This document shows positions 1 to 64,000 of a stretch of DNA of 64,000 bases, piece by piece. Both the position numbers and the translations under genes were made by a program. Each line of letters starts with the position of its first letter. Position 1 is the first letter of the stretch. The notes under the pieces were generated by a model that was not told where the DNA came from, did no database searches, and saw nothing but the letters and a program-made list of their open reading frames with translations. This DNA comes from Candidatus Eiseniibacteriota bacterium (GTDB lineage Bacteria; ARS69), in NCBI GenBank assembly GCA_052390515.1, contig JBQTGV010000165.1, positions 1 through 64,000 on the forward strand, read 5' to 3'.

Positions 1-192
1 CAGATCGCCATTCGCCGCGGAACCGGGGCCCGTGGGCTCCGCTCGGTGATGGAGAGCGCGATGCTCGACGTCATGTACGAGACGCCGTCCTCGGAAGGGA
101 TCGAGGAGGTGGTGGTCACCGAGGATGCGGTCCTGGGAAGGAGCGAGCCCATTGTCGTCCTCTCCGAAGGGCACAAGAAGAAGGAAGCCTGA
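1..192 (+). CDS. clpX: ClpX ATPase, C-terminal fragment (partial at window edge)
   Basis: Frame 1 reads ...RRGTGARGLRSVMESAMLDVMYETPS...EEVVVTEDAV; GARGLR is the ClpX sensor-2 region; clpX-lon synteny. Confidence 0.93.
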   Translation, partial: QIAIRRGTGARGLRSVMESAMLDVMYETPSSEGIEEVVVTEDAVLGRSEPIVVLSEGHKKKEA

Positions 193-2647
193 GAAGGCCA
201 CCCGGAGCGCGGCCGCCCGCAAGGTCGCCGCTTCGCGCGCGCTGATCTACCGGCGCGAGGACGGCGAGCAGTTCCGCTTCTCGCCGTCGCTGCCGCTCCT
301 GCCGCTCCGCGACGTGGTCATCTTTCCCGGCATGATCGTGCCGCTGCTCGTCGGCCGTCCCGCCTCCGTGGCCGCGGTGGAGCGGGCGCTCTCCGGCGAC
401 AAGATCTTCTGCGTGCTCGCTCAGAAGGACCCGCGCGAGGCCGAGCCCGGACCCAAGGGCCTGCACGACGTGGGGACGGTCGTGCGCGCGCTGCAGATGC
501 TGCGTATTCCCGACGGGACCATGCGCCTCCTGGTGGAGGGCGTCTGCCGGGTCTCGATTCGCAAGGTGGAGAAGCGCGCGGGACACTTCGCCGTGCGCGT
601 CGCGGTGGCCGAGGCCGGTACGCCCGCCACCTCGGAGCTCAAGGCGCTGGTACGCCAGGCGGTGGCCGGCTTCCAGCGCTACGTGCAGCTCAACAGCCGG
701 ATTCCCGACGAAGTGCTCGCCGCGGTGGCCGGCCCGGACTCGCCCAGCCGGCTGGCGCACGTCATCTCCGGTCATCTGCTGATCGACGTCGCCGCGCGGC
801 AGCGGCTGCTGGCCATCCTGGACTTGAAGCAGCAGCTCACCGAGCTGATCCGCGTGCTCGGCGAGGAGATCGAGGTGCTCGGGCTCGAGCGCAAGATCGA
901 AGGCCAGGTACGGGACCGGGTGAGCCGCGGACAGAAGGAGTTCTGGCTGCAGGAGCAGCTCAAGGCGATCCGCAAGGAGCTCGGCGAAGGCGCCGACGAC
1001 GAGTCGGGAGGCCGGGAGCTCGCCGGCGCGGTGCGTAAAGCGGGGATGCCGAAGGAAGTCCGCGACAAGGCGCTCGCCGAGGTGGATCGGCTCTCGCGCA
1101 TGAGTCCCATGTCCCCGGAAGCGACCGTCGTCCGCGGCTGGGTGGAGACGCTGGTCGAGCTGCCCTGGAAGAAACGCACGCGGGATCGCCTGGACGTCAT
1201 CCAGGCCGCGAAGATCCTCGACGAGGATCACTACGGGCTCGACAAGGTGAAGGACCGGATCCTCGAGTACCTGTCGGTCGTGAAACTGGTGAAGCGGCCG
1301 CGCGGCTCCATCCTCTGTCTCGTCGGGCCGCCCGGCGTCGGCAATACCTCGCGCGGGCGGTCGGTGGCGCGCGCGCTGGGCCGGCGCTTCGTGCGCTTGG
1401 CGCTCGGCGGTATCCGGGACGAGGCCGAGATCCGCGGTCACCGGAGAACGTACATCGGCTCGATGCCCGGCCGGATCATCCAGGGCATCCGCCGCGCCGG
1501 AACCAAGAACCCGGTGTTCCTGCTCGACGAGGTGGACAAGCTGTCTTCGGACTTCCGCGGCGATCCGTCGTCCGCGCTGCTCGAGGTGCTCGATCCGGAG
1601 CAGAACAAGGCCTTCAACGATCACTACCTGGAAGTGGACTTCGACCTCTCCGAGGTGCTGTTCATCACCACCGCGAACGTGCTGCCGGCCATCCCGCCGG
1701 CGCTCCGCGACCGCATGGAAGTGCTTCGCCTGCCGGGATACCTCGAGCACGAGAAGGTCGGCATCGCCCGGAAGTTCCTGCTGCCGCGGCAGATCGCGCG
1801 GCACGGCCTCGCGCCCCTGGACGTCGTCGTGTCCGACCAGGCGCTGCGCACCATCGTGACGCGCTACACCCGGGAAGCCGGCGTGCGCAACGTGGAGCGC
1901 GAGATCGCCGCCATCTGCCGGAAGATCGCGCGGGGCAAGGCCCAAGGCCGTGGCCGTCCGGTGAAGGTCGGCGTCAAGACGCTGGAGAAGCTGCTCGGGT
2001 CCCCCCGGTTCCCGGAGCGGAGGCTGTCCGAGCAGGACCGCGTCGGCGCCGCTTGGGGGCTCGCCTGGACGGAGTACGGCGGCGACGTCCTCGCTTGCGA
2101 GGTCGTGGTCATGTCCGGGTCCGGCAAGATCCAGCTCACCGGCAGGCTCGGCGAGGTGATGCGCGAGTCGGCCCGGGCGGCGCTCTCCTATGCGCGGACC
2201 CGCGCGCAGGCGTTCGGGCTGGCCGCGGACTTCGCCGACCGCGTGGACCTGCACGTACACATGCCCGAGGGAGCCATTCCCAAGGACGGGCCGAGCGCTG
2301 GCGTGTGCATCGCGACCGCGGTGATCAGCGCGCTGCTGCGCATCCCAGTCCGGCGGGACGTGGCCATGACCGGGGAGATCACGCTGCACGGCAAGGTGCT
2401 GCCCATCGGCGGCCTGAACGAGAAGGTCGTGGCCGCCGCGCTGGCCGGGTTCCGCCAGGTGCTCGTGCCCAAGGCGAACCAGCCCGACTGGGCGGAGATC
2501 TCCGACCTGGCCCGCAAGGGGCTCGAGGTCACCTTCGTCGAGCACGTCGACGACGTATTGCGCCAGGCCCTGGTTCCCACGGCGCACCTCGAACGCCTCC
2601 TGGAGGCGAAACCCAGCGGGGAAGGCCTTCCCGGCTTCGCGCACTGA
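152..2647 (+). CDS. lon: Lon ATP-dependent protease (Walker A degenerate as sequenced)
   Basis: [14 protein letters not shown]-domain, LLDEVDK Walker B, PKDGPSAG catalytic Ser, GGLNEK catalytic Lys. Start taken as TTG 152 after AAGGAG; the ORF track starts at 125. Confidence 0.95.
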
Positions 2648-2648
2648 C

Positions 2649-3263
2649 GTGGCTCGACCGCTCCCCGCCACCTTCGTCAAGGGCGTCGTCCGCCTCGCCG
2701 ACCTGCCGCGCTCCCGCGTCCCGGAGATCGCCGTGTCGGGGCGCTCCAACGTGGGCAAGTCCTCGCTGCTGAACGTGGTGTTCGGGCGCCGGGGACTCGC
2801 CAAGGTGAGCTCGACCCCGGGCAAGACCCGGGAGATCAACTTCTTCTCCATCGGCGACCGCTATCACCTCGTCGACCTTCCCGGGTACGGGTATGCTCGC
2901 GTGCCGGTGCACATGAGCCGCTCGTGGGGCGAGCTGGTCCGGAAGTACCTGGAGGAGCGGCGCCAGCTCGCCGGAGTCATCCAGTTGATCGACGCCCGGC
3001 ACGATCCGACCGCACAGGACCGCGAGATGCTCGCGTGGCTCGCCGAGCGCGACATGGCCGTGCTGGTCGTGGTCACGAAGACCGACAAGGTCAAGCGCAG
3101 CCGCGCGGCGGCGGAGCTGGCCCGGACGCAGCAGAAGCTCGCGGGGTTCCGCGTGGTGACGTTCTCGGCGGCGACCCGGGAGGGCCGCGGGCTGATCCTC
3201 GAGTGGATCGATCGCTCCGTGGCGGAGTGGAGCGCGCGGGGCGCGGCCGAGGAGACCCGCTGA
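2649..3263 (+). CDS. engB: Ribosome biogenesis GTPase YihA/YsxC
   Basis: GRSNVGKSS (G1), TPGKT (G2), DLPGYG (G3), TKTDK (G4); lon-engB synteny. Confidence 0.95.
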
Positions 3264-4576
3264 TGGCGGTTCGCGTGCTGGTCGGTGCCCAGTGGGGAGA
3301 CGAGGGCAAGGGCAAGGTCGTCGACTGGCTGGGACGGGAAGCGAAGATCATCGCCCGGTACGCGGGCGGACCCAACGCCGGACACACCGTCGTGGTCCGC
3401 GGCAAGAAGACCGTGTTGCACCACGTGCCCAGCGGGATCCTCTCTCCGGAGGCCTTGTGCCTGCTCGGCAACGGAGTCGTCGTCGACGCCGACATTCTGA
3501 TGGCGGAGATCCGCACGCTCGAGGAGGGTGGGGTCCGTTGCGACGGGCGGATCCGGGTGAGCCCGCGCGCGCACGTGATCCTCGCACCGCACCGGCGGCT
3601 GGACCGGGTGAGCGAAGAGGCCCGCGGCGACGCCGCGATCGGCACGACCGGCAAGGGCATCGGCCCGGCCTACGGCGACAAGGTGCTGCGCCGCGGCATC
3701 CGCGTCGGCGATCTGCTGGACCGCACCGTGCGCGAGGAGCGCGTCCGCGCCGAGGTCGAGGAGATGAACCGCGTGCTGCAGGGGCGCTACGGCACCGAGC
3801 CGCTCGATCCCGCGGAAGTGCAGGAGGAGGCGAAGCGCGCCGGTGCCGTGCTGGCGCCGCTCGTGGCCGACACGCGCGCGCTGCTGCTCGGTGCCATCCG
3901 CCGCGGGGACGGAGTGCTGCTGGAGGGCGCGCAGGGGACGCTGCTCGACCTGGATCACGGAACGTATCCGTTCGCCACGAGCTCGAGCGCCACGGCCGGC
4001 GGTGCCTGCACCGGCTGCGGGATTCCGCCCACGGCCGTCGACTCGGTGTGGGGCGTGGCCAAGGCGTACTGCACGCGCGTCGGCAACGGCCCGTTCCCGA
4101 CCGAGATCCGCGGGGCCGAGGGCGAGGAGCTTCGCGAGCGCGGCGCGGAGTACGGCGCGACGACCGGTCGCCCGCGCCGCTGCGGATGGTTCGACGGGGT
4201 GGCGGCTCGCTACGCGACGGAAGTGAACGGGCTGGAGGCGCTCGCGGTCACGAAACTGGACATCCTGACCGGTCTCGACCCGCTGCGCGTCGCCACGGCC
4301 TACCGCATCGACGGGCGGATCCGGCACGACTTCCCGGACTCCGTCGCGGAGCTCGATCGGGCCGAGCCGGTATACGAGGAGCTCCGCGGCTGGAAGGAAC
4401 CGCTCGGCGACGCCCGCCGCGAGTCGGATCTGCCGGCGGCGGCCCGCGCGTACCTCGCGCGGCTGGCCGAGCTCTCGGGCTGTCGCGTGGTCATGGTCGG
4501 CGTGGGGGCCGAGCGGGATCAGATCGTCGCGATGGCCGGCGGAGCGTCGCTTGACCCTGGATTCCACGCTTCCTAG
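3263..4576 (+). CDS. purA: Adenylosuccinate synthetase
   Basis: GAQWGDEGKG, GGPNAGHT, EGAQGTLLD and GATTGRPRRCGWFD motifs; ATG overlaps the engB stop codon. Confidence 0.97.
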   Translation: MAVRVLVGAQWGDEGKGKVVDWLGREAKIIARYAGGPNAGHTVVVRGKKTVLHHVPSGILSPEALCLLGNGVVVDADILMAEIRTLEEGGVRCDGRIRVSPRAHVILAPHRRLDRVSEEARGDAAIGTTGKGIGPAYGDKVLRRGIRVGDLLDRTVREERVRAEVEEMNRVLQGRYGTEPLDPAEVQEEAKRAGAVLAPLVADTRALLLGAIRRGDGVLLEGAQGTLLDLDHGTYPFATSSSATAGGACTGCGIPPTAVDSVWGVAKAYCTRVGNGPFPTEIRGAEGEELRERGAEYGATTGRPRRCGWFDGVAARYATEVNGLEALAVTKLDILTGLDPLRVATAYRIDGRIRHDFPDSVAELDRAEPVYEELRGWKEPLGDARRESDLPAAARAYLARLAELSGCRVVMVGVGAERDQIVAMAGGASLDPGFHAS

Positions 4577-4579
4577 ACT
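4551..4579 (+). promoter_or_regulatory. sigma70-like promoter for tRNA-Lys
   Basis: TTGACC-N17-TAGACT; the -10 element overlaps the purA TAG stop. Confidence 0.55.
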
Positions 4580-4594
4580 TCGATCGCTTCGGGT

Positions 4595-4670
4595 GGGCCG
4601 TTAGCTCAGTCGGTAGAGCATCTGACTTTTAATCAGAGGGTCGCTGGTTCGATCCCAGCACGGCTCACCA
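4595..4670 (+). tRNA. tRNA-Lys(TTT)
   Basis: GGGCCGT acceptor stem, TAGCTCAGTCGGTAGAGCA D-arm, TCTGA-CTTTTAA-TCAGA anticodon arm, GGTTCGATCCC T-arm, encoded CCA. Confidence 0.97.
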
Positions 4671-4890
4671 CCTCTGCAGCCGCATCCGCACTTCCACGTA
4701 CATGCCTGTTCGCCGCCTCTGGCGGACGTACTTTATGACCGTCCGATCCGTCTTTGTGTCAGAGCCCGCGCCCGGTCGGGCGGCATGCGCTGGTGGCGCT
4801 CGTCGTCGGCCCGGGGTTCCCCCGCGGAACCACGAACGAAGAGGCCAGGAACCCCGGCTGGACCCGATGCCGAGAAAGGACGCCCAGGCC

Positions 4891-7800
4891 ATGCGCCCCG
4901 CGCCCCCAATCCACTGCAGTCCACGACAGAGCCGATCCCGAGTCACGAGCACGTTTCTCGCCGCGCTCACGGTGCTCCTGGCGGCCCCGGTGGCCGCGCA
5001 ATGGACCACGCAGAGCCCCGTCCCCACGTACCTCGACGTCCGCGGCGTCGGCGCCCCGACCGCGGCGCGGGTCTTCCTCGCCACCGAAGACAACTCCTTC
5101 GACACCGGCGGGGCGCTGTGGGAGTCGACCGACGGCGGCTCCACCTGGATCCAGCGTGACGTGCCCGAGAGCCTCGGCGACCCGCTGCACGGGCTCTTCT
5201 TCCTGGATTCGCTGAACGGCTGGACCTTCGGCAACGCCAATTACCGCACCACGGACGGCGGGACGACCTGGACCGCGCTGCCCTTCCTGGGGTCCACGTA
5301 CTTCATGGAGTTTTACACCGCGAGCTTCGGCCTCGCGTCGGGGAACTTCGGCGCGCAGATCAGTCTCGACGGCGGGCTCACCTGGCAGGCCGCCGCGAAC
5401 GGCGAGACCGGCTTCGACTTCGCCGATGCGCTGACCGGCCTCGGCGCGTCGGCTACCGGGATCACCCGGACGACCGACGGCGGCGCCACGTTCGCGCCGG
5501 TTCTGGCGGGCGTCGCGGACGAGGTCATCTTCCTGTCCCCGACCGTTGCGGTCGGCATCGTCGACGGCGCGTTCACGCGCTCGACGGACGGCGGCGCCAC
5601 CTGGACCGCGGGAAGCTCCGCCGCTGGTCGCACCGCGCTCACGACCGTGTCCGCGGACGTCGTGCTCGCGTGGGGCCGGACGGGCTCCTTCCCGAGCTAT
5701 GACGACCGCGTCCTGCGCTCCGACGACGGCGGCCAGACCTGGACCGACCTCGGTGAGGTCCTCGCGGACGGCGTGCTCGCGTTCGTCGTGCCGGCGGCGT
5801 CGGTTGTCGTCGCCGCCGACCTCGACGGCGACATGTTCCGCTCCCTGGACGCGGGCCAGACCTGGACGCAGACCTTCGCCTCTCCTGGGCCGCTGCCGAG
5901 CTTCTTCAGCAGCGCCGCCCCCGCTTTCCCCAGCGCCACGACCGGCTACTTCGGCTACGGCGCGGGGTTCGCCATCAAGACGACGGACGGCGGCGCCTCG
6001 TGGACGCAGATCTCCAGCGGCACCGGGCAGTCCCTCAACGGCATGGCGAAGTTCCCCGGCGGGAGCCTGATCGCCGTCGGTGACAATGGGACGCTCCTCA
6101 CCAGCGCGGGCGGCACGCCGTGGATCCAGCATTCCTCGTTCACGACGAACAACCTGGTCGCCGTCGAGGTGCTCGGCGCGCAGGGCGTCGTCGCGGTGGA
6201 TCAGACCGGACTGCTCTACCGCAGCTCCGACGCGGGCGCCACCTGGACGGCCAGCACCGCCGCGCCGCCGAACCTGAGCGCCGCCGACCTGGACTTCGCC
6301 ACGCCTCTGGATGGCTGGGTGATCGGCTCTGGATTCGGGAGCGGCGCGCTCTTCCACACGACGGACGGCGGTGCTTCCTGGACTCCGGCGCCGAGCATTC
6401 TCGGCGGGTACGTCGCCGTGGACTTCGAGGGGGCGAACGGCTGGGCGGCCAACGTGAGCGGCCTCTACTACCGCACGACGGACGGCGGGGGATCCTGGAC
6501 CTCGGCCAACCTCCCCGGCGACTTCTTCAACGTCGAGGACATGGACTTCTGGAACGCGAACGTCGGTTACGCGGTGGGCTGGTGGGGCTACGCCGCGCGC
6601 AGCAGCGATGCCGGCGCGACCTGGCAGGTCCTGCCCACCCCGAACACCACCGACCACCTGAGCGACCTCTTCCTGGTCGGCCCGAACGAGCTGTGGGCCA
6701 GCACCTACAGCGGCGTGGCGTACTACTCCACGAGCGGCGGGCAGACCTGGTCGGTACTCGACTCCGGCACGCAGGGATTCGGGAGCTTCGCGGCCATCGT
6801 GGCGGACTCTTCCACGAACGCCTGGATGGCCGGCTGGCAGGGTTATATCGAGCACTTCGCCGGCACTCCGCCGCCGCCCCTGAACCAGCCGCCGGTGGCT
6901 TCGTTCTCGTTCGTGGCGAACGGGCTGACCGTGAGCTTCATCGACGCGAGCACGGATCCCGATGGCTCGGTGGTGAGCTGGGCCTGGGACTTCGGCGACG
7001 GCGCGGTCTCGAGCGAGCAGAATCCCACGCACACGTACGCGTCCGCCAACACGTGGCTCGTCAGCCTGACCGTCACCGACGACGACGGCGACACCGGCAC
7101 AGGCGGCGCTGCAGTGGTGGCGCAGCCCGGTCCGGGCGGGACCTTCGGCGATTTCACCGAAGTGACCCCGCTCGATCCGCTGTTCGTCACGTCCCAGAAC
7201 GAGGACTTCTGGGTGTCGACGACGGCGCCGGCCGACTACGACGGCGACGGCGATCTGGACATCGCCGTGCTCGGCTTCTACGTCGTGTACAACACCAGCG
7301 TGCAGGAGAGGCTCGTCCTGTTCCGCAACGACGGAGCGGCCGCTCCCGACGAATGGGACTTCACGTACATCGACCTGCCCATCGGCACGCTGACTTCCGG
7401 CTCCTCGGACCTCTCCTGGGGCGACGTCGACGGCGACGGGGACGACGACCTGGCCGTCGGAACGGACGGGCAGACGGTGATCTTCCGCAACGACGCGGGA
7501 GCGCTCACACTGACCGACACGGTCCTGCCGGCCTACTGGGAGGACAACTCCCAGGCCGACTTCGACCTGCGCTCCATCACCTGGGCGGACTACGACAACG
7601 ACGGTGATCAGGATCTGCTGCTGCCTTCGGTGTGGGACGACAGCACGTTCACCTATCGGACCGCGCTGATGCGCAACGACGGGGCGAACGGAACCGGAGG
7701 CTGGGTCTTCACCGAGGAGACCGCCGCCGGGCTCGCCGCGACCGCGCACGCGCAGAGCGCCTGGGCCGACTTCGACGGCGACAGCGATCTCGACCTCCTG

Positions 7801-9015
7801 CTCGTCCACCTCGCGCCGCTGACGGACGAGGGCTTCATCCGCCGCTACCGCAACGACGGCGGCGGAGCGTTCTTCGCCGAGGACATCCTGGACTCGCTCT
7901 CCATCGAGCACGGCGAGGCGCAGTGGGGCGACTACGACGGCGACGGCGACCTGGACGTGTTGGTCGCCGGGAACCTCAGAGAGCTCGACGGCACGTACAC
8001 GTTCGCGGCGCTGCGCATCTATCGCAACGACGCCGAGACGTACGTTCCGTTCGAGGTGATCGCGAACCCCGCTGCCGACGGCTGGTTCGATCTCACCGCC
8101 GCGACGTGGGCCGACTACGACTCCGACGGCGACGTCGACATCCTGCTGACCGGCACGTACAACTCGGGCTCGCAGATCGAGGGCCGGGCGCGCGTCTACG
8201 ACAACGCGGGCGGAGTCTTCACGGACTCCGGCAACGACCTGCCGGCGCCGCGCGCCAGCGCTTCGCGCGGCGGGACGTTCACCTGGCTCGACATCGACGG
8301 CGAAGGGGATCTCGATTACTTCATCGCCGGCGAGTACTTCGTGCCCGGCGGGAACGGGCTCATCGAGGCGCAGATGCACCTCTATCGCAACGACGTGACC
8401 GGCCAGAACGCGTCGCCGTCCGCGCCGCCGGCTCTCTCGGCCATGGTGGACGAGGGGACGGGGGTCGTGACCCTCTCCTGGACCGCCGCGAGCGACGACC
8501 TCACGCCGGCCGTGGCGCTGACCTACGACCTCGACGTTCGCCTGAACGGCGTTCCGGTGGCGACGCCGCGCCGACTGCCCGAGCCGGGCAACGTGAGCGC
8601 CGTCACTCAGTGGGCGCTGGGTGACTTGCCGGACGGTGCCTACGCGTGGACCGTTCGCGCGGTGGACAGCGCCTACAACAGCGGCCCGGCCGCGGCGGGC
8701 TCCTTCGGGATCGGGGTCCCGGTTTCCTCGCCGTCGGCGATCGGGTTGCCGCTGACCTTCGCCCTGTATCCGGGCTTCCCGAACCCGTTCGAGGCGTCGA
8801 CGACGTTCCGCTTCACGCTGCCGGAGCGTGCCGACGTGAAGTTGTCCGTATACGACGTGTCCGGTCGACTGGTCGTGCGGCTGGTCGACGAGCCACGTGT
8901 TCCGGGGATCCACGACGTCCGCTGGGACGCGCGCGGAGCCGCCAGCGGGATCTACTTCGTTCGCCTGTCGACGCCGAAGTTCGACGAGACGCGACGGGTT
9001 CTGCGGATGAGGTAG
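4891..9015 (+). CDS. Large secreted protein: YCF48/BNR (Asp-box) propellers, PKD, FG-GAP/VCBS repeats, FN3-like domain and FlgD/T9SS-like C-terminal domain
   Basis: Signal peptide (...LLAAPVAA-Q); many S/TxDGGxTW Asp-boxes; WDFGDG PKD motif; DYDGDGDLD repeats; C-terminal PNPF...VYDVSGRLV...WD...ASGIYFVRL. Start uncertain. Confidence 0.88.
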   Translation: MRPAPPIHCSPRQSRSRVTSTFLAALTVLLAAPVAAQWTTQSPVPTYLDVRGVGAPTAARVFLATEDNSFDTGGALWESTDGGSTWIQRDVPESLGDPLHGLFFLDSLNGWTFGNANYRTTDGGTTWTALPFLGSTYFMEFYTASFGLASGNFGAQISLDGGLTWQAAANGETGFDFADALTGLGASATGITRTTDGGATFAPVLAGVADEVIFLSPTVAVGIVDGAFTRSTDGGATWTAGSSAAGRTALTTVSADVVLAWGRTGSFPSYDDRVLRSDDGGQTWTDLGEVLADGVLAFVVPAASVVVAADLDGDMFRSLDAGQTWTQTFASPGPLPSFFSSAAPAFPSATTGYFGYGAGFAIKTTDGGASWTQISSGTGQSLNGMAKFPGGSLIAVGDNGTLLTSAGGTPWIQHSSFTTNNLVAVEVLGAQGVVAVDQTGLLYRSSDAGATWTASTAAPPNLSAADLDFATPLDGWVIGSGFGSGALFHTTDGGASWTPAPSILGGYVAVDFEGANGWAANVSGLYYRTTDGGGSWTSANLPGDFFNVEDMDFWNANVGYAVGWWGYAARSSDAGATWQVLPTPNTTDHLSDLFLVGPNELWASTYSGVAYYSTSGGQTWSVLDSGTQGFGSFAAIVADSSTNAWMAGWQGYIEHFAGTPPPPLNQPPVASFSFVANGLTVSFIDASTDPDGSVVSWAWDFGDGAVSSEQNPTHTYASANTWLVSLTVTDDDGDTGTGGAAVVAQPGPGGTFGDFTEVTPLDPLFVTSQNEDFWVSTTAPADYDGDGDLDIAVLGFYVVYNTSVQERLVLFRNDGAAAPDEWDFTYIDLPIGTLTSGSSDLSWGDVDGDGDDDLAVGTDGQTVIFRNDAGALTLTDTVLPAYWEDNSQADFDLRSITWADYDNDGDQDLLLPSVWDDSTFTYRTALMRNDGANGTGGWVFTEETAAGLAATAHAQSAWADFDGDSDLDLLLVHLAPLTDEGFIRRYRNDGGGAFFAEDILDSLSIEHGEAQWGDYDGDGDLDVLVAGNLRELDGTYTFAALRIYRNDAETYVPFEVIANPAADGWFDLTAATWADYDSDGDVDILLTGTYNSGSQIEGRARVYDNAGGVFTDSGNDLPAPRASASRGGTFTWLDIDGEGDLDYFIAGEYFVPGGNGLIEAQMHLYRNDVTGQNASPSAPPALSAMVDEGTGVVTLSWTAASDDLTPAVALTYDLDVRLNGVPVATPRRLPEPGNVSAVTQWALGDLPDGAYAWTVRAVDSAYNSGPAAAGSFGIGVPVSSPSAIGLPLTFALYPGFPNPFEASTTFRFTLPERADVKLSVYDVSGRLVVRLVDEPRVPGIHDVRWDARGAASGIYFVRLSTPKFDETRRVLRMR

Positions 9016-9028
9016 GAGGCCTCGCGGG

Positions 9029-9057
9029 ATGCCGCTGCGGGACTCCGCGGCGGCGTC
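9029..9057 (+). terminator. GC-rich hairpin downstream of the large secreted-protein gene
   Basis: ATGCCGCTGCGG-GACT-CCGCGGCGGCGT pairs with G-U wobbles on the + strand; no poly-U tail. Confidence 0.4.
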
Positions 9058-9123
9058 TCCGGTACGCGGCACGAGCAGGAAGCCGAAGCCCCCTGCCCGC
9101 GCCGGTGCTCGGAGGTATGCGAG
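9055..9123 (-). ncRNA. Candidate small structured RNA
   Basis: Minus-strand TTGACA-N18-TAGATT (9159-9130) followed by a 16-bp stem closed by cUUCGg (9068-9103) that pairs fully only on the minus strand. Confidence 0.35.
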
Positions 9124-9313
9124 CGATCCAATCTAGGAATGGACCGGCGCCGGTGTCAAGCAAGGCTTCGGTCGGCCAGCTTCGGCGAAAGTCGACGAAA
9201 CGCCGGGATGCGCCTCCAGGGGCTCCGCGGGGCGCTTTCGGCCGGATTCTCCGCGGAGCGGCCCGCCCGAGTCCCGGGCGGTCGGCCGGACGGCCCGACC
9301 CGCCCTCCGGCAG

Positions 9314-9754
9314 CTAGCGGTCAACCGGATCTCCCGTGTCCCCCGGATCTCCGAACCCGGAGTCGGCGAGCAGGGAGGTGAAGCCGGAGCTCGAGGGCGG
9401 GATCCGCTCCCCGCGGTGGCAGGTCCAGCAGGTCACCACTTCGCCCTTGCCGGGGAACCAGCTCTCGTTGACCTCGAGCTGCATCTTCATCATGTCCCGC
9501 GCGACGAGCTTGAGCGGCTTGTCGTCGCTGGCGAAGTCGCGGAGGTCGTGGCAGTCGCGGCAGGCGACACCCAGCGCCTCGTTGAACGTGATCATGTACT
9601 TGCGCGCGTCCACGAGCCGCATCTTCGGATCCATCACCTCGACGTTCTCGAGCTCGTAGCCCGTGCCGACGTCTTTGCCCGCAGCGCGGAGCGAAACCGC
9701 GGCGGCGGCGAGTGCGGACACGGATACGGCGGCGACGAGGAGCGCTCGTTTCAC
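9314..9754 (-). CDS. Periplasmic di-haem c-type cytochrome (resembles the CytoC_RC family)
   Basis: Signal peptide; ALGVACRDCH and VTCWTCHRG haem motifs; intervening ARDMMKM with a candidate Met ligand. Confidence 0.8.
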   Translation of the reverse strand: MKRALLVAAVSVSALAAAAVSLRAAGKDVGTGYELENVEVMDPKMRLVDARKYMITFNEALGVACRDCHDLRDFASDDKPLKLVARDMMKMQLEVNESWFPGKGEVVTCWTCHRGERIPPSSSGFTSLLADSGFGDPGDTGDPVDR

Positions 9755-9779
9755 CGGACTCTCCCGAGGCAGGGGCGGC

Positions 9780-11555
9780 TCAGCGGTACAGCGACTTGAT
9801 CATGCCCCAGCTCGCCGGCTCGAGCGACGTGATCCCGCATCCGCAGTGGCTCTCGGTCCAGGCCGCCCCGCGGTCCTGACGACCCGGGGCCGCCACGAAG
9901 CAGTTCAGCGCAGCCAGGGAGTTGACGGCCGGGCTGCAGGACTGCAGCCGGAAAGGCTCCGCCGCGCAGAAGAGCGGATCCTCGGTCCGGTTGGACGCGT
10001 CGGACACGAACGCGGAGGAGCAACTACCGTCGCCCGCGGCGATCGGGGTCGTCGTGGGGTTCGCGGGGTCCACGTGCATCGTGGTGCAGTTGATCGCCGG
10101 CTTCGAACCGGTGCCGGTTCCGGTGACCGGCCGGCAGCGGACGCACGCTCCGTTCACCGTGTGGCTGATGAGGTTCCCGGCGATGCGTGCGTTGTTCTTG
10201 TTCGCCAGACCCACGTGGAGGATCCCGCCGCCGGCGCCGCCGGTCAGGGCCGCGCTGCAGCGGAAGATCGTATTGTTCAGGACCAACGAGATCGGGGAGG
10301 TGCCGAAGACTCCGCGGATCGACAGGCCGCCGCCGTCGTTCGCCGAGCAGTCCGCGATGACGTTCTCCTGGATGGTGAACGTGCTCTCCTCGATGTGCAA
10401 GCCGCCGCCGAGGTCGCCCGCGGTGCAGTTCGAGATCAAGACGCGCTGGACGATGCCGGAGGAACTGTCGGCGTACATCGCGCCGCCGCGGAAGTCGGCA
10501 TGGCACCCGGTGATCGAGGAGGTGGGGGCTGTATCGGTCGCGTCGATGCCGTCGAAGGTGATCGATCCCACCTGGCAATAGACCGCGCCTCCGAACGAGG
10601 TGAGCGCCCCTCCGGTCGCGGAGCACTGGTCGAAGCGGACGTCGATCAGGTTGGCCGAGCAGAACGGGAAGACGGCGAGGCCGCCGCCGAGCTGCTGGGG
10701 CGCCGAGCCGAAGAGATCGGCGGTGCAGTTGGTGATGTCGCAGTCGGAGAGGACTACATTGGAAGCGTCCTTGACGAGGATGCCTCCGCCGTAGGGAGAC
10801 GTGCACGCGTCGATGGTGCAGTCGGCGAAGCGCGCGCCGGAGGAGGTGGCCTGGATGCGGACGGCGCCGCCGCCGCCTTCGCCCGAGCGGTTGCCGCGCA
10901 TCACCGAGGCGGAGCAGTACACGGCGCTGTTGAACGCGTAGATGCCGCCGCCGGCGTTCGGCGCGACGCAGTCCTCGATCGTGTTGGAGATCAGCACCGG
11001 CGCCGAGTTCAGGATGTGGAAGCCGCCGCCCGAGCCCAGGGAGGAGTTGTCGTGGACGTCGTTCCCCTCGAACCGGACGGTGGATCCGCCGGAGATGTAG
11101 ACGCCGCCGCCAGCCCCCGCCTGACGATTGCCGGTGATCTCGTTGTTCGTGAACACCGGCGCGCCGCCGTTGACGAGGATGCCCGCGCCCGGCGAGCCTC
11201 CGCCACCGGTGATCAGGAAGCCGTCGACGATCGTCGCGGAGTTGACCGCGTTCGCGGTGACGGCCGGTCCGACCCCGCCACCGTTCAGGATCGTGACGTT
11301 CGCCGACGGATCCCGCGTAGCCTCCTGGAAGGACGAGTCGTAGCCGCCGCGTAGCTCGACGTCGTTCTTCAGGACGACGTTCTCGAAGTACGTGCCCGCC
11401 TGCACGACGACCCGGTCGGCGGCGCCGGCCCCGGCGAGAGCGGCGGCGATCGTGGGGTGGTCGAGCGGCACCCGGAGGTCCGCGGCCAGGGCCGGCCCGG
11501 CGGGGAGGGCGGAAAGAGCGAGGAGGGCGGCTCCCACGCTGCGGCTTCGGGTCAT
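9780..11555 (-). CDS. Secreted right-handed beta-helix (pectin-lyase-like) protein with a C-terminal SWGxIKxLYR tail
   Basis: Signal peptide; VPLDHPTIAAAL N-cap; repeated GGGI/GGAI and N/C ladders; ends TSLEPASWGMIKSLYR. Confidence 0.8.
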   Translation of the reverse strand: MTRSRSVGAALLALSALPAGPALAADLRVPLDHPTIAAALAGAGAADRVVVQAGTYFENVVLKNDVELRGGYDSSFQEATRDPSANVTILNGGGVGPAVTANAVNSATIVDGFLITGGGGSPGAGILVNGGAPVFTNNEITGNRQAGAGGGVYISGGSTVRFEGNDVHDNSSLGSGGGFHILNSAPVLISNTIEDCVAPNAGGGIYAFNSAVYCSASVMRGNRSGEGGGGAVRIQATSSGARFADCTIDACTSPYGGGILVKDASNVVLSDCDITNCTADLFGSAPQQLGGGLAVFPFCSANLIDVRFDQCSATGGALTSFGGAVYCQVGSITFDGIDATDTAPTSSITGCHADFRGGAMYADSSSGIVQRVLISNCTAGDLGGGLHIEESTFTIQENVIADCSANDGGGLSIRGVFGTSPISLVLNNTIFRCSAALTGGAGGGILHVGLANKNNARIAGNLISHTVNGACVRCRPVTGTGTGSKPAINCTTMHVDPANPTTTPIAAGDGSCSSAFVSDASNRTEDPLFCAAEPFRLQSCSPAVNSLAALNCFVAAPGRQDRGAAWTESHCGCGITSLEPASWGMIKSLYR

Positions 11556-11662
11556 GCGGGAGCGCTCCCGGGTTCGCGGACCGTGCCTCGAGGCTCGGCG
11601 AGGCTATCACGAGCGAGCTTCGCCTTCTATCCGACGCGGCGGGGAAATCGTCAAGAAGGGGA

Positions 11663-11691
11663 TGGACACCTGCACGGATGTTTAGTAGCTT
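11663..11691 (+). promoter_or_regulatory. Putative lexA promoter
   Basis: TGGACA-N17-TAGCTT; the imperfect palindrome TGGACA-N10-TGTTTA overlaps it. Confidence 0.45.
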
Positions 11692-11813
11692 GCCGTTCCG
11701 GAACCGACGGGGGGCGTGTCCTCTCACCCTGCCTCACACCGCAAGCCCACACCTGAGGGCGCCGCTTCCCGATCGGTTCCGACCAGTTCACCTCCGCCTC
11801 GGGAGGAAGAAGG

Positions 11814-12428
11814 ATGACGGAGCGTCCGCTCACGGCGAGACAGAACGAGATTCTCGAGTACCTGCGTGGCGAGATCGACCGGCGGGGGCTGCCGCCGACC
11901 ATCCGCGAGATCGGTGACGAGTTCGGGATCCGCTCGACGAAGGGCGTGGAGGATCATCTCGCTGCGCTCGAGCGGAAGGGGTTCATCCGCCGGGAGCGCG
12001 GGAAGTCCCGCGCCATCGAGATCAAGGACCGGCCGGATCTGCGCGGGGCGCGCCTCGTACCGCTGATCGGGCGGATCGCCGCGGGCAGTCCGGCGCTCGC
12101 GGTGGAGAATCACGAGGGCAGCTTCATCCTGGACGAGAGCCTGGTGGGCGCCGGGGACAACTTCCTGCTGCGCGTCACCGGGGACTCGATGACGAAGGCC
12201 GGGATCCTGGATGGAGACTTCGTCGTCGTGCGGTCTCAGAAGACGGCGCGGAACGGGGAGATCGTCGCTGCCCGCATCGGCGAGGAGGCCACGGTGAAGC
12301 GCTTCCAGAAGGACGGCGGTGCCGTGACTCTGCTGCCGGAGAACGATGCGTACGAGCCTATCGAGGTGGATCCGACCGGGGAGTTCGAGCTGCTCGGCAA
12401 GGTGGTGGGCGTCTACCGGCGGATCTGA
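11814..12428 (+). CDS. lexA: SOS repressor LexA
   Basis: LTARQNEIL...PPTIREI wHTH, IAAGSP Ala-Gly cleavage site, GDSM catalytic Ser, EATVKRF catalytic Lys. Confidence 0.96.
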   Translation: MTERPLTARQNEILEYLRGEIDRRGLPPTIREIGDEFGIRSTKGVEDHLAALERKGFIRRERGKSRAIEIKDRPDLRGARLVPLIGRIAAGSPALAVENHEGSFILDESLVGAGDNFLLRVTGDSMTKAGILDGDFVVVRSQKTARNGEIVAARIGEEATVKRFQKDGGAVTLLPENDAYEPIEVDPTGEFELLGKVVGVYRRI

Positions 12429-12510
12429 GGCACGGAGCCGGGCCACGGTGGGCCGTGGCGAGGCCGACGACGGTGCGCCGGCGATGCCAGAGCCGGCCGG
12501 CCCGAGCGCG

Positions 12511-12540
12511 TTGACACTCGGAAACGCCGGCTGCTACCTT
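12511..12540 (+). promoter_or_regulatory. sigma70-like promoter for tRNA-Glu
   Basis: TTGACA-N18-TACCTT with a TG extended -10. Confidence 0.55.
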
Positions 12541-12566
12541 CGCCGCCCGCGACCGTTCGCCCATGC

Positions 12567-12639
<73 letters not shown>

Positions 12640-12713
12640 CCCAGGCCCGCGAGACGAATGACTCGTGGACCGCGAAGGGCAGCGAGCCAGCCTGGCCGCC
12701 AGCCGGCGCCCCC

Positions 12714-12749
12714 TGGACCTCGGGACTACTTGTGACTATCATGTAGTCA
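12714..12749 (+). promoter_or_regulatory. Toxin-antitoxin promoter and operator
   Basis: TGGACC-N17-TATCAT overlapped by the inverted repeat TGACTA-N5-TAGTCA; ATG lies 6 nt after the -10. Confidence 0.65.
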
Positions 12750-13012
12750 TGCGCACGGTCCGGATCGGCGAACTGAAGGCGCGGCTGAGCGAGTATCTGC
12801 GGGGCGTTCGCCGCGGGCGACCTCTTACGGTGCTCGATCGGGACACGCCCATCGCGGTGATCACGCCGTACCCCGGCACCGGCGGGGGATCCCTCGTCGT
12901 GCGCAGCCCAGCGGCCACGAGCCCGAAGCTGACCAAGGTGCCGTTGCCGCCTCCGCTTCCGGTGACCATCGATGCGGCCGAGCTGCTCCTCGAAGAGCGC
13001 CGGGAGCGATGA
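12749..13012 (+). CDS. Phd/YefM-family antitoxin
   Basis: MRTVRIGELKARLSEYLRGVRRG...VLDRDTPIAVI; overlaps the toxin start (ATGA). Confidence 0.9.
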   Translation: MRTVRIGELKARLSEYLRGVRRGRPLTVLDRDTPIAVITPYPGTGGGSLVVRSPAATSPKLTKVPLPPPLPVTIDAAELLLEERRER

Positions 13013-13425
13013 TCGCGTACATCGACTCGTCGGTGCTCCTGCGGGTCTTGCTGGGCCAGGAAGGGCGGCTCGGCGAGTGGAAGAAGATCGAGACGGGCGT
13101 GGCGAGTGCCCTGGTCGAGGTCGAATGCCTCAGGACCCTCGATCGTCTTCGACTCGCCGCGCGGGTGCCGGAGTCCGAGATCGCCGTCAGGCGCGAGGGC
13201 GTGTTTCGACTTCTCGAAGCGATGGAGGTCGTCGAGCCGAGTTGGCCGATCCTTCGCCGTGCTTCGCAGCCGCTCCCTGCCGCGCTCGGTACGCTCGACG
13301 CGATCCACTTGGCTACCGCGATGTCGTGGCAGGAGTCGAGAGGCGCGGCCCTGGTCATGGCCACTCACGACGCCGCCCTCGCGCTCGCCGCGCGTGCCTC
13401 CGGGCTGCGGGTCGTGGGCGTCTGA
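13009..13425 (+). CDS. vapC: VapC-family PIN-domain toxin
   Basis: YIDSSVLL, VEVEC, TLDAIHLATA and THD acidic PIN residues. Confidence 0.9.
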   Translation: MIAYIDSSVLLRVLLGQEGRLGEWKKIETGVASALVEVECLRTLDRLRLAARVPESEIAVRREGVFRLLEAMEVVEPSWPILRRASQPLPAALGTLDAIHLATAMSWQESRGAALVMATHDAALALAARASGLRVVGV

Positions 13426-13438
13426 GGCACCCCGACCG

Positions 13439-14335
13439 CTACCGGACCAGCACCACGCGGCCGGCGACGCGGGTGGCACCACTCTCCAGCACGCAGAAAT
13501 AGACGCCGGCAGGCGCGGCGTCTCCGAACTGGCTGCAGCCGTCCCAGGTCGCGGCGAATTTCCCCTCCGTCCTCGAGATGGAGTGCTCGAGGGTTCGCAC
13601 GTGTCGCCCGGCCGCATCGAAGATGCGCAACGAGACGACGGCCGCTCCCGGAACCGTGTATCCGATCGTCGCTCGGCTGCGGAACGGGTTCGGCCATCCC
13701 GGAAGTACGGCGAAGCCGGTGGCGGCGGGTCCCGCGGTGGCCGTGACTCCGGTGGCGCCGATCTTCGTGATGCCGAGGGCATAGTCGCCGTTCGGATCGG
13801 TGTTGTCGTAGTAGAGCTGGTCGTGCCCGCTGGCGAACAGGTGCGTGGCGCCCGCGGGCACCACGACCACGGTGGAGTCGGCGCGGAGGTCCTCGGGGAT
13901 GTCAGTCGACTGGCCGCCGCAGAAGTAAGTGTTGGCGGTGATGAAGTCGACGCCGGCGTCGATCGCATCCGGCACGCGAGGGTGCGCCGAGCCGGTCAGG
14001 AGAGTCGCGCTGCCGCTGAACACCGCGATGGTGGTCCGCGGAGTGTCGGTACCCGGCCCGTTGTCGAAGCCACCCACGTTCTCGAGCAGGACCACGTCGC
14101 CGGGCTGGATGCCGAGGTCCGCGAGCAACACCGGAACGGCGGCCAGAGCGGGATCGGTGCAGACGTGCAGGTAGGTACCCCTCGAATCCAGGGGGATCTC
14201 GAGACCCCGGCTCGGCGCGGGAATGGTCCACGTGGCCGCGCACCAGAGCGCCATGTGGACCAGCAGCCCATGATGGGCCCGGGCAGGCGACTTCGGAAGA
14301 GGTCGGAGTGTCCGAGACGGACAGCTTGCAGGCAC
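13439..14335 (-). CDS. Secreted protein with FlgD/T9SS-like C-terminal domain
   Basis: C-terminal PNPF...IFDAAGRHVRTL...WDG...APAGVYFCVL. Start taken as GTG 14335 after GGGAGG (alternative ATG 14254). Confidence 0.75.
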   Translation of the reverse strand: MPASCPSRTLRPLPKSPARAHHGLLVHMALWCAATWTIPAPSRGLEIPLDSRGTYLHVCTDPALAAVPVLLADLGIQPGDVVLLENVGGFDNGPGTDTPRTTIAVFSGSATLLTGSAHPRVPDAIDAGVDFITANTYFCGGQSTDIPEDLRADSTVVVVPAGATHLFASGHDQLYYDNTDPNGDYALGITKIGATGVTATAGPAATGFAVLPGWPNPFRSRATIGYTVPGAAVVSLRIFDAAGRHVRTLEHSISRTEGKFAATWDGCSQFGDAAPAGVYFCVLESGATRVAGRVVLVR

Positions 14336-14443
14336 GGCGCGCCTCCCAGTAGCTCTCTGCGGTCGCAGAGAGCGGTTTGCGGATCTTCGTGAGCGGCGGA
14401 GCCCCGCCGCACTTCCTGCACGCGCAGGATCGGCGCGCGAGGT

Positions 14444-14548
14444 GACACGTATCGTGATCACGCCGGCACCGATGGGGGCATCCCTGGTCGTGCGCAGGCC
14501 GCGCCCCAGGAGCCCAAAGCTGACCAGTGAACCGCTGCGGCCGGCCTC
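14444..14548 (+). pseudogene. Degenerate partial copy of the Phd antitoxin gene
   Basis: GTGATCACGCC...CCGGCACC...TCCCTGGTCGTGCGCAG...AGCCCAAAGCTGACCA aligns with 12842-12950 (VITP...SLVVR...SPKLT); no intact 5' half. Confidence 0.75.
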
Positions 14549-14663
14549 AGCTAACACTGCCGCAGGCCGCCGCCGACCGGCTGCGTAGAACGCCCGCTCC
14601 GCCCGTTCCTTCTCGGCTCGCGCATGTCCACGGCCGGACGGTGCATCACACCTTGGTCGCCGC

Positions 14664-15698
14664 TTACCCGCGCGGGACATCCGCCGGCACGATGTCGAGG
14701 TCGCGCTTCTCGCGTCCGCGGAGCACGGTGAGAGTCACCGGCTTTCCGACCGGCCACTCCGAGAGGAAGCGGTGCAGGTCGTCCACGCCGCCGACCGGCA
14801 ATCCGTCGATCGCGACGATGCGATCTCCCGGCAGGATCCCGGCCCGACCCGCCGGCCCGCTCTCCTCGACGCCGGCCACGCGCGCCGCGCGTTCCAGCGG
14901 GAGCCCGTGGTACCGGGCGACGCTCCGCGCCACCGGGACGTCGGCCCCGGCGATTCCGATCCAGGCGCGCCGCACGCGCCCGCGCGCGAAGAGCTGCGGC
15001 ACGACCCAGCGCACCGTGCCGGAGGAAACGGCGAACCCGATGCCCTGCGCCATGGCGATGATCGCCGTGTTGATGCCCACGACGGCGCCGCGGCTGTCGA
15101 CCAGCGGTCCGCCGGAGTTGCCGGGGTTGAGCGGCGCGGTGTGCTGGATGACGTTCTCGATCAGCCGGCCGTCACGCCCGCGGAGCGCGCGCGCCGGCGA
15201 GCTCACGACGCCCGTCGACACGGACGAGTGGAAGCCGAGCGGGCTGCCGATGGCGATCACGAGCTGTCCGACACGCAGCGGCTGCTCGCTGATCGTCGCG
15301 TGGGGAAAGCCGTCCCCGACGACCCGGACCAGCGCGAGATCCGTCGACGGGTCGTCTCCCACGAGGCGGGCGGGACGGGACTCCCCGTCGGCCAGCGTGA
15401 CCTCCAAGCTCGAGGCGCCCTGCACCACGTGGCTGTTGGTCAGCAGGTAGCCGTCCGGGGCGATCAGGACGCCGGATCCGGATCCGCGGGGCCGTTCGTC
15501 GCCCGAGGGCGTCCGCTGGCGGACCGCAAGGCTCACGACGGCGGGGGAGACGGTGTCGACGACGCTCGTCACCGCCCGGGAGTAGGCGTCGAGCAGCTCC
15601 ACGTCGCCCGTGTGCTCGCGGGGGATGATGCAGCGGCGCTCCCGTTCCTCATCGCCCGGCGTGACGGGTGCCGGGCCGGCCCACGTGATGTTCGCCAT
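14664..15698 (-). CDS. HtrA/DegP-like serine protease with one PDZ domain and no obvious signal peptide
   Basis: LTNSHVV, DPSTDLAL and NPGNSGGPL catalytic triad; PDZ with GPAGRAGI; AGGAGG RBS before ATG 15698. Confidence 0.9.
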   Translation of the reverse strand: MANITWAGPAPVTPGDEERERRCIIPREHTGDVELLDAYSRAVTSVVDTVSPAVVSLAVRQRTPSGDERPRGSGSGVLIAPDGYLLTNSHVVQGASSLEVTLADGESRPARLVGDDPSTDLALVRVVGDGFPHATISEQPLRVGQLVIAIGSPLGFHSSVSTGVVSSPARALRGRDGRLIENVIQHTAPLNPGNSGGPLVDSRGAVVGINTAIIAMAQGIGFAVSSGTVRWVVPQLFARGRVRRAWIGIAGADVPVARSVARYHGLPLERAARVAGVEESGPAGRAGILPGDRIVAIDGLPVGGVDDLHRFLSEWPVGKPVTLTVLRGREKRDLDIVPADVPRG

Positions 15699-15854
15699 GG
15701 CCTCCTGGCGGATCGAGTGCGTCCAAGATGGGGCGGGTCGGGGATGCGGACCAGATCTCGGGCGTCGATGCCCTGGACATCGGAACCCTCCCCGGCTATG
15801 GGGTAGCTGGCTGCTCGCCCGTCCGGACACCGGTGAGGAGAAGCGGCGAATCAC

Positions 15855-17516
15855 GTGATCGCGCTCGCACTGCTGCTCGCCTCCCTCGCCGTGCAACCCG
15901 CCGGGACGGGAACGCTCCCGCAGTCCCGGGACGAGATCCTCTTCGTCGGAGACAGCGTCACCGCCGGCGTCTGGTTCCTCGGTCTCAGCGACCGGACCGC
16001 GGCGGAAGCGTGGCCGTCGGTCGTCCTCCGCCGCTTGGGGCTACCCGGCGAGTCCACGCGCCTCGACGGAACGTACCCGCTCGATCATCTGGACCTGACG
16101 CGCCGCGGTGCCGGCCTTCTCGGGACGCGTTACACTTGGCGGGCCCTCGGCGCGATCCTCGGACGCAGCCGGCCGCTCTATGCGGAGGGGGAGCCGCGGA
16201 GCATCGTGGCCGTTCCGGGTCAGACGCTCGGCGACGTCCTCCGGCAGAGCTCCGATCACTACGGCCCGCGCGCGACCGGGTGGGTCTTCGGCGCGCTCTT
16301 CCTGCCGCGCCACCTCACCGCCGTCGAGACGATCGAGCAGGGGGCGAATCGACCTCTCTGGATCGTGCTGGGCATCGGTGCGAACGACCTGCTCTCGCCC
16401 TTCGGAATCGTGGGCGGCGCGTCGGCTCCCGCGGTCGAATCGTTCGAGGCCGACTTTCGCGAGCTGACGCAGCGCCTGCGCGCCGTGATGCCGCCGGACG
16501 AGCCCGCTTCGCAGATGCTCTTGATGACGCTCCCCGACGTCACCGCGCTCCCGTTCCTGCAGCCCGTCGGCCCCGGGGCGAAGGACGCAGGCGGAGAGCC
16601 GCTGCCGGCGGGGACGAAGACCTCGGCGTTTCTGCTGCCGCTGCGGAACGATCGCTTCGAGGGCGACGAGGTGTGGACGCCGGAGGAACTGGAGACGGCT
16701 CGCGCGCTCGGCGACGGCTACAACGCCGCCATCCGCGAGGTCGCGGCGGAGGGCGGGTACGGCATCGTCGACCTCGAGCGGCTGAGCGCCCGCCTCGGCG
16801 CCGATCCCGCGTTCGCCGATCCTCTCTCGCCCTACTTCAGCCCCGATCTGCATCATCCGTCGGGACGCTTGCACGCGGAGATCGCGGAGGCAGTGCTCCA
16901 GGCGATGGCGGACGCAGCCGGCGTGGCCGTGCCTGCCGCGAGCCCGCCGGTCGATCCGCCCGCCGATCCGCTCCCTGAGACCGCTCTTCCCGAGAACGCG
17001 GACTTCACCGAGCAGGAGCTCGCGCGCGTGAGGTCCTTCACGCGGATCGCGCTGCTCGGGATGGAGAGCGGATACTTCCCGCCCGGGGCCACGTTCCGAG
17101 GCGCGATCGAGATCGGCGCGCAGGCCGGGTCCGAACGCGCCGGACGGTGGGCGGCCGCTCTACACGCCGGGGCCGAGCTTGGACCCGGTCCCGTCACGAG
17201 CCGGTGGGTCTCGCGGCTTTTCCTGCAGGGGCGGACCGGCGCGTTTCGTGCGGGCGACGACGCAATCCGCTGGTTTCCGGCCGACGGCTCCGATCTGCGG
17301 CTCGGCCTAGCCTTCGAGCCGCTCGGCGCGTGGCGCTGGAAGCGCGTGGAGGTCGGATCGCGCTACGGCTTCTCCGGCGGCTTCGGCTGGTACGGCCGGG
17401 CGGAGTGGCGGGCGCTCTACGCGGAGGTCCTGTCCGGCGGCCTCGAGCCGGACCGGTTCGAGGCGGGAGTTCGCCTCGGTGCGCCGTTGCGGCGGCCGGG
17501 ACACAACGGCAACTGA
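15855..17516 (+). CDS. Secreted SGNH/GDSL hydrolase with a C-terminal beta-rich domain
   Basis: Signal peptide; FVGDSVTAG block I, IGANDL block III, DLHHPS block V. Confidence 0.75.
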   Translation: MIALALLLASLAVQPAGTGTLPQSRDEILFVGDSVTAGVWFLGLSDRTAAEAWPSVVLRRLGLPGESTRLDGTYPLDHLDLTRRGAGLLGTRYTWRALGAILGRSRPLYAEGEPRSIVAVPGQTLGDVLRQSSDHYGPRATGWVFGALFLPRHLTAVETIEQGANRPLWIVLGIGANDLLSPFGIVGGASAPAVESFEADFRELTQRLRAVMPPDEPASQMLLMTLPDVTALPFLQPVGPGAKDAGGEPLPAGTKTSAFLLPLRNDRFEGDEVWTPEELETARALGDGYNAAIREVAAEGGYGIVDLERLSARLGADPAFADPLSPYFSPDLHHPSGRLHAEIAEAVLQAMADAAGVAVPAASPPVDPPADPLPETALPENADFTEQELARVRSFTRIALLGMESGYFPPGATFRGAIEIGAQAGSERAGRWAAALHAGAELGPGPVTSRWVSRLFLQGRTGAFRAGDDAIRWFPADGSDLRLGLAFEPLGAWRWKRVEVGSRYGFSGGFGWYGRAEWRALYAEVLSGGLEPDRFEAGVRLGAPLRRPGHNGN

Positions 17517-17582
17517 TCGTGGGTGAGGCTGCCCTCGTTGCGATGAACCGCCAGCATCGACGAGGATCGGCCAAACGTCGCT

Positions 17583-17620
17583 GCGATGGGTCCGCATCGC
17601 TTGCACGCGACGTTGCAAGC
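17583..17620. promoter_or_regulatory. Overlapping inverted repeats (candidate operators)
   Basis: GCGATG-N6-CATCGC and GCTTGCA-N8-TGCAAGC upstream of the lipoprotein gene. Confidence 0.35.
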
Positions 17621-17712
17621 TGCGTCGTCCGCGTGGCATCATCTTCTGGCAGGTTTCACCTTCGCGCGAGGCGTGCCCCTCGCCCCGCGACACACATCGG
17701 GAGAGACTTTCG

Positions 17713-18909
17713 ATGAAGCATCTTGCTCTGCTCGGGATCGCCTGCGGCGCTGCCGCGCTGGCTGTGGCCGGCTGCGGCGACAGCCTCAGGGATCCGGGCG
17801 CGATGAACTCCGGTCCCCTCGGCGCCGCCCCCATCGACGACACGATCCTCCGCGGGGACGTCGGCGACTTCGTCTGGTTCGACGCGAACGACAACGGCCT
17901 GCAGGACGACGGCGCGATGTCCGGCGTGAACGGCGTCGACGTGATCATCGACGTGATCCGGATCGATGGCAGCCCTTGGACGATGACGTTCACGACGGCG
18001 AACGACCCCGCGACGGGCCTGCCTGGCTGGTACAACTTCAACGCCGTCCCGGCGGGCAACGCCACCGGCTACGTGGATCCGGCGACGATTCCCGCTGGCC
18101 TGATGCTGGGCTCGCATGCCTGCGGCGGACCGATCCAGTTCGTCATCGGGCAGGGCCCGGTGGGCAACAACAACGACACGATCGACTTCTGCCTCGTCGC
18201 GGTTCCGGCGAAGCCGGGCGCGATCGGCGACTTCGTCTGGTGCGACGCGAACGACGACGGCGTGCAGGATCCGGGCGAGCCGGGGATTCCCGGGATCGTG
18301 GTGAACCTGGACTGCGACGGTGCGCTCGCCTCGACGGTGACGGACGCGAACGGCTACTACCTCTTCACCGGAGTTCCCACGGGCGAGCTGTGCACGGTGA
18401 CGCTCGACCCGCTCAGCTTCCCCGCCGACAAGACGCCGGGTACGCACTGCCCGACGACCCGCACGGTGACGCTGGCCGACGGCGAGACGAACCTGCTGCA
18501 GGACTTCTGCCTGATCGTCATCCCGCCGCCGCCGGGCGGCGATGAGGGTTGCACGCCGGGCTACTGGAAGAACCACACCGGCTCGTGGGCTCCCACCGGC
18601 TACACGACGGGGCAGGCGCTGAGCACCGTGTTCAACATGGGGAACTTCCCCGCACTGGCGTCGACGTCGCTGCACGCGGCGCTCTCGTTCAAGGGAGGGC
18701 CCGGGGCGAGCGGTGGAGCGCAGATCATGCTTCGCGCCGCGGTGGCCGCTCTGCTGAACACTTCCCATCCGGGTGTGAGCTATCCGCGCTCGGAGGCGGA
18801 CGTGATCCTGGACGTGAACGCGGCCTTGGCGACCGCCGACCGCACGACGATGCTCGGCCTCGGCACGGAGCTCGACAACGACAACAACCTGGGGTGTCCT
18901 CTGAACTGA
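17713..18909 (+). CDS. Lipoprotein with two SdrD B-like domains and a C-terminal GCTPGYWKNH domain
   Basis: Lipobox LAVAG-C; two copies of GDFVWxDANDxGxQD; TDANGYYLF; Pro linker; GCTPGYWKNH. Confidence 0.8.
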   Translation: MKHLALLGIACGAAALAVAGCGDSLRDPGAMNSGPLGAAPIDDTILRGDVGDFVWFDANDNGLQDDGAMSGVNGVDVIIDVIRIDGSPWTMTFTTANDPATGLPGWYNFNAVPAGNATGYVDPATIPAGLMLGSHACGGPIQFVIGQGPVGNNNDTIDFCLVAVPAKPGAIGDFVWCDANDDGVQDPGEPGIPGIVVNLDCDGALASTVTDANGYYLFTGVPTGELCTVTLDPLSFPADKTPGTHCPTTRTVTLADGETNLLQDFCLIVIPPPPGGDEGCTPGYWKNHTGSWAPTGYTTGQALSTVFNMGNFPALASTSLHAALSFKGGPGASGGAQIMLRAAVAALLNTSHPGVSYPRSEADVILDVNAALATADRTTMLGLGTELDNDNNLGCPLN

Positions 18910-18934
18910 GCCCGCTGCCGACGAGATGACCCGA

Positions 18935-18976
18935 CCGGCCCGGCGACCCTCAGCGGTCCGCCGGGCCGGCGCGTTT
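18935..18976 (+). terminator. Hairpin terminator between convergent genes
   Basis: CCGGCCCGGCG...CGCCGGGCCGG stem followed by a short T run. Confidence 0.55.
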
Positions 18977-19027
18977 CAGGGCAGAGCTGCGCGGCCGCGC
19001 CGGCCGGAAGGGCTGGTCAGCTCCCCG

Positions 19028-19675
19028 TCAGCGAGAAGGTCTCCGTAGGCGGGACGACGCGCCGTCTCGGGCGAGGTACGTGGCCGTCGGGACATCGTGC
19101 CACGCACGGTCGACGCCGCGGACCTTGGCGACCACGTACCAGCCGAAGGCGAAGGTCGCCGCGGCGACGGCGGCGACGATGAGCTCCCACCGCGCCACCG
19201 CCAGCCCGAGGACGGCGAGGGAGAGCGGCAGCGTGGCCAGAGCGAAACGGAACGCGCGCGGGCCCCGTCCGGCGGGGCGCCCGTCGTTGCCCACGACCCT
19301 GAGCCCGGCCAGGCGCTGCCCAGGCGTCGAGCCGAACAGCGGCCCGGCGAGCAGCACGACGAGGACAGCGAAGGGGAAGCCGTACACGAGCCGGCCGGCG
19401 AGGGCCATCACCATGGGGATCGGCCCCGTCCAGAGGGTGCCGGGCTCGCCGACATGGAACGTGGGGACCGAGCGGTCGAGAAACCAAGTGCCCGTGCTCG
19501 GTGCGAGCACGGCGGCGAGAGCGATGCCGATCAGGGAATCGAGCGCTCCGGCGAGCAGTCGGCGCCGTCCGACGCCGCGCTCAGTCTCCGGGCCGGCGAT
19601 AGGCGGCCTTGATGTCGCTCCAGGAGGTGGCTTCGACGGGCGTTCCCTTCGCCATGGTGATGGTCCCCGCTCCAC
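19028..19675 (-). CDS. RDD-family membrane protein (start uncertain)
   Basis: RRLLAGALD, STPGQRLAGLRVV and RAWHD motifs. Confidence 0.75.
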   Translation of the reverse strand: MERGPSPWRRERPSKPPPGATSRPPIAGPETERGVGRRRLLAGALDSLIGIALAAVLAPSTGTWFLDRSVPTFHVGEPGTLWTGPIPMVMALAGRLVYGFPFAVLVVLLAGPLFGSTPGQRLAGLRVVGNDGRPAGRGPRAFRFALATLPLSLAVLGLAVARWELIVAAVAAATFAFGWYVVAKVRGVDRAWHDVPTATYLARDGASSRLRRPSR

Positions 19676-20174
19676 CGCCGCCGTAGCTGAACGACCCGCT
19701 CATCACGTTGTCGGTGGCAGTCATCGTGAAGATGTACGAGCCGAACCCGAGCGGAGCACCGACGAAGCCCGCTCCGGACGTGTTGTTCGGCCCGACGTCG
19801 TTGACCGAGCCCGTTCCCGTGCTCGTCAATCCGGCTCCGGCATCGAACTGGAACGTGAACGTCAGCATGTTGCCGGTGATGGTCCCGCTGGCGGTGAAGG
19901 GCTCCGCCGCCCCGAGATTGACCCCGGTCAGGTCGCACGTCCCGGTCGCGCTGAAGGTCGACCCGTTCACCGAGACGTCCCAGACCATGGGGCCGGTGAC
20001 GAAGAAAACGGTGTCGATCCAGGCACCCGACCAGCTTCCGTCAAGGGCGGGTAGGGCAGCGGCCGAAGAGAAGGACGGCGCACCGGCCGGCTTGGCGCCG
20101 GTGACGGCGAGCCCCGCGGCCCCCAGGAAGAGGAGCGCGAGGTACCCGAGGAGGTTGCGGTCCGTGGGGCGCAT
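19581..20174 (-). CDS. Small secreted beta-rich protein with a C-terminal SWxxIKxxYR tail
   Basis: Signal peptide; Gly/Thr-rich strands; ends TPVEATSWSDIKAAYRRPGD; AAGGAG RBS. Confidence 0.75.
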   Translation of the reverse strand: MRPTDRNLLGYLALLFLGAAGLAVTGAKPAGAPSFSSAAALPALDGSWSGAWIDTVFFVTGPMVWDVSVNGSTFSATGTCDLTGVNLGAAEPFTASGTITGNMLTFTFQFDAGAGLTSTGTGSVNDVGPNNTSGAGFVGAPLGFGSYIFTMTATDNVMSGSFSYGGGGAGTITMAKGTPVEATSWSDIKAAYRRPGD

Positions 20175-20410
20175 CGGTGGATCTCCTTACACAACTCTAG
20201 CGATCTCCGTCGCGAAAACTCAATCGAAAAACCGCGGATCCTGCGATCGACCGGAGCCGGAATCGGCGGTACCGTGCCGCCCCGGGCAGACGGAACTTCC
20301 GGAGCTCGCAGAATGGGCGATCAGCTCCTAGATCCTATGGGGTCACCCTGGCGAAACGGGGTGGAAACGCCCCTTCCGCGGAGGTCTCGATCTTGCTTGG
20401 TTCGCAGCTG

Positions 20411-21259
20411 ATGTCGTCGAACCTCCCGGTCGCTCCGGCGGTCTTGGCCGTGCTCCTCACACTTCCCTGGGCGCCCGCCCGTGCCCAGGGCCTCAACGGC
20501 TTCCTCCCGGGCGCGGGGCACGCGACCATCGCCCTTTCCCACACCCTCGAGTCATACGACGCGTACTGGATGGGCGGCCGGCTGGTGGCGGACCCCGCGC
20601 TCGGTCGTGTCGAGACGGGCAGCGTGAGCCTCTGGTTCGACCTCGGCCTCAGCGAGGACGTTGCGCTCGTAGGGACCCTCGCCTACGTGGACGTCGCGTC
20701 CGACGCCGTGCCGATCCGCACCGCGCAGGGCCTGCAGGATCGCGCGTTCCTGCTGCGCTACCGCTTCGCCGCGATGGAGAACGCCGGCTGGCGACACAGC
20801 TTTGTGGCCGGCGCGGGCGTGCGGGCTCCCGCCTCGCCGTACGTCGCCGACGCCACCGTGGCCCTCGGGGACGGGACTCACGACGGACTTTTCCGACTCG
20901 TGTACCAGGTGCAGGCGGACTTCCTGGCCGGCGCCTACCTCGCCGCCGAGCTCGGCTGGGACGTGCGCGAGAAGGACTCTCCCGACGGAGCGTCCCTGCA
21001 CGGCGAGCTCGGCGCCGGCACGGGACGCGTCTCGATCGCAGGGACGCTGACGCGCACGTGGGCTGACGGCGGGTCCGACATCGGGGACACCGGCTTCACT
21101 TATCCCGGGCTCGGCGGCGAGATGCTCCGCGTGGGGGGCAAGGTCTTCGTGAGGGCGGCTTCGGTCCTGGGTTTCGCCGCATCCGGATTCACCACGCTGG
21201 ATGGGCGAAACACGGGAGAGGCCGTGGGGACGTCCGCCTCGCTCGTCGTGCAGCTCTAG
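20411..21259 (+). CDS. Putative outer-membrane beta-barrel protein
   Basis: Signal peptide (APARA-Q) and alternating amphipathic strands. Confidence 0.6.
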   Translation: MSSNLPVAPAVLAVLLTLPWAPARAQGLNGFLPGAGHATIALSHTLESYDAYWMGGRLVADPALGRVETGSVSLWFDLGLSEDVALVGTLAYVDVASDAVPIRTAQGLQDRAFLLRYRFAAMENAGWRHSFVAGAGVRAPASPYVADATVALGDGTHDGLFRLVYQVQADFLAGAYLAAELGWDVREKDSPDGASLHGELGAGTGRVSIAGTLTRTWADGGSDIGDTGFTYPGLGGEMLRVGGKVFVRAASVLGFAASGFTTLDGRNTGEAVGTSASLVVQL

Positions 21260-23304
21260 GAGCCGCGCTCCCACCGGGACGCGGGGTCCGAGGCGAGCAG
21301 TGCCTTCGCCGCCTCCACCGCCTCGTGCGTCCCCGCGAGCGTGACGCAGTCCCCGGCTTGAAGGACTTCCGCCGCCGCAGGGACGGCGACGCTCTCCTCG
21401 CCGCGAACGATCGCGAGCACGGTGGCGCCGGTTCGCCCTCGTACGTCGAGCTCCGCGAGCGTCCTTCCCGCGGCGGGGCTCCCTTCCGGAACGCGCAGCA
21501 AGGTCGGCTCGCCCAGCCCTGGCAGGAACGCGCGCATCGGAGCCAGCGCACCCTCGTCCGGAGTCGAGCCGCGGCGTGCCTGCGCGGCCAGCGCATCGGC
21601 GATCATACGCGCCCCGGCGCGCACGTGGCCCTGGAGGTTCGTCGCGCTCCGCCAGAAGCCGGCGGCCAGCACCGCGAGCAGCACGGCGAGCAACACCGCG
21701 ATCTGGGGGCCGGCCAGGAACGGTTGGGTGAACGCGAGCAGCGGGAGCAGGACCGGCAGGAGCACCGCGACCTGCAGCGTGACCACCAGCGCGCGGCGCG
21801 GCGCGTCGGCGAGGTCCAGCGTTCCGGGCTCGGCCTCCGGCAGCGCGATGGCGGCCAGCGTGACCCCCAGGCGTCGCGCAACGCGGACGATGCCGAGCGC
21901 GAGGGGAATGGCGAGCAGCAGGGCCGCGCCAAGAACGATGGCCGCGGACGCGGAGCTCCCACCGGTGATCGACTCGCGAGCCGAGGCGACGAGCGCGACG
22001 CCGGCCAGCAGCGCGACGTCGAGGACCAGCAGTCCGACCAGCCTGCGCACCGCCGATCCGCCGGTGCGACGGCCCTGCGCGGAGTGAAGCCGCTCGACCC
22101 AGCTCCCGTAGAGCGCGGCGAAGGTCGCCAGCCGCCTCGGCAGCTTGTGGTCGACGAAGCTGGCGATCGGGCCGGACGCGCGGATCAGCCAGGGCGTGGT
22201 CAGCGTGGTGATCGCCGAGACCGACACGGCGACGGGAAAGAGGAACTCTCTCGTCGCGCCGAGGGAGAGCCCGAGTCCAGCGATGATGAACGAGAACTCG
22301 CCGATCTGGGCGAGGCTCATCGCGGCTTGCACGGACGTGCGCACCCCCTGCCCGCTCAGAAACGCGCCCGCCGAGACTCCGATGAATTTCCCGAGGTAGA
22401 CCGCCAGGGTGAGCAGGACGATGGGGAGCCAGTGCTGCAGGACGATCTTCGGGTCGATCAGCATTCCGACAGAGACGAAGAAGATGGCCGCGAAGAGGTC
22501 GCGCACGGGCTCGACCAAGTGCTCGATGTGCTTGTCGCGCCCGGACTCGGCGACGAGGGATCCGGCGATGAAGGCGCCCAGCGCCACAGAGTATCCGAGT
22601 CGGAGCGCGAGCAGCGCGGCGGCGAAGCAGATTCCGATGGTGGCGACCAGCGTGGTCTCCTGCCGCAGCGCGACGATCGAGCGCACGAAGCGGGGCACGA
22701 CGAGCATGCCGATGCCGATGAGGCCCACGAGGAACGCGGCGAGGCGCCCGGTCACGATCAGCAGGTCTCTCGCAGAGAGCCCCGAGCCGGTGGCCACCGC
22801 GGTCAGCGTCGCCATGAGCAGGATCGCGATGAGGTCCTCGACGATGAGCACGCCGACCACGAACTCGCGGAGCCGCCCGCGCGTGCCCTGCTCCTCGAAC
22901 GCCTTCGCGATGATGGTCGTGCTGGAGATGGCGATGACGGCCCCGGCGAAGAAGCTCTCGAGACCCGTCCAGCCGAGAGCGCGCCCGATCACGAACCCGA
23001 TCCAGATCATCAGGCTCGACTGGATGGCCGCGGTGAGGCCGGCCGTGGGCGCGAGCTCGACGAGCTTGCGCAGCCGGAACTCCAGCCCGAGCGAGAACAT
23101 GAGCAGGATGACGCCGAGCTCGGAGAGCGTCTGGACCACTTCCGGGTCGCCCACGAGCGGAACCGGGACGTGCGGGCCGATGATGAGCCCGGCGAGGAGG
23201 TAGCCGAGCACCACCGGCTGATGGAGCCGCTGGAACAGGACCGTGGTGACCGCGGCGACGCCGAGGACGAGCGCCAGCGACCCGAGGAACGAGTGCGAGT
23301 CCAC
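21256..23304 (-). CDS. CPA2 cation:proton antiporter with a C-terminal TrkA-C (RCK_C) domain
   Basis: LGYLLAGLIIGP, FSLGLEF, ISSTTII, LIVEDL and QIGEFSF motifs; C-terminal GSPAAGRTLAELDVRGRTGATVLAI. Confidence 0.9.
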   Translation of the reverse strand: MDSHSFLGSLALVLGVAAVTTVLFQRLHQPVVLGYLLAGLIIGPHVPVPLVGDPEVVQTLSELGVILLMFSLGLEFRLRKLVELAPTAGLTAAIQSSLMIWIGFVIGRALGWTGLESFFAGAVIAISSTTIIAKAFEEQGTRGRLREFVVGVLIVEDLIAILLMATLTAVATGSGLSARDLLIVTGRLAAFLVGLIGIGMLVVPRFVRSIVALRQETTLVATIGICFAAALLALRLGYSVALGAFIAGSLVAESGRDKHIEHLVEPVRDLFAAIFFVSVGMLIDPKIVLQHWLPIVLLTLAVYLGKFIGVSAGAFLSGQGVRTSVQAAMSLAQIGEFSFIIAGLGLSLGATREFLFPVAVSVSAITTLTTPWLIRASGPIASFVDHKLPRRLATFAALYGSWVERLHSAQGRRTGGSAVRRLVGLLVLDVALLAGVALVASARESITGGSSASAAIVLGAALLLAIPLALGIVRVARRLGVTLAAIALPEAEPGTLDLADAPRRALVVTLQVAVLLPVLLPLLAFTQPFLAGPQIAVLLAVLLAVLAAGFWRSATNLQGHVRAGARMIADALAAQARRGSTPDEGALAPMRAFLPGLGEPTLLRVPEGSPAAGRTLAELDVRGRTGATVLAIVRGEESVAVPAAAEVLQAGDCVTLAGTHEAVEAAKALLASDPASRWERGS

Positions 23305-23359
23305 GGCGCCCCTCCCTTAGAACGTGTCGCGGCCGGGTGAGCCGCTCAACCCCCGGCGA

Positions 23360-23554
23360 TCAGACCTCGCAGGTCATGTCCTTCCCGCAGCACATCGGGG
23401 ACTTCACCTTGCCGTGGCCCGCGGGGCACTCGGAGATGTGCACGGTGGTGCCGTCCGGCTTGGTCAGGGTCCCGTGAACGAGCTCCTTGCCGCAGCGTCC
23501 GCAGGTCATCGTGCCGATGCTCATGCCGCACTTCTCGCACGTGTAGGCCGCCAT
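23360..23554 (-). CDS. Small Cys-rich putative metal-binding protein
   Basis: 64 aa with CEKC, CGRC, CPAGH and CCG; GGAGGGG RBS; GC-rich third codon positions. Confidence 0.75.
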   Translation of the reverse strand: MAAYTCEKCGMSIGTMTCGRCGKELVHGTLTKPDGTTVHISECPAGHGKVKSPMCCGKDMTCEV

Positions 23555-24039
23555 TTCCCCCTCCGGGTGAGTGAGCCTGAACTCGTACCCTAAATCATGC
23601 GGACGCGCGCCGGACAGGGCGAAGACATGGCCCGGCTCGGCGGGCCGGCCGGGGCGGAGCCCGCCGTGGGCGGGATCCCGGCGCAGATCCCCTGGTCCGC
23701 CTGGGATCCCCGGCGTGGAGTCCCTGGTCGGCCCCCTCGGGCGGGGTAGATTGCGATGGCCCGGTCACCTATCCGGGCGCGGCTTGGACCCCCAAGCCTG
23801 GGCCCGACCGAGGACGCAACGCCTCGGCCGGGCCTTCCGTTTCCTGCCCACCTAGGGCGGTAGGGCGGGTCTCGGGGCGAAAGATGATGTAGAGTACCGC
23901 CGTGCCGTGCCCCAGGGTGGGGTCGGCGCCGTGCGGGAGGTCTCCCGCGAAACACGAGTAGTCGGACGGTGCTGGATGAAGTGGCCTGTTGGCGGTCCCG
24001 GACTCCGACGAATCGAAAACCGAGGCAAGGAGAACGGGA

Positions 24040-24246
24040 ATGCCGATCACCGGAACGGTGAAGTGGTTCAACGACGACAAGGGTTTCGGCTTCATTACGC
24101 GTGACGATGGCGAGAAGGACGTCTTCTGCCACCACAGTGCGATCAAGGGAGAGGGTTTCAAGACCCTCTCCGAGGGCCAGAAGGTCCAGTTCGATGTCGT
24201 GCAGGGCCAGAAGGGCCCGGCGGCGGAGAACGTGGTCAAGCTGTAA
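24040..24246 (+). CDS. cspA: Cold-shock protein
   Basis: [15 protein letters not shown] (RNP1), DVFCHHSAI (RNP2), [19 protein letters not shown]. Confidence 0.96.
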
Positions 24247-24274
24247 GCGTCACCAGCCGGAATGCGCTGAACGG

Positions 24275-24303
24275 CGCCCCGTCACCCTCGAGGTGGCGGG
24301 GCG
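24275..24303 (+). terminator. Hairpin after the csp gene
   Basis: CGCCCCGTCACC-CTCGA-GGTGGCGGGGCG. Confidence 0.55.
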
Positions 24304-25148
24304 TTCGCGTTCCGGGCCACGGGATCGTCCCCGCGGATCTTCGCGGAGAGGTCTGGCGATCCCGCGTGCCGTCGCACGCGCTCGTTGACCAGGAACCGCG
24401 CACGCACCTCCTCGAGCGATCCCTCGCCGTCGACCAGCCCGAGCGAATGCACGATCTCGTCGGAGTGGCCCGGCAGCGCGACGCGCCAGCCGCCGGGGAT
24501 GCGCCGGTCGGCCACCTTGTTGGCGTGCGCACGCAGGTTCGAGGCGCAGCTGTTCCAGAGCGTATGGTAGAACTGCGGGCGGTTCGCCAGCCCGTTCACC
24601 GCGTCGAGCAGACTCCGGAAGAGGAGTCGCGCCTTGGCCGGCGTGACGCGCAGCGGGTACACGAACACATCGTCGTCCCGACACAGCACGCGCAAGCTGA
24701 GGACGTCGCGCTCCTCGGCGACGACGTAGATGAGCTCGTAGCCGTTCGCCATTCCGCGCCAGATGGAGTAGTCCTCGTCGCGTTCGCGCCTCGCCTCGAC
24801 CGAAACCGCGACGAAGGCCGTGTCCCCGAAGCCGAACGTCAGGAAAGCGTGCGCCGGGCCGCGGCGCTCCCGGTCGAACGGCGACAGCACGTACCAGACG
24901 GAGTCGAGAGCCTCGAGGTCGCAGGTCCGCGAGACCCAGCGTTCGACGGCGTCGCCGGAGGTGGGGCAGTGCTCGAAGTCGCGGACGCCGTCGATGCGGA
25001 CCACCGAGTCCGTGAACGAGGCGGTGGCGAGACGCGCGTGATCGGGCGCCCAGTAACGGTCGTGGGACGGGCGCCCGGCGAGCGACAGGCCCACGGCGGC
25101 CAGTCCTCCTGCCGCCGCGAGCACGAGAGAGACGCGGGCCGATCGCAA
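24282..25148 (-). CDS. DUF4105 / Lnb N-terminal-like domain protein
   Basis: AHAFLTFGF, SVEARRE, YELIYVVAEERD and FYHTLWNSC motifs; TTG start after GGAGGG. Confidence 0.8.
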   Translation of the reverse strand: MRSARVSLVLAAAGGLAAVGLSLAGRPSHDRYWAPDHARLATASFTDSVVRIDGVRDFEHCPTSGDAVERWVSRTCDLEALDSVWYVLSPFDRERRGPAHAFLTFGFGDTAFVAVSVEARRERDEDYSIWRGMANGYELIYVVAEERDVLSLRVLCRDDDVFVYPLRVTPAKARLLFRSLLDAVNGLANRPQFYHTLWNSCASNLRAHANKVADRRIPGGWRVALPGHSDEIVHSLGLVDGEGSLEEVRARFLVNERVRRHAGSPDLSAKIRGDDPVARNANAPPPRG

Positions 25149-25260
25149 GGCACCCTCCGGGTCGATTGTCCTTGACCTCGGCCGCTCGGGGCGAGAGGTA
25201 AAGCCTTCGGGAGACTTGGCCGACCCAAAGGGACAAGGGGCCCCCGGAGAACCGCAGCGC

Positions 25261-25701
25261 ATGCCGACCGAGCCGACCGAGTCGCACCCGTCCGGGATGG
25301 CGCAGGTGCCGAGAGGTGCCGCCATCCGGCATCTCGTGCTTTCCGCGGCGCTGTGGATCACGTACGTCGCCTACTGGCGCGTGGTGCTCTCGCGCGGGAT
25401 CTCCCGCGAGGCGCCGCTGTCCTTCCTCATCCTCGTCGTCTTCGCTCTCTTCCAGTTCCTGCTCACGCAGGGCTGGATCGCCCACAACCGCGATCTGGCG
25501 ATCCGTCATGCGGGGCGCCGGCGCCGCCACCCGGCCGTCGACGCTCCCACCGGCAGCGACTTCCTCGGGCGCGACCTCGTCCTTCCCGCGGAGAACGACC
25601 TCCGCCACGCCGCCCATGTGATCGTCCGCGTCGAAGGGGACCGCAAGGTCTTCGAGGTGGCGCCGCAGGCCTCGGCGTTCTGGAGCGGGAACCCATCGTG
25701 A
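25261..25701 (+). CDS. PgaD-like accessory membrane protein
   Basis: Two TM helices followed by WIAHN...RRRR, resembling PgaD WxxYN...RR; coupled to the pgaC-like start. Confidence 0.6.
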   Translation: MPTEPTESHPSGMAQVPRGAAIRHLVLSAALWITYVAYWRVVLSRGISREAPLSFLILVVFALFQFLLTQGWIAHNRDLAIRHAGRRRRHPAVDAPTGSDFLGRDLVLPAENDLRHAAHVIVRVEGDRKVFEVAPQASAFWSGNPS

Positions 25702-26960
25702 CCGGCGACATCGTCTCGTTCCTCGATTGGTTCGAGCACACCCGCGTGTACTTCGCGTGGCTCGTGTTCTTCGCCTGGTACCCCATGGTGACCGGCATCA
25801 TGTGGATCCTCACCTCGCTGGTCTTCCACTGGAGACGGGAGCGGCGGGACGCCGAGCCCGCTCCTCCGGGGGCGGAGACGCCGTTCGTGACCGTGCTGAT
25901 CGCCGCGTACTGCGAGGAGCGGCACATCGCCGCGACGATCGAGTCGACGCTCTCCATCGACTACCCGAGCTTCGAGCTGCTGGTCGTCGACGACGCGAGC
26001 ACCGACGGGACCGCGGCGATCCTCGACGGCTTCGCCGCCCGCCGGCAGATTCGCGTGGTGAGCAAGCGCACGAACGAGGGCAAGGCGATGGCGCTCAACG
26101 ACGGCTTGTGCTGCGCGCGCGGCGAGATCGTGCTCATCCTGGACGCGGACGCGCGCCCGGATGCCCGGATCCTACGGTACATCGTGCCGCACTTCGAATC
26201 GCCGCGCGTGGGAGCCGTCACCGGCAACCCGCGCGTGCTCAACCGCGACACGCTGGTGTCCCGCCTGCAGACCGTGGAGTTCACCTCCATCGTATCCCTG
26301 CAGAAGCGCGCCCAGCGCGTGTGGGGACGGGTGCTGACGGTGAGCGGCGTGGTCGGCGCCTTCCATCGGCGCGCGCTCCAGGACGTGGGCTTCTTCAGTC
26401 CGGACATCGCCACGGAGGACATCGACGCGAGCTGGAAGTTGCAGCTGCGCCATTGGGACATCCGCTACGAGCCGAGGGCGATCGTGTGGATGCACGTTCC
26501 GGCGAGATGGCGGGACCTCTGGCGGCAGCGCTGCCGGTGGTCGCTCGGACTCGCCCAGGTGTTGCGCCGCCATGGCGGCCACTTGCTGTCCTGGAGATCG
26601 CGGCGCATGTGGCCCGTCGCCACCGAGTCGCTGCTCTCCATCGCCTGGGGCTACAGCTTCGTGATCCTCACGTCGGTGTGGGTGCTCTCCTACGCGGTGG
26701 GCTACCCTCCGGTCGGCGCCAGCCCGATCCCGAACTGGTGGGGCATGTCCATGGCCACGGTGTGTCTCGCGCAACTGCTCACCGGGGTCCTGCTGGATCG
26801 GCGCTACGATGTCGGTCTGGGCCGCACGTACCCGCTCGCCGTACTGTATCCGCTCATCTACTGGATGTTCCTGGCGCTCGTCACGGTGCGATCGACTCCG
26901 GCGGGCTTCCTCGGCCCCCGCCAGCGAAAGGGCACGCTGTGGAAGACGCGAAGAGACTGA
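25698..26960 (+). CDS. pgaC: Poly-beta-1,6-GlcNAc synthase (GT2, PgaC/IcaA-like)
   Basis: DDASTD, GKAMALN, DAD, TED and QRCRW motifs; AVTGNPRV and LTVSGV are characteristic of PgaC. Confidence 0.88.
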   Translation: MTGDIVSFLDWFEHTRVYFAWLVFFAWYPMVTGIMWILTSLVFHWRRERRDAEPAPPGAETPFVTVLIAAYCEERHIAATIESTLSIDYPSFELLVVDDASTDGTAAILDGFAARRQIRVVSKRTNEGKAMALNDGLCCARGEIVLILDADARPDARILRYIVPHFESPRVGAVTGNPRVLNRDTLVSRLQTVEFTSIVSLQKRAQRVWGRVLTVSGVVGAFHRRALQDVGFFSPDIATEDIDASWKLQLRHWDIRYEPRAIVWMHVPARWRDLWRQRCRWSLGLAQVLRRHGGHLLSWRSRRMWPVATESLLSIAWGYSFVILTSVWVLSYAVGYPPVGASPIPNWWGMSMATVCLAQLLTGVLLDRRYDVGLGRTYPLAVLYPLIYWMFLALVTVRSTPAGFLGPRQRKGTLWKTRRD

Positions 26961-28594
26961 CCCTCGCGCTCGGGGTGGCGTGCACGCTGGTCGCGCTGGC
27001 CGTCGCGGGGTCGGCCGGCGCCGCCGGGGATTCGACCGCGCGAGCGTCCAGCCTGCTGGCCGAGGCGCGGGTGGCGGCCGGGCAGGACCGCCACGCCGAC
27101 GCGATCGAGGCGGCGATGGCGGCTCTGGAGCTCTCCCCCGAGCTCGAGTCGGATGCGGCGCTGCTCATCGCGCACCAGATGACCTGGGCCGACCGGCCGG
27201 CCGACGCGGTGCGGTGGTACGAGCGGCACCTCGGCCACCATCCGGGCGACCGCGAAGGCGAGCTGGGGCTCGCGCGCGCGCTGGCCTGGTCGGGGGACCT
27301 CGAGGCGGCGGACGAGGTGTACGCGTCGGTCCTCGCGCGGGCCCCGGACGACGTCGAAGCGCGTCTCGGCACGGCGCGGATGCGTGCGTGGGCCGAGGAT
27401 CACGGCGCGGCGGCAGAGCTGTACGGCGCGGTCCTGGCCGATGAGCCGTCCTCCCGCGAGGCGAAGCTCGGACTGGCCGACGCGGAGAACGCGCGCGGCC
27501 GCCACCGCCGCGCCATCGCGCTGTATCGCGAGATGCTCGCCACGGATCCCGACGACGAGGAGGCGCGGGTCGGGCTCGCGCGGGCGTACGCCTGGTCCGG
27601 TCTGCCCGACCGGGCGGAGCAGGAGCTGGGACCGCTCGAGAGCGATGCCGCCGCGGACCTTCGCGCGGGGATGGCCCGGGATCGGCGGACGACCGCGACC
27701 GCATTCGCCTCCCGCTGGACGGACGTGGACGACGAGGAGCTGCTCATCGTCGGCGCCCGCGTGGATGCGTCCGCTGCGCTGCGAACGCGCGTGTTCGCCG
27801 AGGTGGTTCGGGAACGTGCGGAGCAGCCGCTTCCCGGAGAGCTCTTCGCCACGCGCGCGACGCTCGGCGCCGGACGGGTCTTCTCGCAGGCGGTGGAGGC
27901 GCACCTCGCCGGCACGTTGCTGCGGCAGAGCGCAGGCTCGCGGGCCGTGGACGTCGGCGGCGGGGTGATCCTGAACGACGAGGACATCGAGGGCACCGAC
28001 TTCCTGGCGGACGGCTGGGTCACGCTCCGGCCGGCCGACTGGACGCGCGTGGACCTCGGTTGGGCGCGGGTTCACGTGCCCACGGCGCGCGCGCTGGCGC
28101 ACCGGATTCGCGTGAACGTGCTGTCGCTCGGCGTCGATCGCCGCCTCTCCGACGTGTTCGTGGCGCGCATTGCCGGCTCGCGCGCCGACCACTCCGACCG
28201 CAACGAGCGCTGGTCGGCCTCCGCCGAGGTGGAGGCTGCGCCATTGCCCGCGCGCGACGTGACTTTCGGCGCCGGCGTGTCCTGGTTCGACTTCGCCGAA
28301 GTGCTGGACCACGGCTACTACAACCCGGAGCGCTACGACGCGCTCTTCGCGACGGCGGCGGTCGGGCAGGAGCTGGGGGCGGGCTGGCGGATCGCGCTCG
28401 ACGGCCGCATCGCCTCGGAACGGGAGAATCGCGACGACCGCTTCGGCGTCTTCGCCGGGGGCGCGGAGCTCGGCTGGTCGAGCCCCGCCGGCGTCGGCTT
28501 CTCCGTGTTCGCCCGGAAATCGACTTCCCGATTCGACACTGCCGGGGGCTACGAGCGCGAGGGAGTCGGCGTTTCGCTCTTCGCCAGCCGATGA
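26939..28594 (+). CDS. TPR plus beta-barrel export protein (PgaA-like)
   Basis: Signal peptide; TPR repeats (LGLARALAWSG); C-terminal barrel containing GYYNPERY. Confidence 0.75.
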   Translation: MEDAKRLTLALGVACTLVALAVAGSAGAAGDSTARASSLLAEARVAAGQDRHADAIEAAMAALELSPELESDAALLIAHQMTWADRPADAVRWYERHLGHHPGDREGELGLARALAWSGDLEAADEVYASVLARAPDDVEARLGTARMRAWAEDHGAAAELYGAVLADEPSSREAKLGLADAENARGRHRRAIALYREMLATDPDDEEARVGLARAYAWSGLPDRAEQELGPLESDAAADLRAGMARDRRTTATAFASRWTDVDDEELLIVGARVDASAALRTRVFAEVVRERAEQPLPGELFATRATLGAGRVFSQAVEAHLAGTLLRQSAGSRAVDVGGGVILNDEDIEGTDFLADGWVTLRPADWTRVDLGWARVHVPTARALAHRIRVNVLSLGVDRRLSDVFVARIAGSRADHSDRNERWSASAEVEAAPLPARDVTFGAGVSWFDFAEVLDHGYYNPERYDALFATAAVGQELGAGWRIALDGRIASERENRDDRFGVFAGGAELGWSSPAGVGFSVFARKSTSRFDTAGGYEREGVGVSLFASR

Positions 28595-29574
28595 GCGGTC
28601 GTCTCGCCGCGGCCGTCGTCGCCGTGTTCGCGGCGGGCGTGGCGGCGTTCGGCTGGGCGCGATGGTCGGCGCTGGACACGGCGCCGGATCCGCAGAGCGA
28701 TCTCGCCTTGCCGTCGCTCTTCTCGCCGCGTGAGCTCTCCACGCTGCAGATCCTCGCCGCGGACACCTCGACCGGCGTGCCCGTGCTCTGCTACCACTAC
28801 TTCCGACCGGGTTTCACCGCCGAACGGCTGGCGCGCGTGCTGGGCGCGGTCTTCTTCAATTTGCCGACGGTCCCCGACAAGGACTTCTGGACGACGACCG
28901 CGCCGTCGTTCGAGAGCCAGATGGCCTACCTCCACGCGAACGGCTACCGCACCATCGATCTGGATCAGCTCGTGGCGTGGCAGGCTGGACGCGGGACGAT
29001 CCCTGAGAAGAGCGTGGTGATCACCATCGACGACGGCGATCGTTCGGTGGTCGAGCACGCCGTCCCAGTGCTGCGACGCTACGGCTACCGGGCGACGCTG
29101 TTCCTCATCACCGGCCTCGCCGGGGAGAGCTCGTGGAACGATCTGGACCTCGTGGACTGGGAGACGCTCCGCGACCTCGAGCGCGAGGGCGTTCTGAGGG
29201 TGGAGAGCCACACCCACGGGATGCACTCCAAGGTTCGCCGGGGAGGCGACCAAGTACCGAGATTCCTCGTGGAGTGCCACGGGGCGGGGGGAGCACCGAC
29301 CCTCGATTCGCCCCTCGGGGAGGACCTGCGGCGGAGCCGCGAGGCCATCGCCCGGGAGCTCGGCCACGAGAGCCGCTTCCTCGCCTGGCCCTTCGGCTTC
29401 GGCTCGTCGGAGGTGGACTCCCTGGCGAACGCCGCGGGATTCGAGCGCGTGCTCACCCTGCGCCCGGCCAGGAACCCGGCACGCCCGGGCGGCTCGGTCG
29501 GCCGTTACGCGGTCACGGCGAGAACCTCGCCCGTTGCCTTCCGGACCATCGTGGACGGGCTGTCGCGGCGATGA
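28591..29574 (+). CDS. Polysaccharide deacetylase (CE4, PgaB/IcaB-like)
   Basis: PVLCYH, TIDDG, ESHTHGMH and AWPFG motifs; N-terminal hydrophobic anchor. Confidence 0.88.
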   Translation: MSGRLAAAVVAVFAAGVAAFGWARWSALDTAPDPQSDLALPSLFSPRELSTLQILAADTSTGVPVLCYHYFRPGFTAERLARVLGAVFFNLPTVPDKDFWTTTAPSFESQMAYLHANGYRTIDLDQLVAWQAGRGTIPEKSVVITIDDGDRSVVEHAVPVLRRYGYRATLFLITGLAGESSWNDLDLVDWETLRDLEREGVLRVESHTHGMHSKVRRGGDQVPRFLVECHGAGGAPTLDSPLGEDLRRSREAIARELGHESRFLAWPFGFGSSEVDSLANAAGFERVLTLRPARNPARPGGSVGRYAVTARTSPVAFRTIVDGLSRR

Positions 29575-29611
29575 GCCGCCGCGTAGATTGGACGGCCGGG
29601 AGGGTTACACC

Positions 29612-30121
29612 ATGGGGGAGATCTCTGCGCCTGCGGTGGCCGGACCTGTTCTCGCGCTGGGCAGCGAAGACCGGAGGGTCCGCGAGGCGGGCCGTGATGC
29701 GCTCGTGGCGGCGGGGGCGGCGGCGGTCCCGGGGTTGATCGAGTGCCTGCACGACGAGCGCGTGCGGGTGCGCTGGGAGGCGGCCAAGGCGCTCGTCGAC
29801 ATCGCCGATCCGAGCGCGGCCGGCGCCCTGGTCGAACGGCTGCAGGACGAGGACAGCGGCATCCGCTGGCTCGCAGCCGAGGGTCTGATCGCCATGGAGC
29901 ACCACGGCCTTCCCGCGCTGCTCGCCGCGCTGGAGCACTCCGGATCGCCCCGCCTGCGAGAGGGTGCGCACCACGTCATCCGCGGGCTGCCGATCTGGAA
30001 GCTCGTGCAGGCGCTCGGTCCCGTCGCCGACGCGCTGGAGCACGCCGCGGCCGAATCCACCGTGCCCGTGGCCGCGGGAACCGCACTCGACGCGCTGCGA
30101 AGGGAGCGGCTGGCGTCCTGA
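29612..30121 (+). CDS. HEAT-repeat protein
   Basis: Repeats of L.DE...VRW.AA.AL. Confidence 0.8.
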   Translation: MGEISAPAVAGPVLALGSEDRRVREAGRDALVAAGAAAVPGLIECLHDERVRVRWEAAKALVDIADPSAAGALVERLQDEDSGIRWLAAEGLIAMEHHGLPALLAALEHSGSPRLREGAHHVIRGLPIWKLVQALGPVADALEHAAAESTVPVAAGTALDALRRERLAS

Positions 30122-30363
30122 CTCAACGATCGCCGCTCCTCTCTCTCGACTGCTCAGGCCCCCGTGGCGGCCGGGCCGGCTCAGCCGCCTGGACCGCGGC
30201 CCCGGCCGGCTGGCGCCCCCCGAGCCGCGGAAAGGGCCGACGGGAGGCGCGCGCCGCGGCCCCAGGTTCCCCGTTGCATCCCGCCCGGGAACAGGAGAGA
30301 TTGATCGGCAAAGCGCGCCAGGTGCGTGAAAACACCCCTCGCAGGCCGTGCGGAGTGGCTTGA

Positions 30364-31023
30364 ATGGAAGTTCTGGCTCACGTCTTCGATTTCTTCCTGC
30401 ATCTCGACAAGCACCTCCTGGAGATCGTCGAGACGTACGGCACCCTGAGCTACGCGATCCTCTTCGCCGTCGTGTTCCTGGAGACGGGGTTCGTGATCAC
30501 GCCGTTCCTCCCTGGGGATTCCCTGCTCTTCGCGGCCGGGGCTCTCGCCGCGGCGGGGGCGCTCCAGATCGAGTGGGTGCTGGTGCTTCTCTGCATCGCC
30601 GCCGTGCTGGGCGACACAGTGAACTACTGGATCGGCCGGGCGGTCGGTCCCCGCGTCTTCACCGGGCGAAACCGCTTCTTCAAACGGGAGCACCTGATGC
30701 GGACGCAGCGCTTCTACGAGCGTCACGGCGGCAAAACGATCGTCCTGGCCCGCTTCCTGCCGATCATCCGCACCTTCGCGCCCTTCGTCGCGGGCGTGGC
30801 GCGCATGAACTACGCGCGCTTCTGGATGTACAACGCGGTCGGCGGCCTCGTGTGGGTGCTCGGCTTCGGCCTTCTCGGATACTTCTTCGGGAACATCCCT
30901 TTCGTGAAGGACAACTTCAGCGTGGTGATCCTCGCCATCGTGTTCCTCTCGGTCCTGCCCATCGCGATCGAGGTCTGGAAAGCGCGAGCCGGACAGCCGG
31001 CTCGGGAAGGAGATCTCGCATGA
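30364..31023 (+). CDS. dedA: DedA-family membrane protein
   Basis: FLETG...FLPGDSLLFAAG, GDTVNYWIG and ARFLPIIRTFAPFVAG motifs. Confidence 0.93.
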   Translation: MEVLAHVFDFFLHLDKHLLEIVETYGTLSYAILFAVVFLETGFVITPFLPGDSLLFAAGALAAAGALQIEWVLVLLCIAAVLGDTVNYWIGRAVGPRVFTGRNRFFKREHLMRTQRFYERHGGKTIVLARFLPIIRTFAPFVAGVARMNYARFWMYNAVGGLVWVLGFGLLGYFFGNIPFVKDNFSVVILAIVFLSVLPIAIEVWKARAGQPAREGDLA

Positions 31024-31439
31024 TCCCGCGAAGACTTCTCGGAACCGTCGCCGCGGCCGTGGCCTGCGCCGTCTGGTCGGCCGGCACGTCGGTGCTGGCG
31101 GCGGAGCCCGCGGCGCAGGAGGCCGCCGGAGCGCACGTCCCGACGCCCGACTACTGGTCCATGCTCTCCGTGCTCGCCCTGGCGACGTTCATCGGCCTGG
31201 GAGTCATCAGCCGCGTTTCCAGGCTGCTGCACACGCCGCTCATGTCGCTGACCAACGCCATCTCGGCGATCGCCGTGGTGGGCTCGATCATCGTGACCGG
31301 CAGCGACTACCCCCGCGAGATCCGCATCCTCGGCGCCATCGCGCTCTTCGCATCCATGACCAACATCGTCAGCGGGTTCCTGATCACCGATCGGATGCTG
31401 AAGATGTTCAAGCAGTCGCGTGACGGGGGGGCGCGGTGA
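31020..31439 (+). CDS. NAD(P) transhydrogenase alpha subunit, membrane part (PntA2)
   Basis: LHTPLMSLTNAISA and GFLITDRMLKMF motifs; N-terminal signal-like extension. Confidence 0.92.
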   Translation: MIPRRLLGTVAAAVACAVWSAGTSVLAAEPAAQEAAGAHVPTPDYWSMLSVLALATFIGLGVISRVSRLLHTPLMSLTNAISAIAVVGSIIVTGSDYPREIRILGAIALFASMTNIVSGFLITDRMLKMFKQSRDGGAR

Positions 31440-32839
31440 TGCACAATTTCGTGCAGTTCGTCTCCCTGGCGGCCATCGTCCTGTTCATCTTCTCGCTGCA
31501 CTGGATGAACATTCCCCGGACCGCACGCCGCGCGGTGTACGCGGGCTCCGTGGCCATGCTGCTCGCCGTGCTGGCCACCTGGATCCAGCCGGGGATCATC
31601 CACCACGGCTGGATCGTGCTCGCCATCATCGCCGGCTTCGCCGTCGGCATCCCGCTCTCCCGGGTACCGCTCACGGCGGTGCCGCAGCGGACCGCGCTGT
31701 CGCACGCGTTCGGCGGCTTGGCCGCGGGCTTGGTGGGCACGGCGAAATACTTCCTGTGGGCGAGCGAAGGCCCGCACGAACTGACGCCGTTCCGCATGAC
31801 CGCGATCGTGGCGGAGATCATCCTAGGCTATCTGACGTTTACCGGCAGCCTGATGGCCGCCGGAAAACTGCAGGAGCTCAAGTGGATCCCGCAGCGTCCG
31901 GTCACCTACCCGTTGCAGAACGTCAGCAACGTCGGCCTCCTGGTCGTGGCGGTGGCGCTGGGGATCTTCGTGATCGCGCAGCCCACCAGCCCGTTCGCGG
32001 CCCCGGCGTTCCTCACCATCATCGGGATGGCCCTGCTGTTCGGCGTGCTGCTCATCATACCCATCGGCGGCGCGGACATGCCCACGGTGATCGCCATCCT
32101 GAACGCGTACGCGGGCCTCTCCGCAGTGGCCATGGGCTTCGTGCTGGATAACAAGCTGCTGATCACCGCCGGCGCGCTCGACGGTTCGAGCGGCCTGATC
32201 CTCTCCATCGTCATGTGCCGGGCGATGAACCGCTCCTTCACGAACGTGCTCTTCGGAGCGTTCGGGCAGGTGAAGGCGTCCACCGGCGGCGAGCAGGGGC
32301 AGTACAAGTCGGAGACGATCGAGGGCGCGGCGCAGGTGCTGGAGCAGGCCAGCCTGGTCGTCGTGGTCCCCGGCTACGGCCTGGCCGTGGCGCAGGCCCA
32401 GCACCGCGTGCGCGAGCTGTACGACCAGCTCACCAAGCGCGGCATCACGGTGAAGTTCGCCATCCATCCGGTGGCCGGCCGCATGCCCGGGCACATGAAC
32501 GTGCTCCTGGCGGAGGCCGACGTGCCCTACGGGGACCTCGCCGAGATGGAGGAGATCAACCCGGACATGCCGCAGTGCGACGTCGCGCTGGTCATCGGCG
32601 CGAACGACGTGGTGAACCCGGCGGCGCGGCACGACCAGGGCAGCCCGATCTACGGCATGCCCATCATCAACGCGGACAAGGCGAGGACCGTCTTCGCCAT
32701 CAAGCGCAGCAAGAACCCGGGCTTCGCCGGGATCGACAACGAGCTGTACTTCCAGGACAAGACGTTCATGCTCTTCGGGGACGCGAAGGCGGTCGTCGGC
32801 GATCTCGTGAAGCAGCTCGCGCACGACAAGGCCGAGTAG
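31436..32839 (+). CDS. pntB: NAD(P) transhydrogenase beta subunit
   Basis: IGGADMP, CRAMNRS, PGYGLAVAQAQ, HPVAGRMPGHMNVLLAEA, GANDVVNPAA and LFGDAK motifs. Confidence 0.95.
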   Translation: MMHNFVQFVSLAAIVLFIFSLHWMNIPRTARRAVYAGSVAMLLAVLATWIQPGIIHHGWIVLAIIAGFAVGIPLSRVPLTAVPQRTALSHAFGGLAAGLVGTAKYFLWASEGPHELTPFRMTAIVAEIILGYLTFTGSLMAAGKLQELKWIPQRPVTYPLQNVSNVGLLVVAVALGIFVIAQPTSPFAAPAFLTIIGMALLFGVLLIIPIGGADMPTVIAILNAYAGLSAVAMGFVLDNKLLITAGALDGSSGLILSIVMCRAMNRSFTNVLFGAFGQVKASTGGEQGQYKSETIEGAAQVLEQASLVVVVPGYGLAVAQAQHRVRELYDQLTKRGITVKFAIHPVAGRMPGHMNVLLAEADVPYGDLAEMEEINPDMPQCDVALVIGANDVVNPAARHDQGSPIYGMPIINADKARTVFAIKRSKNPGFAGIDNELYFQDKTFMLFGDAKAVVGDLVKQLAHDKAE

Positions 32840-32854
32840 CGCCCGCGGTGCGCC

Positions 32855-34855
32855 GTGACTGATCCGACACCGCCGGTACCGCCGCCGGTCGAGCGCGGCC
32901 CCTCGCTGCCCGGGCGGCTGTGGCGCCTGCTGATCGGCGGCCCGCGCAGCCTGACCGACCGCGCGCTCTTCCATCGCCTCTCCCTGGTCCCGTTCCTGGC
33001 GTGGGTGGGACTGGGCGCGGACGGGTTGTCCTCCTCCGCGTACGGTCCGGAAGAAGCGTTCCGCACGCTCGGCGAGCACACCTACCTCGCCGTGGTGCTG
33101 GCCGCGTTCATGGCGATGACCGTATTCGTCATCTCCGCCGCGTACAGCCGGATCATCGAGGAGTTCCCGCACGGCGGCGGCGGGTACGTCGTGGCCACGA
33201 AGCTTCTGGGCTCCCGCACCGGCATCGTGTCGGGGTCCGCCCTGCTCGTCGACTACGTGCTGACCATCACGGTCTCCATCGCGGCGGCCGGCGACGCGAT
33301 GTTCAGCTTCCTGCCGCCGGACTGGGCGGCGGCGAAGCTGCCCGTGGAAGTCGCGGTGATAGCCGCCATGACCAGCCTCAACATCCGCGGCATCCGCGAG
33401 TCTGTTCTGAGCCTCGCCCCGGTGTTCCTTCTCTTCCTGGCCACGCACATCCTCGTCGTCGGCTGGGGAATCGTGAGCCACGGCCCCGAGCTGCCGGCCA
33501 CCGCCGCGGAGGTGTCGAACGGCTTCCGGGGCGGCCTCGCCACGGTCGGCGCGGGCGGTCTCCTGCTGCTGTTCCTGCACGCGTACTCGCTCGGCGGCGG
33601 GACGTACACCGGCATCGAGGCCGTGTCCAACGGGCTCACCATGATGCGCGAGCCTCGCGTCCAGACCGCGAAGCGCACCATGGCCTACATGGCCGTCTCC
33701 CTCGCGTTCATGGCCACGGGCCTGCTGCTGTGCTACCTGCTCTGGGACGTGCGCCACGTTCCCGGCAAGACCATGAACGCGGTGCTGGTGGAGAGCGTCG
33801 TCGGCGGCTGGCCGGGCGGCTGGCTCCTGGTGGTCGCCACACTCGTGTCCGAAGGCGCCATCCTGGTGGCGGCCGCCCAAGCGGGTTTCCTCGGCGGTCC
33901 GCGCGTGCTCGCCAACATGGCGGTGGACTCGTGGATGCCGCACCGTTTCGCCGCGCTCTCCGACCGGCTGACGACGCAGAACGGGCTCCTGCTCATGGGG
34001 GGCGCCTCCCTCGCGGCGCTCCTCTACACGCAGGGCGACGTCCGGCACATCGTCATCATGTACAGCATCAACGTGTTCCTGACGTTCTCGCTCTCCATGC
34101 TGGCCATGGCCGTGTCGCTGGTGAAGGGCGGCGCGCGGCGCAGGCACCGCAAGCGCCGGCTGGCGCTGTTCAGCGTGGGCTTCGTGCTCTGCGCGAGCAT
34201 CCTGGTCGTGACCGTCCTGGAGAAGTTCCTCGAGGGCGGTTGGGTCACGCTGGTGGTGACCGGTTCGCTGATCACCCTGTGCGTGATCATCCGCGGGCAC
34301 TACCGAGAGGTGGGGGAGGCGCTCTCCAAGCTCTTCCGTGAGCTCGAGCACCTGGCGCTCGGACCGCCGAAGGCCCCACCGCCGTTCCAGCCGATGGGGC
34401 CGACCGCGGCGGTGCTCGTCGGCTCCTACGGCGGGCTCGGCATTCACACCACGTTCAACATCTTCCGCGCGTTCCCGGACCACTTCGAGAACTTGGTGTT
34501 CCTGTCGGTCGGCGTGGTGGACTCGGGGGGATTCAAGGGTGAGGATGCGATCGAGCGGCTCCGGGAGGAGACCGAGTCGACCATGCAGAAGTACCTGGAG
34601 CTCGCGCGGCGCATGGGCGTGCCGGCCGTATCGCGAATCGCCATCGGTACCGACGCGGTGGAGGAGGCCGAGAAGCTGTGCCTCTCGGTCTACCGCGAGT
34701 TCGCGCGCACGACGTTCTTCGCCGGCAAGGTGATCTTCGGACGGGAGCGCTGGTACCAGCGACTGCTGCACAACGAGACGGCGCTGGCCGTGCAGCGGCG
34801 CTTGCAGTGGGCAGGCATCACCATGGTCATCCTGCCGGCCAGGGTGGAGGGATGA
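32855..34855 (+). CDS. APC-superfamily permease, KimA/YdaO-like (putative K+ transporter)
   Basis: ADGLSSSAYGPEE, FPHGGGGYVVA, LVDYVLT and TGIEAVSNG motifs; C-terminal soluble domain. Confidence 0.8.
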   Translation: MTDPTPPVPPPVERGPSLPGRLWRLLIGGPRSLTDRALFHRLSLVPFLAWVGLGADGLSSSAYGPEEAFRTLGEHTYLAVVLAAFMAMTVFVISAAYSRIIEEFPHGGGGYVVATKLLGSRTGIVSGSALLVDYVLTITVSIAAAGDAMFSFLPPDWAAAKLPVEVAVIAAMTSLNIRGIRESVLSLAPVFLLFLATHILVVGWGIVSHGPELPATAAEVSNGFRGGLATVGAGGLLLLFLHAYSLGGGTYTGIEAVSNGLTMMREPRVQTAKRTMAYMAVSLAFMATGLLLCYLLWDVRHVPGKTMNAVLVESVVGGWPGGWLLVVATLVSEGAILVAAAQAGFLGGPRVLANMAVDSWMPHRFAALSDRLTTQNGLLLMGGASLAALLYTQGDVRHIVIMYSINVFLTFSLSMLAMAVSLVKGGARRRHRKRRLALFSVGFVLCASILVVTVLEKFLEGGWVTLVVTGSLITLCVIIRGHYREVGEALSKLFRELEHLALGPPKAPPPFQPMGPTAAVLVGSYGGLGIHTTFNIFRAFPDHFENLVFLSVGVVDSGGFKGEDAIERLREETESTMQKYLELARRMGVPAVSRIAIGTDAVEEAEKLCLSVYREFARTTFFAGKVIFGRERWYQRLLHNETALAVQRRLQWAGITMVILPARVEG

Positions 34856-34907
34856 CGTTGCGCATCGAGCACGAGGAGCGGCGGCGGCCGAGCGCAAGGG
34901 CGAAACC

Positions 34908-36596
34908 GTGACACTCGCGCTCCTGGCCAGCGGGTTCCTGGCGCTGCTGGTCCTCGGGTACCGCTTCTACGGCCGCTGGGTCGCGAAGCAGCTCGAGCCG
35001 GACGACGCACGGGCGACGCCGGCCCACCGGCTCTCCGACGGTGTGGACTTCGTGCCCACGCGGCCGTTCTACCTCTTCGCCCAGCACTTCTCGGCGATCG
35101 CCGCGGCCGGTCCGATCGCCGGGCCGATCCTGGCGTGCCAGACCTTCGGGTGGCTGCCGTGCGCGCTGTGGGTGGGGATCGGCGTCGTGACCATCGGCGC
35201 GGTGCACGACTTCTCCTGCCTGATCGCCTCGGTCCGGCACGAGGGCCGCTCCATCGCCGAGATCGCCCGCGAGCATCTCGGTACGCGCGCAGGTCGCGCG
35301 ATGATGGTCTTCATCTGGATCGCCCTCGTGTACGTCATCGTCGCGTTCGCGGACATCACCGCGGCGAGCTTCGTGGTCGGCACCGAGGAGCTGGCCGGAA
35401 CGACCGGCTTCCACCCCGGAGGAGCGGTGGCCGCGGCGAGCGTGATGTATCTCCTGCTCGCGGCGTGCATGGGTCTCGTGCAGAGACTCTTCGCCCCGTC
35501 GCTGCGCGTGCTGACGCTCGTCTTCGTGCCGGCGACCTTCGCCGTGGCCTGGCTCGCCACGGGCGTCTCGTCGGTGCTGATCCTGGATCGGACGACCTGG
35601 GGTCTCTCGATCCTCGCATACTGCGCGCTGGCCTCGCTCGTGCCGGTGTGGGCGCTGCTGCAGCCGCGCGGGTATCTCGGCGGCTTCGTGCTCTTCTCCG
35701 CGCTCGCGCTGGGCGTGATCGGCGTGCTCTTCGGCGGCTACGAGATCCGCCAGCCGGCGTTCAAGAGCTGGGACGCCGGCGGCGCGACCGGCTCGCTCTT
35801 CCCGTTCCTCTTCGTGACGATCGCCTGCGGGGCATGCTCCGGGTTCCACGGGCTGGTCTGCTCGGGTACGACGTCCAAGCAGCTGGACCGCGAGTCGCAC
35901 GCGCGTCCCGTGGCCTACGGCGCGATGCTGGCCGAGGGATTCGTCGCGCTGGTGGCGCTCGTGACCGTGATGATCGCCGGGTCCGAGGAAGTGCGCGGCC
36001 TTGCGCCGGGGACGATCTACGGCAACGGCATCGGGCGCTTCCTCACGCTGCTGATCGGGGAGGACAAGCTGGCGTTCGCGGTGACGTTCGGGGCGATGGC
36101 CTTCTCCACGTTCGTCTTCGACACCCTGGACGTGTGCACGCGGCTCGGTCGCTACATCATGCAGGAGCTGTTCGGCTGGAAGGGCAGGCGCGGAGCCGTC
36201 CTCGGGACGCTGGTCACGATCAGCCTCCCCGCGTACTTCGTGCTGGCAGCCGAGGAAGGGCTGTGGGTCAAGTTCTGGACGCTGTTCGGGGCTTCGAACC
36301 AGCTGCTCGCTGCGCTGACGCTGCTGTCGATCACCATGTGGCTGCGACGGAGCCGGAGACGCTGGCTCTTCACCGCCGCGCCCATGGCGCTCGTGCTCGC
36401 CACCACCGTGACGGCTCTGGTGAGCCTCGCCGGCTCGAGCTTCCGGGCGGCCCAGGGAGGGGACGTCGCGCTGGTGAACGGCGTGGTGGCCGTCGTCCTG
36501 GTCGGCCTCGCCGCCTGGTTCTCGTGGGAGGCGGTTCGCTCGGCGCGCCCGGGTCGCGGTGGACCGGAGGGCGTTCGGAGCGCTCCGGCGCCCTGA
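34908..36596 (+). CDS. cstA: Carbon starvation protein A family transporter
   Basis: HFSAIAAAGPIAGP, GAVHDF, LQPRGY and TIACGACSGFH motifs. Confidence 0.92.
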   Translation: MTLALLASGFLALLVLGYRFYGRWVAKQLEPDDARATPAHRLSDGVDFVPTRPFYLFAQHFSAIAAAGPIAGPILACQTFGWLPCALWVGIGVVTIGAVHDFSCLIASVRHEGRSIAEIAREHLGTRAGRAMMVFIWIALVYVIVAFADITAASFVVGTEELAGTTGFHPGGAVAAASVMYLLLAACMGLVQRLFAPSLRVLTLVFVPATFAVAWLATGVSSVLILDRTTWGLSILAYCALASLVPVWALLQPRGYLGGFVLFSALALGVIGVLFGGYEIRQPAFKSWDAGGATGSLFPFLFVTIACGACSGFHGLVCSGTTSKQLDRESHARPVAYGAMLAEGFVALVALVTVMIAGSEEVRGLAPGTIYGNGIGRFLTLLIGEDKLAFAVTFGAMAFSTFVFDTLDVCTRLGRYIMQELFGWKGRRGAVLGTLVTISLPAYFVLAAEEGLWVKFWTLFGASNQLLAALTLLSITMWLRRSRRRWLFTAAPMALVLATTVTALVSLAGSSFRAAQGGDVALVNGVVAVVLVGLAAWFSWEAVRSARPGRGGPEGVRSAPAP

Positions 36597-36670
36597 CGGC
36601 GCGACGGCGCTTGCCAGGTCTCGTGGCGGAGTGCTACCTCTTCGGACCGGCGTTTCGCCAGGAGGTGGAG

Positions 36671-37882
36671 ATGACCCGGCGGCAGCTTCTCCTCGGCACG
36701 GCCTTCGCGGCGCTGCTGGCGCCGTTCGCGCAGCTGGGCTGCGGCACTTCCTCGACCGATGAGCTGCTCCTCGGAGAGTACGGTTCCCTGACGGGCAACG
36801 ACTCCAACTTCGGCCAGTCCACCAAGAACGGAGTCGAGATCGCGCTCCAGGACCTAGCCGCCAGGAGCGGCGGGACGATCGGCGGGCTGCCCGTGCGGGT
36901 CATCGTCGAGGACGATCAGGGCCGAGCGGAAGAGGCCGCCACCGTCGTGCAGAAGCTCGTGAACCAGGACCGCGTGGTGGCGGTGCTCGGAGAGGTCGCC
37001 TCCTCCAGAAGCCTGGCCGGCGCCCCGATCTGCCAGACCGGCGGGGTCCCCATGATCACGCCGTCCTCCACCAACCCGCAGGTCACCGCCGTCGGGGATT
37101 ACATCTTCCGCATGTGCTTCCTGGACGACTTCCAGGGACGCGTGATGGCGCGGTTCGCCGCCGAGAACCTCGGCATGCGCCGCGCGGCGATCCTCAAGGA
37201 CGTCAAGAACGACTACAGCATCGGGCTCTCTCGGTACTTCAGCGAGGCGTTCACGGCCCTGGGCGGTGCGATCGTCGTCGAGCAGGCCTACAGCGCCGGG
37301 GATCAGGACTTCCGCGCGCAGCTCACCGCCATCAAGGCGTCCGAGCCGGACATCCTGGTCGTGCCGGGCTACTACACCGAGGCCGGCCTCATCGCCCGGC
37401 AGGCGCGTGAGCTCGGTCTGGCCCAGCCGCTGCTGGGCGGAGACGGGTGGGAGAGCGAGCAGCTGATCGGCATCGGCGGCGAAGCCCTGGAGGGCTGCTA
37501 CTTCTCGAACCACTGGGCGATCGACCGTCCGGATCCGCGGCTGGAGGAGTTCCTGGCGAAGTACCGCGCCCGCTTCAAGGGGGATACCGATTCAATGGCC
37601 GGGCTCGCCTACGACGCCGCCGCGGTGCTCTTCGCCGCGCTGGAGAAGCTGGCGGCCGACGACGCGGCGAGCTTCGCCGCCCTCGGTTCCTCCCGGGCCG
37701 GCACCCCCGAGCGGCGGGCGGCCACGGCGAAACTGCGCGACCTCATCGCCGCCACGCGCGACTTCCCTGGCGTCTCCGGGACGATCACGCTGGACGCGAA
37801 CCGCAACGCATCCAAGCCCGCCGTCGTCATCGGCATCGAGGGCGGACGGAAGGTGTTCCGGGCGACGGTCGACCCCGCCTGA
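36671..37882 (+). CDS. livK: Branched-chain amino acid ABC transporter substrate-binding lipoprotein
   Basis: Lipobox-like QLG-C; GEVASSRSLA, PSSTNP and LGGDGW motifs; GGAGG RBS. Confidence 0.88.
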   Translation: MTRRQLLLGTAFAALLAPFAQLGCGTSSTDELLLGEYGSLTGNDSNFGQSTKNGVEIALQDLAARSGGTIGGLPVRVIVEDDQGRAEEAATVVQKLVNQDRVVAVLGEVASSRSLAGAPICQTGGVPMITPSSTNPQVTAVGDYIFRMCFLDDFQGRVMARFAAENLGMRRAAILKDVKNDYSIGLSRYFSEAFTALGGAIVVEQAYSAGDQDFRAQLTAIKASEPDILVVPGYYTEAGLIARQARELGLAQPLLGGDGWESEQLIGIGGEALEGCYFSNHWAIDRPDPRLEEFLAKYRARFKGDTDSMAGLAYDAAAVLFAALEKLAADDAASFAALGSSRAGTPERRAATAKLRDLIAATRDFPGVSGTITLDANRNASKPAVVIGIEGGRKVFRATVDPA

Positions 37883-37883
37883 C

Positions 37884-38786
37884 GTGTCCGAGTTCCTGCA
37901 GCAGCTCGTCAACGGGACCACGCTCGGCCTCGTGTACGCGCTCATCGCGCTGGGCTACACGATGGTCTACGGGATCCTGCGCCTCATCAACTTCGCCCAC
38001 GGCGACGTGTACATGCTCGGCGCCTTCGCCGGGTTCTACCTGGCCGGGTGGCTGGGCTCGGCGGGCACGACGGGTCTCCTGCCCGCCGTCATCGTGCTCG
38101 CCGGGGCGATGGCCGCGTGCGGCATCATCGGTTTCATCATCGAGCGAGCCGCGTATCGCCCCGTTCGCCGCTCCCCGCGGCTGACCGCGCTCATCACCGC
38201 GATCGGCGTGTCGCTGTTCCTGGAGAACGGAGGCCGGCTCGTCTTCGGGCCGGACCCGAAGTTCTTCCCTCAGGTCATCCCCTCGGCGAACGTCTCCCTC
38301 GGGGCCGGGGTGACCGTGTCCAACCAGCAGCTCATCATCGTCGGCGTCTCCCTCGCGCTGATGCTGGCGCTGCGCGTGGTGGTCATGCACACCAAGGTGG
38401 GCAAGGCGATGCGCGCGGTCTCGTACCACCAGGGCGCGGCCGCGCTCATGGGCATCTCCGTCGACCGGATCATCGCGTTCACGTTCGTGCTCGGCTCGAT
38501 GCTCGCCGGCGCAGCGGGCGTGCTCGTGGCGCTGCAGAACCCGAAGATCGAGCCGTACATGGGCATTTTGCCCGGCCTCAAGGCCTTCGTCGCGGCGGTG
38601 CTCGGAGGCATCGGCAACGTCCCGGGAGCGGTGCTCGGCGGACTGGTCATGGGAGTCGTGGAGGTTCTCGTCGTGGGGTATCTGTCCCCCACCTACCGCG
38701 ACGCGATCGCGTTCATCCTGCTCATCGTCATCCTGCTGGTACGCCCCGCGGGCATGCTCGGGCGTCAAGTCGCCGAGAAAGTCTGA
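37884..38786 (+). CDS. livH: Branched-chain amino acid ABC permease
   Basis: YALIALGYTMVYGILRLINFAHG and KAFVAAVLGGIG motifs. Confidence 0.93.
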   Translation: MSEFLQQLVNGTTLGLVYALIALGYTMVYGILRLINFAHGDVYMLGAFAGFYLAGWLGSAGTTGLLPAVIVLAGAMAACGIIGFIIERAAYRPVRRSPRLTALITAIGVSLFLENGGRLVFGPDPKFFPQVIPSANVSLGAGVTVSNQQLIIVGVSLALMLALRVVVMHTKVGKAMRAVSYHQGAAALMGISVDRIIAFTFVLGSMLAGAAGVLVALQNPKIEPYMGILPGLKAFVAAVLGGIGNVPGAVLGGLVMGVVEVLVVGYLSPTYRDAIAFILLIVILLVRPAGMLGRQVAEKV

Positions 38787-38787
38787 G

Positions 38788-39753
38788 ATGCGAGGCGCGC
38801 TCTCCCTGGCCGGGATCCTCGCCGCGCTCGTGCTGCTGAACGCGGTGCTGCCGGCCACGCTCAACCCGTACCTCTTCCGCATCGTGATGCTGTGCGGCAT
38901 CAACGTGATCCTCGCCGTGTCGCTGAACCTCATCAACGGGTTCGCCGGGCAGTTCTCCATCGGGCACGCCGGGTTCATGGCCGTGGGAGGCTACGCCGCG
39001 GCGATGCTCTCGCTCTCGATCGGCTCGGGATGGGTCGAGCGGCTCGGCGCGGCCGGCGTTCCCGCGTTCCTCGCCCAGGGCGCGGCGCTCTTCGCCGCGG
39101 TGCTGCTCGGTGGGAGCCTCGCCGCGGTTGCGGGTTACGTGGTCGGACTGCCCTCGCTCCGGTTGCGCGGGGACTACCTCGCCATCGTGACCCTCGGCTT
39201 CGGCGAGATCATCCGCGTCGTCCTCACCAACGTGGAAGCGGTGGGCGGAGCGCGCGGGCTTCCCGGCATCCCCGGCTGGACGAACTTCCTGGCGGTCGGG
39301 CTCGTCGCCTGGGCGGTCGTCGGCCTGTCCAGGAACCTCGCCCACAGCAGCCACGGGCGCGCGCTCTTCGCCATTCGGGACGACGAGGTGGCCGCCTCCG
39401 CCATCGGGATCGACGTGGCCGCGTACAAAGTGATGGCCTTCATGATCGGCGCGTTCTTCGCCGGCGCCGCGGGCGCGCTGCAGGCCCACTACGATTCCTA
39501 TCTGAATCCCAACTCGTTCACGTTCATCCGCAGTATCGAGATCATGGTGATGGTCGTCCTGGGCGGGACCGGCAGCGTGTCGGGTGCCGTGGTCGCGGCG
39601 ATCGTGCCGACCGTGCTGCCCGAAGTGCTCCGCCCGGTGAAGGACTACCGGATGGTGGTCTACGCGCTCCTGCTGGTCGTGCTCATGATCGTTCGCCCGG
39701 AGGGGCTGTTCGGCAGCCGGGAGCTGTCCCTGCGGAGGCTCGCGCGGCGATGA
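38788..39753 (+). CDS. livM: Branched-chain amino acid ABC permease
   Basis: GQFSIGHAGF, LRLRGDYLAIVTLGFGEI and AIRDDE motifs. Confidence 0.93.
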   Translation: MRGALSLAGILAALVLLNAVLPATLNPYLFRIVMLCGINVILAVSLNLINGFAGQFSIGHAGFMAVGGYAAAMLSLSIGSGWVERLGAAGVPAFLAQGAALFAAVLLGGSLAAVAGYVVGLPSLRLRGDYLAIVTLGFGEIIRVVLTNVEAVGGARGLPGIPGWTNFLAVGLVAWAVVGLSRNLAHSSHGRALFAIRDDEVAASAIGIDVAAYKVMAFMIGAFFAGAAGALQAHYDSYLNPNSFTFIRSIEIMVMVVLGGTGSVSGAVVAAIVPTVLPEVLRPVKDYRMVVYALLLVVLMIVRPEGLFGSRELSLRRLARR

Positions 39754-40543
39754 GTGACGCGCTGCTGCGCCTCGAGCGGCTGACCATGTGCTTCGGCGGC
39801 CTGAACGCGGTGAGCGACCTCGACCTGCGGGTGGAGGCGGGCGCGCTGTTCGGTCTCATCGGCCCGAACGGGGCGGGGAAGACCACGGTCTTCAACGTCG
39901 TCACCGGCATGTACGCCCCCACTCGCGGGCGCGTGCTGTTCGACGGGATCGCCGTGAGCGGGCGGCCGGTGCACGAGATCGCCCGGCGTGGAATCGCCCG
40001 CACGTTCCAGAACATCCGGCTGTTCGGCTCGCGCTGCTGCCGGGACAACGTGGCCGTCGCGGAGCACTGCCGGTCCGCCTCGTCACTGTGGGACGCGCTC
40101 GTGCGGACCCGCCGCTTCCGGGAGAGCGACCGGGAGATGCAACGGCGCGCGGACGAACTGCTCGAGACCTTCGGCCTGACCGCGTCCGCGGACACCCCCG
40201 CCGCCGATCTGCCCTATGGCCAGCAGCGCCGCCTGGAGATGGCCCGCGCGCTGGCCATGCGGCCGAGGCTCCTGCTCCTCGACGAGCCCGCGGCCGGCCT
40301 GAACCCGCGCGAGCGGGAGGAACTGATGCGCCTCATCGAGCACGTCCGCGAACGGTTCGAGGTGACCATCCTGCTCATCGAGCACGACATGCGAGTGGTC
40401 ATGGGCATCTGCCGGCGCATCGCGGTGCTCGACCACGGCGTGAAGATCGCCGAGGGCCGGCCGGACGAGATCCGTGCGGACCCGAAGGTGATCGAGGCCT
40501 ATCTCGGAGAGGGGCCCGGCGAACAGGCCCTCGGGGCGGCGTG

Positions 40544-40544
<1 letters not shown>
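39750..40544 (+). CDS. livG: Branched-chain amino acid ABC ATPase
   Basis: GPNGAGKTT, RTFQNIRLF, LPYGQQRRLE and LLDEPAAG motifs. Confidence 0.93.
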
Positions 40545-41248
<704 letters not shown>

Positions 41249-41268
41249 ACTCGGGGTGCGCGCGCATC

Positions 41269-41297
41269 TTGACACCGGGCGGGACTCCGCCTAAGGT
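41269..41297 (+). promoter_or_regulatory. sigma70-like promoter
   Basis: TTGACA-N17-TAAGGT upstream of 41351. Confidence 0.55.
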
Positions 41298-41350
41298 GTG
41301 ACCTGCTCGTAGGTTGGCCGGATTCCCCTCTCCGGGATCGCCTCGTTTCC

Positions 41351-42598
41351 ATGAAGATCCGCGCCGAGACTCGTGTCGCCTCCCGCCTGGCTGCGGTCGC
41401 CGCGGCGGCGTGCGCACTCGCCGGTCCGGCTACGGCGTTCGAGGCCACCCTGCGCGTGCCGGCGGACTACCCCACCATCACGGCGGCCATGGAAGCGGCG
41501 GGGGCCTGGGACGAAGTGGTCGTGGCGCCGGGAGTCTATACGGAGCGCGTGACCGTGAAGGACGGCGTCGTGCTCCGCTCCGAGCGGGGGCCGTCCGAGA
41601 CGACGCTGGCCTACGGGGGCGCCACGTCGACCTCCGATCAGGGCGAAGCCGTCGTCACCCTGAGCCGCTGCACGAACTCCACGCAGCTCGTGGGCTTCTC
41701 GATCGACGGGAAGGACCTGGCCAAGCGCGGCATCCTGGTGTTCGGAGACGGTTCGCCGGTCATCTCCGGATGCGTCATCTACGGCGCGCTGAACGGGATC
41801 GGCGCGCATCGCAACGCTTCGCCCTACATCACCGACACCGTCGTCGAGCGCTGCACGATCGCCGGGATCCTCGTCCAGGGGGCGTCCGGCGACATCCGCG
41901 ATTGCGAGCTCCGGGCCGGCAAGCAGTTCGGCCTGATCGTCGAGGGCACGACGACGCCGCTCACCGTGCGGCGCACCGTCATCTGTGAGAACGAGCAGGC
42001 CGGCGTGCGCGCGACGGAAGGCGACTTCTCCATCATCGGCGGGTCGGTCTCCGCGAACGGCAACACCGGGATCATCCTCGAGTACGTGTCGCCGGTCCTG
42101 GAAGGCGTTCTCGTCGACGGCAACAAGAACATCGGCATCTCCCTGGAGAACTCGACCGGGACGCTCCTCGGCTGCACGATCCGCAACAACAATTTCGGCG
42201 TGATCATCCGCGGAGCGGGGGACCCCAAGGTGTATCGCAGCGTCTTCGAGGACAACGCGACCTATCACATCGGCGTGCAGGGTTCCGTCGTCCCCATCAT
42301 CGGGGGCAGCATGGAGAACGCCAACCTCTTCCTCGGACAGACGATCGCGGCCATCCAGACGGAGTGCCCCGTCCCGATCAACGCCACTTACAACTACTGG
42401 GGCAAGCCCTGCGCCACCCGGGATCAGGTCAAGCGCCTGGCCGGGGCGAAGGACGTGGTACGTAAGCCCTGGGTCACGGTCGATCTCCGGCACTCGTTCG
42501 AGAGCTGCGAGGAAGCGAAGGAGCACAGCCGCCAGGCGGTGACACCCGACGCCGCTTCCGCGCCCCCGCCCGAAGAAGGCGAGGAGTCGACGACGTGA
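41351..42598 (+). CDS. Secreted right-handed beta-helix protein (NosD/pectin-lyase-like)
   Basis: Signal peptide; RVPADYPTITAA N-cap; GI...N repeats; NATYNYWG. Confidence 0.8.
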   Translation: MKIRAETRVASRLAAVAAAACALAGPATAFEATLRVPADYPTITAAMEAAGAWDEVVVAPGVYTERVTVKDGVVLRSERGPSETTLAYGGATSTSDQGEAVVTLSRCTNSTQLVGFSIDGKDLAKRGILVFGDGSPVISGCVIYGALNGIGAHRNASPYITDTVVERCTIAGILVQGASGDIRDCELRAGKQFGLIVEGTTTPLTVRRTVICENEQAGVRATEGDFSIIGGSVSANGNTGIILEYVSPVLEGVLVDGNKNIGISLENSTGTLLGCTIRNNNFGVIIRGAGDPKVYRSVFEDNATYHIGVQGSVVPIIGGSMENANLFLGQTIAAIQTECPVPINATYNYWGKPCATRDQVKRLAGAKDVVRKPWVTVDLRHSFESCEEAKEHSRQAVTPDAASAPPPEEGEESTT

Positions 42599-42608
42599 GG
42601 CCGCTCTC

Positions 42609-43199
42609 GTGAGGCGGCGCAGTCTCCGCCGCTTCGCTCCGGCGACGGCACTCGGCCTGCTCCTTTCCGGATGTCTTTCCGAGCCCGAGAGCCTGATCGT
42701 CCAGGTGGAGAAGGCGAAAGAGGCGGTCCAGGAGATCGGGGCGGAGACCTACGCGCCGGACGCGCTGCAGCAGGCGGAGGACGTCGTCGCCGCCGCCGAG
42801 GCGGAGGTGGCGGCCCAGCGCGAGAAGTTCGTCCTGATGCGCAACTACACGGTCGCGACCACCAAGCTGACGGAGGCGCTCGAGGCACTCAACGCGGTGG
42901 CGAAGAGCGCCGCCGAGACACGCAACTCGATGAAGGGCCCGGTCCGCGCGATGACCAAGGACGCCACCCTCGCGGTGGACGCTGCCGAGCAGGAACTGGC
43001 CAAGTGGATGGCCTCCCACCGGGGAGCGGACGTCACCGAGTGGGCGAACCGCCTCGCCTCCCTCCGGCAGATGCTCGAGGACGCGAGCGTCGCGGAGCGC
43101 AAGGGCGACTTCATCACCGCCAAGGTGAAGCTCGACGGGTCCCTCGCCGGCGGACAGGAGCTCGCCGCGGCGATCCAGCATCGGCTCGCCGGCGGCTGA
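42609..43199 (+). CDS. Alpha-helical lipoprotein (DUF4398-like)
   Basis: Lipobox LLSG-C; GAETYAPDALQQAE; coiled-coil character. Confidence 0.65.
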   Translation: MRRRSLRRFAPATALGLLLSGCLSEPESLIVQVEKAKEAVQEIGAETYAPDALQQAEDVVAAAEAEVAAQREKFVLMRNYTVATTKLTEALEALNAVAKSAAETRNSMKGPVRAMTKDATLAVDAAEQELAKWMASHRGADVTEWANRLASLRQMLEDASVAERKGDFITAKVKLDGSLAGGQELAAAIQHRLAGG

Positions 43200-43208
43200 G
43201 CCCGCGTC

Positions 43209-43940
43209 TCACGAGGACAGCGTAAACTTGAGCGGCAGGCGGACCCAAGCCGCCACCGGCCGCTGCTGGGTGAGCGCCGGGCGGAAGCGGGCCTGCTTGG
43301 CCGCGGCGATGGCCGCCTCGTGGAGCAGGTCGGGTCCCTCGGACACGCGGACTTCCCGCGCGCTTCCGTCCTCGCCCACCAGGATCAGGAGCAGCACGAC
43401 GCCTTCCACCCCGGCCGACCGGGCGATGCTCGGGTACTCCGGCTTGGGGATGGAGATCAGGGCCGGCGCTTTCTCCCACAGCTCGTAGCCGTCGGCCGGC
43501 GCCGGCCCGCCGCCCCCCGGAGGCCCGGCCGTCGTCTCGCCGCCGCCTTCGGTCAGAGCGGTGAGGCCGGCGGTCGCCACGAGGGAGACGCCGTCGTCAC
43601 CGAGCAGGGCGAGTTCCCGCGGATCGTAGTCGGGGACCGGCATGATCTCCCCGTAGCGGAATTGGCCGAGGGGACCTGCCGCGCTCGGCGGATCGATCCA
43701 CCGGGTGCGGTGGAATTCCGGAACCGGGTCCACTTGGAACCGGATAGCGGTCGGCCTGCGCTCGGCCTCTCTCGGAAGATCGCTGAGGGAGAGCAGTCCG
43801 GCGGCGAGCAGTGCGTTCCCGAGCATCGCCAGGACCGAGGACCAGACGAACGTGCGGCGGAAGGCTCGGCGGAGCGGATGATCCTCGCCGACACGGGGGA
43901 GCGTGAAGGCGGCGTGCGGAAGGGGAGAGGCGTGAGTCAT
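43209..43940 (-). CDS. TonB-family energy transducer (copy 2)
   Basis: N-terminal TM helix; PEYPSIARSAGVEG...FRPA TonB C-terminal domain. Confidence 0.85.
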   Translation of the reverse strand: MTHASPLPHAAFTLPRVGEDHPLRRAFRRTFVWSSVLAMLGNALLAAGLLSLSDLPREAERRPTAIRFQVDPVPEFHRTRWIDPPSAAGPLGQFRYGEIMPVPDYDPRELALLGDDGVSLVATAGLTALTEGGGETTAGPPGGGGPAPADGYELWEKAPALISIPKPEYPSIARSAGVEGVVLLLILVGEDGSAREVRVSEGPDLLHEAAIAAAKQARFRPALTQQRPVAAWVRLPLKFTLSS

Positions 43941-44262
43941 CGCGCGTCCCTCCGTTAGGGCGCGCCTACTATGTCCCGAGACCGGCCGTTCGCCAAATCC
44001 TCACGAGGACAGCGTGAACTTGAGCGGCAGGCGGACCCAAGCCGCCACCGGCCGCTGCTGGGTGAGCGCCGGGCGGAAGCGGGCCTGCTTGGCCGCGGCG
44101 ATGGCCGCCTCGTGGAGCAGGTCGGGTCCCTCGGAGACGCGCACTTCCTCCACGCTTCCGTCCTCGCCCACCAGGACCAGGAGGACCACGACGCCCTCCA
44201 CCTCGGCCGACCGGGCGATGCTCGGGTACTCGGGCTTGGGGATGGAGATCAGGGCGGGCGCT
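43209..44262. repeat. Direct repeat of about 260 bp encoding the TonB C-terminal domain (43209-43470 and 44001-44262)
   Basis: Near-identical by eye; one mismatch in the 3'-terminal ~130 nt of the two genes. Confidence 0.9.
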
Positions 44263-44741
44263 TCCTCGTAGACCTGGTAGTTCCCCTGACCGGACCCGAC
44301 GCCGTCGCCGAAGCTGACGACGAGAGAGTCCCCGCCCCCGGTGAGGGCGGAGAGGTCCGAGGTCTGCATTTCGGACATCTCCTCGACGGTTGCGACGGTG
44401 AGCTCCTGCGCGTCGTAGTCGGGGACGGGCACGGGATCCCCGATGGACGGCTGACTCACCTGCTCCGCGAGGCTCACCTGCGGCGGCGCCGCCTCTTCGG
44501 AGATGGACGGCGGGATGAAGTTCTCGATGGAGACGATGTTGACGGCCGGCGGGAGCTCCGATTCCTTCAGCAGGAACTCCTGGACGACGATCCGACCTCC
44601 CGCGGCGAGACCGTGGACGAGCATGGCCAGCACCGCCGACCACACGAAAGTCCTCCGGAACGCCTTGCGCAGCGGGTGGTCCTCGCCCACCAGGGGGAGG
44701 GTCATGCCCATGCGCGGCATGAGGTCCGAGGTCGTCATCAC
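44001..44741 (-). CDS. tonB: TonB-family energy transducer (copy 1)
   Basis: TM helix SAVLAMLVH (S-x-H motif) and TonB C-terminal domain. Confidence 0.88.
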   Translation of the reverse strand: MMTTSDLMPRMGMTLPLVGEDHPLRKAFRRTFVWSAVLAMLVHGLAAGGRIVVQEFLLKESELPPAVNIVSIENFIPPSISEEAAPPQVSLAEQVSQPSIGDPVPVPDYDAQELTVATVEEMSEMQTSDLSALTGGGDSLVVSFGDGVGSGQGNYQVYEEAPALISIPKPEYPSIARSAEVEGVVVLLVLVGEDGSVEEVRVSEGPDLLHEAAIAAAKQARFRPALTQQRPVAAWVRLPLKFTLSS

Positions 44742-45235
44742 ATCTCTCTCACTTCCTCGACCTCCTCCTCGGACATCGGGATCAGGCTGAACCGGGTCAT
44801 CTCAGCGTACTCCAGCTCGTCCATGAGATCGACCATGGTCTCGTAGCTGGCTTCGCGGTGCAGCTTGATGAGCACGGTGAGGTCGGGGTTCTGAGCCACC
44901 TCGGTTCGGAAGAACTCCTCGAGCTCGGCCATCTCGATGGGCTGGAGCGGCTCCTCCGCGAAGCGGTGGAACATGCGCTGCTCCTCGTCCACGAGCAGGA
45001 CGAGAACGTTGGACTCGGCGACCTCCACGTGTGCGTCCTTGGGCGGGCGGTTCATCTCCATGGCTTGCGGCGCGCGGAAGACGGTCGTCACCATGAAGAA
45101 GATGAGCAGCAGGAAGGCGATGTCCACCATCGGGGTCATGTCGATGCGGATGCCGACACGCCGCTTGGGATGACGTAAGCCAGCCCCGCTCTTTTTTGGT
45201 TCTGGTTTGCTCTCAGCAGAGTCGAGTGCGCCCAT
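44738..45235 (-). CDS. exbD: ExbD/TolR-family protein
   Basis: IDMTPMVDIAFLLLIFFMVTT. Confidence 0.92.
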   Translation of the reverse strand: MGALDSAESKPEPKKSGAGLRHPKRRVGIRIDMTPMVDIAFLLLIFFMVTTVFRAPQAMEMNRPPKDAHVEVAESNVLVLLVDEEQRMFHRFAEEPLQPIEMAELEEFFRTEVAQNPDLTVLIKLHREASYETMVDLMDELEYAEMTRFSLIPMSEEEVEEVREM

Positions 45236-45247
45236 CGAGAGACTCCC

Positions 45248-45670
45248 CTAGCGGCTCGTTTCCAGCTCGGTCATCAGATTGAAGCGCAGGGCGCTGGCCT
45301 CCACGAAGCCGTCGATCACGTCGGCGATCACCCCGTACTTCGCCTCCTGGTCGGCCTTCAAGATGATGAAGGCGGTGGGCATGCGCGTCCGCGCGTCGCC
45401 CAGCGCGGCGGCGACGCCTCCCGGCTCCACCGCGCGCGTCGGGCCGCTCTCTTCCTGGATGAAGATGCGCCCTTCGCCGTTCACGATCACCGTGATGAGG
45501 TTCGAGCCCGGCACCTTGATCTCCGAACTGGAGAACGGCAGCTGGACCGACACCTCCTCCGGTGGCTTGAACTGCGTGGTGGTCATGAAGAAGATCAGCA
45601 GCAGGAACGCCACGTCGACCATGGGTGTCATGTCGATGCGGATCCCGATGCGTCGCTTCGCCTTAGCCAT
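45248..45670 (-). CDS. exbD: ExbD/TolR-family protein
   Basis: IDMTPMVDVAFLLLIFFM and ILKAD motifs. Confidence 0.92.
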   Translation of the reverse strand: MAKAKRRIGIRIDMTPMVDVAFLLLIFFMTTTQFKPPEEVSVQLPFSSSEIKVPGSNLITVIVNGEGRIFIQEESGPTRAVEPGGVAAALGDARTRMPTAFIILKADQEAKYGVIADVIDGFVEASALRFNLMTELETSR

Positions 45671-46388
45671 GCACCTCGCCCTTCTGGTGCCGCAGCAGCT
45701 GGACGAGCTCGAACGTGGTCTCGTCCATCGAGTAATTGAAACCGTCCACGCGCTGCGCGAAGAAGTTGTACATGACGATGCCGAGGATGGCGAGCACCAG
45801 CCCGCCGGCGGTATTGATCAGCGCTTCGGAGATTCCCAGCGCGAGCTGCACGGCGTCGGGCGCGCCCTGGTGGCTCATGGCGTGGAACGAGCGAATCATT
45901 CCGATGGTGGTGCCGAGCAGACCCACCATCGTGCCGATGGAGGCGATGGTGGAGAGCGCGATGAGATTCCGTTCCAGCAGGGGAGTCTCCAGCGCGTTGG
46001 CCTCCTCGAAGGCCCTGCGGGTCTCGTCGATGAGCTCGTCCTCGGCGAGGCCGGTGTTGCGGACGGCCTGATAGCGCTCCAGGCCCGCGCCGACGATGTT
46101 CGCGAGGCAGCCACCTTGCTTGCGGCAGGCCTCGATGGCCTCGTCGAGCTTGCCGGTGTGGACGGCGACCTTGACCTTGCGGATGAACGCGGTCACGTTG
46201 CCCTTGCCGCTGGCTTGCTTCAGCGTCCAGGCGCGCTCGATCATGAACGTGAGCAACATGATCATGAGCACGAGCAGCAGGACGATGAGCGGACCGCCCT
46301 GCTGGATGAACTCCGGTAGCGACTTGAAGATCACGTACGAGACGACGAACGAGATCACCAGGATCAGGTAGAGGATCCAACCCTTCAT
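45663..46388 (-). CDS. exbB: MotA/TolQ/ExbB proton channel
   Basis: VGLLGTTIGMI and GISEALINTAGG motifs. Confidence 0.92.
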   Translation of the reverse strand: MKGWILYLILVISFVVSYVIFKSLPEFIQQGGPLIVLLLVLMIMLLTFMIERAWTLKQASGKGNVTAFIRKVKVAVHTGKLDEAIEACRKQGGCLANIVGAGLERYQAVRNTGLAEDELIDETRRAFEEANALETPLLERNLIALSTIASIGTMVGLLGTTIGMIRSFHAMSHQGAPDAVQLALGISEALINTAGGLVLAILGIVMYNFFAQRVDGFNYSMDETTFELVQLLRHQKGEVHG

Positions 46389-46416
46389 GGACCTTCCTCC
46401 GTGGACGGTTCGAGAG

Positions 46417-46767
46417 CTACTTCTCGCTCTTGTTGAGACCGGCGACGGCTTCGTCGACCGAGTCGTAGGAATCGAAGACCAAGGTCAGCTTGGTCACCAG
46501 GAACAAGTTCGTGATCCGCGATCCGATGCGCGCGATGCGCAGCCAGCCCTTTCGATTCGCGCAGGTGGTGTGCGCGCCGACCAGCGCACCCAGTCCCACC
46601 GAGTTCATGTAGGAGACCTTGCCGAGATCGACGACGATCTTCGGGACGCCGACCCCGGCGATCTCCTGGACCGCCTGCTGCAGATCCCGCGTCTCGTCGC
46701 CGCCCTGCAGGTTCTTCCGGGGCGTGAGGACGTGCACGTCACCTCGTGTTTCGCGATCCAGGTTCAT
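46417..46767 (-). CDS. STAS-domain anti-sigma-factor antagonist
   Basis: VVDLGKVSYMNSVGLGAL with the phosphorylatable Ser. Confidence 0.9.
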   Translation of the reverse strand: MNLDRETRGDVHVLTPRKNLQGGDETRDLQQAVQEIAGVGVPKIVVDLGKVSYMNSVGLGALVGAHTTCANRKGWLRIARIGSRITNLFLVTKLTLVFDSYDSVDEAVAGLNKSEK

Positions 46768-46786
46768 TCGGGGCCCTTTCCGCGGT

Positions 46787-48616
46787 TCACGGAGTTCCTC
46801 GCGAGGCTTGTGCCTGCTTCGAGGTGTCCAGCACGGACCTTCCCCGGGCGTGGCCCGGGTCGATGGCGAGGCATTTCTGCGCGGCCTGCTGGGCGCGCAG
46901 CACGTCGTTCAGACCCAGGTAGGCCTGGCCCAGCAGCGCCCAGGCGTCGGCGTTGCCGCCGTCCAGCGCGGTGGCGCGCATGAGCGCCGTGCGGGCTTCG
47001 CCGTAGCTCTTCTTCTGCATCTGGCAGGTGCCGAGCCCCCGATAAGCCCTGGCGTTCTCCGGATCGCGGTCGATGATCTCCCGGTAGGTGGCGATCGCGG
47101 CGTCGGTCGAGTCCGAGCCGGCGAGGGCTTGGCCGAGGGAGAGCAGCACGTTGACGTTCTCCGGCGCCAGCACCTGCGCCTTGCGCAGCGTGGCGACGCC
47201 CTCGAGGTTCCGCCCGGCCTGCAGCTGCGCGACGCCCAGGTTCAGCAGGGCGGGAGTGAACGACGGAGCCAGCACGGTGGCGCGCTCCAACGCCGCGGCG
47301 GCGGCCTCAGGGTTCTTGGAGTTCATCTCCGCGAGTCCCAGGATGTAGAAGCCTTCGGCCGAAGTCGAGTCCTCCGCGGTACCCAGGCGAAGGTGCGTCA
47401 ACGCGCCCTCCCAGTTCTTGGCCTCGAACGCGATCTGTCCCAGGCGAACGTGGTCGACGGCCTCCAGGAGCGAGTCCGGGACGGTCGCGTAGAGCTCGGC
47501 GGCGCGGGGAGCGTCCTTGTTCTGGGAGGCGGCGCGGGCGTAGAGCAGCCGGATGTCGACGCGCGACGAGTCGATGGCGAACGCCCGCTTGCCGGCATCG
47601 TGGGCGTCGGCGACCTGTCGAACCTCGAGCGCGGAGCGAACGAGCTGCACCAGGGACTCCAGGTCGTCGGGCGCGAGCTGCACGGTGCGCTTGTACGCCA
47701 GGAACGCCTTGTCATGCACCTTGCCCAGCGAGTAGAGACGGCCCATGTCCCGCAGCGCGGGAGCGAACGTGCTGTCGATCTTGACCGCCTCCTGGTAACG
47801 GCGCAACGCTTCGTTGGGCTCGCGGATCTCCTCGAAGAGCTTGCCGAGTTGGTGATAGAAGGGGGCGGACGGCTCTGCGCCGGGCGTGTCCAGGACCTTC
47901 TCGTAGCTCTGGATGGCGAGCCCGGGTTGACCGCGACGCGCGTAGATGTCGGCCAGGAGCTCGACGTAGTCCACTTCCGACGGATTCAGCGTCGTCGCGA
48001 GAAGGGCCTCCTTCTCCGCGTTCTCGAGGTTTCCCTGCACGAGGTACCAGTGCGCCATTCCGTGGTGGAAGCGGTCTTCACCGTCTTTTAGCCCCTTCTT
48101 CTTGGCTCCTTTGGAGAGCACCTGCTTGGCCTCTTCGAGGCGCGTGTCGCGGATCAGCAGCAGCGCCTTCGCGTAGTGCGCATCCCAGAGGTCGTCCTTC
48201 TCGCGGAGCGCCTGCGCGATCTCGGCGCGCGCCTCCTCGATCCGTCCCGCCCGCAACAGCAGCAGTCCGAGGCCGGCGTGCGCCTCGGGGAACGTGCCGC
48301 CGCCGTCGAGCGCCTGCCGGTAGAGCGGCTCCGCCGTGGAGAGGTTCCCCTGGCGGGAGAGGACCTCGGCCAGCCCGTGGCGGGCGCGCGGCAGCTCGTG
48401 GTCGTTCGCGATCGCTTCCTCGAAGTGGGCTTTCGCCTCGGCGAGCTTGCCCTCCTTCAGAGCGCTCGTTCCCAGGCGGACGGGGTTCGCCTCGTACGAG
48501 TACTCCTTGGCCGCCGCGGGGCGGGCCGTGAGGGCGAAGGCGGTGAACACAATTGCGAGGCTCGCGCCGCGCGGCGAGATCCGCATCAGCGACCTTCGGA
48601 CGTTCGGAAACTGCAT
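46787..48616 (-). CDS. Periplasmic multi-TPR protein
   Basis: Signal peptide (RPAAA-K) followed by a continuous array of TPR repeats. Confidence 0.85.
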   Translation of the reverse strand: MQFPNVRRSLMRISPRGASLAIVFTAFALTARPAAAKEYSYEANPVRLGTSALKEGKLAEAKAHFEEAIANDHELPRARHGLAEVLSRQGNLSTAEPLYRQALDGGGTFPEAHAGLGLLLLRAGRIEEARAEIAQALREKDDLWDAHYAKALLLIRDTRLEEAKQVLSKGAKKKGLKDGEDRFHHGMAHWYLVQGNLENAEKEALLATTLNPSEVDYVELLADIYARRGQPGLAIQSYEKVLDTPGAEPSAPFYHQLGKLFEEIREPNEALRRYQEAVKIDSTFAPALRDMGRLYSLGKVHDKAFLAYKRTVQLAPDDLESLVQLVRSALEVRQVADAHDAGKRAFAIDSSRVDIRLLYARAASQNKDAPRAAELYATVPDSLLEAVDHVRLGQIAFEAKNWEGALTHLRLGTAEDSTSAEGFYILGLAEMNSKNPEAAAAALERATVLAPSFTPALLNLGVAQLQAGRNLEGVATLRKAQVLAPENVNVLLSLGQALAGSDSTDAAIATYREIIDRDPENARAYRGLGTCQMQKKSYGEARTALMRATALDGGNADAWALLGQAYLGLNDVLRAQQAAQKCLAIDPGHARGRSVLDTSKQAQASRGTP

Positions 48617-48669
48617 CGTTCGATCTCCTGGTCGGCGTGTGTCTACGGCCGTTCTGCTTCGCGAAGCGA

Positions 48670-49662
48670 TCACGTGGCACCCGTCCGGATCGGTTCGCTG
48701 GAAAGCTGGACGAGCCGCGGAACCTCCCGAGCGGGGAGGTATCCGAATCGAGACACGAGGCGCTGGCCGCGCCCGCTCGAAACGTAGGTCACGAACCCCG
48801 AGGTCAGCGCACCGGAATCGCGCCGGCTCGAAGCGTACAGGTAGTGGAACAGAGGGTAGTCCCCGGCGGCGACGTCGCGGGCAGTGGCGGCGACGGCCGC
48901 CGGCGAGGACGGGCCGCGAACACCGACGAGACGCGCGCCCCGCGAGGCGATCTCCACCGGCAGCGCGAGAGTGCTGGCCAGCCCGATGGACGAGGGGTCC
49001 GCTGCGACTGCGGCCAGCACGTCGTCCTCGCTCTCCACCCAGTGCAGCCCGGCGGGGACCGCTTCGGGCAGCCCCAGCTGCGAGAGCACGGAGGTCCACA
49101 GCCCGCGGTTGGGATCGGGCACGTAAAGGCGCTCGGGGTCGAGCGGGCCCGGGTGCCCCGCGAGCACGCGTCGCAGATCCTCGAGGGACAGCGACTCGAA
49201 CGCGCTCGGGGTGCCGGCGAGCACGGCGACGCCTCCCAGTGCGATGGGGAAGGTGAGGACGGAGTCGCCACGCTCCCGGATGATCCTCGCCTCGTGGTCG
49301 GTCGGCGGCCGCCCGAGGAAGGCGACGTCCGCGCGCCCGTTCAGCAGATCCTCCAGCGCGTGCGTGGTTCCTCCCGGCCGTGCGGTCACCTCGACGTCGG
49401 GGTACTCGCGCCGATACTGCTCGACGAGCCTCGCCACCAGGTCGGGCGCGAGGCTCGTGCCGGAGACGACGAGCGTCGTGTCGACCGGGGAGAACAGCTG
49501 CGGCTTGGGCAGGTCGGGCCGCAGGCCCGGCACCACGCGGAACAACAGCAGGGCGAGGGCGGCCGTCGTGTAGATGCCCACGCGGATCCACAGCAACGCG
49601 CGGCCCGAGCGCGGCGCGTACCGTCTCGAGTCCGGGACTCCGAAGCGGCGCAGCCATCCCAC
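48670..49662 (-). CDS. PstS-like substrate-binding-domain protein
   Basis: VSGTS, GGTTHAL, PIALGGVAVL and GDYPLFHYLY motifs; N-terminal TM helix; start uncertain. Confidence 0.75.
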   Translation of the reverse strand: MGWLRRFGVPDSRRYAPRSGRALLWIRVGIYTTAALALLLFRVVPGLRPDLPKPQLFSPVDTTLVVSGTSLAPDLVARLVEQYRREYPDVEVTARPGGTTHALEDLLNGRADVAFLGRPPTDHEARIIRERGDSVLTFPIALGGVAVLAGTPSAFESLSLEDLRRVLAGHPGPLDPERLYVPDPNRGLWTSVLSQLGLPEAVPAGLHWVESEDDVLAAVAADPSSIGLASTLALPVEIASRGARLVGVRGPSSPAAVAATARDVAAGDYPLFHYLYASSRRDSGALTSGFVTYVSSGRGQRLVSRFGYLPAREVPRLVQLSSEPIRTGAT

Positions 49663-49872
49663 GGTGCACTCCCCGGGACCGAGTCCCGTTGCAGGCGGGC
49701 GAATTATGCCCACGAATGAAGGTACCCGCCAGGATTCGGCGAGATCCGTGGACGGGGGCGCACGGGCGTCGGCGGCGCGCACGGCCGGTGGCGACCCGCC
49801 CGCGTAAGCCCCTGATTCCACTTCAGATGACAGGCGCCAGCGCGGGATTCTGTCAGACCGCGGAGGGCCCTG

Positions 49873-50634
49873 TCAAGGCGCCGCTGTCGCCTGGGGGTGC
49901 CGGACGAGGATCTCGATGCGGCGGTTCCGCGGATCGAGCGGGTTCTCGGGGAAGCGGAGTTGGGTCGAGGCGTATCCGCCGACCGCGGTCAGACGGGTCG
50001 CGGCCACGCCGGAGGACTCCAGCACGCGCCGGGCGGCGTTCGCCCGATCGGTGGAGAGCTCCCAGTTCGTGTAGGTCGATCCGCCCGGGTAGGTCTTGGC
50101 GTCGGTGTGCCCCTCGAGGATCACGTCGTACTCCATCGGCGCGATGATCTTCCCGATCGCCTGGAGGACGCGGCTCCCCTTCTCCGAGAGGGCGGCGCTG
50201 CCCAGCCCGAAGAAGCTGCTCTCGTCGGCCTCGCGCAGTTGGATGCGCAGCCCCGCGGGCTCCACCTCGGCGACGATCTCGCCGTCGAGCTCCTGCAGCC
50301 GCTCGAGCTCCTTCAGCATGAGCTGGATCTCCAGCGCCTTCTTCTTCAGGAGCTCCTCGACTTCGCCCTCCTCCGGCTGCACCTCGACGGCGAGGTCCGG
50401 TGAACCGGCGAGCATCCCCGAGCCGGACGCCACCTTGTCGGAGAAACCGATCGGGTCGGCGAAGTAGGCGGCGACGTTCTCGCGCACCTCGGGTCCCTGG
50501 GAGATCAGCCACATCACCAGGAAGAACGCCATCATCGCGGTGACGAGATCGGCGTAGGCCACCTTCCACGCGCCGCCGTGGTGGTCGTCGTGGGAGGTCG
50601 CCTTCTTCTTGATGATGATGCGGATGTTGGACAT
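49873..50634 (-). CDS. motB: Stator subunit MotB
   Basis: HGGAWKVAYADLVTAMMAFFLVMW with the conserved Asp; OmpA-like EGHTD, NWELS..RA and NRRIEI. Confidence 0.93.
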   Translation of the reverse strand: MSNIRIIIKKKATSHDDHHGGAWKVAYADLVTAMMAFFLVMWLISQGPEVRENVAAYFADPIGFSDKVASGSGMLAGSPDLAVEVQPEEGEVEELLKKKALEIQLMLKELERLQELDGEIVAEVEPAGLRIQLREADESSFFGLGSAALSEKGSRVLQAIGKIIAPMEYDVILEGHTDAKTYPGGSTYTNWELSTDRANAARRVLESSGVAATRLTAVGGYASTQLRFPENPLDPRNRRIEILVRHPQATAAP

Positions 50635-50646
50635 GGGGCGCTCGGC

Positions 50647-51519
50647 TCAGGCGGCCGAGGTGGCGCCGCGACCCGCCTTGCACGCCGTCTCGAGCTCGGC
50701 GAAGCCCGGCCGAACGTCGCTCGGCAGGGAGCGGCGAGCGAACTCCACGGCGATCGCCGGGACCGACCCGCGGGCGAAGCCCAGCAACACCTGCTTGATC
50801 GCCGTGGTGTAGCACCCCTCGGACTCGGCCTGCGCGGCGACGTTCGCGGCGAGGGGCTGCACGAACCCGTAGGAGAGCAGCACTCCGAGGAACGTGCCGA
50901 CGAGCGCCGCGCCGACGGCATGGCCGATCTCCTCCGGCGGTCCGCCGATGGCCTGCATGGTGATCACGATGCCGAGCACCGCGGCCACGATGCCGAGGCC
51001 GGGCAGCGAGTCGCCGACGGTCTGCAGCACCTTGGCGGGCTTCACCGCCTCGTGGTGATGCGTCTCCAGGTCGACGTCCATCAGGCTCTCGAGGTCGTGC
51101 GGATCGGACAGGGCGCCCGACGCGAAGAGCCGCACGGTGTCGATGAAGAACTGCACCGCGTGGTGGTTCTTCAGGAACTTGGGGTACTTGCCCATGATCG
51201 AGCTCTTGGCCGGATCGTCCACGTGCGGCTCGAGGGCGAGCGCCCCGTCGCGCCGCGCGAGCGTGAGCATCTCGTAGAGCATGACCAGCAGATCGAGGTA
51301 GTCCTTCTTGCTGGGTCCCGGGGTCATCACCTTGCCGAGCCGGGCTCCGACGGCGCGGACCACCGGCAGCGGCGTTCCCACCAGCATGGAGCCGGCCGCG
51401 GCTCCGCCGATGATGATGTACTCGTTGGGCTGCAGCAGGATGGCGAGCTGCCCGCCGTGCATGAGATAGCCGGTCAGCACCGAGCCGATGACGACCAGAA
51501 GGCCGATGATGACGATCAA
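50647..51519 (-). CDS. motA: Stator subunit MotA
   Basis: QPNEYIIIGGAA, ARRDGALALE, LPGLGIVAAVLG and ALVGTFLG motifs. Confidence 0.93.
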   Translation of the reverse strand: MIVIIGLLVVIGSVLTGYLMHGGQLAILLQPNEYIIIGGAAAGSMLVGTPLPVVRAVGARLGKVMTPGPSKKDYLDLLVMLYEMLTLARRDGALALEPHVDDPAKSSIMGKYPKFLKNHHAVQFFIDTVRLFASGALSDPHDLESLMDVDLETHHHEAVKPAKVLQTVGDSLPGLGIVAAVLGIVITMQAIGGPPEEIGHAVGAALVGTFLGVLLSYGFVQPLAANVAAQAESEGCYTTAIKQVLLGFARGSVPAIAVEFARRSLPSDVRPGFAELETACKAGRGATSAA

Positions 51520-51588
51520 CGGAGAACCCCCGAGTTCTCGTCAGTATCGGCAAGAACGGAGGGTTCTTGAGAAAGCCGGACCGGCGGG

Positions 51589-53022
51589 TCAGCGCAGACC
51601 GGCGACGGCGGCTTCGACCAATCCCTGGACGGGCCCCGGCTGGACGCCGAGCCAGACTACGACCACCAGCAGCACGAAGAGCAGGGCGCCGGCGGTCGTG
51701 GGGATGCGCGGCTCGGCCCCGGGACCGGGCCCCTCGCCGTCGGCCATGCTGACCACGATCCGTAGGTAGTAGTAGAGGCCGATCGCGCTGCCGGCGGCGA
51801 GCACGAGCACGAGGGGGAACAGCGCCGAGGCGACGCCCGCGGAGAGCACGTAGAACTTGCCGAGGAATCCGGCGGTGAGCGGAATGCCGGCGAGCGAGAG
51901 CAGGCTCACCGTGAGCACCGTGGCCAGCGCCGGACGTCGCCAGAACAGTCCGCGGAAGTCGGAGACCTGGTCCGCGTCGCGCTCCGATCCCGACAGGACG
52001 GTCACGACCCCGAACGCGGCGAGCGTGGTGGCGAAGTACGCGAGGAGGTAGAACACGGCGGCCGTCAGCGCGAGCGTCCCATCGGCGAGCACCGCGACGA
52101 GCAGGTAGCCGAAGTGCGCGATCGACGAGTACGCCAGGATGCGCTTCACGTTGGACTGCTGCAGCGCGAGGAGGTTCCCGACCAGCATCGACGCGGCGGC
52201 GATGGCGGCGAGCACGGCGAAGACGGCCGAGTCGCGGGGGAGGTCGAGCTCGCCGAGAAGACGCACGACGGCGGCGACCATGCCGCCCTTCGACACCGTG
52301 GCCACGAATGCCGTCACCGGTACCGGAGCTCCCTGGTACACGTCCGGCGTCCACAAGTGGAAGGGCACGAGCGCGAGCTTGAAGCCGACCCCCACGAGCA
52401 TGAGGGCGAGCCCGCCCACGACGAGCGGGGCGGAGGCCGGGGCGGCGCGGACCCCGTCGGCGAGCGCGGTGAACTCGAGGGCCCCGGTCTGCGCGTAGAG
52501 CAGCGCCATCCCGAAGAGCAGGAACGCCGACGACGCACCGGCGAGGACGACGTACTTGATGCCGGCCTCCGCGCAGAGCCTGGCGCTGCGCGAGTAGGCG
52601 ATCAGCCCGTACAGGGAGACGCTGAGCGTCTCCAGGCCGAGGAAGAGGGAGGCGAAGTGCGTGCTGGAGGCCAGCACGGCGGAACCCAGCGTCGCCAGCT
52701 GCAGCAGCACGTAGAACTCCTCGGGATGCTCGGGCCGCCGGTCGAGGTAGCTCCTGGCCAGGACGGTCACGACCGCCGCGGCCGCCGCCAGCGCGGCGAT
52801 GACGAGCAGGGCGAGACCGTCCATGCGCAGCAGCGGCGTGGCCTGCGGATCGAGCGCGGCCGAGGCGCGCGGCACGCTGGCGATGGTGAGGCCGAGTCCC
52901 GCGAGCGTCGCGGCGAACACCAGGCCGTGGCCGCGCCGGAACGTCAGGAGCACCAGAGTGCCCGCGGCGGAACCGGCCAGCACGAGCAGCGGAAGGAGCG
53001 GGATCGGATCGAAGGTGTTCAT
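51589..53022 (-). CDS. nuoN: NADH-quinone oxidoreductase subunit N
   Basis: EAGIKY, FKLALVPFHLWTPDVYQGAP and KRILAYSSIAH motifs. Confidence 0.95.
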   Translation of the reverse strand: MNTFDPIPLLPLLVLAGSAAGTLVLLTFRRGHGLVFAATLAGLGLTIASVPRASAALDPQATPLLRMDGLALLVIAALAAAAAVVTVLARSYLDRRPEHPEEFYVLLQLATLGSAVLASSTHFASLFLGLETLSVSLYGLIAYSRSARLCAEAGIKYVVLAGASSAFLLFGMALLYAQTGALEFTALADGVRAAPASAPLVVGGLALMLVGVGFKLALVPFHLWTPDVYQGAPVPVTAFVATVSKGGMVAAVVRLLGELDLPRDSAVFAVLAAIAAASMLVGNLLALQQSNVKRILAYSSIAHFGYLLVAVLADGTLALTAAVFYLLAYFATTLAAFGVVTVLSGSERDADQVSDFRGLFWRRPALATVLTVSLLSLAGIPLTAGFLGKFYVLSAGVASALFPLVLVLAAGSAIGLYYYLRIVVSMADGEGPGPGAEPRIPTTAGALLFVLLVVVVWLGVQPGPVQGLVEAAVAGLR

Positions 53023-53026
53023 CGGG

Positions 53027-54517
53027 TCACCGGCTCGTGAGCTGGATCGAGGCGGCCAGCTCCTGGATACGCGCGAGGGACGGATCCGCCGCGTCGAGCA
53101 CGGGCTGCGGGTAGAGCCCGAGCCAGACCAGCGCGACGGCGAGCACGGCGAGCGTCGCGGTCTCGCGCAGCGAGAGGTCGGCGATCCGCCACGCGTTCCG
53201 GTTCGGTCCCTGGAAGGACCGTTGGAAGAAGACGAGGGTGTAGAGGGTCGCGCCGATCAGCCCGAGCGTCGCCACGATGGTCCAGGTGGGATCGCGCTGG
53301 AAGGCGCCGAACAGGGTGAGCATCTCGGCGACGAAGTTGCCCATGCCGGGCAGGCCCATTCCGGCCATGGCGATGAGCAAGGCGAACGCGCCCATGCGCG
53401 GCACCACCGCGGCAAGCCCACCCATGCGGTCGATCTCGCGGGTATGGATCCGCTCCTGCAGGAGCCCCACGAGGATGAAGAGGCCGCCGGTGCTCAGCCC
53501 GTGGCAGATCATCTGCATGACGACTCCCTGCAGCGCCAACTGGTTCCCGGCGTAGATGCCGAGGAGCACGAAGCCCAGGTGGCTCACGCTCGTGTACGCC
53601 ACGAGCCGCTTGAGATCCGTTTGAGCGAACGCCATCACCGCTCCGTAAACGATGCTGATCGCGCCGAGTGCCATCGCCACCGGGCGGAACACGTCCGTGG
53701 CTTCCGGGAACAGCGGCAGGGCGAAGCGCAGCAGCCCGTACGCCCCGGTCTTGAGCAGCAGGCCGGCGAGGATCACGCTGCCCGCGGTGGGAGCCTCGGT
53801 GTGCGCGTCCGGGAGCCAGGTGTGCACCGGCAGCGAGGGCAGCTTGACCGCGAAGGCGGCGAAGAACCCGAGCATCAGCAGCACGCCGGTCCTGGCCGGA
53901 AGGGACGTGCCCAGCAGCTCCGGCGCGTCGAACGTGAGCGCCCCGGTCTGCCCGGCGTGGATGCCGGCCAGCGTGATGATCGAGATCAGCATCAGGAGGC
54001 CGCCGGACTGCGTGAACAGGAAGAACTTCGTCGCCGCGTAGACGCGCTTCTCGTGTCCCCAGATCCCGATCAGGAAGTACATGGGGACGACCATCAGTTC
54101 CCAGAAGAAGTAGAAGAGGAAGAGATCGAGCGCGAGGAACACGCCGAGCACGCCGGCCAGCACCCACATGAGATTGAAGTGGAAGAACCCGACGCGGTCC
54201 TTGATCTCGGTCCACGCGCAACCGACGGAGAGGATCCCCAGGAACAGGGTCAGCAGGACCATCAACCAGGAGAGCCCGTCCATGCCGAGGTGGAAGCCGA
54301 TGCCCAGCGCCGGGATCCACTCCAGATCGAGCTCCGCCGCCCACTCCGAGGGCAGGCCGGCGGCAGGCGGTCCGCCGCCGAGCGGCAGCGCCATCGCGAG
54401 AGCCGCCCCGAGCGCGGCCAGGCACACCCACCGGGCGAACCGCGGGAAACGGTCTCCGGCGAGGCCGGCCACGACGCCGCCCGCCAGCACGAGGAGGATC
54501 AAGCCCAGCAGGATCAT
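53027..54517 (-). CDS. nuoM: NADH-quinone oxidoreductase subunit M
   Basis: FFWELM, HTWLPDAHTEAP and LKRLVAYTSVSH motifs. Confidence 0.95.
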   Translation of the reverse strand: MILLGLILLVLAGGVVAGLAGDRFPRFARWVCLAALGAALAMALPLGGGPPAAGLPSEWAAELDLEWIPALGIGFHLGMDGLSWLMVLLTLFLGILSVGCAWTEIKDRVGFFHFNLMWVLAGVLGVFLALDLFLFYFFWELMVVPMYFLIGIWGHEKRVYAATKFFLFTQSGGLLMLISIITLAGIHAGQTGALTFDAPELLGTSLPARTGVLLMLGFFAAFAVKLPSLPVHTWLPDAHTEAPTAGSVILAGLLLKTGAYGLLRFALPLFPEATDVFRPVAMALGAISIVYGAVMAFAQTDLKRLVAYTSVSHLGFVLLGIYAGNQLALQGVVMQMICHGLSTGGLFILVGLLQERIHTREIDRMGGLAAVVPRMGAFALLIAMAGMGLPGMGNFVAEMLTLFGAFQRDPTWTIVATLGLIGATLYTLVFFQRSFQGPNRNAWRIADLSLRETATLAVLAVALVWLGLYPQPVLDAADPSLARIQELAASIQLTSR

Positions 54518-56415
54518 CGCAGCACCGCCAGGGTGAGCACGGCGAGCGCCCCCAGTCCCAAGCCCGCGGCATACCAGCGCAGGAGTCCGGTCTGGGTGCT
54601 GGCGAGGCCGGTGTTGCCGGAGCGCGTGACCGCCGCGAGCCCGCGATAGAAGAGATCGACGACGTCGTCGCGGTTGATCCGCGCCAGCGCGCTGACCGGG
54701 CGCACGAGGAGCGTGTGGTACAGCGCGTCGAAACCGAATCCCGAGAACCAGAAGCGATTCACGGCGGGCGAGAGGCCGCGGACGGCGACGTCCTGCGGAG
54801 CCTTGCCGCCGCGGAAGAGCGAGGCCGCTAGCGCGATCCCGAGAAGCACCACGACCGCGGCCATCGCCTGGAAGAGCGCTTCCGTGGCGAGACTGCCGTG
54901 TCCCTCGCCGCCGTGCCCGGGAGCGTGCGCGCCGAACGACGGCGCCAGGAAGTCGGAGAAGAGCGTGACGCCGCCGAGCGTCGCGGGGATCTCGACGAGC
55001 CCGCCGACCACCGAGAGCACGGCGAGCACCGTGAGCGGCACCATGATCCGTCGGCCCGGGCCGTGGTGCACTTCGGTCTTCGCCTCACCGGTGAACACGA
55101 CGAAGATCAAGCGGAACGTGTAAAGCGCCGTCAGGAACGCGCCGGCGATCCCCGCCAGCCACAGCCAGGGACTCCCGAGCGGGGACGACCACGCCTCCCA
55201 GAGGATCAGGTCCTTGCTGTAGAAGCCCGCGGTCACCAGCGGGAAGCCGGCGAGCGCCGCCCCGCCTACCACGAAGACGCGGTAGACCCCGGGAAGCGCC
55301 CGGGCGAGGCCGCCCATGCGGAAGATGTCCTGCTCGTGATGCAGGGCGAGGATGACCGCGCCCGCCGCGAGGAACAGGAGCGCCTTGAAGAAGGCGTGCG
55401 TCATCAGGTGGAAGACGGCGGCGGAGTAGGCTCCCACGCCGAGCGCGAGGAACATGTAGCCGATCTGGCTGATCGTCGAGTAGGCCAGCACGCGCTTGAT
55501 GTCCCGCTGGGTGAGGGCGGTGAACCCGGCGATCAGCAGGGTGAGCGCTCCGACGGTGGCGACGACGGCCTGCGCCGCCGGAGCCAGATCGTAGAGCACG
55601 TGCATCCGCGCCACCAGGTAGACGCCGGCGGTGACCATGGTCGCGGCGTGGATCAGCGCGGAAACGGGCGTCGGGCCGGCCATGGCGTCCGGGAGCCAGG
55701 TCTGCAGCGGAAGCTGCGCGGACTTCCCGACGGCACCCCCCAGCAGCAGGAGCGCCGCCGCGAGCGCCAGGGGGTGACCGACCGACCAGGTCTCGGCGGC
55801 GCGGTGCAGCAGGTCGGGGATGCGCAGCGTGCCGAGGTGCAGGAACAGGAGCATGAGCCCCACGGCCATGGCCGCGTCCCCGATGCGGGTCACCACGAAG
55901 GCCTTGCGTGCGGCGTCGGCGTTGGCCTGATCGTGGTACCAGAACCCGATGAGCAGGAAGCTGCACAGCCCCACGCCCTCCCAGCCGAGGTAGAGGAGCA
56001 GCAGGTTATCGCCCAGGACGAGCAGCAGCATGGAGGACACGAACAGGTTCATGTACGAGAAGAACGCGGCGTAGCGCGCGTCGTCGGCCATGTACTCGGT
56101 CGAGTACAGGTGGATGAAGAACCCGACTACGCTCACGACCAGCATCATCACCACGGCGAGCGGATCCAGCCGCAGCGCGATCTCCGGAGCGAAGCCGTCG
56201 ACCGCGACCCAGTGCCAGAGCACGAACGTGACGTCGTGGCCCGGCGGGGGAGAGGTCATGAAGCGGAACGCCACCAGCAGGCAGGTCAGCGCCGCGATTC
56301 CGACCGAGCCGGCGCCCAGCGCGGCGATGGTGCCGCGCGACAGGCGCGATCCCGCAAGCGCGAGGATCAGGAAGCTGGCCAGCGGCGCCGCGGGCGCGAT
56401 CCAGAGCAGTTCCAT
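54514..56415 (-). CDS. nuoL: NADH-quinone oxidoreductase subunit L
   Basis: GWEGVG and GKSAQLPLQTWLPDAMAGPTPVSALIHAATM motifs. Confidence 0.96.
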   Translation of the reverse strand: MELLWIAPAAPLASFLILALAGSRLSRGTIAALGAGSVGIAALTCLLVAFRFMTSPPPGHDVTFVLWHWVAVDGFAPEIALRLDPLAVVMMLVVSVVGFFIHLYSTEYMADDARYAAFFSYMNLFVSSMLLLVLGDNLLLLYLGWEGVGLCSFLLIGFWYHDQANADAARKAFVVTRIGDAAMAVGLMLLFLHLGTLRIPDLLHRAAETWSVGHPLALAAALLLLGGAVGKSAQLPLQTWLPDAMAGPTPVSALIHAATMVTAGVYLVARMHVLYDLAPAAQAVVATVGALTLLIAGFTALTQRDIKRVLAYSTISQIGYMFLALGVGAYSAAVFHLMTHAFFKALLFLAAGAVILALHHEQDIFRMGGLARALPGVYRVFVVGGAALAGFPLVTAGFYSKDLILWEAWSSPLGSPWLWLAGIAGAFLTALYTFRLIFVVFTGEAKTEVHHGPGRRIMVPLTVLAVLSVVGGLVEIPATLGGVTLFSDFLAPSFGAHAPGHGGEGHGSLATEALFQAMAAVVVLLGIALAASLFRGGKAPQDVAVRGLSPAVNRFWFSGFGFDALYHTLLVRPVSALARINRDDVVDLFYRGLAAVTRSGNTGLASTQTGLLRWYAAGLGLGALAVLTLAVLR

Positions 56416-56723
56416 CAGCCCCTCATCTGACTCGCGCTGTCCGAGTCGAGCGTCTGGAAGCGCTGGTGAAGGAGGATGACGAGCGCGAGTCCCACGGACA
56501 CCTCCGCCGCGGCCATGGCCAGGATGAACAGGAACATCACCTGACCGTCGGCGGCGCCCCAGCGGGATCCCGCCGCCACGAAGGCGAGGCCGGCCGCGTT
56601 CAGCATGATCTCCACCGAGATCAGCATGAAGATCAGGTTGCGGCGGACGAGGAGGCTCGCAAGCCCGATGCCGAAGAGCACTGCGGCGACGGCCAGCACC
56701 GCGGGCAAGGAGACCGGCGTCAT
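56415..56723 (-). CDS. nuoK: NADH-quinone oxidoreductase subunit K
   Basis: [16 protein letters not shown] and [10 protein letters not shown] motifs. Confidence 0.95.
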
Positions 56724-57232
56724 CGGTCCTGCCTCCTCGAAGTCGACTGCGGCCGGCCCAGGTGATACGCGCCCACCAGTCCGGCGAGCAGGAGCATCGA
56801 GGCGATCTCCACCGCGAGGACGTAAGGGCCGAACAGCGCGATGCCCACTTCCTTGGGACCGACCTCGATGACCCCCGTGGCCGCGCTGCCTGCGCGGAGG
56901 AAGATCCACACCATCTCGACGGCCAGGACGAGCGCGAGGAGACTCGGGCCGATCCACATGCTTGCGCCGAAGCGCCGCCGCTCCTCGTCCACCGCGGCGT
57001 GCCCGAGGTTCAGCAGCATCACCGCGAAGAGGAACAGCACGATGATGGCGCCGGCGTAGACGATGACCTCGAGCACCGCGACGAACGGCGCTCCGAGCAA
57101 CAGGAACAGGAACGCCGCGGCGAACAAGGAGACGACGAAGTAGAGGAGCGCATGGACGGCGTTCGCCCGCGTCACCGCGAACAACGTGGCGATGACGGCC
57201 ACCACCGACGTCAGCAGGAAGAGCGCGCTCAC
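56720..57232 (-). CDS. nuoJ: NADH-quinone oxidoreductase subunit J
   Basis: NAVHALL and [15 protein letters not shown] motifs. Confidence 0.94.
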
Positions 57233-57744
57233 GGCATCAGGCTCCGCACGTCGACCGGGGGAGACTCGTTTTCCGACTCGCCCTTGTTCTTGCCGCCGAT
57301 GGCCAGCCCGGCGACGCGGTAGAAGTTGTACCCGGGGTACTTGCCCGGCCCGCTGATCAGCAGGTCCTCCTTCTCGTACACGAGGTTCTGCCGGCGATAC
57401 TCGCCCATCTCGAAATCCGGGGTCAGCTGGATGGCGTACGTGGGACAGGCCTCCTCGCAGAACCCGCAGAAGATGCAGCGGGAGAAGTTGATGCGGAACG
57501 TCTCCGGATAGCGGCGCCCGGTCGGATCCTCCGTGGCTTGCAGCGCGATGCAGTCCACCGGGCAGGCCACTGCGCACAGGTAGCACGCGACGCAGCGCTC
57601 CTCGCCGTCGGGATCCCGGGAGAGGATGATTCGTCCCCGCCAGCGCGCGGGGAGCCTCGGCTTCTGTTCCGGATACATCACCGTGATCTTGCGGGCGAAG
57701 ATCTGGATGAAAACCTTCCACAGGGTAGCCAGGATGCTCAGCAT
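57229..57744 (-). CDS. nuoI: NADH-quinone oxidoreductase subunit I
   Basis: [12 protein letters not shown] and [12 protein letters not shown], binding two 4Fe-4S clusters. Confidence 0.96.
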
Positions 57745-57760
57745 GCTCCGCTCGCTTCCG

Positions 57761-58714
57761 TCATCGCATCAGCACCCAGGCGCCCGTGATCAGCAGGTTC
57801 AGCAGCGTGAGGGGGAGCATCACCTTCCAGCCGAAGGCCATGAACTGGTCGTAGCGCGGGCGCGGCAGCGCGGCTCGCAGCAGGATGAAGAAGCAGATGA
57901 ACCCCATCGTCTTGATCAGGAACCAGGCGATCGGCGGGAGGAACGCCGGGCCCAGCCAGCCGCCCAGGAAGAGGATGGTCAGCAGGGCCGACACGAGGAT
58001 CATTCCCAGGTACTCGCCGAGGAAGAACATGGCGAACTTCATGCCCGAGTACTCGGCGTGGTAGCCGGCGACGAGCTCGCTCTCCGCTTCGGGTAGGTCG
58101 AAGGGCATGCGGTGCGTCTCGGCCAGCCCCGCGATCATGAACACCACGAACGCGATGATCTGCGGAAACACGAACCAGCCGTCCTTCTGCGCCTCCACGA
58201 TGTCGCCGAGGCGGAACGAGCCGGTGAGCAGCACGACGCCGATCATGGAGAGCCCCATGAAGACCTCGTAGCTGATCATCTGCGCCGCGGAGCGCATCCC
58301 GCCGAGCAGCGCGTACTTGCTCTGCGAGGCCCAGCCGGCGAGCACGACGCTGTAGGCGCCGAGCGAAGACATGGCCAGGAAGAAGAGGATGCCGATGTCC
58401 AGGTCGGCCACGACGATGCCCGGCGCCACCGGGATGATCGCGAAGGACATGAGCGTGGCGAAGACCGCGATCATCGGCGCGAGCACGAACACCGGCTTGT
58501 CCGAGAACGGCGGAATCCAGTCTTCCTTGGAGAGCAGCTTGAGCATGTCGGCCAGCACCTGCAGCAGACCGAACGGTCCCACGCGGTTGGGACCGTAGCG
58601 CTCCTGCCACATGGCGAGAAGCCTTCGCTCCACCCAGATCAGCCCCGCCGCCATGGTCTGCGCTGCGACGAGGACCCCGGCGACGGTGACGAGGGATTGC
58701 ACGAAAGGACTCAT
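57761..58714 (-). CDS. nuoH: NADH-quinone oxidoreductase subunit H
   Basis: ERRLL...RYGPNRVG and [21 protein letters not shown] motifs. Confidence 0.96.
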
Positions 58715-61416
58715 CGCCCGGAGATCCTCGCCCAGGCTGGGCCGTCGACTACCGGTACTCCGGCGAGCCCGCGCGGTAGCCCGGCTATCCCACGCGCGAG
58801 TCCCGGCGTCACGCGGACCGGCAGCGTCAACAGCATTCCATCCAGCGCCAGGCCGGCGGCTCCTCCCGGTCGCAGCCCGAGCGCCGCTGCGTCCTCGGGC
58901 GAGATGGCCAGGTAGACATCGGGCGACAGCTCCGCGACGCCGGGTGCCGCTGCGCTGAGCTCCTCGGAGCCGAACACGTGATGCAGCGCGACGAGCAGGA
59001 GCTCGCCCGCGCGCGGCCGGAAGGCGTCGGCGGGCGGGAAGTAGTCGGGCCGTGCGGAGGCGTTCGGCTCGAGGAGCCGCACGCCGGAGTCCCCGTCGCG
59101 CAGCGGCCCGCCGATCTCCTCCTGGAAGCGGTTCAGCGCCTGGATCGAGTTCCAACCCGGCGCCCAGAAGCGCGCCGCCACGGCGGCCGGAAGCGGACCC
59201 TCGTAACCTTCCATGGAGAACGAGAACGACGAGTCGGGATCGGCCGGCGGCTTGGGCTCGTGAACGCTCGTGTGCGCGCGCATCGCCGTCCGGCCGCTGT
59301 AGCGGTGGGACGCGCGGGGAACGGTCACGCCCTCGATGTCCATTTCGGCGGCCGGCGTGGCGCGGACGAGATCCCGGCAGGCGGGGAGGGCGGCGGCGGC
59401 AGCGGCGGTCACGTCCTGCACGCGGTTCCAGCCGTCCATTTCCGTGCGACCCGCCGCGCGCGCGGCGTCTCGCAGCCATCGCCAGCTCTCCTGGATCTCC
59501 GTCTCCGGCACGAACACCTGGTAGAAGCGCTGGGCCCGCGCCTCGTTGTTGACGTGGGTGCCGTCGCTCTCCGCGAAGGTGGCGGCGGGCAGGACTACCT
59601 CGGCGCGCTCGGCGGTCGCGTGGGGCAGGTGGTCCAGGACGACGAGATGACGCACCGCGCCGAGGAGGCGTTCCACCGCGGGCGCGGGGAGGCGCCGCGA
59701 CAAGTCGTTCTCGAGAACGATCACCGTGTCGACCTCGCCCTGCTCCACGCGCGGCAGGACGGCTTCGAGGGCGGGCGCCCCGAACAGGGCGAGGCCGAAG
59801 CTGTCGCACTCCGGAAGGACGGAGAAGAGACGGGCGGGACGACCCGCGCGGGAGAGCGCGCACGCCACGTTCGCGGCGCTCTCCAGGATGGACGCGCTTC
59901 CCGCGCCGGTGCCGGTCACCACGAGCGGCGCCTTCGCGTCGCGGAGTGCCGCGGCGATCTCGGCGACCAGGGCGGAGGTTTCGGCGGACAGCCCGGGTAC
60001 CTCGGGCGCAACCGGATCCAGGGCCCGCGCCACCGCGCACGCGAGCCGGGCGACGTCGTCGGGTGCGGCGCGCAGCGACCGCGTGGCCGCGTCGTCGAGG
60101 GACGAGGGACCGGCGGTCGCGACGAAGAGCGGCCCGCGGCGGCCCTGCACCGCGGTGCGCATCGCGTCGGCGTGCCAGAGCGGGATCTGCAGCTTGGCCG
60201 CCGCTTCCTCCGGCGCGCGCTTGACCGCCTGACGGATGGCCAGGTCCGCGAGCGGGGCGGTGTTGGTCACGTCCTCGCCGAGCACCAGGACCGCATCGCA
60301 CGACTCCATCTCACGCAGGGAGGGCAGGGCGAAGCCCCCGCGCCCGAGGATGGAGAGCCACAGCGCCGCGAGCTCGGCGTCGCGGGAGGAGATCCCCTGG
60401 AAGAAGCGGTCGGGACCGACCAGCGTGCGCAGGGCGAAGTTCGCCTCCACCGACGCGCGGGGAGAGCCGACGCCGAACGCCTTCCCGCCGCGGAGCAGCT
60501 CGGCCACCCGCGCGACGGCCACGTCCCGCGGCGCGTCCTGCAGCGAAGTGTTCGCCGCGGCGCGAACCCGGGGGTGGCGGATCCGCCGATCGTCGTTGGC
60601 GAACTCGTAGCCGAACCGGCCGCGGTCGCAGAGGAAGTACCCGTTGACCTTGCCATGGTAGCGCGCGCGGATGCGGCGCAGCGCTCCGTAGCGTTCGCCC
60701 GGGCTCGTGCTGCATCCCAGGCTGCAGTGCACGCACACCGACGGGGCGGTCTGCAGGTCCCACGGCCGCGTGTAGTGCCGCTTGAACGTCTTGTCGGTGA
60801 AGACGCCGGTGGGGCAAACCTCGATCAGGTTGCCGGAGAAGGGGGACTCCAGGGTTCCGTCCGCGTGCCGCCCGAAGTACACATGATCGTGGGCGGCGAA
60901 GGCCTGCAGATCGGTTCCGCCGGCGTGGTCCCGGTAGAAGTGCACGCAGCGATAGCACTGGATGCACCGGTTCATCTCGTGATTCACGAACGGCCCGAGA
61001 TCCTGGTTCGTGTACGTCTTCTTGGCGAAGCGGAAGTGTCGCGAGCGATGCCCGGTCATCACCGTCATGTCTTGCAGGTGGCACTCGCCCCCTTCGTCGC
61101 AGATCGGGCAGTCGTGGGGATGGTTCACCATGAGGAGCTCGGTGATGCTCTTGCGGAACTCCTGCGCTTCCGGATCGGCCACGCCCACGCGCGTGCCCTC
61201 CGCTGCCGGCGTCATGCAGGCCATGACGATCCGCCCCGTGGTGTCCTTCTCGTCGCGGAACTGCTTGACCGCGCACTGCCGGCAGGCGCCCACCGAGCCC
61301 AGCGCCGGATGCCAGCAGAAGTAGGGTAGATCGAGCCCCTTCTCCAGGCACACCTGCAGCAGGTTCTTGGCGGCGTCCACATCGTGCTCGACACCGTCGA
61401 TCCAAACGCGGGCCAT
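58711..61416 (-). CDS. nuoG: NADH-quinone oxidoreductase subunit G (long form)
   Basis: FCWHP...[28 protein letters not shown] and CVHCSLGC...C (N7 site). Confidence 0.96.
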
Positions 61417-62708
61417 CAGTGCGTCCTCCACGGGCAGCGCTTCTCGCGCACGTGGCGCTCGAAGTCGCCACGGAAGTACTTGAGCGCGCTGGCCAGCGGG
61501 TCCGCCGCGCCCGGAGCGAGCGCGCAGAACGTGTTTCCGGGTCCGAGCATCCGGCACTGCGCGGCGAGGCGGTCCAGATCCCCGAGTTCGCCGCGGCCCT
61601 CCTCGATCGCCGCGAGCAGCTTCGCGGTCCAGGGCAGCCCGTCGCGGCAGGGCGTGCACCATCCGCAGGATTCCTGGGCGAAGAACGCCTCCAGGTTGTG
61701 CATCATGCCGACCGGGCAGGTGTGGTCGTCGAGCACGACCATCGTGCCCGTGCCCAACCGGCTGCCGGCCTTCGCCACGGCCTCGAAGTCCATCGCCACG
61801 CCGAGGTGCTCCTTCACGAGGAACGCGGTGGAGGCGCCGCCGGGCAACAGTCCGCGGAAGGCCAGGCCGTCGCTCATGCCGCCGGCGTGATCCTCGAGGA
61901 TCTCGCCGAGCTCGGTTCCCATGGGCAGCTCCCAGAGCCCGGGACGTCTCACCCGCCCGCTCGCACCGAAGAGCTTCGTTCCCGCGTCGGCCGCCTTGCC
62001 CAGCTTCCTGTACCACTCGGCGCCGTTCCGGACGATACCCGGCACGTTGCACAGCGTCTCCACGTTCTGCACGATGGTCGGCTGGCCGAAGAGCCCCGAG
62101 GTTTGGGGGAACGGCGGCTTGGCACGCGGGCTCGCCCGCTTGCCCTCCAGCGCGTTGAGCAGCCCGGTCTCCTCGCCGCACATGTAGCGTCCGGCGCTCA
62201 CGTGTATATGGATGGCCAGTGAGTAGTCGCTGCTCAGCACGTTGTGGCCGAGATAGCCGGCGCCCAGCGCCTCGACGATGGCCTGGCGGAGGCGGGCCTC
62301 CGAGGTCTGGTAACCCCAGCGGAGGAAGATGTAGGCGATCTCCGCTCCGATCGCGTAGGCGGAGAGGATCATCCCCTCGAGAAACAGGTGGGGATGCTTC
62401 TCCATCAGCAGGCGATCCTTGAACGTGCCCGGCTCCATCTCGTCGGCGTTCGCGACGAGGTACTTGGGCCGCGGTGCGCTCTCGCCCATCGGGACGAAGC
62501 TCCACTTCACGCCGGTCGGGAATCCGGCGCCGCCCCGGCCGCGGAGGTTGGCCTCCTTGACCAGCTTGGTCACGTCCTCGGGGCGCACGCGGCCGATCGT
62601 CCGGCGCACCGCGTCGTAGCCGCCGACGCGCTCGTACGCCTTCAGGCCGAGCACGTCGTCGCCCGGGAGCATGTCCCCGGTGAGGGGCCGGCGGAGCGCG
62701 TCACTCAT
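61416..62708 (-). CDS. nuoF: NADH-quinone oxidoreductase subunit F
   Basis: [27 protein letters not shown] and ESCGWCTPCR motifs. Confidence 0.97.
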   Translation of the reverse strand: MSDALRRPLTGDMLPGDDVLGLKAYERVGGYDAVRRTIGRVRPEDVTKLVKEANLRGRGGAGFPTGVKWSFVPMGESAPRPKYLVANADEMEPGTFKDRLLMEKHPHLFLEGMILSAYAIGAEIAYIFLRWGYQTSEARLRQAIVEALGAGYLGHNVLSSDYSLAIHIHVSAGRYMCGEETGLLNALEGKRASPRAKPPFPQTSGLFGQPTIVQNVETLCNVPGIVRNGAEWYRKLGKAADAGTKLFGASGRVRRPGLWELPMGTELGEILEDHAGGMSDGLAFRGLLPGGASTAFLVKEHLGVAMDFEAVAKAGSRLGTGTMVVLDDHTCPVGMMHNLEAFFAQESCGWCTPCRDGLPWTAKLLAAIEEGRGELGDLDRLAAQCRMLGPGNTFCALAPGAADPLASALKYFRGDFERHVREKRCPWRTH

Positions 62709-63165
62709 ACTTGGCGAGGATCCCGTCCACGTCGGAGACCTTCAAATCCCGATGCAGATCCTCACCCACGAACATCGCCGGGGCGCGGTCGCAGGTGCCG
62801 AGGCAGGGAATGGGAAGCAGGGTGAAGCGCCCGTCCGGGGTCGACTGCCCGGGTTCGATGCCCAGTTTCTTCACCAGGGCCTCCTTCAACGCGTCGTAGC
62901 CCATGATCCAGCAGCTGACGCTGTCGCAGACGTGGATCACGTGCCGCCCGACCGGGCGGCGGTAGATCAGGTTGTAGAACGTGGCCACGCCGTCGAGCTC
63001 GCTCTCGCTCATCTCCAGGAACTCGGCGATGTCCTGGATGGCCTCGTCCGAGACCCAGCCGCGATGCCGCTGTACGATTCGCAACGCCTCGATGCAGGCC
63101 GCGCTCTTCCTGGGGAAGAGCGGCAGCTCGTGCTCGATCTCGGCTTTCTCCTCGGGACGCAGCAA
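62701..63165 (-). CDS. nuoE: NADH-quinone oxidoreductase subunit E
   Basis: VATFY, CDSVSC and CLGTC (2Fe-2S). Confidence 0.95.
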   Translation of the reverse strand: MLRPEEKAEIEHELPLFPRKSAACIEALRIVQRHRGWVSDEAIQDIAEFLEMSESELDGVATFYNLIYRRPVGRHVIHVCDSVSCWIMGYDALKEALVKKLGIEPGQSTPDGRFTLLPIPCLGTCDRAPAMFVGEDLHRDLKVSDVDGILAKYE

Positions 63166-63187
63166 GGGCTCCTCCTCGGCCTCGCCT

Positions 63188-64000
63188 CTAGCGATCGATG
63201 TCGGCCAGCACGAAGTCGATGCTGCCGAGCAGAACGAGCAGATCCGGGACCATCAACCCGCGCGAGATGGCCGGGAGCATCTGGATGTGAGCGAAGGACG
63301 GCGCGCGGATGCGTGTGCGGTAGGAGTGGATCCCGCCGTCGCTCACCAGGTAGTAGCCGTTGTTGCCCTTGGTCGCCTCGATGCCGACGAATGCCTCGCC
63401 CGGAGGGATCACCGGTCCCCAGCTCACGCCCAGGAAGTGATGAATGAGCGTCTCGATATCGTGCATCGTGCGCTCCTTCGGCGGCGGCGTCGTCAGCGGG
63501 TGGTCGGCGCGGTACGGTCCCTCGGGCATGTTGTCCACGCACTGCTGGATGATGCGCAGGCTCTGGCGAATCTCCTCGATGCGCACGAGCGAGCGGCCGT
63601 AGGAGCAGCCGGTCTCCGCGGTGGGGATGTCGAACTCGAACTGGTCGTAGCCGGCGTAGGGGCGCGCCTTGCGGAAGTCCCAAGGCATGCCGCAGGCGCG
63701 CAGGCCCGGTCCGGTGACGCCCCAGTCGATAGCCTGGTCCAGCGTGTACGCTCCGATGCCCATCGTCCGGCCGCGGAAGATGCTGTTCTTCACGATGGCG
63801 CGGTCGTAGGTGGCCAGGCGCTTCGGTAGATAGGCGAGCAGATCGTCGAAGAGCGTCTTCCAGCCGTGGGGAAGATCCTGCGCGACGCCCCCGATGCGGA
63901 ACCAGTTGGGATGCATGCGGCCGCCGCACACCGCCGCCACGATGTCGAAGCAGCGCTCGCGGTCGTTGAACAGGTAGAACACCGGCGACATCGCCCCGAC
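63188..64000 (-). CDS. nuoD: NADH-quinone oxidoreductase subunit D (probably fused C/D), partial at window edge
   Basis: [24 protein letters not shown] and RIRAPSF motifs; ends DFVLADIDR. Confidence 0.94.

What the first reader, a model, noticed from the sequence alone, without database searches (positions are those of the whole stretch)
9780..20174. Shared short C-terminal tail (SWxxIKxxYR) on two unrelated secreted proteins: candidate protein-sorting signal
Seen: the beta-helix protein (9780-11555) ends TSLEPASWGMIKSLYR*, and the small secreted protein (19581-20174), with which I see no other similarity, ends TPVEATSWSDIKAAYRRPGD*. Both have N-terminal signal peptides. The related beta-helix protein at 41351 lacks the tail, so it is modular. 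Inference: a ~16-aa amphipathic tail on diverse exported cargo behaves like a sorting, export or anchoring signal, analogous to PEP-CTERM, LPXTG or T9SS CTDs, but it has no TM helix. I recall similar tails in uncultured candidate phyla but know of no assigned machinery.
Basis: partly seen in the sequence, partly recalled or inferred. Interest (0 to 1): 0.8.

Follow-up and report, generated by a model that had tools for sequence, protein, structure and literature searches.

The report
Short C-terminal protein-sorting tail, candidate reader
Two unrelated exported proteins in this window end in a short tail that dozens of other exported proteins of this uncultured bacterium also carry; it behaves like an undescribed address tag, and genes for tail-bearing proteins sit directly in front of a second copy of the enzyme that attaches secreted proteins to the cell surface.

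Summary
Both window proteins end in [ST]-W-[GS]-x-I-K-x-x-Y-R. The whole genome holds at least 55 ORFs with this tail, always within a few residues of the stop, on 26 unrelated cores; most have signal-peptide-like N-termini. It never occurs together with the genome's roughly 150-160 T9SS-type C-terminal domains (CTDs), but it replaces them on homologous cores. No Pfam or NCBIfam model and no paper I searched describes it. The scan met the same tail earlier on other DNA (e1-5109266, e1-5228770, e1-765393, e1-3105087).

New here is a candidate reader. A distinct paralogue of the T9SS sortase PorU, which I call PorU-T (own genome C145:259-4338), keeps the His/Cys dyad. One to five tail-protein genes lie directly upstream on the same strand in 6 of 10 readable contexts in this phylum and 38 of 54 in a second phylum, against 0 of 17 around other PorU-type genes. 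Two phyla with at most one tail protein per genome gave no PorU-T match. The operon's tail proteins have a cohesin fold, a disordered linker and a short terminal helix.

Best reading: a sortase-type surface-anchoring tag read by PorU-T. This is inferred, not shown. It is a new variant of a known kind.

The parts
9780..11555 (-). Tail-bearing cargo 1: exported right-handed beta-helix protein, 591 aa. It is one of 18 beta-helix paralogues with the tail in this genome.
9783..9827 (-). The tail of cargo 1 (SLEPASWGMIKSLYR), followed directly by the stop codon at 9780-9782.
   Evidence: logo.
19581..20174 (-). Tail-bearing cargo 2: exported 197-aa protein of no known family. It has 5 relatives in the 5.8-billion-protein collection besides the window's own entry, all named 'hypothetical'. 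All of them keep the tail's W, K and R.
19584..19640 (-). The tail of cargo 2 (PVEATSWSDIKAAYRRPGD). This is a variant with S in place of G and a 4-residue extension after YR.
41351..42598 (+). Exported beta-helix-like protein with neither tail nor CTD. It is related to cargo 1 only over the N-terminal ~120 aa.
4702..9015 (+). For contrast: a 1437-aa exported protein ending in a FlgD/T9SS-type CTD, the alternative C-terminal signal in this genome.
   Evidence: PF13860 match at 8794-8970, 26.4 bits, just below the cut-off. It was a seed of my CTD model.
13439..14680 (-). For contrast: a 413-aa protein ending in a FlgD/T9SS-type CTD.
   Evidence: PF13860 match at 13496-13675, 33.4 bits.

Best explanation
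The tail is a small C-terminal protein-sorting tag on Sec-exported proteins. Its consensus is C-x2-P-V-x-V-E-x2-[ST]-W-G-x-[IV]-K-x-[LM]-[YF]-R-stop. It consists of a flexible linker followed by a 7-9-residue amphipathic helix that must lie 3-5 residues from the free C-terminus.

I propose that, at the cell surface, the tag is recognised by PorU-T. PorU-T is a dedicated paralogue of the T9SS sortase PorU: a C25-family peptidase with a His/Cys dyad that carries a T9SS-type CTD of its own. By analogy with PorU, it would cleave the tail off, perhaps after the conserved Glu at -4 or -3, which would fit PorU's T/E/D/N|G/A/S preference. It would then transfer the cargo to a surface acceptor.

The tail would thus define a second class of surface-anchored cargo, parallel to the CTD cargo. 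The founding substrates would be small cohesin-fold proteins encoded in the PorU-T operon.

Shown here: the tag exists, its position is constrained, its cargo is diverse, it is exclusive with the CTD, and it is in synteny and phylum-level co-occurrence with PorU-T.

Inferred: recognition by PorU-T, cleavage, attachment, and the route across the outer membrane.
For: **A tag, not part of a fold**
- It occurs on 54 ORFs in 26 unrelated core clusters.
- W and K are invariant in 54 of 54 own tails and 134 of 134 tails from other genomes. The distance from K to the stop is 3-5 residues in 130 of 134, and 4 residues in 37 of 54 own tails.
- The AF2 model of an operon tail protein (100-sequence alignment, mean pLDDT 83.9) has a beta-sandwich at residues 26-146, a linker with pLDDT below 50 at 160-167, and a helix at 173-179.

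**Exported cargo that alternates with the T9SS CTD**
- Signal-peptide heuristic: tail 37 of 44, CTD 103 of 161, other 912 of 2605.
- 0 of 44 tail genes carry a CTD.
- Homologous cores end in either signal. Examples: C20:2000 against C142:7553 (43% identity over 305 aa) and C147:17569 against C166:6151 (42% over 308 aa).

**Link to PorU-T**
- The tail-protein gene lies directly upstream on the same strand in L200-L204 and in the own genome, where C145:1-111 encodes ...SWGQVKGLYR* about 150 nt before the gene. That is 6 of 10 readable contexts in this phylum.
- In a second phylum, 38 of 54 usable upstream regions hold one to five same-strand tail ORFs within 3 kb, and no tail ORF lies on the other strand. 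The loci were taken in the listing order.
- Control: 0 of 17 loci around PorU-proper and PorU2-like genes.
- From about 1243 exact-pattern hits in 121 genomes, I estimate a chance rate of about 1% per 3-kb window.

**PorU-T is a separate clade with an intact active site**
- It forms its own clade in the tree and in the similarity comparison. It scores 131-199 bits on NF033707, whose cut-off is 420.
- His974 and Cys1012 are invariant in 31 of 31 aligned sequences.
- It has its own FlgD-type CTD.

**Co-occurrence across phyla**
- Own phylum: tails in 12 of 12 genomes and PorU-T in 10 of 12; the two without are 82% and 73% complete.
- Second phylum: tails in 114 of 121 and a PorU-T match at E <= 1e-20 in 120 of 121.
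- Two other phyla: at most one tail per genome, in 5 of 61 and 14 of 41 genomes. Their best PorU-T-profile matches are 90-185 and 92-143 bits, and partial. That is below the 227 bits the profile gives this genome's PorU proper.

**Background on PorU** (passages of the review PMC10202324): PorU has a Cys/His dyad, cleaves at T/E/D/N|G/A/S, transpeptidates cargo to an A-LPS sugar, and retains its own CTD.
Against: - No experiment or structure shows that PorU-T binds or cleaves the tail. The one complex-prediction job was never accepted.
- The synteny involves one cargo family only, the cohesin-fold proteins. It could reflect a special relation of that family to PorU-T and say nothing about the tail.
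- Most tail genes, including both in the window, are not near PorU-T.
- 4 of 10 contexts in the own phylum and 16 of 54 in the second phylum lack a tail gene upstream.
- Some tail genes lie next to other C25 genes: L166, L180 and L182.
- Conserved single tail-like proteins exist in two phyla where no PorU-T was found.
- PorU-T and the tail are both near-universal in the two tail-rich phyla, so the co-occurrence rests on only four phylum-level points.
- A surface-located enzyme requires the cargo to cross the outer membrane, and T9SS is held to need an Ig-like CTD of 60 aa or more (PMC11969387, abstract and section 3.5; PMC10202324, passages). Secretins are also present, so the route is open.
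- The gene calls and the signal-peptide calls are my own crude heuristics.
Confidence: 0.5

Rival explanations
1. The tail is a non-covalent anchor or docking peptide. Its amphipathic W/I/L/Y helix with K and R would bind the outer membrane or LPS, or a receptor protein, and would not be removed. PorU-T would process only its operon partners, or something else.
For: The tail is modelled as a short amphipathic helix on a flexible linker. It is rich in the interfacial residues W, Y, K and R. Most tail genes are unlinked to PorU-T. Solitary tail proteins exist in phyla where no PorU-T was found.
Against: Invariant W, G and K and a fixed 3-5-residue distance to the C-terminus point to a specific protein reader more than to general membrane affinity. 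A receptor reading does not explain the conserved same-strand synteny with a catalytically intact sortase paralogue.
Confidence: 0.2
2. The tail is itself an outer-membrane translocation signal, either a minimal substitute for the T9SS CTD or a signal for another exporter such as a type II system. On this reading it governs export and not attachment.
For: It replaces the CTD on homologous cores. It is confined, in what I sampled, to phyla with T9SS-type CTDs and SprA/PorU/PorV-like genes. Secretins are present too. This reading is compatible with later processing by PorU-T.
Against: Known T9SS signals, even the 'short' ones, keep Ig-like strands and motifs B, D and E over about 60 aa (PMC11969387, abstract and section 3.5). 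The tail has none of these and matches no CTD model. No translocon component was found linked to tail genes.
Confidence: 0.15
3. The tail is a C-terminal recognition motif for a periplasmic PDZ-type protease or chaperone (a quality-control or degradation tag), like the OMP C-terminal motifs read by DegS or the tags read by Tsp.
For: It lies strictly at the C-terminus, with an aromatic residue near the end.
Against: The last residue is Arg, not an aromatic or hydrophobic one. Extensions of 1-9 residues, or loss of YR, are tolerated. A degradation tag on about 55 conserved, diverse, stable-looking cargo proteins is implausible. No link to PDZ protease genes was seen, though I did not test for one systematically.
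Confidence: 0.03
4. The shared ending is chance or a compositional artefact of a 70% G+C genome.
For: None. I list it only because the first-stage reader saw just two copies.
Against: The pattern hits 18-53 times per genome against 0 for the reversed control in 12 genomes. There was 1 control hit in 121 genomes. All 124 hits fetched from public genomes close long open frames.
Confidence: 0.01

Closest known systems
T9SS type A C-terminal domain with the PorU sortase (TIGR04183 / PF18962 / PF13860; NF033707)
   Same: It is a C-terminal signal on Sec-exported, mostly extracellular-type cargo (beta-helices, propellers, CBM, LTD, cupredoxins). It occurs in the same phyla and the same genome as the CTD and is interchangeable with it on homologous cores. 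It is genomically tied to a PorU-family His/Cys peptidase that itself bears a CTD.
   Different: The tail is 15-20 residues (linker plus a short helix) where the CTD is a 60-100-aa Ig-like sandwich. It has no motifs B, D or E and matches no CTD model. The linked enzyme is a separate PorU clade that scores below the PorU cut-off. Neither cleavage nor attachment is shown.
Small tripartite C-terminal sorting domains and their sortases (LPXTG/sortase, PEP-CTERM/exosortase, GlyGly-CTERM/rhombosortase, MYXO-CTERM/myxosortase)
   Same: It is a short signature at the extreme C-terminus of many unrelated exported proteins in one genome. It is lineage-restricted and co-occurs with, and is sometimes encoded next to, a candidate endopeptidase. 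This is the same logic used to discover those systems (preprint 10.1101/2023.06.07.544157, passages).
   Different: It has no transmembrane helix and no Arg cluster; it ends in a single R, so it cannot be held in the inner membrane. The candidate enzyme is a secreted C25 peptidase and not an integral membrane protease.
Anchoring scaffoldins of Gram-positive cellulosomes (cohesin module plus a sortase signal or SLH domain, e.g. ScaE of Ruminococcus flavefaciens, PDB 2zf9)
   Same: The operon's tail proteins have a cohesin fold: the top 17 VIA-align rows are all cohesins, Z 9.4-12.4. They end in a putative sortase-type signal and are encoded beside the putative sortase.
   Different: They come from a diderm organism. 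No Pfam cohesin or dockerin match was found. The dockerin-like partner is recognised only by eye. Binding was not tested.

Membership tests
T9SS type A CTD (TIGR04183 / PF18962 / PF13860) | A C-terminal Ig-like beta-sandwich of about 60-100 aa with motifs B, D and E, detected by the family models. | tested here: not met
   0 of 25 tails match a CTD model in NCBIfam or Pfam. The tail is 15-20 aa and is modelled as a linker plus a helix.
T9SS type A CTD (TIGR04183 / PF18962 / PF13860) | It sits at the extreme C-terminus of Sec-exported cargo in a genome that encodes the T9SS translocon and attachment proteins. | tested here: met
   Searches give the position and the signal-peptide enrichment. 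SprA scores 521 bits. A PorU-like gene scores 342 bits on an ORF cut by a contig end. PorV-like genes score 67-70 bits, below the cut-off.
T9SS type A CTD (TIGR04183 / PF18962 / PF13860) | It is removed by PorU, with transfer of the cargo to a surface glycolipid. | not testable with these tools
   The only evidence is a genomic link to a PorU paralogue.
Tripartite small sorting domains (LPXTG, PEP-CTERM, GlyGly-CTERM, MYXO-CTERM and others) | [quoted passage not shown] | tested here: not met
   Only 3-5 residues follow the invariant K, so there is no hydrophobic stretch. No NCBIfam sorting-domain model matches. The definition is taken from 10.1101/2023.06.07.544157 (passages).
Tripartite small sorting domains (LPXTG, PEP-CTERM, GlyGly-CTERM, MYXO-CTERM and others) | Many unrelated cargo proteins per genome, and co-occurrence with a dedicated sorting enzyme. 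| tested here: inconclusive
   There are 26 unrelated cargo clusters. Co-occurrence with PorU-T holds at four phylum-level points. Single tail proteins exist where no PorU-T was found.
OMP beta-signal / PDZ-binding C-terminal motif | An aromatic or hydrophobic residue as the very last residue, with a free carboxylate required. | tested here: not met
   The last residue is R in 38 of 54 tails. Extensions or other endings (for example ...SMMD...SLINE...RRPGD) are tolerated.
PorU, T9SS sortase (NF033707), asked of PorU-T | A score above the curated cut-off of 420 bits. | tested here: not met
   PorU-T scores 198 bits (own C145), 199 (L200) and 131-172 (L176, L178, L181). PorU proper scores 466-537 bits (L188, L195).
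PorU, T9SS sortase (NF033707), asked of PorU-T | A C25-type His/Cys catalytic dyad and a T9SS CTD of its own. | tested here: met
   H974 and C1012 are invariant in 31 of 31 sequences. PF01364 matches. PF13860 matches at C145:4087-4287 with 36.8 bits.
Cohesin, asked of the operon's small tail proteins | The nine-stranded cohesin jelly-roll fold. | tested here: met
   VIA-align: 2vo8_A Z 12.4, rmsd 2.7 A over 117 aa. Rows 1-17 are all cohesins. Foldseek: 2ccl_A E 2.1e-4.
Cohesin, asked of the operon's small tail proteins | A sequence-family match, and binding of a dockerin. | tested here: inconclusive
   No Pfam family matches the tail protein or the neighbouring dockerin-like protein. Binding was not tested.

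The most novel reading that the evidence does not exclude
FCB-group candidate phyla run two parallel surface-attachment pathways. One is the known CTD/PorU pathway. The other is undescribed: a tail of about 17 residues, ending in a short amphipathic helix, is read by a dedicated PorU paralogue (PorU-T). The primordial substrates of this second pathway are cohesin-fold proteins, so it would build cell-anchored, cellulosome-like docking platforms on diderm bacteria.
Probability: 0.35. Interest if true: 0.85.

Novelty: new variant of a known kind. Interest (0 to 1): 0.8.

Why it matters
C-terminal sorting tags decide which proteins end up on a bacterial surface, and each newly recognised tag has opened a pathway (sortase, exosortase, T9SS).

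- **Scale.** This tag marks roughly 1-2% of the genes in whole, mostly uncultured phyla (Eisenbacteria-like and Fibrobacterota-like lineages). It is invisible to current annotation: every tail-bearing protein scanned here either had a family only for its core or had none.
- **A testable enzyme.** A concrete candidate enzyme turns the tag from a curiosity into a hypothesis that can be tested in cultured relatives.
- **Practical uses.** The tag would improve prediction of surface proteomes from metagenomes. If the tail suffices for anchoring, it would also give a very small tag for surface display in these bacteria.
- **Cohesin-fold proteins.** Their presence in the operon hints at cellulosome-like assemblies in Gram-negative polymer degraders.

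Tried and rejected
**Complex prediction.** The job was PorU-T residues 560-1270 with an operon tail protein. There is no result either way.

**AF2 model of the window's 197-aa protein.** With a 6-sequence alignment the mean pLDDT was 41.7, so I did not use it.

**Phylogenetic profiling inside the tail-rich phyla.** This led nowhere because both the tail and PorU-T are near-universal there.

**A repeated sample.** resampled my own phylum by mistake; the genome labelled Gemmatimonadota belongs to it.

**The 14 loci from genomes with one exact-pattern tail.**
- They carry different small proteins, not one conserved family.
- The neighbour 'family' shared by 7 of the 14 loci turned out to be joined mainly by its CTD.

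**Upstream CTD neighbours.** An upstream CTD gene is enriched among tail genes (9 of 42 against 5.5% of all genes). This is explained by one expanded two-gene cassette, so I did not take it as evidence of docking.

**Dockerin.**
- PF00404 gave one hit in the genome.
- It gave none on the dockerin-like neighbour.

**Literature.**
- A letter search for the motif found 2 irrelevant papers.
- Searches for PorU paralogues, Latescibacteria with cohesin and dockerin (0 papers) and sorting signals in these phyla found no description of the tail.
- I did not open any supplementary files.

**Not examined.** I could not reach Bacteroidota or other phyla for lack of a genome handle.

Full report
**1. The observation**

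The two ORFs are as described. The ORF at 9780-11555 (-) is 591 aa and ends ...SLEPASWGMIKSLYR*. The ORF at 19581-20174 (-) is 197 aa and ends ...PVEATSWSDIKAAYRRPGD*. The first is a right-handed beta-helix protein (PF13229, E 2.3e-33). The second has no Pfam family, and neither has a relevant NCBIfam family.

The second protein has only 5 relatives in the 5.8-billion-protein collection besides the window's own entry. All are named 'hypothetical protein', and all keep the W, K and R of the tail.

The protein at 41351-42598 (+) lacks both the tail and a CTD. It is related to the first protein only over about 120 N-terminal residues (39% identity, E 1e-12).

**2. How common is it?**

The window is contig C165 of a 4.27-Mb, 223-contig genome.

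- A loose pattern run over all 46,216 six-frame segments gave 51 matches. Of these, 38 are SWG-type and lie 0-9 residues from a stop, 31 of them exactly at the stop. The remaining 13 lie in Arg-rich off-frames.
- A relaxed definition gives 54 ORFs, plus one cut by a contig end.
- With the tail removed, BLAST groups them into 26 unrelated clusters. The largest holds 18 beta-helix paralogues.
- Cargo families include beta-helix, two cupredoxins, LTD, CBM96, CHRD, NHL and PD40 propellers, and many proteins with no family.
- The logo is C-x2-P-V-S-V-E-x2-S-W-G-x-[VI]-K-x-L-Y-R. W and K are invariant (54 of 54), G is present in 50 of 54, and the stop follows R directly in 37 of 54.
- By one crude signal-peptide rule applied to all gene calls, 37 of 44 tail genes pass, against 103 of 161 CTD genes and 912 of 2605 others.

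**3. Relation to the T9SS-type CTD**

The genome has 148 PF13860 matches; by my own CTD model it has 161 of 2944 gene calls. No tail gene has a CTD (0 of 44). Homologous cores nevertheless end in either signal:
- C20:2000 (tail) against C142:7553 (CTD): 43% identity over 305 aa.
- C147:17569 against C166:6151: 42% over 308 aa.
- Also C114 against C94:4173, and C201 against C154:25572.

T9SS parts are present:
- SprA, 521 bits.
- A PorU-like ORF cut by a contig end, 342 bits.
- PorV-like ORFs below the cut-off.

Secretins are present as well.

**4. Is it known?**

0 of 25 tails, from this genome and from seven differently labelled lineages, match any sorting-domain model in NCBIfam release 20 or Pfam.

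A letter search of the paper library found two irrelevant papers. Other searches found no description of the tail.
- The 'short' T9SS signals of Prevotella intermedia are still about 60 aa with motifs B, D and E (PMC11969387, abstract and section 3.5).
- The catalogued small sorting domains are tripartite, with a TM helix (10.1101/2023.06.07.544157, passages).

Earlier agents of this scan reported the same tail in other genomes (e1-5109266, e1-5228770, e1-765393, e1-3105087, with a sister form in e1-5214141). I treated these as leads only.

**5. Distribution**

Of these, 80 were listed, and they are labelled Eisenbacteria, Fibrobacteraceae, Latescibacterota, Krumholzibacteriia, Zixiibacteriota, Cloacimonadota, Effluviviaceae and Gemmatimonadota, among others. 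All 124 close long open frames with the tail.
- Own phylum: 12 of 12 genomes have 18-53 hits each, with 0 control hits.
- The phylum of a Fibrobacteraceae-labelled MAG: 114 of 121 sampled genomes have 0-43 hits each, with 1 control hit in all.
- Three of the seven zero-hit genomes there (G023, G038, G059) nevertheless have variant tails, such as ...SWGAIKSMMD.
- A Zixibacteria-like phylum: 5 of 61 genomes, one hit each.
- A Cloacimonadota-like phylum: 14 of 41 genomes, one hit each. The hit falls on one conserved ~235-aa protein.

**6. The candidate reader**

- *First lead.* I fetched the 14 loci from genomes of the second phylum that had a single exact-pattern tail. In four of them the tail gene lay next to a C25 peptidase with a CTD.
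- *A distinct clade.* Three of these C25 proteins, one from a further locus (L181), and the second PorU paralogue of my own genome (C145:259-4338, 1359 aa) form a distinct clade, which I call PorU-T.
  - PorU-T scores 131-199 bits on the PorU model NF033707, whose cut-off is 420.
  - PorU proper scores 466-537 bits.
  - A third, PorU2-like clade scores 236-292 bits on NF052324.
- *Active site.* PorU-T keeps the C25 His/Cys dyad (31 of 31 aligned sequences). It ends in its own FlgD-type CTD.
- *Own phylum.* Orthologues were found in 10 of 12 genomes; the two without are 82% and 73% complete.
  - In L200-L204 a ~200-260-aa tail-protein gene lies immediately upstream on the same strand.
  - L205-L208 have none, and L209 is too short to read.
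  - In my own genome the contig starts inside such a gene: C145:1-111 reads ...AVEATSWGQVKGLYR*, about 150 nt before PorU-T.
  - That makes 6 of 10 readable contexts.
- *Second phylum.* 120 of 121 genomes have a match at E <= 1e-20, and by my count of the table 104 reach 1e-45 or better; a few weak matches may be paralogues.
  - I fetched the upstream regions of 60 of them in listing order.
  - Of the 54 regions of at least 2.5 kb, 38 hold one to five same-strand tail ORFs within 3 kb.
  - No tail ORF lies on the other strand.
  - Three of the six short regions also hold tail ORFs.
- *Control.* Around 17 PorU-proper or PorU2-like genes, taken from the top of the Pfam C25 list, 0 had a tail ORF within about 6-8 kb. 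Three further loci in that call (L180-L182) were chosen because I had already seen adjacency, so they are not counted.
- *Chance rate.* From about 1243 pattern hits in 121 genomes, I estimate about 1% per 3-kb window.
- *Tail-poor phyla.* The PorU-T profile finds only partial matches of 90-185 bits (61 genomes) and 92-143 bits (41 genomes). That is below the 227 bits it gives my genome's PorU proper, and far below the 1938 bits for PorU-T itself.

**7. The operon's tail proteins**

With the tail removed, 124 of the 134 array proteins and 6 proteins of this genome join one BLAST cluster. The six are C74:14587, C74:15291, C26:7357, C11:69604, C33:451 and C35:8844.

The AF2 model (100 sequences, pLDDT 83.9, pTM 0.74) gives a beta-sandwich at residues 26-146, a disordered linker, and a helix at 173-179 that is the tail. 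The sandwich is a cohesin fold:
- VIA-align rows 1-17 are all cohesins, Z 9.4-12.4, rmsd 2.3-3.0 A over 111-119 residues.
- Foldseek gives E 2e-4.

In these arrays the residues after K vary (SMYR, SMMD, KQY, SLINE). The essential core is therefore [ST]-W-G-x-[IV]-K placed 3-5 residues from the end.

**8. Mechanism**

PorU is a surface-located Cys/His peptidase. It cleaves CTDs at T/E/D/N|G/A/S, transfers the cargo to an A-LPS sugar, and keeps its own CTD (review PMC10202324, passages).

PorU-T is a conserved, catalytically intact paralogue with its own CTD, in an operon with tail proteins. The most economical reading is that it does the same job for tail cargo. The conserved Glu at -4 (24 of 54 own tails, 80 of 134 array tails), followed by small residues, would fit such a cleavage site. 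That last point is inference only.

The step I cannot explain is the crossing of the outer membrane. The main counter-evidence:
- The synteny involves one cargo family only.
- A third of the contexts lack a tail gene upstream.
- Some tail genes lie beside other C25 genes.
- Solitary tail proteins exist where no PorU-T was found.

**9. Verdict**

The tail is absent from the curated libraries and papers I searched. I add a specific, testable candidate enzyme. I rate it a new variant of a known kind (C-terminal sorting tag with a sortase-type enzyme), interest 0.8. My confidence is about 0.9 that it is a sorting-type tag and about 0.5 that PorU-T reads it.

Noticed in passing
L200:6229-8287 (a relative); own genome C74:14587-15824, C62:68995-69780 and C19:29613-30242 (outside the window): Upstream of the cohesin-fold tail proteins lies a conserved ~200-aa exported protein. 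Its C-terminus reads, by eye, like two dockerin-type D-x-N-x-D-G-x-V-x2-D-L repeats and ends in C-x2-C-P. Pfam finds no dockerin. A weakly similar protein holds the same place in the second phylum (E 1e-4). This could be a cohesin-dockerin pair in a diderm.
   Followed up: partly
own genome C126:8054-12897; also C143, C177, C207, C58, C35 and C5 (outside the window): There are seven copies of a two-gene cassette. Each has a ~1160-1350-aa beta-helix protein ending in a FlgD-type CTD, followed directly by a ~440-aa beta-helix protein ending in the SWG tail. So there is one cargo of each signal class per operon.
   Followed up: partly
L201:51-2277, L178:5-1456, L179:1-1963, L176:2270-6650: Genes flanking PorU-T are cell-envelope glycan genes. 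In this phylum, AnmK and a MurQ-like SIS protein lie downstream. In the second phylum, SpoIID and a GH3 protein lie downstream, with a polysaccharide pyruvyl transferase and a GT2 upstream. This may hint at the acceptor molecule.
   Followed up: partly
L271-L275 and L276-L277: The Cloacimonadota-like and Zixibacteria-like phyla each keep a single conserved tail-bearing protein. In the first it is ~235 aa and followed by a ~125-aa protein with an acidic tail; in the second it is ~150 aa. There is no C25 gene beside either, and no PorU-T match in the genomes sampled.
   Followed up: partly
L180, L183-L185 (second phylum): A third PorU-related clade scores 236-292 bits on NCBIfam's 'PorU2' model. 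One member (L180) also has two tail genes directly upstream, while the other three examined do not.
   Followed up: partly
window 11814-12428 (+) and 12665-13425 (+): By eye, there is a LexA-like repressor gene next to cargo 1, and a small overlapping gene pair that looks like an antitoxin plus a PIN-domain toxin. Neither was checked with any tool.
   Followed up: no
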